A stretch of 64,000 bases of DNA from Lingula anatina. Taxonomy: Eukaryota > Animalia > Brachiopoda. Positions within the stretch are counted from its first letter, which is position 1. The number at the start of each line of letters is the position of its first letter. The DNA is taken from the NCBI GenBank assembly GCA_051362555.1, contig CM120641.1:24558401-24622400 (forward strand), read 5' to 3'. This document shows positions 1-64,000 of the stretch, one piece after another. Made by a program: the position numbers and the translations under genes. The notes under the pieces are model-generated. The model was not told where the DNA came from, made no database searches, and saw nothing but the letters and a program-made list of their open reading frames with translations.

Positions 1-263
1 TCCAAGAATAATATAGTCAACAAAGGTTTAGCTTGAATAATAAAACTAGCTGTAAAATTGATCTCAAACTGCATGCATGGGAACTTGAAATGTGTGTTAA
101 TGTTTTCACACAGTTTTAGAGATGGTTTTATTTCACCTCTAGGCTGTAAGTACCTTATGGTGACAAGACTTTCTTGTATCAGGGGAATTTCTGAGAACTA
201 ACGTTCAAATGGCCACCTGTTTGAATGCACGTCTAATATATCCAATTCTTTTATATTTAGAAT

Positions 264-265
<2 letters not shown>

Positions 266-307
<42 letters not shown>

Positions 308-310
308 TTT
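266..310. repeat. (TTTA)n microsatellite
   Basis: Read directly. Confidence 0.95.
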
Positions 311-2164
311 CATAGTGTATACATTTCTAAAATTTCATTCTTGGAACTCTGTTTTGATATACTTTAAAATTATAAATTCATGAGAATGTTATTATTTGAA
401 TGGGAATTTTATATGTATATTTTTTAGTTCATCTATTTATCCTTGTCCCTTTCTCTTCATTACTTGTGAAACATAACAGTAAAGCAGAGAGCAGTCTGGG
501 GTCTGATTTACTCCCTGTGTGAATTGGTCCCCCAGGCCTTATTACTGGTGTAACCCCCAGGGAGACTCCTTAAGAGTTTTAATTCCTCCTTGCCTTTATT
601 ATTAAATCCTGTAATTTAACAGTTGAAATAATCTTAAGTGACCTTGATATACTGTTTTCCTGCCTGACACCTTTAGAGATTGCCTGAGAGGTAGATGACT
701 CAGCTTGAAGATTTAACCACCTGTTGTTAATCCAAGCACCTGTTTTCTTCACATTGCGTAAAGAAAATTATGTTTGGAAGTGCTAAAAAATTTCACCTTT
801 TACATCCAGCCCTCCTCAGCCTGAGAAAATGTAGTAAGGAAAATTTGCTGAAAGATGTGTTCAGTAAAGAATAAGAAACAAATAAAATTTTGTTAAAACC
901 TTCATTATCAGTCTACATCATTCTCAAATAAGGTTTTGAATTATCTTAGATGACTGTTATGGTTAAAAAATGTGTACTTTACAGCCAAAGAATGTAGCTT
1001 AGATTTTTCTCTGTTATAAAATGTACTTAAGATTTGTTCTGTCATGTAAAGAATATCACCTTTCTCCTGTAATCTTCAAAGGATGCAATAGTGACAATAA
1101 TGGGAATTGCCTCCCATTAAGAAAGAATAGATCAGATTTCACTTTGTGGATTTTTTGAGCATGATACATGCATTAGATGTACTCTGTTTCAAGGTAAGAG
1201 AGAAATCTACATAAAAACCTTTCCACAGTACAAAATCATTAAGATCAAAGGTGACAGGAGGAAACAGTTTGAAAGCGCCACTCACAACTTGCCTGGAAGA
1301 AAAGACTAACTGTTTCATGTCCGCAGGTGAAACAGCACCGTTAGACTAAGCTTCTGCGTGGCATAGTAATGATGTTATTACGACAATGAAAGGATGTTTC
1401 TCGCAGTTGGAAAGTAATCGTGCACGTGGCTGAGCTCGTAGGAGATGTCTCAGCCTTGTGTGAGGGGCCGCAAGTGCTTGGACCACTCTGCCAGAAAAGT
1501 CTAATAACTGCACAATGATCCTGACATGCATGGCAAATGTTCTTTTACTGTCCCTATAAAATGAACATAAAATGTCTGTTTTTTTTTTCCTGGCAGTTAA
1601 AGTAAGGTTTTGCGATGGGAAAAAAGCCAAAGGGGGCAGAAGAGAGACTTGTTAGACATTTCCTTTCCCAAATGTTTTCTAGGCCTCCCATCCCTTGCTG
1701 TCATACATTGCTCACATATCTACATGTTTTTGCCTTTTTTCTTTAACATGAACATTCTTGGCATTTCTTATTTACTTAGTTTCAACAACAATCTTTCAGT
1801 ATTTTAATATGAATTCTAATATTCTTGTTGCCTAAGAAATAATATCAACATTTCAACAGTAGGTTATTTTTGTCTACAATTTTACTTAATGCTGACATTA
1901 AAGGCCATAACTATGGTTAAATATAAAAATTAGGATGAAGGATGAATATTATAAGATACAGTCTCAGATATAAATGGTGTGGATCGCTTTCTCTTATTAC
2001 AATGCTTTAATTAGCACATCCTAGCTGAACATTTTATGGAAATGAGAGAGTGAAAAAATATTTAAATGAATTTTTTAAAAACCTAAACTAAGTTTTATTT
2101 TCACTGATTTCAGTTTCATAATTTGAAAATATAATTAAATATTTTAACCATAATTCACTCTCAG

Positions 2165-2347
2165 GTTCCAGACCATTTTCGCATAGTTGTCCAGTCTGCA
2201 CTGCGTGAATTCTTCAAGGCAATCAGCACGAGCAAAGACTTGGAGCAGTCCTGGAAGAAGGCCATCTATAAGGTAATTGCACGACTTGATGCACCTCTGC
2301 CAGATTTCTTCAAGTCACCAAATTGGATGGAACAGTTAGCCGATTGA
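2165..2347 (+). CDS. PROX1: Terminal coding exon of a Prospero/PROX homeobox gene (C-terminal Prospero domain); upstream exons lie left of the window
   Basis: After the acceptor ...ctctcag the frame reads [60 protein letters not shown]. This matches the Prospero-domain end (LREFF...[18 protein letters not shown]). It is absent from the ORF track because there is no start codon. Confidence 0.95.
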
Positions 2348-5300
2348 AGAATGAAAAGAGAGAGAATAGACAGAAAATTAAAATTGTTATAAAAGAAATA
2401 TTACAGTATCTGCTTTCATTACAGCAAGCTGAAATGTTGAGAGAAAGTGATGAAAAGGTAGAGAAAAAGATTGTCATTAATTTTGCTGGAGGTTGAAAGT
2501 TTTATGAATTTTAGTGTGAACAAAATGCTCAGGCTTTGCATGGACAATTGGTTAATGTGTGCAAAAAATGAATACGTTATAATTTTGTTTAGTTACTATT
2601 AATTAAATAAGGCTTAGTTATTAAGTAAATAAGGGTTAGTCATGAAGATATATTTTGGTTATGTAACCTATTAACAGACTTGGTATTCTGTGAAAGAATT
2701 ATGTTTCCTTATATATATATACTTAGTTGACAATCTTAGTATTTATTTAGTACTTTATTTAGTTTAAATATGATTTATTGAAATATTTGATAATAAAACA
2801 TTGTGTCAGGACATGGAGTAGGCTAGAAGGTACTAGTACATAATTTAACCACAAAAACTTGTGTGCCTCCCCCCCCCCCCCAAAAAAAATTAGATAAATA
2901 AATAAAAAGTAAGAACTATTACATTTGGCCAATGCAATAAAATGATTAAGGTTAATTGTATTACAATCGATAAGTTAATGATAAGAGACTTCCTTTTCTA
3001 ACCTTCCTTTTTACATGAAAAATTTAATATATTAATTACCCAATTCCTGTTTTGTTCAAGCTGCTTCTTAGTACATATGCAAATTGGAAATTTCTATCAA
3101 TAACCCTTAGTGGGTTTATCTCAATTGATGTCTCCAAGTTTTTATCAGTGAAGATTGACATAAAAGTAACTAAACTAGTCATGTCAAACATTGGTTGATA
3201 TCGGTGGGACGCAGAGATTTGGAAAGACATTCTAAATTCCTCATTTGGAATATCTGTTATGTCTGCTCAGTAGAGAAAGGTTTGAGTGGCAGATATGGGG
3301 ACATGCGATATACATGGCAGACGACAGAGGCAAAGATGTGTGTAATGGCAGCCGTGAGACATCCTCTGGCTCATGTTATCTGGAAAACCCCTGTCTTTGC
3401 AGATAATCTGCGGTCTGGTTATCTGAGACTGAATGTCTTCGGAGACAAGTGTCTGCCGAACATGTATTCTATCTTTCTGTAAATGAAAAGCGTCTCTTTC
3501 CATGCTGGTCCTTCAACATTTGCTGACACTTTCATGGTGGTCCTTTGATGTTTCCCATTTTTCCAAATCCTTTGTGAAAAGCACAAATGGCAAATATGAT
3601 TATTTTATATTGATAAATATAATTGAGATCAGTACATATTTGAAGTTTAAAAATATCAAAATCTTATTTTTCAGCAATCAAAATATTAGTAGCCATTCAA
3701 GCACATCCAAGATTTCAAAAAAAATTATCATTCTTCTTACTCAAAAGAAAATTATCGAAACATTTATCTATCTAGTGTCTGCAGCCTTTCCAATGTCCAC
3801 AGATGTCTGTACAGAAATCCCTGCCCTATCCTGGATTAACATGGTTTTACATGATAGTTATTTGATTGAGTCCAGATTAAGATAGGCAGTCCATTAACAA
3901 GTAAGTAGGAGGGGTGAACGATCCTAAGCTAATAACAGATTGGAGAACCATTGGCCTTTTATTATGAAGGCTCCCATTAACAGATTGGAAGGGGGCTTTA
4001 AGCACAGCCAGGACAATAGATTTGATATTTACCACCACTTTCCATGATATCAACTAAAAGAATGTATAGGTTAATTTATTGATTTGCTTGAAAATGCACA
4101 TAGACACTCCCAGATTTCTGTTAGACTTTTTCATATAAAGAACCATTCTTTAATGAAGCTTTTTATCCATTGTCATAAGTTAACATTACTTGTTATTAAG
4201 ATTTGGGCACATGGTGTTTAGAATAAGGAGGTGACAATTTAAGCAAAATAATTTAAAAAAAAACAAGATCCCCTTGTGGATGAAGATATTAAGTAAAATA
4301 GCAGCAGAAAGACACCTGGAGTTAGGAAACTAAGGGTATTCTGTTCATCATATGATAGGTCAAACACAAGCATGCACGCACGCACGCACACACATGCATG
4401 ACCACTTATCAGGTTTCCCCAATCCAGATCACAGGCTTGTCTCCCATTGTAGTATTGTTGTCTCTTGAGTTCAATCAGCCTTATCCAGAGTAATCAAGTT
4501 AACAACTTCAGGTGACAATCTCTGAAGATTATACAAGAACTGCATTGGTGACTGATCCAGTTTCCCATTCATAACACCTTACTGATGTCTCCCTCGTCTG
4601 CTGGCTGTCTCCACATTTCAAACATCCCAAGTCATCGCCCTTGACTGGTATCTTGGTGCCCTTTGCTTCCGTAGACATAAGGGTCAAGAGAACCCAGGGT
4701 TTAAACTACCAGAACAAATAATCAAAAGTCTTATTCGAGATATGTGAAAAACTGTGCAAACACGGCATAGGTATGTCAGCGATTAAGAGACTACAACATC
4801 TATTTGTGGCTTGGGAAATGCTGTTTATATCATTAAACACTCATGGCAAAGTCAAAAAGAAAAAATTGAGACCACTGATTGAAAATAAGAAAAAATAAGA
4901 TTTTTGACTCCCCTTCTGTGTGTGCTTAGTAAAGGGAAAGTTTTAAAATTTTGCCGTACAAGTGATTTTCCTTTATGAAATTTAATGTTTTATTATTGTT
5001 TGCAATTTAATGATTTTAAAAAGTACAATTCAACATGATGGTGATTGAAATACTTTTGCTCATTCAATGGCAATCTGGTCTTGGCAATCTTAATTTTTAC
5101 TTGACTGGCTTTCAATAATCCGTAATACCTAAAACTTAAAAAGCTTGAGTATTGCAGCCCTTTTCAAGTGTTTTCTTAAAAGAAACTTTACTACACGTAC
5201 ATTGTAAAGGTACTAGTCCTTTTGTAAGATTAAAAGCATGGAGGGGGGGGGGAGGGGATACATTGGATAGTGTAATTTTTTTCCTGTTGTATATAAAAAG

Positions 5301-8055
5301 TTTTTTAAAATGGTGTGGTGAAGTGAACCAGTACAAAAGGTTAGCTTGTTGATCATCTTGTGATCTTTGAGTCTATCAAGAGATAGATTTTGTTATCTTT
5401 GCTACATGAATCAGACTGAAAATAAAGATTGTTCCCTTGTCAACCTAAAACAAGACTGAAGTCCTGATCACAGGTTGTATGGGCCTTGATGAGGAAAAAA
5501 AAAGAAAAAGCAATGATTTTAAATTTGAAAATAGCATCAAGAGGCGTTCAGTTCTTATTTTGATGATAATATTAAGGAGAAATAGTGCCTTTTCTCTAGG
5601 ATTGATATAAATGGAAAAGATGGAAAAGATTTAGACAATCATTATGGAATATCCTTTTTTTTTTACTAGATGATTTTATTTACACTTAGAGCCAGATGTA
5701 CCTTGAAAGAGTGCAGCATAAACCAAAGTTGATTTAATTACTTTTTAATGTTTTTTCCATAGGTGAAAGGGTTTTAATTTTTTTAATTTTGAAAAATTAT
5801 CAGTATTTCCTATATGATATACATAATATGTATGTATTTATTAATGGTTGGTGTTAATTTTTGCCATTTTGTAAAAATGTGATATCTTAATGTAGAGTCA
5901 ATTGGTGATGGATGAAATTTGTTGTTTAATTACATATTTTTGTGAACTTATATAAAAATAATTTTTTGAATTATTTCATTTGTTGTATTGATTATTACAA
6001 AAGCTGATTACCTCAGTTGGATAAAACTATGGTTAAAGTTGCCATAAGCTTATTTACTGTAAGTAGGTAGGATAAAGTTATATATGCGTATTAGTATTAC
6101 ATTTTATTTATTACATGTTATAATGATATGTATTTTGTACACAAACACAATCATACTGATCATTCCTGAGATGTTTTTATTGTAAGCTATAGCTAGGTTG
6201 TAGTGCTGATTTTTATCCCTGTCGTACATTTTGAGGATGTGGAGTTTTTTGGTGCTTTTTTTTTTTATCATGGAAACTGACAACAAGACATTATTCTATT
6301 ACTTGTAATTAATAATCAAAGGAAAAGATATCATTGTGAAAAAATAGGTCTCTGTTTAAGCCTTGATGGTTATCTTTCAAAGTACATGTTTGTTTTAAGT
6401 TTCAGATAGGCAAGTGCTACATCTAAATGTGTATTATTCAAACAAATGAATCAAAATTCATTTTAGACATTGTTTTGAATGTGCAATATGGTAATATTTA
6501 GATGTGTCTAAAATCCCCTTCAAGGCACCTTAGCATATTCTTTAATATCTGTGCAATTGAAATGTCATTCCAAATGGATTGTGTTAAATATATTTAGAAG
6601 TAGAAGAAGACATGAAGACTTTTTATAAATGGGTGCTGATGGTGAATAAAACATAATGGTGCTTATTTATGTGTATTAGATTAAAGTACATGTAAAGTGA
6701 GGTCACCCATCTTCCTTTTCTCAGAATTAAATATCAGCCCCAAATTCATTACAAAAAGAAAAAATGGTTAGGGAAAAGAAAAGAATAGGTAACTGAAGAG
6801 CAAAGAGACAAATAGTTAAAAACGCTTTAATGAAAGTTTTTTGTCCATCGATTAAGAACTGATATGATGCTTTTGCTTTATGCTACATAAGACCAATAAT
6901 ATTGTAATACTATTGTTTTTTTTTTCATTCTTTACAATTTCACTGCTCATGCTTCTTTTTTATCAGGGACTGTTAAGATGTTCTATGTCTTGAACATTAA
7001 CTGTCCCTGCATTATGTCAGTTCCTCAGGTAATGTGTGAGAAAAAGCCAATTTTTGAGAAATACTTCTAACTTTAGATTTCTAGATGTATACATCTTGTA
7101 TATTTGAAAATCTCATAGGCAAAAGGACACAGCTGACCCTTACTTATCAGCTGGAATATTCATGCTATGAAAAAGTAACCCTTATGTTATACATTTTTCA
7201 TTAGGTTCAGGTAGAAAAGAAGGTAATTGTTCTAAAAGTGGAAGAGTGATTTGTAGAGAAAAGGCTTAATGATTGGCCAGTGAAACACAAGTGTATATAT
7301 AACAGAATACATTATTCACAAAGTTATATTATAGAAAGGTGAAACTTAGGATGCATATTTTTCAGCAAAATCTGCTGTTATTTATAAATGCATGTTTTTC
7401 TTATTGTTGAAAAATGTTCAATGTAGTTATTGTTGTAGAAAAACTTGCTTAATTTAAAGATATTTTTCTGATGCCATTATATGTTATTGAAGTGTATATT
7501 CCATGGGTGTTTGTCTTGATTTGAAATTAAATTCACCTAAAAGAAAAAAAAGAGAGTTTGCATTTTTTTGTGTTATATGCATCTGTGCATTGTCATTAAT
7601 GGCTCTTTCTATAACATGGAAAATCATTTCTATATTAAATTTGTTATTGGTAACACCCTTCAATAAACACCAGTTTCATCAAAATTAATATTACTTTTAT
7701 CATTTTGCCTAATTAAAAACTTCTCTACAATGAGTCTATTGAATGTGATAATATGTATTTTAAAATTGTTTATTTTATTACTGTTAAAAACAAATTATTA
7801 TTCAGAGTTGAAAAGTTTATAGGTCATAATGGAGGTTGTGAGTAGTGGTTCAGTGACAGATATGCAAATAGAATTTATAGAAGTAGGATTTAAAATATAA
7901 TGATGATGATTATAATAATAAATGATGAACATTAAAATGGAGGCAACCCAACATTTATTAAAACCCATATGGCAAAAAGAAAAAAATCCCTTTTCAATCC
8001 AGTATGACAAATGTTTACTTAGAAGGACAGTTAGCATTGGTTTAGCTTGAAAAAT

Positions 8056-8219
8056 CAGGGGCGGATTTAGGCCGTCTTCTGGGTCTTCCAGAAGACAGTC
8101 AGAAATTTCAAGTTTACATTGATGGGTATCTATTTTTTTCTGTCGGAAGACAGTCAAAAATGGAGGATGACAAAGATAATTTGGAAGACTGTCAGAAAAT
8201 ATCTCTGAATCCGCTCCTG
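8056..8219 (+). mobile_element. MITE family A, copy 1 (164 bp, 5-bp TSD)
   Basis: TIR CAGGGGCGGATT...AATCCGCTCCTG; TSD AAAAT on both sides; internal GAAGAC/GTCTTC motifs; homologous to 39675-39842. Confidence 0.85.
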
Positions 8220-10451
8220 AAAATGATCAGTTTCTTGGTGTCCTCAACATTTAACATTCATCTGGCATTTACTTTTTTATTCTTTTAACAAGTCCTTAAT
8301 GCAAAATTACCCCATATTATGCATTTGAGGACCACTTTTTTAACTTTGTCTTACTCTATGTTCCTTGCATTTTCATTTCATGTAAAAGATATGAAAGTTT
8401 TGAGCTGGGTTGTTAATTTCATTATTTAAGAGATTGTCACACAGTTTAAGGATATAAACACAGGATAATTATGAAGCAAACCGGAAGATGAATATCAACC
8501 AAAACCATTAAAGAAAAAGTCCTTGAACTGTTCTAAAAAAGGAAGAAAAAAAATTCCAAGTAATGCACTCTTTTAAAAGACTTAAAATTAAATCTTTTTA
8601 AAATCTAAACAGCAGCTTCAGGGAATTCATTGATCAGCCTGGTTTCCACTAAGACTGGCCAATGCTTGTTTCTGCCATTAATTGGACTGTAGCACACACT
8701 CAGTTGCAAGCATCCCCTTTTTCCATGCAGCAGCACTTAAAATTAAAAACTCGGCAATGAATTGCTTTAGTGTTATCTGAGCTACCTCCACAAAACTAAC
8801 AATAAGTTTGTTGCATATCCGCAGTTCCTCCATGGAATATTCATGCCAACATCTGTCATCATCTAATGACATATGTTGTCAAGAAAAAAGGTGTAGAAAG
8901 TTGCATGTATACTATTGATTAGAAAATGACTCAGGCTATTCATTTTAAGGTCATTATGTATTTTGCTTTAAATCTACTCAGAAACTATAGATTGTTTTTC
9001 TTCCTTAATTATTTAATGTACTAGTGGCATTACAGTGATAATGCCTCTTTTTCTCTTATGTTAATAGAAAGACCTTCAGTCTCAAATCACATCTTGTTGT
9101 TGGCTGGTTTATGAAAGTAAACAAAAGAAGAAAGCTAGTTTGTACTTTCATTTCCTTGTTCTTTCATGATCAGATGTGCTTTATTGTAAGTATACATAAG
9201 TATTCAAACAAAACCATGACAATGTCATGGCCAGGTGACACAAGAAATGGATTGGTGGGGGGGGGGGGGGGAGGGGGGATAAGGTATTTCAGGTTACATA
9301 AAATATTAATCCCTAAATTGATATTTATCCCAACTTTAATTCTTGACATTTTTCTCATTCAAGTTTAGTAAACATAATGTTTTAAGACAGGCTTTTAAGC
9401 ATCTTACTAGCATTCTATAGAACACTAATTGCTGCACACAGTGCATATAAGATGGCCCATAAATATTTTATTAAACCATTTTGAAGTTACAGAAATCTAT
9501 ATCCATCTTTTCATAAATACATTAAAAGCATAAAAAATTCACAAGAAACTCTATCCTCTTGTCTAAACAAAGGGTAAAAGAATAAAGGAAATAAAGGGTG
9601 CATTTTTTTCACATTTGATTTCAGATTGAATTTTCCACATTTTGCTATTCTCTCCTTTTTATTTACCCAAGAACTTACTAGGTCACAAATGCTGGGCACT
9701 GGTACTAGTTTGACTTCAGAATAAATTGTAGGGCTTGTCATGGTCTTAAAAATGACACCCATTTACAAAATAAATATACCATACATCACTTAGGACAAAG
9801 CAGAGTGGTACATCCCTGTGATGACAAAATGATCAATCTTTTTGTATTCAATTAAGAAGTCTTCAGCTGGCTTTGCTGTTACTTAGTTCATCATGACTGC
9901 ACATTATTAAGCTTAAAATCATCTGCAACCATAACTGATAGATGTACGGTGGCAACACTAAAATTAAGACTTTGTATCATCCTTTAAATTTACTATGTAC
10001 AATGTTTGTGTCTCCCCCCCTCCACGCCTTTTTTTTTTTTTGGGGGGGGGGAGAGTTTATTAATATTCATTTTAAAGTATACTTGTAGTCCCAAACTTTC
10101 ATAGACCCACTTTATTTCAATGTAAGTATATTTTAATGTTTGCATTATCAGAGTTGAACTTAATCTGAACAGAAGTTTTATGAAATACTAGTAGACATAG
10201 GCAGCTAATGCATGTACAGTATAATCCCTCTGTTCTTGGAACATGGTCTCTTGGTTAAGGCAGTGGGCAAAGAAAACACACACATATATATATATATACA
10301 CATATCAGGTATTACTACAATACTTTCATCAAAACAATAGCTTAGATCAGAGTTATTTTATGCCCTCTGACATATCAGTATCTACCAAGTCACCATCTTC
10401 AGAAAACAAAGCTACTTGTTCTTTTACATTAAGTAGCTTCTCTCCATTCAA

Positions 10452-10606
10452 TTGGCAAAATGAAAAAGTTTGCAGCAAAATTGTTGTAATATTGCAGAAA
10501 TATTGCCACAAACTAAAAGTTTGCAAAAAAAGAATTTGCATTGAGTTTGCAAGAAAAAATTAATTGCTGCTAATTTGCAGCCATATTGCAGAAATTTTGC
10601 TGAGGG
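10452..10606. mobile_element. Degenerate TTTGCAG/CTGCAAA-rich foldback MITE (family E)
   Basis: Many inverted TTGCA motifs, ending TTTTGCTGAGGG. GAGTTTGCAAGAAAAAATT is the reverse complement of sequence near 19727-19745. Confidence 0.55.
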
Positions 10607-10989
10607 TTTTAATTGTTCTGTTTTGTAATCACTATTATGGTAAAAGTGTATAATATTCAATTCAATTCATTTCTGTACTGGTACATGTATTACCATGACT
10701 TCGTACAATAAAATATAATAATACAACTGGAGCATTACCATTCTGTAATTGGTATTTGCATTACCAGTATGTAAATGAACATAGATATCTATGGCCAGAT
10801 GTTCAAGCTAAATTACTTATAAAATATTCTTACTAAACAGTGAAATACAACTTCTTGGTTTACATATGTATCATGAACATAATTCATGCAGCACATGGTA
10901 ACAATCATATATAACATAGAAATATTACAAAGAGTCACTAAGTATAAGAAAACTAAAGAAATTCTGTAAGGTTATGTACCCTATCAGCC

Positions 10990-11555
10990 AGGGTGTATAT
11001 GAGGTTTGGGTGGCCAAGCAGGGGTATATAAGGTGGGGATGGCAAGGAGCACGTATATAAGGTGGGGATGGCAGGGAACAGGGGTATGCAAGTTGGGGAT
11101 GGCAGGAAGCAGGGATATATAAGATCAGGATGGCAGGAAGCAGCTAGGGGTATATAAGGTGGGGATGGCAGGAAGCAGGGGTACGGTACATAAGATCAGG
11201 ATGGCAGGAAGCAACTAGGGGTATATAAGGTGGGGATGGCAGGAAGCAGGGGTATATTAGGTGGGGATGGCAGGGAGCAGGGCTATATGAGGTAGGGAGG
11301 TGGGGATGGCAGGGAGCAGGGGTATATAAGGTGGGGATAGCAGAAGCAGGAGTATATTAGGTGGGGATAGCAGTGGGTGGTGTATATAAGGCGGAGATGG
11401 CAGAGAGCAGGGGTATATTAGGTGGAGTTGGCAGGGAGCTGGGGTATATAAGGTATATGGATTGGACGTAGGGATGGCAGGGAGCAGAGATATACCAGTG
11501 TAAGGTGTGTACATCGACAGTGAGTACAGTAGGGAGCAGGGGTATATAAGGTGTG
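10990..11555. repeat. G-rich minisatellite, about 30-bp unit, roughly 17 degenerate copies
   Basis: Unit approximately AGGTGGGGATGGCAGGGAGCAGGGGTATATA. Confidence 0.95.
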
Positions 11556-12534
11556 TGGCTTGTGTTTATTTCTTCCATACAAGTGTCTTGATTTTCACCA
11601 CTAAAGTTTACTAACCTTATAAACAAATACACCTAATTCTTAAAACTAAAAGAGAAATACATAAAATAGAAAGAGATACAGAAACTTCAATTTTTATATG
11701 GCCAGTTGCCTGTTGGAAAAGCTTGGTGAAGATATGCCTAGTTACTCATGCAGTTTCTCTGCCAGAAATACTCTGTATGAAAAACAAACAAGATAAAAAT
11801 CTTCAGAAAACTGCATGTAGCATAAAATGTTTCAAGCTTCTTTAACCTTTAATTTTCCAAAGCAAGATCTGTATTATTGCTACATATACTGTCATTACTT
11901 ATGAGACAATACATCCTTTTTTCTCTAGGTGACTGACTTTGCCTTTTAAAGTAATTCCATTCATTTTCCAAGGAATTTCACAAATGGCTGCATTTTCTTC
12001 TTTGTTGCAATTGAGTGGAAAATTTCTAATGCATGTTCAATTTGCAGACAATTAGTGCGGATACGCCTTCAAGGAAAGTCAGCACATTTAACCCGTTTTC
12101 ACCAGTTATTCACTAACTTTCAATCTTACAGATCACTTCACTTGATTCCTTGCAGCATGAGGATAATATCTGTGTCCAATAAGAAGAGAAACCCATAGAA
12201 TTCAATTGATCATGAGTTTACACTTGACTGCTGGTGTTATTATGTCCAATATTCTTTAGAAAACTTTCAACCCACTGCAGTCATGGAATTTACTACCACC
12301 AACACCTCTAAAATGGCATGATATGATTTCAAAATTTAAAACTGATATCAAAAATATTCAAGGCAATATTCTCGCGTCTCATATATTCAGCCTTCAGATC
12401 CTGATTGATGATGTAACAATATTATTTAAGTTAAGAGTAAAATCTGTGCATATAAAAGTTATGCACCTGCAGCCACATATTTGAGGGGGGTGGCTTATTT
12501 GTGGTCTCAGAGAAGTAAAATACTATGCCGAACC

Positions 12535-12677
12535 CAGGCCTGTAGCCTTTCGAGAGGGGTGGGGTTCTTTTTCTGAAAAAGTGGACCTTTTACCATGAAA
12601 CCTTTATGTACTGATATAAAATTTTATCCAGAGGGACTTTTTACCAGCAAAAGGGGGTTCTTTTGAACCCCCCCCCC

Positions 12678-12708
<31 letters not shown>

Positions 12709-12728
12709 ACACACAGGCTATGGGCCTG
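12535..12728 (-). mobile_element. MITE family B copy with a poly-C/(CA)n expansion
   Basis: CAGGCCTGTAGCC...GGCTATGGGCCTG; flanks GAACC/GAACT; internal GTGGACCTTTT. Confidence 0.8.
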
Positions 12729-15338
12729 GAACTGCCTCAATAAATAGCCCATTTAACACAAGTTATGTAATGCTATAAGACAGTCAGATATGATTTGTTG
12801 ATAGTTAATGCACTTACATGAGTTTTTTCAGTTTTTTTAAGCACGTGCTATATTTGAATAGCTTACTATACAAAAACTGGCAAAAAGTCTGGGCATGAGT
12901 ATTCTACAAAGAATTGGCACTGAATGAACATAGCTGACATATCAGAAATGGGCCACTGCCACCACCGGGAGTAAAAATCACTATCAAGAAAGTCATAAAT
13001 TTGTAGCAGTCTTTGGTAAGACCAATTTTATCCCCAAGTTGTTTTGTGAAACAGCTGCCTGTGGGTGGCAGTGTTAACAGGGGTATCTTAATTATCATTT
13101 CTTTACCTGTCAACTGAAAACTAGGACACAATTTACACTACGATGAATCCAAGAAAGAAAATCTATCAATTATTAGTGTTTCCCGGAATTAGCAATCAAA
13201 TATATATACATGTTATTTACAACTGCAGAAAACTTTTGACCTTCATTTCACCCTTTGAAAATAACATCAGCAGTACAGATCAGTACATGTACCTGTCAGA
13301 TTCGATATTTTGTATTCTTTTGCTGGATGGGGGTGCCATGATAGATGCTCCAGTCCTCAAGGGATAAAGTCTTAAAAGAAAAATGGCATTTACCAAGTAA
13401 TAATGCTGTTTCAGAAGGAGACCACTTATTAAATTTGACCTCTTAAGACTGAAAATGTAGATGAAATGGTGGAGTATCGCCTAAACTAGGTGAAAATAAA
13501 ATGAAAAATTATTCAGATGTCTTTCTTAGCCTGCAAATGCTGTGATTATACTCCATTTTCATTAGCAATGAATCTTTTTCTGTTGTTCCCTAAATGCGAT
13601 CAAGAGAAAAACAGAGATAAAAAACTATTGTCATTCAAGTTGATCTTCTTTTTAAGTATAGAGTTAAAAGCAACGATAATCACCTATTAACTCTGCATCC
13701 GTAAAAAGGAAATTCATCTGCTTTTGTTCAGCTAAAAAAGCAGTCAGAAAGTCTGAGAGATAGATTTGAAGTAGTGCACTGTATATTTACACTGCACTTT
13801 CTGTGGTCTGATGGCATTGCAATCGATAGACTTATTCTCTATTTCTAATTTTTTTTATCTAATGGCTTTGGATTGAGCATAGATACTTTATTTAAATAAA
13901 TAAAAAAAATACTGGCATTTTAACACTTTTCTTTACTTTAACTTTGTCATCAAAGTGGTTTCTGCAAAAGAACCAATACAAAAAGAAAAGAAGAGAAGTG
14001 TCAAAATTTCTTTAGGGATCAGAATATCTTATCAGTTAGTGATCTATGAATTTTATGTCAGTCTAAAACAGTGAATGATATTTAAAGGTAGCACATGATA
14101 ATTCTCTTTTTACAATGGCATATCTTTTAAGATCTTGGTAGTTTTTAAGATATAACCACCACATTAGAAACCAAGGCTTTGCCACAACACCTGTGAATTA
14201 TCAGTATTTGGAACTGTCAAAGCTGGACCACATACACCATGTGTATATAGAGATACAGCGATTAATATAACTTCATGTTCAACATTTTTACATGAAGTAA
14301 CATAAACAGAGAAAAAATTCAAATTGAAACATATGATTCAATAACATTGATATATAAACAATTCAAAGTGCAATTGAAATGAAAGACGATTACTTAGATG
14401 ATAAACAAAATGGCCAAGCAACAAAGTTATGCTTGTGTTGAAGTTTTCCAAAAAGGTCTCCTCATAAATTTGACCATGTAATGTACCCCCTGAACAAGTG
14501 AATCATCTTTAAAGAAATAAGTGACTATTACTGGCATAAAGTTTTCCACAAAAACAGATATTGATCTGGGTTTTAATATTTTTCCATTAATGCACTATGT
14601 CAACATCACCTTATTCATTCATTCTGATACACTTTATCATCTTGATGCATTTTTCTAGACCTCTTGTCTTGTCATGAACTTCTGTGCATTATCAGGATGA
14701 TTATTTCCTTATAACTAAGTAAGTCTAAATGTTTTAAACATACCAAATTTAAGCCACATCATTCTGATCAATCACTTTATTTTGACACATTGAAAATTTA
14801 TCCCAATGCCTTTAGATATAAAGAGAATATTTTTCTTCTTTTGAGAGAAAACTTGCTGTACATGATACAGATTACTTCATTAGAATTTCTTACAATGTAT
14901 GTCATATTTAACATTCATGAATTTACATTTTATTATATTTTATTTTTCGTTTGTTGTACCTATCACCAAGAAAGTGGGGCACTTGATTACAATTAGGTAT
15001 CCCACTTATCACTTTTCTTAAGTATTTTGATATTATTTAACCAATAGCTACTAGTAACCAAATCTATCCACTTGTCAATTATGCATTGTGTTAATTTCTT
15101 TCCTCTGAATTCTTGGGATATCCACAATGTATTTCAATTCAAAATTAACACAATTAAAAATGTTTTCTCAACTTTTATACCCAACCATGAAGAGACATAT
15201 TTGGTAGGAGCCATAGGTTTAAAATATGATGCCAGCAAAAGGCAATTATCAATAGCATTATTTTGGAAGTTGATCCAAGTTCAGTTTAGTTGAAATGTCC
15301 GTAATCATCAGAGGGGTGTATGACATGGACAGTGACAA

Positions 15339-15341
<3 letters not shown>

Positions 15342-15376
<35 letters not shown>
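15342..15376. repeat. (CT)n microsatellite
   Basis: Read directly. Confidence 0.95.
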
Positions 15377-15380
<4 letters not shown>

Positions 15381-15773
15381 GAAATTTAATGCCCAACCCT
15401 AGCATTTGTACAAGAAATTGTCTGATTTAATTCATAAGCCCAAGTGAAAATGGCAGCACTTCGTGGATGGAGACTAGGTGAATAAACATTACTTGAATGC
15501 ATTTCGAACAAAAGATCTTTATTCAAAATGGTTGTAACCAGAGAAAGGTATCAGGTGAAAGAAATCAGATAATCATTTGTAGCAACAGAAATATATACCT
15601 TCCTGCCTTAATGAAAACCTAAAGTAAGAAGGATGTTGAAATGATGTATGGCACTAAAGAGACATTATTTGATTAGTGGTTTTGCAAAAAGCACTTACAC
15701 CGACATGTAGCATTTTACAGTATATCCCCCCCCCCCCCCCCCCGCCTGCCAGCTACAGACTGACCTATACTAT

Positions 15774-15920
15774 GAAAGCATTCACAACCAGTTGATCTGT
15801 GGACTAACTAGTGCTCACTAGAAAGAAAGTGGCATAATCCTCGTATAATAATATTAGGGCAGAGCCATATTTGATCTGTGGACTAGTTAGTCCCTGGATC
15901 AACTGAGTGTGAATGCTATC
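15774..15920. mobile_element. Palindromic (hairpin) MITE-like element
   Basis: Arms AGCATTCACAACCAGTTGATCTGTGGACTAACTAGT and ACTAGTTAGTCCCTGGATCAACTGAGTGTGAATGCT. Confidence 0.7.
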
Positions 15921-15982
15921 TATATGTGGATTAGGCTTGGCCACTGGCCGTCAGGTATCTGTTTCACAAATAGACTCACCTA

Positions 15983-16232
15983 GGGTTCATTCCCAATAAA
16001 ACTTTTGGTCTACATAGATCTATCCAACTCCATGGAGATACTCCCTGAATGCATTCCATTTAATTGACACAACACCTCCTCTAGGTATTTAGTAAAGCAC
16101 GGAAAGTGGTTCTACAAGTACATTGGAAACAAGAGGAGGTGTGTTAATCTGTAAAACTGATTGCATTCAGCTAGAGTCTCTGCAGAGTTAGATTGATCTA
16201 TATAGACCCACAGTTTTACTTGGAATGAACCC
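15983..16232. mobile_element. Palindromic (hairpin) MITE-like element
   Basis: GGGTTCATTCC...GGAATGAACCC with about 100-bp imperfect arms (GGTCTACATAGATC/GATCTATATAGACC, CTGAATGCA/TGCATTCAG, ACACCTCCTCT/AGAGGAGGTGT). Confidence 0.75.
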
Positions 16233-16543
16233 AGAGTTACTACTGAACTTGAATGCTAGGAATTCATGTATTGGCAATCCTCATAAGACATCGATTTTGA
16301 CATTTGATCTACATTTCACCATGAACTGTGCATTGCCAACTGCCAACAACTTTTTCACAACTAAAACAGTTACATTCATACATTGAACTTCAATGCACTT
16401 CATCTCGCTGGTGGTACAATATCTGGTACGTGGCAATATTACTGGTCTGTTTCTATACATCGCTATAACTATAGGGTAAAATCGCTTTGATCTAAAACAC
16501 ATGCACCAGTTATTTCTTTCTTCTAATAAAAAGGTGTAAAATA

Positions 16544-16790
16544 TGGTATTAACTCAATTATTTCAATGGGAAAAAATTTGCAATTTTATAGAATCTTTAA
16601 AGTCAAATTCTCAAAATCATAACATTCCTATAATGCAATAAAATTGATAAGCAGACTACCTTTAAGTTCTATTCTATACAGTAAAAGCACCACAAATGCT
16701 ACAAAGAAATATTTCTTTAATGATTTCAAGATTATGTATCTGAGAGATTAATTAATAATTTTCCCCTTTGAGAAGATTGAGCCATTGCCA
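16544..16790 (+). mobile_element. MITE family D copy
   Basis: Collinear similarity to 53994-54235; TA flanks; degraded TIRs. Confidence 0.65.
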
Positions 16791-19659
16791 TATCATTGAA
16801 GTGGGCCACTAGTACTGCCACAAGCACAGCTTTCTTAATTATTTTGAGTCAAATTAGCAGACCAAATAAATTTAGTCTAAAAGAAGTTGTGATATTAAAG
16901 GCCAACTTTGGTCATCAATTGTTTTGTGACACCCAGTCCCATGCTACATGTAACTTACAGCTTGTCTTAATTGTTAATCAGCCCTGTATGTTACATCAGT
17001 TTAAATTGTGATCAGAGTTATTGTTCTCAAAATTTTATGGTCACCTTCATCAGGGTAGCTCCAGACAACAATAATTTGTGGAATATGTCTATCATATTTG
17101 CTGTTGATTGAAGAAACTATCTTAAGAAATGGATAAGATTTACAAAAAAATTAGGCCTGTGTGGACCCCCCTCTTTATAGGCCCTCACAAAATGTCCCCC
17201 TTACAGAGTCCATTGTCTACTTCACTCACTGATATCTTGTGTCTTTCTATATTAAGTAATAGAACATAATGCATAAATGTCATTTTTGCAGAACAACATG
17301 CAAAGAACAAAGTTCAATGTATAACAACCAGTTTCAACTGTGCCACACCTCAACTGCTACATAAAGTACATGTGCCATTTTACCTAGACTTCAGTAGCAA
17401 CACAGGGCTCTCCTAACATCTTGTATTTTTCACTTCTTTTCTTAACAGTTCAACAAAAAATGTTCAAGATAAAATAAAAATGTAATTTGGTAACAACAAA
17501 AGCAAAAAAATGCATAGGAAAGATTGTAATGAAATATGGAAGGTTATGGAAAGTTTGGTATTAGTTCTTTCTTTCAAAAAAAAAAAAAAAAAACAATTTA
17601 TGGAGCTGTTATGTCAACAAGAGCCGTGGAAGTCTTGTTATTTTTGTTGAAAGTTTCATGTGTGAACATATTTCTTTAGTGAGAAAATATAAAGATAAGA
17701 CATCAGCAGATTGTTGGTCTTCACAACCACTGACTATATATAACAAAATGTTGGTGAAAGGGTTACCAACATGTTTCTTTTATCAATGATTTTTTTGCTT
17801 CATATACTATCGTTATCACTACATCCCCCAAGTCCTACTGTAGTAAAAAAAAATGTGCATGTATTTCGCAATTTGTTCATCAACCATCAATCATAAGAGA
17901 AGGATAGTCAGAGAAATGACAACATTTTACAAAGTATGGCAAAGTATGCTAATATTCTGTTTCCTGCATTTCCCAAAGGGAGTCAAGACGGATGCCCTCG
18001 GCTAGAGCTGACTGCCACCTGAGGCAAAAAGCATTAGAAATGAAAGGAGATCGTGCCTCAGTGAGAATGCTCGGTGCCTTTTCCTAGACAGCAAGTCACT
18101 TTAGTCTATTACTCTCCATTCTCATGCCGGGTTTTGAAAGAGCTGATTTTATGCATCATAAAGCCAGCTCTTAAAATGCCATTGCTGAGATACCCGAGCC
18201 ATAGCACCTTGAAAACTAAGAAAGAGATAAAATCAGAATCACTTTGATCAATTCCCTTGTGAACTTCAAATCGTTCCATCCACCTGGTTCTGGGAGTCTT
18301 TAAATTGCAATTGGAGATTTTACTTTGCTGTCAGGTAAAAGCTTTACTCAGAGTGTGCGAGTCTACGGTTACTCTCAGAAATTATCTTACTTTTACCAGG
18401 TAGCATTATGAAATGAGTGTTGATTTGAAAAATGCAAATCTCACTTTGCTGTTTCCAACAATTCCAACACAGAAGACATGACAAAAGCAAATGGGGAGCA
18501 GTCCTTTTAGTAAGGGGAGGCTCAGTGATAATAAAAAAGTACTTTTTTTTTTAGTTTGTTAGGGAGCTAGGCTTGAATGTGCATCGTATTAACACAAAAA
18601 TAACAGGACAATAAGACACATTTTGTAATGGTACATATCAAATTTCACAAAAAAAAAAAAAAAAAAAATTAGCATTATTTGAGTATCTGGTATGACTCTT
18701 TTAGTAATGTATTGAAAAAGAGGTGAAAGGAATTTTAGGTTAGTCAGCTGGGTTAAATCAGTAATGGCACATTTCTTTTAAAAACCTCAAAATACTGAGA
18801 GACACCAAACTATTGGAATGCAAAAACAAATAGCTTTTATTTTATATAACTTTTATTTTGGTTGCTTTGAAAAAAAAATGTACTCACTAAGAATAGGTAA
18901 GAGTATAGAATTTTTGGGTGCAGAAAATTATAAAGTTTCTTACAAGCAGACTTGAGTCTAGAGACAGAGACATAAGTGCCAATATACTTTCTCCTGCTTT
19001 TTAAATCAAATATATAGCAAATATGTTGCACTAAAAATATTCATGATAGTATCACAACTCAATTTACAATTATGAACTATCGAAGTAAGAAATTTGCAAA
19101 TTTACACATGTATGTAAGTATCATTTTACCAATTACAGGTCCATGCTAAGAGCTAAGCAGTGTTTAGAAGACCTTTAACATAATTACAAGTACCTCATCA
19201 CCTGTTTATTTTTCCACTTTTTATTTCATTCATTTCAGCTATCCCAAAAACAAGGAAATTCTGAAAAGAGCTAAATTCACATTTTAGAAGCTTTTTTTTT
19301 ATGATTGTAAAACCAGAAGAATTTAATAAAAGAAAGCAGAAAGAAAAAGTGTCAACAACAGACATTTTCCATGGTTTAAGTAATTGGGACTGTCAGAAGA
19401 TAAACCATTTTTTAAACCTACCATTATACCTACATCTTACTCTGTGGATACTGTATGTGTCTTTTTATATTCTGATCACCGTATCTCTGTCTTTGTTGCC
19501 ACTATCCTAAACTTCAGTCCCTATAACTACTGCCAATCCATGTTTTCATTATTCTTTGAATTTACATTGCAGCATTGTTCCGTTAAAAAAAGGTTACTCT
19601 AAGCATGATTTTATATATAATATAATCAACTTTCCATTTGGATTTCATATGTTTTTGAG

Positions 19660-19815
19660 ACTCTCTTGCAAACTGCTGCAAAATTTAAATGTTCTTGCAA
19701 AGTTGCTGCAAATTAGCAGCAATACAATTTTTTCTTGCAAACTCCTTGCTGCAAACTCTTAGCAAGCAGCAAATTTACTGCTTATTTGCTGCTATTTTTT
19801 TTATTTTGCTAAGGG
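19660..19815. mobile_element. Family E copy; a further relic lies near 48600-48700
   Basis: Same TTGCA/GCAAA motif array, ending TTTTGCTAAGGG. Confidence 0.55.
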
Positions 19816-19897
19816 AATTACTTTATTCATCTTGATCAAAAACACCTAAAATTCACAATTCAAATCCATTTGCTGCCCTGAGATAATTTTTAAGGTA

Positions 19898-20142
19898 AAG
19901 TAGTGACTCAATCTATTCAATGGCCAAAATTATGAAACTTTCATATACATCATTTTTATAACCGAAAAATTACATTTCTGTAAAGCACTTTTGTGGTGCT
20001 TTTACTGCAAAGAAAAGAACTATAGAGTAACCTGCTATTTAATGTTGTTTCTTCTGCTCAATAGGAATGTTTCAGTACTAAGAAATTATGACATAAAAAA
20101 AATTCACAATTTTCCTCCATTGTAAGGATGGAGTAATTACTG
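19898..20142 (-). mobile_element. MITE family D copy (inverted)
   Basis: Contains TTTGTGGTGCTTTTAC and ATAGGAATGTT, reverse complements of motifs in the other copies; TA flanks. Confidence 0.65.
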
Positions 20143-20225
20143 TATTAACTACATAGGTATATGTGTAATTAGGTTTATCTATGAGCTGTGTTAAAGCAGG
20201 GCCATTTCCTACAAGGGACTAAAAA

Positions 20226-20413
20226 CAGACCCATAGCTGGAGGGGGGGAGGGGAGGGGTAGGGGCTGAAAAGAACCACCTCTTTTGCTGGGAAAAGGTCC
20301 TCTCTGGGTAAAATTAGATCTTGACACATGAAGTTTTTATATTAAAAGGCCCACTTTTTCAGAAAAAGACCCCCCCCCCCCCCCGACCTTTGGGACTGCT
20401 GGCTACGTGCCTG
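20226..20413 (+). mobile_element. MITE family B copy
   Basis: CAGACCCATAGCTGG...CTGGCTACGTGCCTG; the interior aligns by eye with 59843-60010; flanks AAAAA/GAAAA. Confidence 0.75.
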
Positions 20414-22745
20414 GAAAAGATAAGCAGAAGACTTCCTGGATAAATCAATTGCACTTCACTTGCTGACAATAACAATTAAAAACATTAACACATCAGATTT
20501 TACAGGATGTATATGAGACAAATTTTGAATAATAAATTTTATTCTAGAAGTAAAATGTCAAAGGAATTATATTAAGGCAAAAAAAAAAATGGTACATGCA
20601 ACACCCATGATGCCAATGCCCCTTAAAAACTCCATCAATCTACAACAACAAAAATTTCTTTCAAACAGTTTCTTTAAAATGAAAAGAAAAAACCCAGATC
20701 CAGTAGATAAGCAAAGAATATCACTTTTCTTTTTGGTTGAAGATGACATTAAGTGGCATATGCACAATTACTCCTCCCCTTAGGAAACATCCACTTAGCA
20801 AAAGGCAAACAACTCAGAAAGATTGTCTTTGCCTGCTGCTCTTCATTCTCTCCATTGATTAGATGGAAGTCGTTTTACACCCAGACTCTTTGTTCCTTGG
20901 AGCTGGATTTTAATTGAAGTCAGCCATTACTGCTAATGAAGTAAAAAGGTCTGTATGATTGATACACACACACTGAGGGTATTACATTAATCGTACGTTG
21001 GCGACTTCTTTCGCATCCTCCGAAGCTTCAGGTGATCCACAAAGGTGTCACAAGCATGAAAGCTTTTAGCAGTAAATTGTCAGCAATTTATCAGCATGTG
21101 CACTAAAGTGATGGAGTTTGTCTTCACTCATAGATCATGGAAAAAAATAAAACTTGACAATATTACAATTTCAAATCAGAATGTAGTGAGAAAAAGTTTT
21201 TTCCACTTGCCAACAGTGACTGTCTGCTTCAATTATACCAAAATGCAAATAACATTTCCCATTTTTTTCTTTTTAAAAAATGAAAGAAAAAAAATGTTTC
21301 CAAGATAAAACAAGTAGTTTTCCCAGGTTCATATCCTCTTTCCAATAATAAATATATATAATAAGTGATTGTGATTGTACAGCGGGATCTCTAGCAGAGA
21401 GATTGTACATGATTGTCTTGGTTATCTTAGGCATTTTCCTCTTTGAAAAGTACCGTGGATCAATGTAGCCACAAATGGGCTTGGTTCCCCTAATAACTTT
21501 AGCTCAAAACTTTGTCTAAACATTAAGACCAATTTTTAAGTGTGTGTGAAATTGACCCCAAGTCTTCTTTATGTGTTCAATTGTGCAAATAGACTTGTGA
21601 AGATTCTTTTTGTCTGTAGCTACTTATATTTGCTTTTACTTTTATGTTTGTAAAGTTTTAGCAACAAGAGGAAACAAATCAAACCATTTTTACTGCTCTT
21701 ACTGTGAGTTGGGAAAAATTAATTCTCATTTCTCAAGAAAAATCTTGTAGACTTGTTCTATGATGAACATGAAAGTTGCTATAGTAGCATCAACAGAATA
21801 AGTGTTATTATAGAAACATGTAAACACCAGAGCACAGTTTCTTCAAATGTGTTAGGAGAGACTTGTCCACAGAAAAACTACTCTCCACTGAACACAATCA
21901 TGTGCACCAGTTCACTTTAACTGAGGTCTTGATCCTTTTTGAGTGGTACATTAACTATAGTGGGATCTCCAGAAGCAAGGTCTGAATTGTGGGGTTGTGT
22001 ATAATCATACAGCTTAGCATCTGGAATTAGTCATTAATACATAACACATCATGGACAGTGCTACTTATAATCACCCTCACACAGAAATACAAATGTATTA
22101 TTTGGGGAAGAACATGTTCTGCTCGACCATCTCAAATCCCCCAGGAGTCAATGAAACAATCATGTACAAGTCTACTAACCTCTGTTGTTAGTGAATAGAT
22201 ATTTTAAGTCTACTATGAACTAGGTTAAAGGAATGCAATTTGTCCTGTTGACAAAATGTAAGAAATGACCAAAGGAAGTTTTATTATTTACAGAGAATCA
22301 TTGGCAGAGGGCTAAAAATATCATTCTGAACATCATCCTACAAATAACATATCTGCTCATCTGAAGGCTCTATAATTGCTGCTCAGTGTATATACCTCTC
22401 ACTTTTTACTGCTGCACTATTAAAAGTGGTCAATGGTAACTTTTTCCTTCTTGATGGCATTCCTTTCATATGACACTCTGCATCCAAAAGCTTTTTATCC
22501 ACTGGTCTCTCAGACTTAACAGACCTCAGAAACATTACTAGTCACATTCAAATTTAACTAGCCTGGGGATGAAATCCATAGACAATAGAAAAAATTATTG
22601 AAAGTAACCTCTGAAATTATTACTACAGTTTGACCAAACTTGTAACTTTGAAAAATGGGGCTATACGCGGAGCCGTTTGTCCTAAAGAGGGCGCTGGGGT
22701 AATAGTGGTTATTGAAGATAGCCTCGTTTTCGCGTCCGTGTAGAA

Positions 22746-22846
22746 ATGGCTTTAGAGTATGGGAAGCAAACGGTGGCGAAGTTAAAACTTCAACTAGTTG
22801 AAAGAGGAGCCCCCACTAGAGGAAAGAAACAGGATTTGGTAGAAAG
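22746..22846 (+). pseudogene. SAP-domain first exon of the ISL2EU accessory (YqaJ-exonuclease-type) gene, truncated
   Basis: MALEYGKQTVAKLKLQLVERGAPTRGKKQDLVER fits the SAP consensus (tv..Lk..L..rGl...GkK..LveRL) and is followed by the donor AG/gttagt. Confidence 0.75.
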
Positions 22847-23792
22847 GTTAGTGTGTTTACTTATGAATGTGTCAATTGTATCATTAATATTGAAGGTTTC
22901 GCGCTCGAATCTTCCCGTAAAATATGGGTTTCTGTGTGAGCTCCCTGTCAAAAGCCAGGTGTAAGCGGCGGCTAGTTCCGCACTACTAATATGCCTAATT
23001 TATTACTATATTTCAAGATAATGATATTGTCATTGCGTATTTCCATATTCCGAGAATATAATGAAGGTATTTATGTTTAAAATATGTTTATTGTAGGCAC
23101 TCCTAGTCGATAAAGGACCGTTCGTTTCGGTAATCAAATTTCGTGTACCAGGTCCGACATTTAACACATGACTTGTGTCAACACAAATTTGTAAAGGAGA
23201 AACCAGGGTTGATGCGTGTTTTATGTCAATGACAATTGACATAACTAAGTATAGATGAGGTAGACAATCAAAACAGTGTTTGCCAAGAATGTTAGCATCG
23301 TTTTGTTAGCATCATAGTTTTTTTCACTCCCTCATAATTGCATTGATGTTGGTAGGTCACAGAGAAGGAAGTGTCAGAACTTGAAAACAGAACTAGAGGC
23401 CAAAGTAAAAGTCGAGTGTGGCATGAAGAAAGATCATGGAGAATAACAGCATCGAGGTAGGTGTGCAAACGAAAATAAGTTTGCTTGTTTTTTACTTGTT
23501 CAAATGTCTTGTATCAATATCGTGTCCTAGCTTGAGCTACTATATATACCTGTAGTTGCATTATAATACAGAAATACAAGTTGTGAGATGATATATCATG
23601 GTTTGAAGGTCAACATTTAATGCTATGAATGTACAATTTCATTTTGCATTTGGAATACAAATTGAAAAGAACAGTGAAAAAAAACCTATCTCACTAATTT
23701 AATTTTATCATTTTTAGGTTTGGTGATATTTTGAACGCAACCGAAAGACAAGACAAGGACAGATTATGCCAGTTTACCCATGAAATCAATAC

Positions 23793-25098
23793 TCCATATT
23801 TCTTAAAATTTACAGACATATAGTCGTCAACAATGTCACGTTCTGGCCAAATGTTCATTTCACTGAGCTGGAAAAACAAAGTTGATCCATGTGCTTATTA
23901 TTTCTGACACCGTTGTTACCGATAGCTTGAAACGGAGAGCTAAATAATCGTCAAAGGCTTGTCTCAGTTTCATAATGATAAAAAACATTGGCCCTGGTGA
24001 CAAACATTTGAAATTCAAGTGGTGAGCTGCTGGCCAAAGGCCATTAAAAAACAACATGAATTGTTCAATATGACTATAAATCCAGTTTGATACTAGACAG
24101 CCTTTGCATTTTTCTGGTACAGCATGATGCTTTCTCTTGTGTCTGATGGTGTAGTGATATCACACTGGGAAGCTGTACTTTCTTTTTGGCTCTCACCAGC
24201 GCATTCTTCATGTTTGTCTGCCACTGCTTCATCTGCTTGAGACTCATCCTATATAGGATACAACAAAAAATAAATACATAAGTTAATAAATTACACAAAG
24301 AAAAATACTTCGTTGTTAATTAACACATAAAATCTGTGTAGATGATAGAAATGACGCAGATCTGACTGCCTCTTGTCCCCTTTAGTCCGTCTCTAGTATT
24401 TCTAGTATTAAGACAGATAATTATACAAATAATAAAAAACATTTTATTTATAAATCTGTTATTATACCATGCGTTATATTTACCTCCACTTCATCGGATC
24501 TGATACTTTGCGAATTATTAAATGGAAATATGGATGGTATCGTTCCTGGCTTCAGTCTTTTCTCTCATCTGCAAAAGGAGTGCACATAACGCTTATTAAT
24601 ACAATAAAAATCAAGTTGTCCTAATTTGAAAACGTGGCCTTTAAAAAACCTTATGTATTATCACATAAAAACGAAGAAATAATTGTAGTGGCTGGTCGGG
24701 GTTGACCCGGGCTCGGTAGCTTAGTCGGTAGAGTGTTTTCTCCCTCAAATCGCTACATATATGTTAGGTGAAGAATGTCTTAAAAATTAACATTCTAAGC
24801 ACGTTAAACGACACAATTACTTAAACATCGATAACAAAGATCTAATGAATAAGTTGACAAACTCATTATTAATACTAAAAGCGACAACAGCAAGTAAAAC
24901 TTACGTAGAAGTGTAATCTTCCTCACGAAAGTGGAGGAAACAGACTTTGTCATGTGCCTTTAGTTTCCATAGTGTTTTTGATGAAGAATCAACCCTCCTG
25001 ATGGCAACTCTCCACTGGTAACTCAGCTTTGTGTCTTTCGGAAAAGAATGACCTGCTGTTGACGATGTACATTCCGGAACACAACAGTATCCTGGCAT
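23793..25098 (-). pseudogene. THAP-domain plus HTH (HTH_Tnp_4-like) transposase remnant
   Basis: Exon 25098-24905 reads MPGYCCVPEC...FPKD...W...VCFLHFREEDY (C2CH THAP). Exon 24568-24484 reads RLKPGTIPSIF, with an in-frame TGA at its start. About 24030-23793 reads MKLRQ...LALRFKLSVTTVSEIISTWINF / IWPERDIVDDYMSVNFKKY, with a frameshift. Confidence 0.85.
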
Positions 25099-25637
25099 TA
25101 TTTAGAGCGATATTTCCAGCGTCAGATTAAAAATGAAACTGCAAACACACGAGAAAGTACGCGCATGCGCAAAAGTACCCCAACTAAAACACGCGCGCCA
25201 CCCAGTGGTGAAAAAAACTGATAGCCCCATTACATTGCCCTCTCTGAGTCATTTTCTGGTCTTTTCTGGTCTTTCATGTTTTAACAATCATGGAAAGCCA
25301 TGTAGGACTTGAACTGAAACAAATCTATAACAGAACTAACAACAGATACGCGTATCCATAATAAGGTGCCATAGCAGGATTGCAACTCTCCTTTTACTAG
25401 CATTTTTCTCATTATCTCATTTTCTCATTATCATTATGTGCTATTCTACACAAAGCAGACTTTTGTCACACCTACCCTGAGTGTCAGAGCAACGTAAAAG
25501 CTAGCTTGTTAAATATATACCTTGTGATGGAGTCGCTTTTACTAGTATTGTGACATGGGTTATATATGAAATCAAGATCGAGCTGGCAATACCGGAATCT
25601 AGAACCTAGGGTAGTCACACCTTGACAGTCCCATAAA

Positions 25638-28600
25638 TCAGGAGAGAGTTTTGGCTGCTGCCTGTATTGTGTAGACAATAACTGCTAGGTGTTTCTTCAC
25701 CTCCTCCCACTGTTCCTCTGGTCCGTTTTCATTCAGTCCATACATCAGGTCACTGAGACCAGGGAAAGAGCTGGCTGCGTATATGTTCTTACTGCTTGGC
25801 GCAAATATGATGTGCCTGCAATTAAGGGTTGTATTAGATATTTATACTTAGTTCAGCCCATTATGAAAATAGATAATTTTGGCAGGAAAATGTGTTCTTT
25901 AGTATAAGTTGCCTTTTTTTGCATTACTCACATCCAAACAACAACAGCAATTAATTTCTATTCTAGACAAGTGCTTTTTTGCAAGTTTTTCACCCTTTAT
26001 TTGGTACACCAGGAAGCAGTTCCATAAAATAATCAAATAACTTGGTCATAACTGAAACACATTTACAGGTCTTCAATAAATTTGCCATTTGCAATCTCGA
26101 GCCTCGAATTTGTTATATCGTGAATGCTCAAACCACAATATCATGGCGTGAACGTAAAATTACAAGCAATGTCACAAGTGGTCACAAGCAATTGCTACAA
26201 ACCATGAACTGTTTATGTGCTTATCCACTCATTTGGTACATGCCATATGTACTGAAGATTGTTGAGAGCCCATTACCCTTGTATCATATGCAGAATGAAT
26301 TGTTTATAGATAAAATAAAGAAAATTCATAAAAATAGCTATATATTTGTGAGTTGGTGGAAACAGTTGTTGAATTAAATTTTCTCATATCCTATTTACCA
26401 CTTTAAGAGCAGTATAAATTATGCACATTATAGGGTTACAGAATTAGGTGCTGTATACTCTAAAAGATTTTTTAATGGTTTTTCAAGTAGCAAGTTTCAT
26501 TTTTACTCAAAATGTCATTTTACTGACATAATTATCCGATTACATTGGCCTGCACCTACACTATTCTGGTCAATTCTATTTTGTGATGTTGCACTGGTTA
26601 ATGACTTGATGAGTAAAAATAAACTCACGTGGTATCAGGTGAGGAGAAGATGTCACTTTTATTGTCTCAGAATTTCCAAAAGCTGTAACATTCAGTTTCT
26701 TGTACGAGGTTCTTGCAAAAAAAAAAAAAAAAAACCAATAGAGAAGAAACCTGCATGGAAGTCGGCCAAATTGCTCATGCCCTTTGTTGTGATGCTAAGT
26801 TTGCACCATGAAATCAAGATTTGAGTTTTTAATTGGTATTTGTGCTCACGAATCCAAGGTTGAGGTCACAAATGGCAATTATTTCTTACAAGGCCTGATT
26901 TAGTCTCTTTAGAAATGATTTACTTTCTCATCTTATATCAAGTTCTCCATGAAACCCAGCCTCAGTCCTTGTGATACCAGGCAATCATAATGGTCACCCA
27001 GAACTGTGCCTGTCACCTGTATCTGTCACCTGTATATCTCACCTGAACAAAGGTCTACCTGGGAGACCCTGGGGGTCAATGAAAGCTCTCTCCAACATCA
27101 ACATTTGGTCATTGATCTCACGTATTGCAAGAGGACTAAAAATTAGGATAGTACATGTAATACTAACAATAATGAGACATGACATGACATGACATGACAT
27201 GACGACATGACATGACATGACATGACATGATATGATATGATATGATATGATATGATATGATATGATATGATATGATATGTTGTATTCATCCTACATAACT
27301 TGTGCACTCCAAAACACCACCAGATCTATACACTATACTGGAGGCCAACTGAGTGATAAAATTAATTCTTTATACCAAAATTCTTGATGGACACAGTAGA
27401 AAAAGGAAAAAAAACATCAGGACTTATACGGTTTATCTGTGAATATTCAGTGAAAATCAATTTGTGGCTCTTGTATACCAAATATATGCTACTTAATTAG
27501 TTTGGCACTAGTGGATCCAGGATAGGAAAAAGGGAGATGGGGGCAAAAATGTCCTCATTTATATAATCCCATGCTCTTGTTCCCTTTCCCCCTTTCTCTG
27601 TATATAATAAAAAGACCTACTTGTTTTTGTCCACATTTTCAACCTTCTTTGAGAATTCATTTGCAGCACTTGTGAAGTTTTTTACTGCAGAATATAAACC
27701 ATCTAAGACAAAAAGAAAAAAAAAGAGAGGATGTCAAATTCATCAATATGTATAGATAGTATCAGATTCTTGTTTGTATATCCATAATAAGGTAAAAAAA
27801 CATCAAATGTCATCAACTATATTCTGTCACAGCTTATACAAAAGTATTTAGACTTATATCAAATAATCAAAGGAAAAGAAAAGAATATATAGCATACAAA
27901 ATATAAACAGATTATTTGACAGAGAATAGGAATCATACCTTAAATCTAATAGCATTAACAGTGTTGATTCCCTGCACACATATGCATGTACCATATATTC
28001 ACTACTTCAGAAACTTTCAAATGACTTTTTCACAAGTACATGTATTTGCTAGTACTGCTTATATCCTGTTACTCTATAAACTCACCAAAACTTATCCCAT
28101 CTTTCTTTGCAAAAATTCCTCGAAAACTTGAAAAAGAAGCATTGGCGAATGTTTCTATAGCTGAAGCATAATCTGCAGGGTTCATAGGCAGCAGCAGGGA
28201 GTCTGCCAAGTTTCGTGCCAGTTCCGCCAAGACCTGTGCCACTGCTTTATGGCAGGTGAAATCTGGGTCAATAAACTTCTCCATGATTTCGAATGTCTCA
28301 TACACCGAATGATATACAGGGTAAGAAGATATTTTCCATGCACTCTGAAACAGATAAATACAAATTGTGAAAAAAATTAATGAAATTAACACTATCTGTT
28401 GCCAGTTGATTACAGTTTTCTTTATTAAAAACAATTCAAAAGAATATTATCAAATTCAAACAAGGCAGCAAATCTGTCAAATGTACAGACAAAAAGCAGA
28501 AAATTATGATGTACAAAATAGGTTACCGTCAATTCTGATGCAATAATACATGATGCCTAATAGCAGAGACAACACCAAATTTTAACTATGGACAACAGGT

Positions 28601-31600
28601 AATACGTACAGCTGTAAGTAAAATATGTAACTAGCATAAGGCTTAAGGCCCATGAGAGTTCAAGATCACACTTTGAAAATGCTGGATGGGGAAATGAAAA
28701 ATTCACAAATAATTGCATTAATTCAAGAAAAAATGATAATGCTATCAAGCTGGTTTTCCAATTTGAGCCGCATGTCAATCCTAAGAATCATTCTTGTAAG
28801 TTATAAAGTAATAAGTAAAACAGTTTATTTTTCATAACATTTGTGGTGGCAGTACAAATTTGTGCAAATTTTGATGCAATATTAATAATGATTAACAGCA
28901 AAATCAACACCAATTGTTATTTTCTACTGCACAAAACATGGACATTTAGAAAATTTTATTACCATTTGGCTTCATGCCCATGGGAGTTCTACTTCCCACA
29001 TTGAAAATGCAAATATGTGAAAAAAAAACTGCAATGCTTCCAGAAAAGAAAGTAATCAGACTGGTTTTTTAACATAAGCAATGTAGATTCATTATTCCAG
29101 GTAATTTTATTAGAGATGACAATGTTGTAGTATTTATACAACTTATACAACTGATAGAGACAGAGATTACAAAGTTTCAATCTTTTCACCAACTTTTGTA
29201 TGTTTGTAATATGAGTACTCACAGTGTAGGTATATGTTTGATCTGTAACAGGGATTCCAACATGCTGGATGAAGGGGGTGAAGTCACTGCCAGCACCAAG
29301 AACATTTACCCTAATACACATGAAAATGCAGTAAGCAAAATGCAAATCCAGGCAGATTAGCAATCCACCAAGGCAAATAAAATACCAAACTGCTTTCAAA
29401 TAAGAGTGACATATTATCAATTTATCTGTTTAAACATAATCTGTTTTTATTCAATTGCCTCTTTGCATTGTGTAAGATTTGCTTAACAAATACTAATACA
29501 GTTATGTCTGTATCATATTAATCATAAATCTGTAATTTTTCAGTAACAATGTAAGCAGTTTGTTTTTCATGATTTCAAATATCTTCACTGAAAATATAAT
29601 ACTAGCATATCACCTTGGCTCATTTAATGTGCCTCCAGCTGGATCATATTTTGCCCAAGTGTCATGTACTGTAATATCAGCATTGTGTGGGTCTTTGACC
29701 TGAAATTTAGAGTTCATGAAAAATAATTCAATCAGTTCATCACATATAACAGATTTTGACAAAGCAATATTTGTACTAAACCTATATAAGAGCAAGTTAA
29801 ATATGATGGACGTTAGAGTTATGTGGACTAGCTAAAAGATTAAACAAGATCTATAATATCTTTTTCTATCACAAGTCATTCTCACAATTCAATGAGACAC
29901 TTGCAACTGAACAAGTACATAATTATACGGTTATACAATCAAAATACCTTCTTTGTGGCAGACAACATTGCCTCCTTCAAAAGTGGGGAGGCCCTTCCTC
30001 TAAAAGAATAATTTCCTGCAAACAAATAAATGGAATTTGAATTTAATAAACATGTATCCAAGACATAATTAAATTCAACTTATAGCATTATAATTCAATT
30101 AACAGATCTGCATTGTGTGAGTTTCTGGTAGATTTTAGTATCACAAAAGAGCTAAAGACCCAGAGTTGATCTTCATTTTAAAACTGAAAATATTTGTCTA
30201 CCTCAAGATAAAAATTAGAAGTAAAGAAAGTAGCTGGTGGTCTAAAACATCTGATATCTTGGTAAACTGCCTAAAACTGAAATACAAGATTTAAAAATTC
30301 ATCCAAATCCAATCTCCTCTATTTCTGCATAGTAGTTGCAAGATCACTCCAGGAAACTAATCTCTATCATCTCTGAAAATGAAAAAGCCATGCTGATAGT
30401 GAAAGTTTCCAATATTATCTGTAACTCAAGTTGACTCTGAAGAAACAAGGTATGTCAAAGTCATACTTTGACACAAACACTAACATGTGGCTGCACAGCA
30501 GGTCATAGTTTCAGTAAGTCACAGCTACCTGGACACAAACTCACCTTTGACAACAGTGTCATAGTTTCAGTAAGTCACAACTACCTGGACACAAACACTC
30601 ACATGTCACAGCGAGTCATAGTATAAGGTAAGCTACAGGTGCCTGGACACAAACACTCACCTCTGACAGCAGTGTCACAGTTTAAGTAAGCCACAGCTTG
30701 AGTCAGCAGTGATTTCATGTTTTCCTGAAACAACAAAATGAAGAATTATAATGACAGAAAAAATAATAAAAGGAAAAAAAGGAAGAATTTAAGTCTTACA
30801 TTGGTAATGTTCACTTTCCTTGCATGATTTTTCTCTTCAGTTTTCAGTTTCTCTTCAATATTTACTAATCATACCTTGACTCCAGATCTTTTTCAATTTT
30901 TGTGGGGAATCTTTTTATAAAATACTGTAGAATAAAAGTACACATTTTATCAAAATTCTGAAGGGTTTTTATATATACTTAGGAAAAAAGAAATTTTGTA
31001 ACATCTAATTTCTATTTTAGAAAACTTCACAGACCTCTACCCATTCTGTAGAACCTGGATATCCATATTCCTCTGCACCCCAGCTGCAAAACTTCAGGGT
31101 CCGTCTGGGAGACCAACCTTGAATATACAGATACCATTTTGTTAGTGCATATCCCTTTGCCAAGACCTTGCGTTTTAATAACCATTACAAATAAACTGTA
31201 CATATCCTGTGTTGCCAAATGTATGTAATTGAACATTTTATTATTTATTTTCTAGGATAAAAATTATAAATCGCAGCATTATGTGTGAGCATTAAATGCC
31301 AATGAAATGTGCTGCACATAGTATGTAATTGAATTCTGTGGAAGAGAAATATTAATCACTACACATATTACCAGCCTTCTTGAGCTTGCCGAATGCTCTG
31401 GTGACCTCCAACATAGTTGCTGTTCCACTGGAGGGGTCTAACGCTCCAAACACCCAGGCATCTCTGTGATTGCCAACTAGAACATGCCTGTCTGGAAGAT
31501 TCAAGGGACTGGGGTTATTATTCACAAACCATTTATAGATATCCCTTTTCTATCAAGCATCTTTTAGATCTGAATCTACAACTGGATATATAACAAATAA

Positions 31601-34600
31601 ATGGTAATTATTAGGGTGATAATTCCTAATGGTATGGATATAAAACATTGTGAATAATGATAAGGATATGTCAAAACATTGTGAATAATGATAAGGATAT
31701 GTCAAAGTTAAGAAAGAATAAAATTCAAGCATATTGGTATCACCATGCAAGAAGACAATAAAGATTTCTCCTAGACAGATAAATTGCAATTATCTTTAGA
31801 AAAAATCCCAACAGGGAACTAGTTATCTGCCTGAACTTGAATCTTAGCTATGTGACACACCCACAAACATGCATATGTGCATAAACCCACATGCACGCAT
31901 GCATTTATGCACATAAGCATGCAAACATGCATGCACACACACCATATGTACCTGGTTCTACCTTTCCTTTGATGGTACCAATGACATTATAGGTCATCCT
32001 TCTAACATTATAGTTGTGCACTTCCAATTTGACATTTCTGAAAATAAGAAAAAAAATCAGTATATATTTGGCAAATATGAAACTTTTAAATTTCAGCTCT
32101 GTATAATCACTATTTTATACAAATTGTCACAAGTGAATCCAAATATCTATTAATAAGTGCCAGTTTTGGACACCAGTTCATAATTTCAATATAAAGGCTC
32201 TTAGACTACAACAAGTTTTGATTGTTTATAGGCCAGGACTTTTAACACTAGCCTGTTTAAAACTCAAATTTTTTATATATCTGTATGTTGCATGCAGTCA
32301 TTCATAAAATGCCCTTGGGCCAATATCAGAATATTCAGGATATATTCATAGTTGACTTCTCAAATTAACCATTCTAACTTGAGTCAAAAATGCTTCACGA
32401 CCACTAAAACTGCCAAACTACATGTAGGTACTATAGTTTATCTGCAAACATGATTAACTAGAATGCAAAGCATCAAATTTTAAATTTGTTCAGCTAACTT
32501 TTATTCTAAAATGTATTCAAATTAGAAAAGCACTCGGTGAGCGCAACCTCGACCAAGTCAAATAATGAACTAATAAATAACCATTTCTTAATTAATTAAT
32601 TGATGAATTAGTTAATTAATCATCACCAAAATCTAAACTTTTCTTCCTTGGTTAATTTGTGACCTATCCAGAAAATTTAATTAAAATCTATACATAATAA
32701 TTAATTAATTAATCGATAAATAACTTTAAACATAGGTTCATTTTATCATGCAGTTACTCAGTAGCAGTAAAAAACAAATCAGAGATAACCCTATTTCGGC
32801 AGGACACATGCATCTGCACTTGGTGGCTATATATGATTCTAGGACAATCCAACCCCCCCCCCCTCCAATCAATGCTCCCTGGACAATCCCCTCCCCCCAG
32901 ACAATTCCCCCAGGACAACCCCCACCCCCAACGAATACATACATTTATACACAAATAAAAAGTAAATAGTGTAAAGTTCAAAACATTTCATCCATTTCAT
33001 TAATATTGTTAGTGTGATAATACAAATTTATCATTAAACAATTTTTATAACAAATTCCTTTTTCATTGAGTGCAAGTACAGAAAGTATTATTAAATATCT
33101 ATTCAAAGTATAACCACCTATCCTCCAGGTAAAGGTGGGGTAAACAGATGAACAGGTAAATATATTTTATGAATATTTTAGTGTGGTGGGTAGTGGGTAT
33201 AGGTTGGTAGTATTCAAGCAATTAAAAGTGATAGATAGTCAAAGGGATTCCTGGATAAGGGAAAAAATCTGTTTACTCCACCCATCTTGATTAAAGGCTT
33301 ACTTAATCAAGGGGGGAGTAATGAAGCAATTAAAAGTAACAGCTAATTCATCAATGGGTTGCCTGGATGTGTGAGATCATCTGTTTACCACGTCTTTACC
33401 TGGAGATATACTCAGTACTTTGATCAGATTTTTAATAAAATTTTCTGTTCTTCAATTTCTAAAATTTTTTTGTACTTGTACTCCATGAAAATAATTTGTT
33501 TAATGAAATTAATATGCTCTATCCTCAAGTTGCATCATCAAACTAGGAAATATTCATAAAATGGATGAAAAGATTTGAACTTTATACTCTTTACTTTATA
33601 TTTGTGCATAAATATATATTCTTCGGGGGAGAATTGTCCAGGGGGAATTGTCCAGGGGGGGGGGATTGTCCTGATAACCCATTTATATGCACAGCTAAGA
33701 GCCTGCATAGATAGGATATTTGCCTTGTCAACCCTAGTATCAATGGTTACTGGAAACTGCAGAGGAATGCTGATAGTGGAGGTTAGTTTCCAGTAAATCT
33801 TGCCACTCAGGTAGGGGGAGGGTGTAAGAAGAGAAATTTCACCCAGAAATACATTTTAACTTCTTTTCATCAAATTCAAATCCATGGTAAAGCAAAAATC
33901 TTACAGATTCTGAAATTTTGATCCAGATTTGAAGCCAGGTCCCAAACTGTAGGCAACATTATGCAAAGTTCCTCTCCAATCCTCTGGAGAAACAGAGTCT
34001 GCAAGTTCCCTAAAAATAAAATGTTCTCAAAATCAACATTGTATATTAATCTTTTGTATATGTAAATTTACAACACAGAGATATGCTACTATTGCTGATG
34101 AAAGTATTGCTAACATTCGCACAATCTTAATTGTCTATTCATGTGAAAAAGTACTCTACCCATTGCTGGGGAGCTTATAATAAGAAGACTTATTCAAACA
34201 GCTTCAACCATTGTTTATTTCCATCACAATGGAGGAAGCCATTTGAATATATTTTCTTGTCTTACACACACGCACGCATGCACACATGTACGCACACATA
34301 CACACACACACATGTTGAATGTTGATGCCCTCCCCTAAAAAAAATTCACATTAAAAAGGGTATTTCTTTTACAATTCTTCATAGAAAAAAAAAGCAAAAT
34401 TATTTCCAGACCTCAGAAGAACTTTTGCATCATCATAACCAATGGGTTGACATGGGATCTGTGGCAACTGTGCCTTAAGGACTTTGTCCTGAGACCTGTA
34501 AGCCCATTCTGAAATTGTAACATATACTATGAGTCATCACAAAAATCAAGTTTCATTGGTGACATAAATGACTGAGTAAAAACCAGGGCCTTCATATTTG

Positions 34601-34839
34601 TATTTTGGGTCCAAAATAAAATGTGTGCATATTACTTAATTATCAATCATTAATAAGTTGTTATCAAAATATCAGTGTAAAGTGTTCATATTCATGGGGG
34701 CAGCACCATGTGTGCTCATACAGCTCCTAAAAGTCAGCCTGTGTTCTAGGCTTTGTAGGTTGGTAATCTCAGAAATTCAGAGTGGCACCTGCAGAACCAC
34801 TTGTCAATGACTGTGTACAAGCACCTGTGTCCAATTACC

Positions 34840-34870
<31 letters not shown>

Positions 34871-37800
34871 ACATCTGACCTGTAGCTGGGTAGCCCTGTG
34901 TCAGCTGGTCACCTTTTGTCATGACTACATTGCCTCTCTGTGCCCCTGTCCCTGGTAACCACCATGAGTCTGGATACACCTTATCCACTCCACTGATGGC
35001 ATAGTCTGCTGGGTCAGAATACAGTATCAGCCCCTTGGCTCCAAATTTGTGTGCTGCTTTTAGCTACAACATTGAAGGGAATGGTAAGGGGATTATCTCT
35101 ATAAGAATTGCCAAAACTGTAGCAGATTTATCAAAATATCTATATTCTAGCTACAATGTAGGACTTCTTGTTACATAATGTTGTAAATTTATTTGATTTA
35201 CTTAGTATTTCTGAAACATGCCAGCAAAAACTGTGTACATACAAACAATTAACCTATCACAATTTGAATACACCAGTAATAAGAAAATCTTATCTTTTTT
35301 CAAACTTGACATTCAATTTTGGTCCATAAGTAAAAAAAGGTAGGATTAAAAATGCAATGGCAATAATTTTTTCCCAGCAAAAACATAAGGTGTAAGGAAT
35401 ACTCACCTTGTCCCCTCGAAAAATTTTGCCATATCTTGCTATTGCAATTTTGTCTGTAACATTTATTCCTAGGTCTTGTGTCAACTGCTCAAAGTCTTGC
35501 TCTCTGCCATAGTTCACATACACTAAATCACCCTGATTGACAATTAATAGGGATCATTTAAATGTCATGAATGGATTCTCTACATATGTATGTGTTTTAA
35601 GTTTCAAGATTCAAATAATGAAGACTGTTACATACATACATATATGTGAGATTGTGTGTTACTACTGAAGAATTAATGAGACATTTACAATTCCTGTTCG
35701 GATTTTACTCTTAAAAAACAGATGATATATAATACCACAAGTATTAAAAAAAAAAACAATACAACAAAGTTTTAGGAGGCACCATATTGTTTTATGTCTC
35801 CTTGATCTAAGCTGATGTAAGAAATAGGATCCATCCTTTAAAAGAATGGAACAAACTCAAGTGTGATAACGTTGGATGCAGCATTGAATCCGAGGCTAAA
35901 GCAAAATGTTGAGAAATTGTGTAGCATCGAATCCGAGGCTACAAGCAAATTTGTGAAGTATTAGACCGTCGCCATAAAAAAACCTTTGACTACGCCAAAC
36001 TTCCCTTTTCTTTTATCATATTTGACAATGACTACATCTTTTGTTAAGTTAAAACTAATAGATTTTCAAAGACAACACTTTACATTAAATATCAAACCCA
36101 ATGGTCAGTGGTCAAGGTAAATAATCCATGCTAAAATACAAAACTCAGCAATTTAAGAAGAGAGAGTAATTAAACTCTGCATGTTTACTTACTTGGTTTT
36201 GCACAAAAGATGGCCTTCACGACAAAGCATGTTCCTCTATGTTGGGGAACACAATGTTATTTTACAACAACTTAAGTTGTGCACAACTAAGACAATTAAC
36301 ATGTGCAACAAAGACAATCAACATGTACAATTAACACAATCAACATTGACAACTAACACAATTAGCGTGGATGACTTACATAATTAGCATGTACAACTAA
36401 TACAATCAACATGGACAAATTACACAATCAGCACGGGCAACTAACACAATCAGCATGTACAGTTAAGGTCAGCACTAGATCATATACGGCAGCGGGACGG
36501 AAGTGAGTAATCCAACATGGCGGTCCCTAGCGACGAGATGCTAAGGCTGATAGTCGAATGTTTGTAGTGCCGATCAAAACACAGTTCAATTGTTTTTTTT
36601 TTAATCGTTTAATAACTAGGAATATAGCATATAATTTTTATTTACTTTTTAATCTATCTTTTTATTTTTTAATCGTATTATACCTAGGATTTTGTAAACT
36701 TTGCGATTTGAATAAAGTAGATGAGTTCCACCTCCTGCTAGAGTGCAAAGCATATGATTCAATACATGATTCCTTCAGAGGGCAGCTGTCAGAGTTCCTA
36801 CCCCTAGCGACTTCAGCTTTAATGAACTGTATAATTTTCTTATGGGTGCTCAAGACTTAAATATTCTTAGAATGGTTATGCCTTTTCTTAATAGATGCTT
36901 CCAACAAAGGGAACAAACCCTCTCTTATACATTGTACTCTTTTCAGTGTTTGTATTTAAATTCACTTTATAAACTCATTTATTAGTATTATTATACATTT
37001 ATCTAATTGGGTCTAAATGCGTTTCCACGTCCTGCAAATTTACGTATCTATAGCTGGAGTTGTCTGTTTTACCTCTATAATTGTACTTCGGCCCATTTTT
37101 AAACACATATTCATCTATATCGCATCAAAATCATGTATATTTATTCATTTACTTGTTTGTACTCTGCTATAGTTAGATGTACTAGCTGTCTTTGATTGAA
37201 CCTTATTTGTGAAGGTGTATCAATAAAGAATCCCCAGGGATATAGCATACATGTATATTTTCCTAGATATTTTGCTGTAAAACTACATCCTATAAATGTC
37301 TCGGCGGCGCCACTCGGAACTACTCGGATGTCTCCGCACTCGACAATAAGTATGGTTAGTATGGAGCTTGCGGAATGAGCCGAGGATTGCAGATTGTGGC
37401 AGCGCTGGGGGCCGCCATGTTGGATTACCCACTTCCGTCCCGCTGCCGTATATGATCTAGTGCTGACCGTACAGTTAATACAATCAACATGGTGAAATAA
37501 CACAATCAGTAGGGGCAACTAACACAATCAGCATAAATAACCACCACAATCAGCATGGACAACTTGCAGCAGTAAAAGCAACATGTACACCCCACCTCCA
37601 CTGTCCCAGCAGGAGCAAAAGCATTGAAAGGTGGCAGCACTCCTGTCTGGTTCTGGTCTGGGTTCAGTATCTTCTCTGTGGCAGCACTGGCAAACTCTAC
37701 CTTGCCAGAGGTAGAGTTCACTACAGACACCTGAGAAAAATAGTAATCAATCATCACCATAAGGTTTAGATGGACATTTTCAATAAAATGATAACACAGT

Positions 37801-39029
37801 TACTGTGTAACCTCAATAACATAAGACGGCATTGCACTGTTGCAATGCATTACATGGTATTACATACATTAATCTATAAGTACAGTATAAAATCGTAATG
37901 TATCACAAGAAGAACACTGATTATTAAAATCATTTTCAACCTTCTCACCATGTTTGGCTTAGATATATTGGGATATGAAAGGAGAACATCATAACCCACA
38001 ATCTCAGCCTCCAGACCTTGCTCTAACCACAGTTTGCGTATATACTCTGCCTGCTCCCAGTCTGCCGCAGTCCCAGCAACATGAGGTTTGGTGGTCAGGT
38101 ATCTGGAAGGTACCACAAAATACAAAGATTGTTGACTAGACTACCCCCCCCCCCCCCCCCCCCCCCCCACTGTTGGCAAACCTCTAGTTGTTGTTTCCAG
38201 TGACACTTTGAGTTTCAGAAATTATATTGAAGACTTACCTTTACTAAATATATGCCATTTGATGATAAAGTGTAGGCTATGTACATCAGGATTAATTCTT
38301 ATCTTAAGTCACAAGAGCTTATTCAGACTATGCATACCAGAATGTGCTACACTTAACCACAGGCAAAAATAAATACTGTTCAACAAACAATTATTAGGTT
38401 TTAAGTTATTTTGCCAATAAATACACTTTTTTCTAAATAAGTCGTCATAAAAATCATGAAATTCAATTAATGACAACAGTGGCACATGATGCAATTCATA
38501 ATTAAAATGTTATGAATTAAATCTATTTTTGTTTTTTATTAAAATAGAAATATTTTTGTTAACGCTCAGGTCGATAGGCAGGGTACCCTGAGGTTTGGGG
38601 AGGGGGAGAACAGCTCTTTTGGATGGAAGAGTCTACTCAATATCAAAATTTGATCTAATATCTATGCCATTTCTCATGCAGTTGTGCCAACAATGGAGAT
38701 AAAAAAGTACTCTGCATTTGAAATTTTAACTACAGCTAAGCCTGATGCTTCTCATCAGTAACACTCCTCTCAATTAAATTACAAAGTTGCTAAAACTTCA
38801 AACCTGTACTCCGCATTTACCTAAGATTATCTCTGATGTTATTGGCATCTATTTCATTGATCAGTTTGCTGCTTATGCTGGGATCAGCCTCAGCAACCAA
38901 TTGGCGTGCTACCTGGGAAACTTGGTCTCCATTCTGACGAGCAAGAAAACCAATCACAAGCCCTATTGCGAGGCAAACAGCCCCAGTTACAATCACAATT
39001 AAAGACACAACCCGACCTTTCACAGCCAT
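25638..39029 (-). CDS. NAALAD2: Glutamate carboxypeptidase II / NAALADase-like type II membrane peptidase (M28B), 18 coding exons, 738 aa; symbol is family-level, orthology not established
   Basis: Exons: 39029-38821, 38102-37949, 37730-37596, 35532-35407, 35063-34880, 34508-34412, 34009-33905, 32037-31952, 31491-31372, 31117-31035, 30724-30661, 30015-29948, 29699-29614, 29310-29223, 28344-28086, 27702-27621, 27135-27043, 25815-25638. All introns are GT-AG, phases are consistent and the total is 2217 nt. Motifs: N-terminal TM helix, [87 protein letters not shown]. Confidence 0.95.
27176..27279. repeat. Compound (GACAT)n(GATAT)n microsatellite
   Basis: Read directly; the unit switches by one substitution midway. 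Confidence 0.95.
30470..30698. repeat. Four tandem copies (56-62 bp) of the exon 11 3' end plus splice donor
   Basis: GACACAAAC recurs at 30470, 30532, 30588 and 30646; the last unit runs into the true exon. Confidence 0.9.
32522..32830 (+). mobile_element. Possible Helentron-associated non-autonomous element (HINE) relic
   Basis: Starts TAGAAAAGCACTCGGTGAGCGCAACCTCGACCAAG, resembling recalled HINE 5' ends. The 3' end is not clearly defined. Confidence 0.4.
32841..33672. mobile_element. Foldback element with about 310-bp inverted arms
   Basis: GGACAATCCCC-type repeats mirror GGGGATTGTCC. Arms 32841-33150 and 33376-33672 match in order, e.g. TCCAGGTAAAG..GGTAAACAGATGA against TCATCTGTTTACC..CTTTACCTGGA. 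Confidence 0.8.
36280..37590. repeat. 22-bp minisatellite interrupted by the MULE (arrays at about 36280-36466 and 37469-37590)
   Basis: Unit approximately CAACTAACACAATCAGCATGTA on both sides of the insertion. Confidence 0.85.
36467..37468. mobile_element. Non-autonomous Mutator-like (MULE) element in intron 3 of the NAALADase gene
   Basis: TIRs of about 60 bp (GGTCAGCACTAGATCATATACGGCAGCGGGACGGAAGTGAGTAATCCAACATGGCGG and its near-perfect reverse complement). There is an exact 10-bp TSD, GTACAGTTAA, at 36457-36466 and 37469-37478. Confidence 0.85.
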
Positions 39030-39674
39030 GTTCTCTCTGGTACAACTTCCAAATGCAACACAGGCACGTAGGACTGAACCTTCCTAGTTTGTTTGTTTGT
39101 TTGGTCAGCACCTGCAGTCTGTAAATATGCAGAGCTTTTCTTAACATGCTTGATAAGGGTGATAAAACATCTTCTGAGCAGATAACATAACAATAAAGAG
39201 AAGAAGTCAACTAAACTATATTGTGAGTAGCAGTGTTAAAGAAACTGAAGTAGATATTGCAAATTCAGTATATGAATAAAAAACACTTTATGTAAATTAT
39301 CATTGGATGACTAACCTTCACAGCATTTAGGCTCCTGATAAGGTTGACATACACATGTACTTAAAACTGCTTTTGGTCCCTGGGCAGGGGAAGGGGCCCA
39401 GGGTTAAAGCTCAGCTGTCAATCCTAGTTAAAGGTTCTATTCATCAAGGAACAGGAATGTAGTAATGACCGTTTACATTATTTTTGCTCAGCCATTGCAA
39501 TTTCATAATATTTGGTGTAGATTTCTGATTACTATAGTGTGAGGGCAAAGATGTGGTTTTAAATTTGTTAAAAAATATGTTAAAAACTTAATATCACACC
39601 CAGCACTTGGTTGGTGAGTGGGTTAGATTGAAAGGCACAGATGCAAGCATTCAAGAATAACATTTCATTACTTA

Positions 39675-39842
39675 CAGTGACCGATCCAGAGATAGTTTCT
39701 GACGGTCTTCCAAATTATCTTTGTTGATCCATCCTCCATTTCTGACCATCTTCTGATAGAAAAAATTAGATACCCGTCAATGTAAATCTGAAAATCTGAC
39801 CGTCTTCCAGAAGACCCAGAAGACGGCCTTAATCCGCCCCTG
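39675..39842 (-). mobile_element. MITE family A, copy 2 (168 bp, 5-bp TSD)
   Basis: Reverse-complement homolog of 8056-8219; TSD ACTTA on both sides. Confidence 0.85.
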
Positions 39843-39979
39843 ACTTAGGTCTGAAATTCATGAATGGGAAAAAATTCTCATTGATGGTTAAAGAAATATG
39901 ACACCATAATCTACCTTAATGCAATCCAAATTATGAAATATTTAAATATTATTGGTATTAATTGTATTTTAATTAATTG

Positions 39980-40124
39980 TCAGGGGGTTCGAAAGAACTA
40001 CCCTTTTTGCAGGGAAAAGGTCCACTCTGGGTAATTTGACCTAGGTACAAGAGGATTTTATGGTAAAAGGTCCACTTTTTCATATAAAGACCCCCCCCCC
40101 CTCTGAAATTGTTGGCTATGGGCC
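39980..40124 (+). mobile_element. MITE family B copy, 5'-truncated
   Basis: GGGGGTTCGAAAGAAC...AAAAGGTCCAC (twice)...GGCTATGGGCCT, matching 59843-60010. Confidence 0.75.
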
Positions 40125-41537
40125 TAATAAAGCACCATTGTGTCTGATATTTATATTCAAATGATACATCTATTTATTCACAACATTCTGATCCCACACA
40201 ATACTTTTCTCTTCATCAGTTTATTTACACATACCATAATCTTTATCAAGGATTGAAAACAATAAAGACATAATTTAATATTTTTACATACTAAGAAATA
40301 AATGATATAAATAGGTTTGCAGTGGATGAAAATGAAAAAAAATTGAATTCAATTAAGTTTATTAGTTAAGATATAATCAAAATATCAAAAACTATATACA
40401 CAGCAAATAATAACTGTAGACCTTGTTGGGCATATTCTTAATAGTCATTATTAAGTATAGTGCACATATGCTTGCCGCTGATAATAAACTTATACAATCA
40501 CTGAGAAAAGTCTTCAAACTAAAATCTAACTATACAAAATAATGATCCATTTTGGTAATGTATGGATGCACCAAGAGCCTGGGGTATGTAACTGTCTAAT
40601 GTGTTGGTGGTAACCAGTTTCAATACAGACAATATTAGTCCAAAGAATCACATCTTTATTTAATTATGTCTTATTATTTATATAAATTTTACATTTTAAT
40701 TTAGCTCTAAAACTAAAGAAAATGTTCAATGAAAAAAAAAAAAAACTAAAGAGATGTGCTTACTTAGACCATTACAATACTTGACTGCCTCTACATTAAA
40801 GAATCCCCAGTTGCACTTATTAGAAGTGGAAGTTACACCACTGAATTCAAACACCATAATTTAATATAATTAGCAAGAAACACAATCTATGAAACTTAAT
40901 GTATCACCCTATCTGACAGAGATGACTGGAAACCCAACAACATATATTACTAGAAATGGTACAGGTAGTTTCCAACCGTCTCTGACACCTGGGTTGTTAT
41001 ACATTGATCATCATTACGTGTCCTGAAAGAAATGACCAAAATCTTAGTTTGGCCGAGGTGCCATATGTGTATGTACAGCACCACTTCACCACAGACAGTG
41101 TAAATGGACACATTATCTGCCATGCAATCCCATTTTACTGGCTTAATTTATGATCTTTTTACTTTATTGTTCCAATTAAAATAGTAGACAGGAAGGAATG
41201 GTCTCCCAACATAGGGTTTCAAAAATCTGGGGTTTGATTGTTCATAATGGATACAGACATACAGCCAATACATTATGGCATTTGGCACTGTACGTCTTAT
41301 GACCAGATTTATGAGGGCAAATTGCCTGGAAGCAGACATTTGATTTCACAAGTGGGGCAGCTTTTTGATGTGATAAAGAAGATGAGTGAAGATTTTTAAG
41401 GAAGAATAAATATAAACACGAGTGATTTTTTGTAAGTGAATTCTGTAAATTAAGCCAGATACCCATCTATTTCTTTGCTTGTACACAAGCCGATAGACCT
41501 TTATCAACTTTTGAACACCAGTGTCATGACTTCCCTG

Positions 41538-44500
41538 CTATTTGTGTGGTCTATGCGTAGTGTGTTTGTGGCTCAACTCTACTGCTGTCCTTTCCACTGC
41601 CAGCAGCTCACCTAATACATTTTCCACACTCAGCAAGTTACCTCTCAGTTCATACAGATACTTCCTTATCGTTCTCCATTGCCTGGCAACGGGTTTGGGT
41701 GATGTTTTTTCCTTATTCCAATTGCACATTATAGCATCCAGTCCTGGCAAACTAGTGCTTTCAGACATCACTGCATTCCAATCACAGGTAGTGTTGTTCT
41801 GGCTATTGGAAATAATTAGGGATCATGTACCAGTAAAATGTAAAAAAAATTAATTAAAAAAATTTAATTCATTTGCCACATTGACTGTCTCTGGAAATAG
41901 CATGGACCAAGAAAATGAATTATATTCTTAATTATCTCTTTCTATCCGTTGGAAAATGTTAAGTATTCTTTTAGTTTAATAAACCAGGACCATTTTCCAT
42001 TGTATACTACATTAACTTATACACTGATCGAGTAAAGAGGGAGTTTACAGGCTAGGATGTGCACAGCTTTTATCAAGAATTTACAAAGTGTAATATTTTA
42101 ACTTATTCATTCACAACACATGCAGGTATTAAAATCTATCAGTTTATCCATCCATCTTTTACAGAGTACCTGCAACCGTTTGTATGTGTAAGGTTTCCAG
42201 GGTCAACATTCAGAGAGAGCAGGAATAATAAGCGTCCATTCACTTCTCTGCTAACAACAGGACTGAAATCAAAATTAGAAATTATTATCATTATTGTTTT
42301 TGTTTTGTTTTATTTTTTTTTATTTTTTGAAAATATAAAAATATTGACATTTTCACACCCCTCCATGTGAAGAAATTTCACTTCTTACATCGATTGCAAT
42401 GCAACTTTATGTTGCATTACAAATGTACTCATACCAAGTAAATGCAATATAAAATTGGATACTGCCAACTACTGTATCTTAATTTGCCTGCATGCAACCT
42501 CAAAGAAAAAAAAAATTGTGAAAAAGAATGTTACATTCCTTATTGTAATTGATAACTAGAGACATTTCTGACTATCTTACTTTCGTTTGTCCAACTTCTC
42601 GTATACACTGGCAAATCTTGCTGACATGTTATGTATCTCGAAAGTTATCTGCTCAACTTCATCTAGATAAAATTAAAGAATATCATGAGCCACTGCACTG
42701 AACTGTGTCTGATGTTAAGGGGGTGAATTCCTGCTAACGACAAAAAAAAGTTATCTCAGTCTCTGTGTTGCCATAGAAACAATGGTTAATTACATAGTTT
42801 ATCGTTTCTGATTTCGGTTCCTTACCTAGTAATTCAGTAGATTGCATGTCCTTTTTGTATCTGTTAACAGCCACACTCACAGCATTCAGTATATCAACAG
42901 TCCATTCGGACACATTATATGGTAGATACATGGAGTCAGCAAACTTCCAGCTGTAGTTGGCATAAATTGTGGCAATTTCTTGGAACATCTGATTATTACG
43001 AGTTTGAAATTTTTCTTCACCAGATCTTACTGGAGGAGAGTGCCAACCTTGGCACTGGTCCTGTAATAGAAAAAAAATTAGTAAATGAAGTTTCAGGAGG
43101 TGGGGGATTATTGGTGAAAAAAAACAGCTGTACTCCAACAGAGGGAAATTTCTATATGTAGCTTTTTTTTGTACCTATTTCAACTTGTTTACAACAAGTT
43201 AACTTCAATTTTAGTTTAACACAGTACCCTTTACACTGCCATCCTCTGTTTTAGAGATAACTGGTAATTCACCTTTATCATCCGCTTAAATAATATATAC
43301 TAGGATCCTTATGTTGGATCAATTCTAGGATAATATTATGTATCATTCTAAAAAAATATTTTGTCTAATTTAAAATGAAATCCCAGCATTTAATGAAAAC
43401 ACCGTAATGTAAACTTTACCAGTCATGCTATCATACCTCATCCCCGTACCACAGTTGGGCTACACGCCTGATGTCAATGTGTTGACTCCTGCTGGCCTGG
43501 TGCCTGCATGGGGAAATGGTGACTGGTGGATGTCCCATGTCCTGGCTTGCTTCGAGCAGTGTGCTCCTATACATGGGATAAGCTGAGGCATACAACTGTT
43601 CCTTTGTGTTGTTGTAACCTATAAAAAAAGTCAGAAAAAAAGGAACTACTGGGTAATTATACCCACTGATGAATGCTGTCTATAGAAAATCATTATATGA
43701 CTATAATCATATCATATCTCCTTTTTTCAAAAATTGTGATGAATTTTTTAAAGGACTTGATAAAGGGTTTTATAACCTTATTGCCATTGATACACACTGA
43801 AACAAAAACACACTAAAATGTAGTATCTGTAAATTTCTCAATTATCCCCCATTAAACAGATTTAGTATTCTGAAAACAAAACTTGGACATCTTTATAAAG
43901 ACTGTGTTGTTTGATGTTAATATTTTTTAGGAATCTGCATTTTTGTATTACTTTGTTAAAAAATGTAACCATTTAAATAAATTAACAAAAAAAATTAATT
44001 AATGTACATACATAAACACAAAATGGGACTGACTGACCAATGGAATGAATGGATGAATAGATATATGAATTAATGAAATAGTTTACCTTGCTGTGGAAAG
44101 TTGCAGTTCACCACAGCTACAATGTTCTCCTGCTGTAAGCCCAGTCTTCCCTAAATAAAAATCGACAATTTCAAGTAAACACAGATGCTACATAACTGAG
44201 TATGCCTTAGTATTCAACATTATGTAAATTTTGTTGTCAAAAAGTTATGAATTGTAATAATGAGAGAGAGATTAATAATATTTTTCAATTTTCCTTTTCT
44301 CTTTCTATTCATGAAAATTAAAGCAGATTATTCATTTTCCTTATGAGGCCTTGTTTTCATATTATTTTTCTTTTTTATTTACTATTAGCCCTAAAGTCCA
44401 ATTTTGCCTAGATCATGTCCTCCCTACAGAACAACACGTTTTTGATGTGTTTTAAGAAAGACCCGCTTTCAATGAGAAACTGATGTAGGCACAGAAAGAT

Positions 44501-47500
44501 ACATCTACAAGACTCACCAAGACAGATTCCATTTCTTCTCCAGTGCCATTGTTAAACAAGCAGAACAACAGTGTTCTCCTTGGGCGCCAACCTGTCATAT
44601 TTTATATGATAACATTTTGGAAATATTACCTTGTTTATGTATCAGATAATTGAAATTTAGACTAGGGTGCTTAAAAGAATTTTTAGGAAACTGTACCCTG
44701 GTTTTGTTTTGGAGGAGTGGGAGTCCAACTACTTTGCCCATTATACATAAATGTAACTATTCAATCCATATTTTCTGATCAGTTGATTGGTAGCACTGAC
44801 GTAGTTTTTGTAGATTTAGTACCATTACACATTATTACTTCATGTTACTTTATTATTGTATAGTGAACAATATCTATGTCATCTGATACCTCTGGTTACA
44901 CTAGTAAACTAATATCACTACTGGTACATGCATTTAATTGAACTCTGACACTGTTAACATGCTTCCCAATGTGGCACATGTAATTAATTCAAGCAGGACT
45001 GATTTGTCTTTATTCCAATTCATTAACAAGGAAGGGGGGGGGGGGGGGGGGAAGAGAGAAAAAATCCACTTTACCTGACTGCATCACTTTTCCATAGATT
45101 CTGGCAAGCTCAGTCAGCATGGTAGATCCATAGGGTAGGCTGACATTTACCACATGCTGGTGGGCATATAGCAGAACATATTGATCTGAATGGGAAACTT
45201 AGCTCTGATATTTTGGTTTCTGTCACTGTAGGTATCTGGCATGGATTAATTTCATGAAATTTGACACAATCGATGCATCTGCATGAGACTGCTCAGTTTA
45301 AAACTATCAAGAGGTGATTTGATTTTTCACTTTTGTCTTAAATTAAACTGTTTCAGTCTTTCAAAATTATTGCTTTATAAGAGCATAAACTTATCTGAAG
45401 AAACTCTTTCTAAGAATTTTTATATTAAAGTGGGACTAGTAGCTTTGAAACGTTCAAATTTTTTACTACTCCAACCAAAAACCAATGAGTCAATTGCATC
45501 AGATAGGTGTTTAATATTGCAGACTTATGCTTCTTGCATTACCTGGCTCTATGCTTCCACGCATTTTCCCAACAACAGCATACAGCTTGCTGTCTTCCTT
45601 CCTCTTATCTCTGACATTCAGATGAACATGGCTGAAATTACACAAAAATACCATTAAAATGATTGAAATCTCTTCAAAACTATCTTACAAATGAATGTGA
45701 GAAAAAGATGATTCTCTTCTTGAATTGATTTACTTCAATCTTTCGAAAAAATACATACTAATACTATTCTATTCAATGTTCTTGCCTTTTTGCCACTGCT
45801 ACTAACATTCTTTACAATCTGAAATATTCTGAATATGAGCCGCCAACTGTGGAGAAGAGGAAAAGACTATTATTTTATCCTTGAATTAAAACCCTTTTTT
45901 TCATTCTTTCTTAGTCCATGTATTAATAGTTGCTAATATGGAAGGAGAGGAAGAAATTAAACTGAACTGAGTGATGACGATATGTCTCATGACCACATGT
46001 ATGCGACTGTACAAGCAAGGGAGACTCCTGAAGTATATTGCACTATAAATGATATTACAGTCTTCACCAATGATTTTGTTTATATATCAGTATACCAGTT
46101 CTTACACTCTTCTATCACTACCTACCTCCCGGCCCAAGTACCTCTAAATCCTGGACCAACATGTGACACAGCATCTTTCAGCCACATATGAGGAACAGGG
46201 TAGCCTCCCATATGTCTGTTAAAAAATACAAGGACTTGAAAATTAATCAAATATGATTTAAAATATGCATCTGGAAAAATTAAATTTAGAATAATAATGA
46301 ATTAAATTGTTAGTGTTCTTTTGCAAATTAAAAAAAATCACAAATTCCACCTTTTTGTGTTATTAACTTTTTACAATAATTTTTTTTGTTGTTTATATTC
46401 CATAAATACTTCCTAGGGATTAACAACATCTTTCCTTTTGAAATTGTGCTAGTTGGATACTTAAAAGTTCAAATCAAAATGGTAAAGACGTCTAGAAAAC
46501 TGAATAAAACTCGTGGTAGTATAGTTAGCTCAAAAGGTGAAATCACAGCATCAACCTATAAATGGAAAAGGTTAATGAATACTTACCCAGTGAAGACATC
46601 TGCCTGTTGGTGGGAGAGGGTTAATACTGGGATCTCCAAGGTGTGGCCTAAATGGTCAATACCTAAACAGAAACAGATTGAGAGTTCATCATATTTTGCT
46701 TCAGCACCAAGTAGATGTACAATTTTTCCACTGGCCTAATAGTCTACTGAAACAATAAAAGTAAGATATACAGCAATATTTATAATTGCAAATCAATAAA
46801 CACTGTAAAAATTTCTATACCAGTATTACATGTAAAAAATTCTTATTAGCCTGTAAGATGAAGCCACAGGAATTAACATTAAATAAATAAGAAAATTAAA
46901 AATTAACCTGTGGCAGGTGTATCTTCAGGCGGTAAAGCTTCGTTTGAGTTGGTGAGCGCTGAAGAATTGATGTGGGTTTTTGGGTAGAGGATCAGTCCAC
47001 GGATGTGTACTGCAACTGCCTGATGTACCTGTCAAAGAAACAGAATTATCTGATTCCAAGAACATTAATTAAAAAATATTTGTGTAAATATCCAGTTGCT
47101 ATGAAAGTTTCTTCAAAAACCACAATTTAGTTCAGAGATAAACTTGTGCTGGAACACATGTATGAAGAAATTGACCAGACAGACACTGAAATATCAGAAT
47201 GCACATAACTGTGATCTTACATAATAATGTTGTTTCAATAAAACTGTCATGGTGCATATATATATATATAACTGCATGAGTGTCACACAGCTGATTTCTT
47301 AATGCAAGGACATGCAAATATTATAATTAAACATTTATTTCAAAAGATATAAATACTAATTCACCTATTCTGATTATAAATTATCTATGTAAATCCCATA
47401 TAAATACAAATGCAATATATGTTGACAGGGTTTTAATATATGACATCAGACCAGGGAATTATATCCGATATAATTCCCTGATTAGACTGACTTCCATGCT

Positions 47501-49454
47501 ATAAGCTGACCAGTAGCTTTACACAGTGGTCATAATTGTCTGGCCAATTAATGTGCATGCTTCTTTTATGAATACTAAGTGCTTGGACAGGATTCATCAA
47601 AATACCAGTGCCCCAAGCTTTGTGACAACTAAAAAAATGTACTCCTATGACTGATAATTTGTGCAGTAGCTATACATGTAGGTGCCTGTTCTTGTCATCA
47701 ACGGAGTTGCCAACTCTGTTCATTGATGCATTTCCTACTCTATGTATATTTTTGTTATCAGTGTGCCATATCAGCCTCAGGTCCTAGGGAACTAACTAGT
47801 ATCACTGGACTAGCCAGAAAATAGTTTATTTATAACAAATGAAATCAGACTACCGTAGTAAAAAATTTAGCTTTGTGTTTGTTTTTGGTCTACATGTAGA
47901 GGGTTTCAATTTGGAGTAGTAGGTTTCAGACACCTATGAATCTGAGTGACTGTTTTGAAAACCCAACGTAATTTGGTATAAATATGCACCTTGGACTGGT
48001 ATACAACAACAAAACTGAGACAGAAAGTTTGTCTTATCTTTAAGACACACTTTCTCTATCTTGATCCAAGATAAATCAGAAGTAATTCTTGAAATTAAAA
48101 ATCAAACCTATTTCAATGAAGAAAAGAAATGGCTACTGTTTAACTAATTAGTGGACTTCTATTAATTTCCTCTGGACCTACGTAAGTAGTGCAAAATATT
48201 CAAGACCAATTCAGATTTTATTCTGAGTCTTAAGATCTTTTGTTACACCAGCTTCTGGGTTTTCTCTCTAAACTGAATTGCTCACACCTTTTCCTCCACT
48301 GATAGCTTTCCTTCTTTCACTACGGCGATCTTGCCTTCCAGCCTCAGGTGTGTCAGGTTATCGAGGAGGTACTGGTAGTCATCACGCTGGCCAAAGTTAG
48401 CAAAGATCAGATCGCCCTAATCAGAATAGAAATGTACAGCATTACTTGAAAACCTGAAATATAAATCCCTCCTCTTTTTAAACAGACTACCATGATTTCT
48501 TAACAAAGTTGAAAGAGTCCCCCAGAAGTTCAGAGCAAAATAAAAAGTTTGCCATAAACACTGAAACTAAATAATTAATGGCAAACAGTATGCGTCAACA
48601 AGTATGCAAAAGTTTGCACGAATGTATATTCAAATTTGCAACAGACCTCTGTCGCAGAGTAAAATTCCTTCTTGCAAATTTACTATAGAGTTTGCAGCTA
48701 GCTAGGTAGATAACTGGAAATTATCTGTAACCTCAACTATCAACATGTTCTGATATAGAGAGGGCAGGCATGGGGCAGAGACATGATATTAATGAAGGTT
48801 GGGGTCAAAGTGGCCTCTGAAATTCTGGGTGAAAACAGCTGAGGCATTCTGAAAAATGGAGTTGTTACATGGGAAAAACAAAATCCACTTCCAGTTTGCC
48901 TTATATGAACCCTAAAGGGAAAAGTGGACTAAAGCCTTTGTTGTAAGTGATTTATATCTGTATTATTTAGATAATTGAAAAAAAAAGAATGTTGCAATCT
49001 TTTCACTACAACCAGAAAAAAGAGAGGTGATTTGTGAAAAGTACATGTATGATTCATACAATAACATTACTGGGTTTTGCATAGAGTTTTAATTGAATTA
49101 AATTAATTAAAATTCATCAGTTTTACCTAGTACTAATATTCAATAACATTCCATGACTTTATCAGAACTGATTGTACAGCATGGCTATATGCCATGGCTA
49201 CCATCCAGGGCATTCTATCAATTCCATTTTAATTTCCTGAATATTACCACAATGATTTTTTCACCTCAATTACAATTAACCCTGACTTCCTACAAGTGTT
49301 GCAGTCAGTGCTCTGGTAAATTAAAATCAAGCGAAACAGTCAGCTCAATTTAGAATTCTGGTATAAATGGTATAAATAAGTGATTGAACTTAGATAATTA
49401 TTTCCTTAATGGATTCTATTACGCTAGTAAATTTATGTAATGGCATTCATGTGT

Positions 49455-49511
<57 letters not shown>

Positions 49512-52500
49512 GGATCAGATATTTAAAAAATTGAGAGACAAGGAGAGAGAAAGGGATCAGATATTTCAAAAATTAAATGTCACCTCAACAAGACCAGCTG
49601 GCAGCTTTTTTGTGGCATCACTTTCAACTTTCAGGATGTTCTGATTTCGAAACAGTACAACACCATTAGAATACTGCACTGTTATCTGAAAGATGATATC
49701 AAATATTATGCTATCTCAGTAACATATAAGAATTACCTAGGGCTAATCTTTTCTGATTTATTCCTATTCAGTTTTTTTTTATTTCTGATCATTATTATAA
49801 TTGGTTTATATCATGTGCATTGATATTCATCCAACTGATGTCTGACACTTATCAAAACTATTATAAACACATTTTCATGTGACATTTTATTGTGAAAAAT
49901 TTTCAATTTGAATGTCATACTCTTATTTTATAATTTTAATTCTTTAAAGTTAAAACTTGATTACTGAAATTCAAATAAAACATAACTGCAATTTCAAAGT
50001 GGATGGTTACTATTTTACAAAGCAGGCAACTCTAGAATGTCAGGAAGTGGTGAGGGGATGGAGGTGGGCATGGGAGTAGGGATAGGAGTGGAGTAGGTGA
50101 CAGTCTACTCTTCAGAGAATCTGCACGTACATATTTCACATGCTTTAAATATACATACAACACTGGGGGCATAAAAATAGGAGGTCACGCACAGTGGCTC
50201 TTAATGGAACATTTTTTTACCCTGTGAGGTAAATATTTTCGCTAAAAATATGAAGGCAGGTGTTACTGTTATTTATTTCTGTTAAATTCAAATGAAAAGG
50301 GTGTGTTTGTCATTAAGGTAGTCCTCTCATATTAGCTTTTTGTGCGATCTGCGCAGGTTTCGCGCATGAGTAGTTTTTTGAGATAGCGGCTAATTATGAA
50401 AATAAAACATGCAATAAAATACGTAATTCATCTTTTTAAGAAATTTGTATGAAATCTTTGATGTTATTTTGGTCGAAGCGCTACGAATATGTCAACTATG
50501 CGTTGCGTATGAGTGAACGCTTGGTCTTTTACGACGTAAAGTACCCACTTGCGACTTTGTTTACAAATACCGCATGTAAGAAGTTACGCGAAGAAGGGAT
50601 TGAAAAGAGCGTTTTAGTAAGGCTTGTATAGCAGTGACATGATCTTATCTCACGGAAAACATTCACGAGGGCTTGTATTTTGACCACAAAGTGTATTGCG
50701 GAGATTTGTCATATGGTTACGATGTGTGCAACAAGACATTGCCTTCTTCCGATCACCCAGGGCCAAGTTACCGTGATTTGTATGCTGAAAACAATTCTCT
50801 TCTTTCACAATAAGTTAAAATAATTAGACTCATGGCGTTTTGTTGTTGATTTAAGTATGTTATTGAACAATATGACCTGCAAACAGTGCGATTTTCAGCT
50901 CTCCAGAAAAGATGCAACCGGTGTGCACCCGCCTGGCGTGTTGCGACGTCATTCTTGTAATGGTTTTGTTAAAGTGCAGATGGACAAAACCATAAAACAC
51001 ACAACAGAGGACCAAGGGTTTTTATGCAGATACATGTAAAACTTTTTTGATGCTAGGAAAATAAACAGTATATTTTAGAAGATAAAGTGTACTTTATTCC
51101 AACTTTATCCTAATTTAACCAATCATAAACAAGAGACTTTAGTTTGTAAATTTATTACTTCACAGAAATTATTCAGCCCATAATGCATTAAAAGATAGTC
51201 TTGAGTTACAAAATTTAGTTAATTTTTGCAATGATGAAAGTGAAGAAAATCCTTTTTTCTGATTTATTATTTTATCCCAGTCAATTGACTAAATCCTGTG
51301 TGAAACCTTTACCAAATTCTGTAGAAAACCTTGTTTGTAAAAAAATAATTTCTCCATGTGTAGGAAAAAAATTAAGCTGTCATGGTTAACATATCAGAAT
51401 TTGTAATTGCTTTTCAAAGTGAAGGTCTAGATGGTCTTTATTTTCTTCTCAGTGAAATCAATCCAAACACAAAAAAACACGAGTAACAAAATGCATAAAA
51501 GTAATAAAAAAATTGTATGATTTTTTTAATTTTAAAATTAATATGCATATTTATATGCTGTTGATATGTATTTGATTGCATGTTGTAAACATAATATGAA
51601 ACAGAAATAAACTGATAATCAAATATGTCTGTAGATGAGTATTTTTGTCACCATCTTCCATATATAGAAAAGAAATATGACTAACTTACCATAGTAAGAA
51701 ATTGATACATTGTTAATATACAAAGGAAACAATTTATCCAGCTATCTTACCACAAAGTGCATATTTTAGTACTGAGTAAGAAAAATAAAGAAACAAAAGA
51801 AATAAAAATAAAAAGGAATAAGAAAATAAGTCACATGAGATTGATATAATATGCTTTTGGTCAATCTGCCTAGCCTATGAAAAATAATATGATTAAAATT
51901 AAAATAAAAAATGATATTGAAACATAATGAATTATCACAAAAAATTTAAGGCACACATTTTTTAAAAATGGTCCAGCCAGATTTTGACCCAGGAAGATCC
52001 CTGTTATTTGATTTTTTATTTCATCCCATTCAATTAACAAAATCCTGTGTTCAACCTTTAGCAAATTCTACATAATACCTAGTTTATAATAATAATTTCT
52101 TCATGTTTAGGGGGAAAATCAAGATGTCGTGGTTAATATATCAGCATTTGCACATGTCATTTCAAAGAGGTCTAGATGGTCTTTATTGTCTTCTATATGT
52201 AAAATTAATCTAAACACAAAAAAGAGTAACAGAATGTATAATGTAATAAGAAAAATGCATGTAGGATGTCTTTAATGCCTAAATTTTAAAAATGTATGTA
52301 TATTTATTATATATATTTATTTGATTTCATGTTGTAAATATAATATGATATCGAAATAAACTGATAACCAAAAGATGTCTTTAGACGAATATTCTTACTT
52401 TTTTGCCACCTAGTTTCCAAAGCACGTTTGTCAAGAAATATGGCTACATGTAACGTACCAGTAGTAAGAAATTGATACATTGTTTAAACAATGTATATTA

Positions 52501-55190
52501 AAATATACAAAGCAAACAATCTATCAAGCTATCTCAATGTTAAAAATGTATAAAACAGTAAGAAAAAAGGAATAGGAAGATAAAAGTCACAAGAGATTGA
52601 TACATGTGCTTGTAGGTCCAGCCTATGAAAAATCCAATATGGCAGCATTCCATGAGGCATACTGAAATCAAACTGATACTTTCAACATATTAATATCTAT
52701 TTATTATGAATGGGATAAGCAAACTTTATGAAATTTGGTTAGCTGATGCAGAGAAGTATAAATATAATTTTCATGGAAGCAAAATAAATGTATGAGTTAA
52801 AAAACCCACGATACAAAACACATTTATTTAAATTTGCTTGGAAATTTCCATTGATTCCTATGTAAATTTGATAAAAATCGATGTTCAAGCAGCCCTGGCT
52901 CAAAAACAAGCATGGTGTGGTACATATTTTTTTGTAAATTTCTTTGAGGTCTACCAAGATCTATAACATATCCACATAAAATTAAAATCGCTAGGGCAGA
53001 ATTTTTTATTTTTGCATTTTTCAGCAAAATTAAGGGCATTTTGGCAAAATCCCCATATAACGCAATGTAATAAACGTAGCGTTTTTCGGGACGCCACCTC
53101 TCGAAAACGAGCATGGTGACCCCCAATTTTTTTTTCATATTTTTTACTCATATGGTAAGAAGATTTTGTCTTACAATTTTAATCAAAATCGCTAGGGCAG
53201 AAATATGAAATCTGAAATATGAGAGAGCGTCCTTAAGTCTAAGTAGCCTGGGGTAAAGGATGAAAATTTAGGTCAGGTTCTTGGGGTTGTCAGCAGTTTT
53301 AACAGTTTTAAAAAACATGGGCCTTTTGTTTAATATTTTACTAAAAAAGGTAAACTCTGAAGACAATAGAAAGTGATACCAAAAATGTGTAGAATATCAA
53401 ATGTATAGAGCTGGTAACAGTTGTACATGATAATTATAAAGAGGGAGGAATTTATAAATGGGCATTTCCTCTCTGTTAGGCAAAGACATACCTCAGTAAA
53501 AATGTGTAATACCATAATTATAGGTTAGCATGTATCATATGAACCTGTGAGACACATCAAGATAAGAACATATTTTTCTAATACAAAACAAAATCTGACT
53601 ATTTAAAAAGTTGCATAGGCAAACAAACACTGAAAAGAAAATATCTTTAACTTGGGCATTGTTTTGGACAGGTTAAAGTAGGCAAGACACTTGTATTATC
53701 CAGAATTTTTCTTAGAAACTGATTATTCTACAAGGACTGGCTTCTGTCCTGAGGAGCATGCAGTCCCTATCCCAACCCCTCCCATCACCCCCTCTGACCT
53801 TTTTTTAAATATGGTACATTAGGGTTATTTTCCATAATATCCTAGCCACATAAAATATGCTCTCTGTGTTATGGCTGAAAAAAGAAATCTTTCAGATATA
53901 TCAGAACAGTTATACATTTCTCCAGTGTGACTTGATGAAAGAGCCAGGTAGAGTGTATACCTATCTAGGTGGATTCATCAATGACAAGATTTACTGTAAT
54001 GACGGAATCTTTTCATAGGGATTTTTACAGATGTTGAATTTTTTAGGTCATGAATTCTTAAAATTAGAACATTCCTATTGAGTAGTTGCAAAAAATAGCT
54101 ACCTTATAGCTCTATTCTATATGGTAAAAGTACCACAAATGCTATATAGAAATGTTATTTTAATTATTCCAAAATATTATTATGTATCTGAAAGATTGAT
54201 TATTTTTGCCCATTGAAAAGATCTAGTCATTACCGTAATGTTTGGATAAAGATTTTAAAAGTAGGGTAAGCTTTCTACACCAACTTCATTGAGCAGGATG
54301 TTTACTGTATTTAATAACTTTTATCAAGGATCTAGCATCCTTACTTCTGTCTCTTGGTATTCTTCCTCATCTAACTGGTTGTGGGTGAAGACCTCTGCCA
54401 TATCCAGCCCAAAATCCAACCACCATTTTTTCGCATCTTCTGCCAGTTCTTGGGGGCTTGTAGCATTTCCAAAGTGACTGAAAAAAATGTACTAATTGGC
54501 TGCCTGTTAGACATTTTACAAAATCTAATCACCAATTTCTTGCATCTTATGCCAGCAGTTTTGACCTGTTGCATTTATAAAATAACAATTACCCTTGTAA
54601 AAATTTAAGATGGTTTACTTCAATGTGGACATAGTAGCATACAGACACAGAGGTTAGTAGTACTCAAAATTTATGGAGATTATTTAATATGAATATATAT
54701 TTAATATAATATTAAGTTAATCTAACCAGCTAGGTATGCAAGAGGGGGGGAGGGTGTTTTTTGTGATTTTTACCTGAATTTACCACATGTATTCAGTGAA
54801 GTTAAATAAGGTGCGAAAAAATTATAAATATACATTATCTCATGCTTATAAAAGGAAAAAATTGAGTACTTTCTTATAGGTAACATCAACTCACCGTTGA
54901 AAATACTCTATGTGGCCAGGATCAATTGCTTTGAGGAGCCTGTCTCTAGCATCACTGTCTCTCTCCTTTATCAATGTTTTCAAGACATTAGCGAGAGCTC
55001 TGTCCTGTGCCGAGCAAATCTCAGTGTGGGACACATGAGCCACTAGTACGCCAATCAATGCCCCCATCAACAGAGCAAACACAAAGGCAATTATCACTTT
55101 TTTAATTGCCCCATTCCCAGGGGATGCACTAAGGAACATGTCATAACTGTGCCACTCATGGTTTAGTGCATAAGTCACATAACGTGCCAT
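41538..55190 (-). CDS. Divergent, probably catalytically inactive NAALADase/GCPII paralog (NAALADL2- or TfR-like pseudopeptidase), 16 coding exons, 713 aa
   Basis: Exons: 55190-54895, 54477-54345, 49685-49584, 48416-48288, 47028-46908, 46662-46587, 46215-46126, 45631-45543, 45185-45075, 44591-44518, 44150-44087, 43618-43437, 43060-42826, 42662-42581, 42262-42170, 41802-41538. All introns are GT-AG and the frame is open over 2142 nt. Motifs: TM helix, GDLIFANFG, GLILYP, HVGPGF, RGSIEPDQYVL, GWRPRRTLLFC, FADSMYLP, SLPGL. Exons of 64, 82 and 93 nt match the neighbour's lengths. The start codon choice is less certain. Confidence 0.88.
47452..47480. mobile_element. 29-bp perfect hairpin with a 7-bp flanking duplication (minimal TIR element or footprint)
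   Basis: ATCAGAC [CAGGGAATTATAT CCG ATATAATTCCCTG] ATTAGAC. Confidence 0.55.
49460..49508. repeat. (GA)n microsatellite
   Basis: Read directly. Confidence 0.95.
50317..53232. mobile_element. Non-autonomous Kolobok-like DNA transposon in intron 2 of the inactive paralog
   Basis: TTAA on both flanks, GG...CC termini, and an imperfect TIR (GGTAGTCCTCTCATATT / AATATGAGAGAGCGTCC). Subterminal regions are CpG-rich, with AAAATCGCTAGGGCAGAA repeated near 52985 and 53186. Confidence 0.75.
51250..52635. repeat. Diverged direct duplication (offset about 750 bp) inside the Kolobok-like element
   Basis: AAATCCTGTG, GGTCTAGATGGTCTTTATT, GAAATAAACTGATAA, TAGTAAGAAATTGATACATTGTT and AGCCTATGAAAAAT each recur about 740-770 bp apart. 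Confidence 0.85.
53994..54235 (+). mobile_element. TA-flanked MITE family D (Tc1/mariner/pogo-like), about 245 bp
   Basis: CTGTAATGAC...GTCATTACCG with TA on both flanks; shares GTAAAAG(C/T)ACCACAAATGCTA with the two other copies. Confidence 0.7.
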
Positions 55191-58100
55191 CTCTGGGTTG
55201 GGTAACTTCTGACAATTGTTTACCCACAAGATTTCATTGAAGATGTGTAATATGAACCTAAACCTTCGCAATTGTTTACATACAGCTTTTTTAAACAAGA
55301 AGTCCTGTCAACAAAATATTGTCCGGGTCAAAAATGTCAAACTAATTTGGACCATGTTCAGTATTTGGAGGACTCTAAAAGATCCCACCTCATCTGCTGC
55401 AACTCTCCTCTGGGTGCTGGAACAGAAGTGCAAAGCTGTGAAATGATTACATGAATGTGCATTGGGATATAAATGCATAATTTTTCCCCTGTCCCAAATC
55501 TAATTTAGCTGGGTTCCTGTGAAATGTTCAAGGAAATTATCTGTAATCAGGGGTTATCAGTTATTGAAAGCCGAGCTATACAGATAAAATTTATTGTGCA
55601 ACACCATTGGAAAACTCTACACCCATCTGTCTATCCACCCATCCATGTTTTTTTTTTAATGAATATTGTAACATACATTTTAATTCAAAGATAGAGAGAA
55701 CAATTTTAATCTACCGTTGAAGAAACGGTAATGTTTTAATAGTATACAGATATATACTAAAATAAAGTACTCTACTTGAATAAATTCTACAGCAATTACA
55801 TACAATTGTCACATGTACATGCAGCAGTATACTCACAGCCTTTGCTGAGGCTCCTTCTATAGAAGAAGAGTAAAAGCACAATAACATTACAAATAAAAAG
55901 CTGCACAGGCCAAGCCTCTTAAAAATTGAAAGTGTGTATCAAGCTTTATCTTGGATCACAAATAGGTGAAGGCATGGCCTTTCAAAGGTAATCCTCCCCT
56001 TTTATCGGCCTGAGGAAAGTTTAGATGACACCGGAGATAGATCAAGACATTTGCATATTGTCCACCAGATCAACCATACCAACCCTACCAAAACATATAC
56101 TTAACTGTTAGATGCAAAGGTTCACCTTCTAAATAATCTGATACATATTTTGCCTTCAGCCTTGGAACAAAACTTGTGAATACCTCAGTATGTTAACTTT
56201 TAGAAGTGTTTGCAGCCAGCACTCACTTTTTTTCACCAATACAAATATGACATTGACGATATGCACCAATAGTCGGCAAGATTAAACAGGATAACAGTCA
56301 GATCATGAACAGTTACAGTCATAAATTTTAGGACAGCACATAAAATTACAGTGCAAGTTGTGCGGCATATCATAGAGCTACTAGTCAAACCCAAAAGTAT
56401 AGCTTCAGCAGGGGCCGTAAAGACATGCAACTTGGTCACAGCATTGCAGAATTCTAGTTATAGTCTTGGACCACACATAGATTCCTATGCTTGTAAACAT
56501 TTTACACATGATATCCAGGATGGCAAAATATAATAAGCCAAGTTAATGGCAAATAAAAAGGGTGCTTTTCCTGTTAACAAATCCAAATGCAATAATGGTG
56601 ATTATAGGCACACTTTCAACTATCTAAACCATATACTGTGTCCCCCTTTCTAGCAATTTACTAGCTTTTTCTTTCTCATATTGCAATCAGAGCCATATAT
56701 TACAGATGATTGAAATTTTACAATACATTGGGGGTCCTTAAGGCACAAAAAGAACACAGGAGTATGAATGACAGTTACACACATTCAGCGAATCAGAATG
56801 TGGATAACTGTCATTTGTACTTCTGAGGCCATGTGTTTTTGGAAGTATGCACTTACACCCGAGGCAGCGACCATAAAACAAAACAACAGCCATAAACCAG
56901 AAACTGTGCACTGTATCAATCAAGACATGAAGGTATTTAGCTCACATCATCACACATCCCTATCATTAACTGACTGATAAAGATATGGCGTTTCAGGTAA
57001 ACAAGACAGTGAAGACAGCAACCTGTCTATGTCAAGACAACTGATAGATATACTGGTAACTGATCAATGGCAAATACAATTTCCATCTTTAGGGTAACCT
57101 GTTGATGCGAGGATTGCAGGTGCCCTTCTTATCTTGAATTATCTTAAATTTACTTACATGAGATATGTCGGGGTACATGTACAAATAGCATGCAAAAGTG
57201 CATATGCACCTGCATTACTGGTACATGACAAAATGCATGTGTGTGCACCTGCCCACTGTCTTCATCCTAGAAAGTTCAAATGGATCCTTCTTGACAGAAC
57301 AACCCAAGAAATAAAATAACCCAGGAGTTGAGCATACTTAAATACAATTCTGTAAAGTATGCACTGAACAAACTAACAGTTAATTATTATCGTTATCAGC
57401 TCAACTGTACTCATATCTTACATGATAGCCTTTAGATGACACTCACACTTTTTTTTATCCGTGTCATATGAGTACAACCTAATCTCAGACATCTAGCATG
57501 AAAATAATCAGAGATAGCCTGAAAAAATAAGGTTGTTGGTACTGCATGACATCATAAGGGACTAGAAAACATGCAACAATTTGCATATAGTGGGGTCATC
57601 TTTACAGTAATAAGGGTGAAACTCTATGCACCATGAATATCATCCTAGAAAACAATACAAAAACCAAAACACATAACACAGTGAATGCACAATATAAAAA
57701 TGTAATTCTACAAAGCTTGAAAAAAACAATAAGAAAAATATATATTGAATTATTTTGTCAGCTTTTACTGTTGCACCGCACATGCTTGTGTGTTATTATT
57801 TCTGACCCCACTTTCCTCCAAATCCCACAAATTCTTGTTTTACGCTCAGTTGTGTAACTTTGAGCCATTTTGTTTAATTCCTATGTTAGATATACTGGAA
57901 ATGCAAACATAAAACTACATTGAAGTAGAATTTAATTTCTGGTACCACTTTATTGTTACAGATATAATATTACATTATCTATTGAGAGTTATGCACCAGA
58001 CATTCTTTTTGGTGTGACAGCATTTTTCTAGCTAAAATTCAGGACATGTTTAGCACAAGATCTATTCTGATCAATATATTTGATAAAAAATATCTTCTTT

Positions 58101-58340
58101 AAGGTATCACAATAAAAATACTGCAATCATAAATGGTTTGCAAAACATATAACAAATACTAGCTCCTTCGATTATGTTACAGTTAAAAACAAATATTCAT
58201 AGGGACACGTGCATGATTATTAACTTGCCACAAAAATATATTCACCATGAAATAACAGATATCATTCCAGTCCCTCTTTTTTTTCTACAAAGATTAACTT
58301 TCCCCAGTAAGAACAGCCATGTATATGTGCAGATTAACCT

Positions 58341-58835
58341 TGTTAATGTGATTTAAACACAGCACAAGCGCTGCCTGCTTAGTTAAGCCATATGACGTAG
58401 TAAATGCTCCGCCTGTAGCCTTAGGCTACACAGAGGCCTTAAGCGCACCATTTCCACCGCTTAATTCAAAGCTAGCTTGAGTTGTGCAGCAGCACACGCA
58501 AAGCCGCCCTCCGTTTTGTATCACTGATTCCCACCCTCCCACCCTGTTGCTTGTTTATTTAGTCCTCCACATCTGTGTACAAGAATTATGCTTTGCTTTA
58601 TATATACTATATGTATGCTTAAGAATCAGCTTCATTTCCACCATTGGATAACAATATTTCATCCCACTGGTGGGACTTTATATTTTCATTTCACGATGGG
58701 CCTAATGTGTTTCTTTAAGCTTATTAAAGCTTATTGTTATTGGTTGTAGTTTTAGATGTAAGTCCTAGTGTAGTTAGTGACCAATAAACTATTCTAAGCC
58801 GGCGCTGTATGTTGTTGTTTAAATAAAATTTCACA
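58341..58835 (+). mobile_element. Possible solo LTR or small TG..CA element
   Basis: TGT...ACA ends with an imperfect terminal inverted match, a GC/CpG-rich 5' half, and AATAAA about 50 bp from the 3' end. The flanks AACCT/ATCAT are only 3/5 identical. Confidence 0.35.
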
Positions 58836-59842
58836 ATCATGTTAAGATATACAGCAAATCAGTGGATGGAATAAAATGCTGATTGAAAAGAAAAACCAAA
58901 CATTACATTCAATTTCTAAGAATCAAAAATCTGTTCGAGAAATGTTTAAAAAACTGTATTCATTTGTCACAGATATCAAAATCATAAAAAAGAAAATAAC
59001 ATATCTACATACTGTATATGATAATTTCTCTACCTCTCAAAGATATAACAAATGTGACAAAATACATCCAAAAGTATTAGTAAATCTGCTAACAGCTGTG
59101 GTTTTCTGCTTATTAATATGAAATATAATATTTTCTACATTTACTGTACATTCCATCAATGTACACATACTCTCACACACAAACATATATATACAAATAT
59201 ATGCGTTTCCATGTATTGTTCTGAGATATATACAAATATTCATACACAGATAGAAATACCTGTCAAAAGCTATATAGCAAAGTAACAAACTTGCTCAAAA
59301 TTTAAACCTTTGATATTTACCCATTTCTGTAAAATATGAATCATGGTAATAGGAATGTGACATATCTGGTTTCTTCAGGAATGCATATATTCATGATAAA
59401 AATCTGTCAGAAAAAATCTTTCGGGCTGACCTTCTAGATATGTGATAGAAACCAATACAAACTAATACAAAGAACTAACAAGGTGTAAATTGCAAATGGA
59501 ATGGACGGAAAACACTCAAACAAATTTCAACTCTCATTTGATAAAAAAAATCAAAACAAAAAGATACAGAGTATAAAAGTCAAAGTTAATGGAGGGCAAC
59601 ACTTATTTAAATGTCTTTAAGCTTTGCTTGATCTGAATATGATTTTGCATGTAACAGTTCAACAATTTTATGAATCAAATTCAGATCAATGCAATACAAC
59701 AATAATGGAATCCTATCACAGAAGAATAAAGAATAGTGTTCAAATTTTTTTACAAGCACCAAGAGCTCTTTAACTTAAATGTCACAACCATCAAATTCAC
59801 CTCTATCAATTCATTATATCCACCATAATATTATTCACTTTG

Positions 59843-60010
59843 CAGGCCTGTAGCCAGGGGGGTTTCGGGGGGTTCGAAAGAACCGCCCCTGTTCCCAGGA
59901 AAAGGTCCACTTTGGGTAAAATTTTATCTAGGTACACATAAGTTTCATTGTAAAAGGTCCACTTTTTCAGAAAAAGAACCCCCCTTTTTAATTTGCTGGC
60001 TACGGACCTG
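59843..60010 (+). mobile_element. MITE family B (168 bp, 5-bp TSD)
   Basis: TIR CAGGCCTGTAGCCAG...CTGGCTACGGACCTG; TSD CTTTG; AAAAGGTCCAC occurs twice internally. Confidence 0.85.
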
Positions 60011-60141
60011 CTTTGTATATGTCTTCATTAAAAATAGTGTCTGGCACATTTTTATAGACACCCACAGCTCTTTTGCTTAAAAACTGTTGTCATCAAAACC
60101 ACAACACCAAGGTAATCATTGTTGGTATTGTTATATCCATC

Positions 60142-63636
<3,495 letters not shown>

Positions 63637-64000
63637 ATCTGGAACAAAAACAAAGCAATTTATTGCATGCATACAAAAACAAACAAAATAATAATAATAA
63701 TAATAATAAACTAGACCCAGCTCACATACAGTTGTTCTTAACAACATGGCCAAAATTTGTAGTCTCCACAGATCCCTTAAAATCACTGGTGATCCACTGC
63801 TTATGTAAAAGTCAAAAATGACGATTAAGTCACAAAGACAGAGAGGTCGGGGGGGGGGGGGGGGGGGGCATGTTTTTTGACACTCATAAAAAGGCATATA
63901 AATACACCATCAAAATCAACATTTTCGATTTTCATTAATCACTATAATAAAGATCTAGCTGTTAACATTAATGAGTATATTCTATACTGTCTACATTTTC

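What the first reader, a model, noticed from the sequence alone, without database searches (positions are those of the whole stretch)
41538..55190. Intact but catalytically degraded NAALADase paralog with an endocytosis-type motif: candidate invertebrate transferrin-receptor-like pseudoenzyme
Seen: a 713-codon open frame over 16 GT-AG exons, directly upstream of and co-oriented with the canonical peptidase. The active-site segments are altered: [13 protein letters not shown] becomes YAHQHVVNVSLP (His kept, Asp387 equivalent lost), SWGAEEYG becomes LFNNGTGEEM (Glu424/425 displaced), and YLNCD becomes VVNCN (Asp453 lost). The cytoplasmic tail is about 30 aa and contains YDMF (YxxPhi), whereas the active neighbour has only MAVKGR. 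Known: vertebrate TfR1/TfR2 are M28B derivatives that lost zinc ligands, and TfR1 uses YTRF for clathrin uptake; NAALADL2 is also inactive. Inference: a tandem duplicate was repurposed as an endocytic receptor or as a regulatory dimer partner of the active enzyme, possibly convergently. Its ligand is unknown.
Basis: partly seen in the sequence, partly recalled or inferred. Interest (0 to 1): 0.8.

Follow-up and report, generated by a model that had tools for sequence, protein, structure and literature searches.

The report
Dead peptidase copy in a brachiopod
Next to a normal PSMA-type zinc peptidase gene, the lamp shell Lingula has an intact, spliced and transcribed relative that has lost most zinc-binding and catalytic residues, so it likely works as a non-cutting cell-surface binding protein, as vertebrate transferrin receptors do, though nothing here shows that it takes up iron.

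Summary
The gene has 16 GT-AG exons encoding 713 aa and matches Lingula anatina RefSeq XP_013407200.1 ('glutamate carboxypeptidase 2-like'). It lies 2.5 kb upstream of a canonical NAALAD2-like gene. RNA reads join 11 of 15 introns, and read polymorphism points to purifying selection (pN/pS about 0.24). His377 is kept; Asp387, Glu424/425, Asp453 and Arg210 are lost; His553 cannot be aligned with confidence. Pocket-lining loops are shortened. It is very likely a pseudo-peptidase. The transferrin-receptor reading is weak. YxxPhi arises in 52% of tail shuffles and in 2 of 29 canonical relatives. There is no RGD and no IRE. Sequence is closer to GCPII/III than to TfR1 (108 vs 52 bits). For it: a language-model search ranks a TfR2-like cluster first. 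Origin is unresolved: I obtained no NAALADL2 sequence, found no ortholog outside Lingula, and rejected no tree placement. NAALAD2 standing in for TfR is already proposed for sponges and a clam. The scan noted dead-plus-live M28/M14 pairs on other genomes, not this gene. Verdict: new member of a known kind.

The parts
54895..55190 (-). Gene A exon 1: start Met, 31-aa cytoplasmic tail, transmembrane helix (about aa 32-52), stalk Cys59
   Evidence: junction; same start in both RefSeq models
55134..55145 (-). YDMF (aa 16-19), YxxPhi-type motif
   Evidence: sequence; chance 52% in tail shuffles, 8.8% for YxxF
54345..54477 (-). Exon 2 (protease-like domain, N-terminal part)
49584..49685 (-). Exon 3 (apical domain)
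48288..48416 (-). Exon 4 (PA/apical domain; Arg210 equivalent lost)
   Evidence: Pfam PA at cut-off, 23.9 bits
46908..47028 (-). Exon 5 (21 aa shorter than the neighbour's; Asn257 region not conserved)
46587..46662 (-). Exon 6 (7 aa shorter)
46126..46215 (-). Exon 7
45543..45631 (-). Exon 8
45075..45185 (-). Exon 9: His354 (= His377, 45160-45162) kept; Asp387 lost; sequon at Asn359
44518..44591 (-). Exon 10: Glu424/Glu425 loop deleted; sequon at Asn397
44087..44150 (-). Exon 11: Asp453 replaced by Asn424 (44100-44102)
43437..43618 (-). Exon 12 = neighbour's exons 12-14 without their two introns, 20 aa shorter
   Evidence: junctions
42826..43060 (-). Exon 13: Tyr552/His553 region divergent (His496 is a possible equivalent); start of helical domain
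42581..42662 (-). Exon 14 (helical domain)
42170..42262 (-). Exon 15 (helical domain)
41538..41802 (-). Exon 16 coding part to stop; about 20-aa C-terminal extension with 4 His
40450..41537 (-). Likely 3' UTR (about 1.1 kb); no IRE found
   Evidence: stranded depth 5-7 in X4
25638..39029 (-). Gene B: canonical NAALAD2-like M28B peptidase, 18 exons, 738 aa, all zinc ligands kept (RefSeq XP_013407202.1)

Best explanation
Gene A is an intact, spliced, transcribed M28B gene that has lost four of the six zinc-ligand and catalytic residues (a fifth cannot be placed), so it likely encodes a non-catalytic type II membrane protein that binds a partner on its outer surfaces instead of cutting peptides. 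Shown: exon structure, transcription, residue losses, deletions in pocket-lining segments. Predicted: all three GCPII/TfR domains are kept. Inferred: it descends from an old duplication of a GCPII-type gene, probably in tandem with its neighbour; it then diverged fast and is now held by purifying selection. Also inferred: the old pocket is closed off (shortened loops, two sequons on former ligand loops), it is probably dimeric like its relatives, and it works as a surface receptor or scaffold. Uptake through YDMF is about even odds. The ligand is more likely not an iron carrier bound in the TfR1 manner.
For: Gene model and RefSeq match. 11 of 15 junctions in RNA. 11 synonymous vs 9 non-synonymous differences among the 20 coding rows shown, pN/pS 0.24, binomial p=0.002. 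All 15 canonical proteins aligned keep H377/D387/E424/E425/D453/H553, while gene A keeps only H377 for certain (ligand list from PMC10794815 passages). Conserved columns are kept at 25 of 48 in the protease core, but 4 of 25 and 2 of 16 in the pocket-lining regions. The model is confident in the scaffold and under pLDDT 50 at 239-268, 357-361, 427-440, 458-507 and 614-644. Fold matches GCPII Z 26.9 and TfR1 Z 25.6, rmsd about 14 A. All 15 introns match the neighbour's in phase, 12 in the same alignment column. Sequons at Asn359 and Asn397.
Against: No ligand, localisation or activity data. No ortholog outside Lingula, so nothing shows which surfaces are conserved. The model's domain packing does not match the solved structures (pTM 0.60, rmsd about 14 A), so pocket geometry is not established. 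The pN/pS uses only 20 of the rows shown, with 115 rows hidden. Tandem origin is only the best of 7 placements, none rejected (AU p 0.08-0.88). The protein has 31 His (4.3% vs 1.2-3.0% in 30 canonical proteins), which leaves room for a substitute metal site.
Confidence: 0.55

Rival explanations
1. It is the brachiopod ortholog of vertebrate NAALADL2, an old non-catalytic M28B branch, kept beside the canonical gene. This concerns origin and is compatible with a binding role, but it removes most of the novelty.
For: It is about equally distant (22-26% identity) from all canonical proteins, with a branch of about 3.6 changes per site, and a deep placement is not rejected (p-AU 0.30). From recall only (no call): NAALADL2 is also degenerate at these sites and shortened after the Asp453 strand.
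Against: It is adjacent to the canonical gene and shares 15 of 15 intron phases with it. The best blastp score (138 vs 135 bits) and best tree placement are with the neighbour, both by small margins. No NAALADL2-named cluster is among the 8 Atlas rows shown.
Confidence: 0.25
2. It is a convergent transferrin-receptor analogue: it binds transferrin, ferritin or another iron carrier and takes it up through YDMF.
For: Same architecture and catalytic loss as TfR. The Atlas top feature hit for the 395-aa N-terminal model is 'transferrin receptor protein 2-like' (0.95, 188 of 256 features), whereas the neighbour's top hits are NAALAD-type clusters. Exon 4's only 4 PDB hits are TfR1 apical constructs (E 0.43-0.89, not significant). 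The tail is longer than most canonical tails and has a YxxF. TfR orthologs are reported as vertebrate-only (PMC11094094 passage), so the role is open in invertebrates.
Against: YxxPhi is at chance level and occurs in 2 of 29 canonical proteins. A stalk Cys occurs in 9 of 29 canonical proteins. No RGD (RGD mediates transferrin binding, PMC7766611 passage). No IRE, though TfR2 lacks one too. phmmer: GCPIII 108 bits, TfR1 52 bits. Foldseek E 6e-28 vs 2e-22. Active PSMA is internalised too (PMC6308151 passage), so uptake alone would not make it TfR-like.
Confidence: 0.08
3. It is a regulatory subunit that heterodimerises with the neighbouring active peptidase and sets its activity, traffic or stability.
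For: Tandem position. The helical (dimerisation-type) domain is predicted intact. The family is homodimeric (PMC10794815). The neighbour has almost no tail.
Against: Neighbour exon 1 has depth 0-0.05 in all four runs, including X4 and X7 where gene A is read; only that exon was covered. The helical domain keeps only 11 of 41 conserved columns, and Pfam TFR_dimer does not hit.
Confidence: 0.08
4. It is still an enzyme or a metal-binding protein, using substitute ligands (His354, His356, His496, Glu401/402).
For: His377 is kept, a new His sits two residues later, WHS could stand for YHS, and the protein is His-rich.
Against: The bridging Asp, the general-base Glu and Asp453 are gone. Glu401/402 lie in a helix away from the catalytic loop. 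Substrate-binding Arg210, Tyr552 and Tyr700 are not kept.
Confidence: 0.05
5. It is a decaying transcribed pseudogene.
For: Very long branch and many deletions; low read depth.
Against: Open frame over 16 exons in two assemblies, only 8 differences in 714 aa versus 15 in 738 for the active neighbour, and pN/pS 0.24.
Confidence: 0.02

Closest known systems
Glutamate carboxypeptidase II/III (FOLH1, NAALAD2; MEROPS M28B; PDB 3fec, 9hlw) and Lingula XP_013407202.1
   Same: Type II membrane topology, protease-like + apical (PA) + helical domains, intron phases, His377; best sequence and fold matches.
   Different: Asp387, Glu424, Glu425, Asp453, Arg210 lost; pocket loops shortened by 3-21 aa per exon; two introns absent; only 22-26% identity; Pfam Peptidase_M28 and TFR_dimer no longer hit.
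Vertebrate transferrin receptors TfR1/TfR2 (PDB 3kas, 1de4)
   Same: M28B fold; YxxPhi in the tail; stalk cysteine; non-catalytic status of TfR (PMC10794815, PMC12045970 passages); Atlas features rank a TfR2-like cluster first.
   Different: No RGD, no IRE, shorter tail (31 vs 67-80 aa), lower sequence score than GCPII; no ligand shown; TfR orthologs are reported as vertebrate-only.
NAALADL2
   Same: GCPII-family member (PMC7429505 passage); its inactive status is recalled, not read here.
   Different: Not compared: no sequence could be fetched.
Sponge and razor-clam NAALAD2 proposed as TfR substitutes (PMC7034838, PMC12896564; abstract and passages read)
   Same: The idea of an invertebrate M28B acting in iron uptake is already in print as speculation.
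   Different: Those are described as NAALAD2 with possible enzymatic function, one with a predicted 3' IRE; the passages read do not describe a catalytically dead paralog.

Membership tests
M28B (GCPII/TfR) family | [quoted passage not shown] | tested here: met
   phmmer E 4.5e-30 to GCPIII; profile of 15 canonical proteins, 166 bits in three stretches; VIA Z 26.9, 519 aligned, rmsd 13.8
M28B (GCPII/TfR) family | Type II single-pass topology | tested here: met
   Hydropathy window starting after aa 31, mean 3.0; helix 26-58
Active M28B peptidase | Five zinc ligands H377, D387, E425, D453, H553 | tested here: not met
   H377 kept; D387, E425, D453 lost; H553 ambiguous
Active M28B peptidase | Catalytic Glu424 | tested here: not met
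   Loop deleted
Transferrin receptor (TfR1/TfR2) | Cytoplasmic YxxPhi motif | tested here: met
   YDMF aa 16-19, but found in 52% of shuffles; function untested
Transferrin receptor (TfR1/TfR2) | RGD transferrin-binding motif in the ectodomain | tested here: not met
   No RGD in P0129; role from PMC7766611 passage
Transferrin receptor (TfR1/TfR2) | IREs in the 3' UTR (TfR1 only) | tested here: not met
   Rfam scan of 39050-56000: 3 weak unrelated hits; 0 of 6 CAGWGN loops in 39100-41537 form an IRE stem
Transferrin receptor (TfR1/TfR2) | Stalk cysteines for inter-chain disulfides | tested here: inconclusive
   Cys59 present, but 9 of 29 canonical proteins also have one
Transferrin receptor (TfR1/TfR2) | Closer to TfR than to GCPII in sequence, structure or tree | tested here: inconclusive
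   Sequence favours GCPII/III (108 vs 52 bits); fold nearly tied (Z 26.9 vs 25.6); Atlas features favour TfR2-like; no TfR in my trees
Transferrin receptor (TfR1/TfR2) | Binds and internalises transferrin or ferritin | not testable with these tools
   Needs cell assays; no Lingula ligand sequence was fetched
NAALADL2 orthologs | Groups with NAALADL2 in a tree; shared derived residues and intron positions | not tested
   No NAALADL2 sequence among the proteins fetched or the PDB hits
Functional gene, not pseudogene | Open frame, splicing, purifying selection | tested here: met

The most novel reading that the evidence does not exclude
A brachiopod independently turned a duplicated M28B peptidase into an endocytic receptor for an iron-carrying protein (transferrin, ferritin or hemerythrin), repeating the vertebrate origin of transferrin receptors and supplying a candidate for the missing invertebrate uptake receptor.
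Probability: 0.08. Interest if true: 0.8.

Novelty: new member of a known kind. Interest (0 to 1): 0.42.

Why it matters
TfR orthologs are reported as vertebrate-only, and the invertebrate uptake route is open (PMC11094094 passage). Invertebrate M28B proteins modelled so far in trematodes and C. elegans keep their zinc sites (PMC9768917, PMC10794815). An expressed, selected, catalytically dead M28B in a lophotrochozoan shows that the peptidase-to-binder step, or an old NAALADL2-like branch, exists outside vertebrates. It gives a concrete protein to test and corrects a database label ('glutamate carboxypeptidase 2-like'). Without a ligand or orthologs it remains one more pseudoenzyme of a family known to produce them.

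Tried and rejected
Single exons against Pfam: no family at cut-off. Exon 13 against PDB: chance hits only. Exon 13 against 1.84 billion representatives: 6 hits with 5-9 stretches each; the 3 read are unrelated repeat proteins. Exon 13 word search: 0 of 6 candidates; the full RefSeq protein was hidden as a member of a cluster represented by a truncated model. Six-exon profile: 1 hit of 429 candidates, the gene's own model. In simulation that profile finds 4 of 5 copies at 60% identity, 2 of 5 at 50% and 0 of 5 at 40%, so distant orthologs are not excluded. No RNA holder was listed in the index; raw reads under the same species label were laid instead. The 25-protein tree (quick method, careful run unfinished) gave a saturated branch; placement test rejected none of 7; rare-state sharing does not single out the neighbour (14 of 157, others 0.05-0.14). 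No complex prediction was sent: an alignment of canonical homodimers would favour a pass by likeness. Literature: 10 searches listed no paper on this gene or on a dead invertebrate M28B; several of them were swamped by unrelated papers. Lambert and Mitchell 2007, Tykvart 2015 and the recalled yeast Tre1/Tre2 paper were not held and may bear on NAALADL2's range and on non-vertebrate precedents. No supplements were read. Rejected: frameshifted pseudogene; extra exon in intron 12 (reads skip all 376 nt); 13-nt micro-exon 6 (reads and RefSeq use the 76-nt form); stalk Cys as a TfR marker.
Full report
Gene model. The finding is a minus-strand gene of 16 exons, 55190-41538, giving 713 codons plus stop with all introns GT-AG. 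A second gene of 18 exons and 738 aa starts 2.5 kb downstream. It matches Lingula anatina XP_013407202.1 with 15 differences and keeps every zinc ligand when mapped on human GCPII. Gene A matches XP_013407200.1, labelled 'glutamate carboxypeptidase 2-like', with 7 substitutions and one extra Ser; a truncated 395-aa model on another scaffold is probably an allele. No whole genome was held.

Expression and selection. Raw RNA reads under the same species label join 11 of 15 introns at the predicted bases, and a loose end supports a twelfth. Gene A is read at low depth in X4, X5, X7 and X8 and hardly at all in X1 and X3. Exon 1 of gene B has depth 0-0.05 in all four runs; no other exon of B was covered. 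Of the 40 variant rows shown (115 hidden), 20 fall in coding exons of gene A: 11 synonymous and 9 non-synonymous, pN/pS 0.24, p=0.002 against neutrality. The gene is functional by these measures.

Active site. The GCPII ligands are His377, Asp387, Glu425, Asp453 and His553, with Glu424 as proton shuttle (PMC10794815, passages). All 15 canonical proteins aligned keep them. Gene A keeps His377 (His354), has Ser or a gap at Asp387, a six-residue gap over Glu424/425, and Asn at Asp453; Arg210, Tyr552 and Tyr700 are not kept. His553 aligns to Ser502 in the computed alignments, but His496 in WHS is a possible equivalent by eye, so I leave it open. Exons 5, 6, 9, 10, 12 and 13 are 21, 7, 3, 3, 20 and 8 aa shorter than their counterparts. 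Conserved columns are kept at 25 of 48 in the protease core but 4 of 25 and 2 of 16 in the two pocket-lining regions. Sequons sit at Asn359 and Asn397, on the former ligand loops. The AlphaFold model (39-row alignment, pLDDT 68.8, pTM 0.60) has all three domains, with low confidence in those same segments. It matches GCPII (Z 26.9) and TfR1 (Z 25.6) at about 14 A rmsd, so domain packing is not reliable.

Is it TfR-like? TfR1 has YTRF and stalk disulfides, TfR2 has YQRV and no IRE, and both use RGD (PMC12045970, PMC7766611, passages). Gene A has YDMF, but 52% of shuffles of its tail and 33% of random 31-mers contain YxxPhi (YxxF 8.8%). Two of 29 canonical proteins have one, and 9 of 29 have a stalk Cys. 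There is no RGD and no IRE. By sequence it scores 108 bits on GCPIII, 59 on NAALADL1 and 52 on TfR1. In favour: the ESM Atlas feature search with the 395-aa model ranks a 'TfR2-like' cluster first (0.95), ahead of NAALAD2-like (0.92), while gene B's top hits are NAALAD-type clusters. Exon 4 alone hits only TfR1 apical constructs, below significance. Both may reflect shared loss of catalytic features. PSMA itself is internalised (PMC6308151, passages).

Origin. All 15 introns match gene B's in phase, 12 in the same column; B's introns 12 and 13 are absent. Identity to canonical proteins is 22-26%. On a fixed 18-taxon backbone the best placement is with gene B, but none of 7 placements is rejected and the branch is about 3.6 changes per site; the free tree is saturated. 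No ortholog outside Lingula was found, by searches that lose sensitivity below about 55-60% identity. I could not obtain NAALADL2 or TfR sequences for a tree, so NAALADL2 orthology is untested; a resemblance I recall is only a lead.

Mechanism. Most likely (0.55) it is a non-catalytic surface binding protein or scaffold whose old pocket is closed and whose ligand binds the apical or helical surface. Loss of catalysis is strongly inferred from sequence; dimerisation, surface location, uptake and ligand are inferred only. Rivals: NAALADL2 ortholog (0.25, compatible in function), iron-carrier receptor (0.08), heterodimer partner of gene B (0.08), substitute-ligand enzyme (0.05), pseudogene (0.02).

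Prior knowledge. Non-enzymatic TfRs within M28B are known. TfR orthologs are called vertebrate-only (PMC11094094, passage). NAALAD2 has been proposed as a TfR substitute in sponges and razor clam (PMC7034838 passages; PMC12896564 abstract and passages). Trematode and nematode M28B proteins keep the zinc site (PMC9768917 first part and passages). Passages of PMC7429505, PMC8778642 and PMC11824224 added little. Ten searches listed no paper on this gene. The scan's own notes hold similar dead-plus-live peptidase pairs in other genomes and none on this sequence. Verdict: real, new member of a known kind, interest 0.42.

Noticed in passing
window 30495-30698: A 58-bp tandem repeat (3.6 copies, 80% matches) overlaps the end of gene B exon 11; its unit contains the codons around the Asp453 equivalent and the splice donor, so spare donors may exist.
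   Followed up: no
window 60100-63650 (minus): Upstream gene with exons that look PH-domain-like, then Pro/Gln-rich and Gly/Asp-rich tail; resemblance to PLEKHB/evectin is recalled, untested. Its 3' reads seem to trail down to about 56000.
   Followed up: no
window 23700-25130 (minus): Broken frames that look like a THAP domain and a DDE transposase; family assignment recalled, untested.
   Followed up: no
window 39683-40034: A repeat element between genes A and B draws most reads in all four runs, with loose ends on both sides; similar sequence seems to lie near 7800-8285 and 59850-60010 (by eye).
   Followed up: no
window 50300-53240: About 3 kb insert in gene A intron 2 with what look like inverted ends (by eye) and repeat-type read cover.
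   Followed up: no
window 55237 and 55281: Two out-of-frame upstream ATGs within 100 nt of the start codon; reads in X4 run on to about 55700 with no intron listed.
   Followed up: partly
window 41802-41806: RefSeq has one extra Ser at the exon 15/16 junction, which suggests an allele with an acceptor 3 nt earlier; this junction was not listed in the reads.
   Followed up: partly
gene B codons 305-314 (exon 7, 33905-34009): 4 of the 15 differences from the RefSeq protein cluster in 10 codons.
   Followed up: no
gene A whole protein: His content 4.3% (31 residues) versus 1.2-3.0% in 30 canonical proteins; could serve pH sensing or metal binding.
   Followed up: partly
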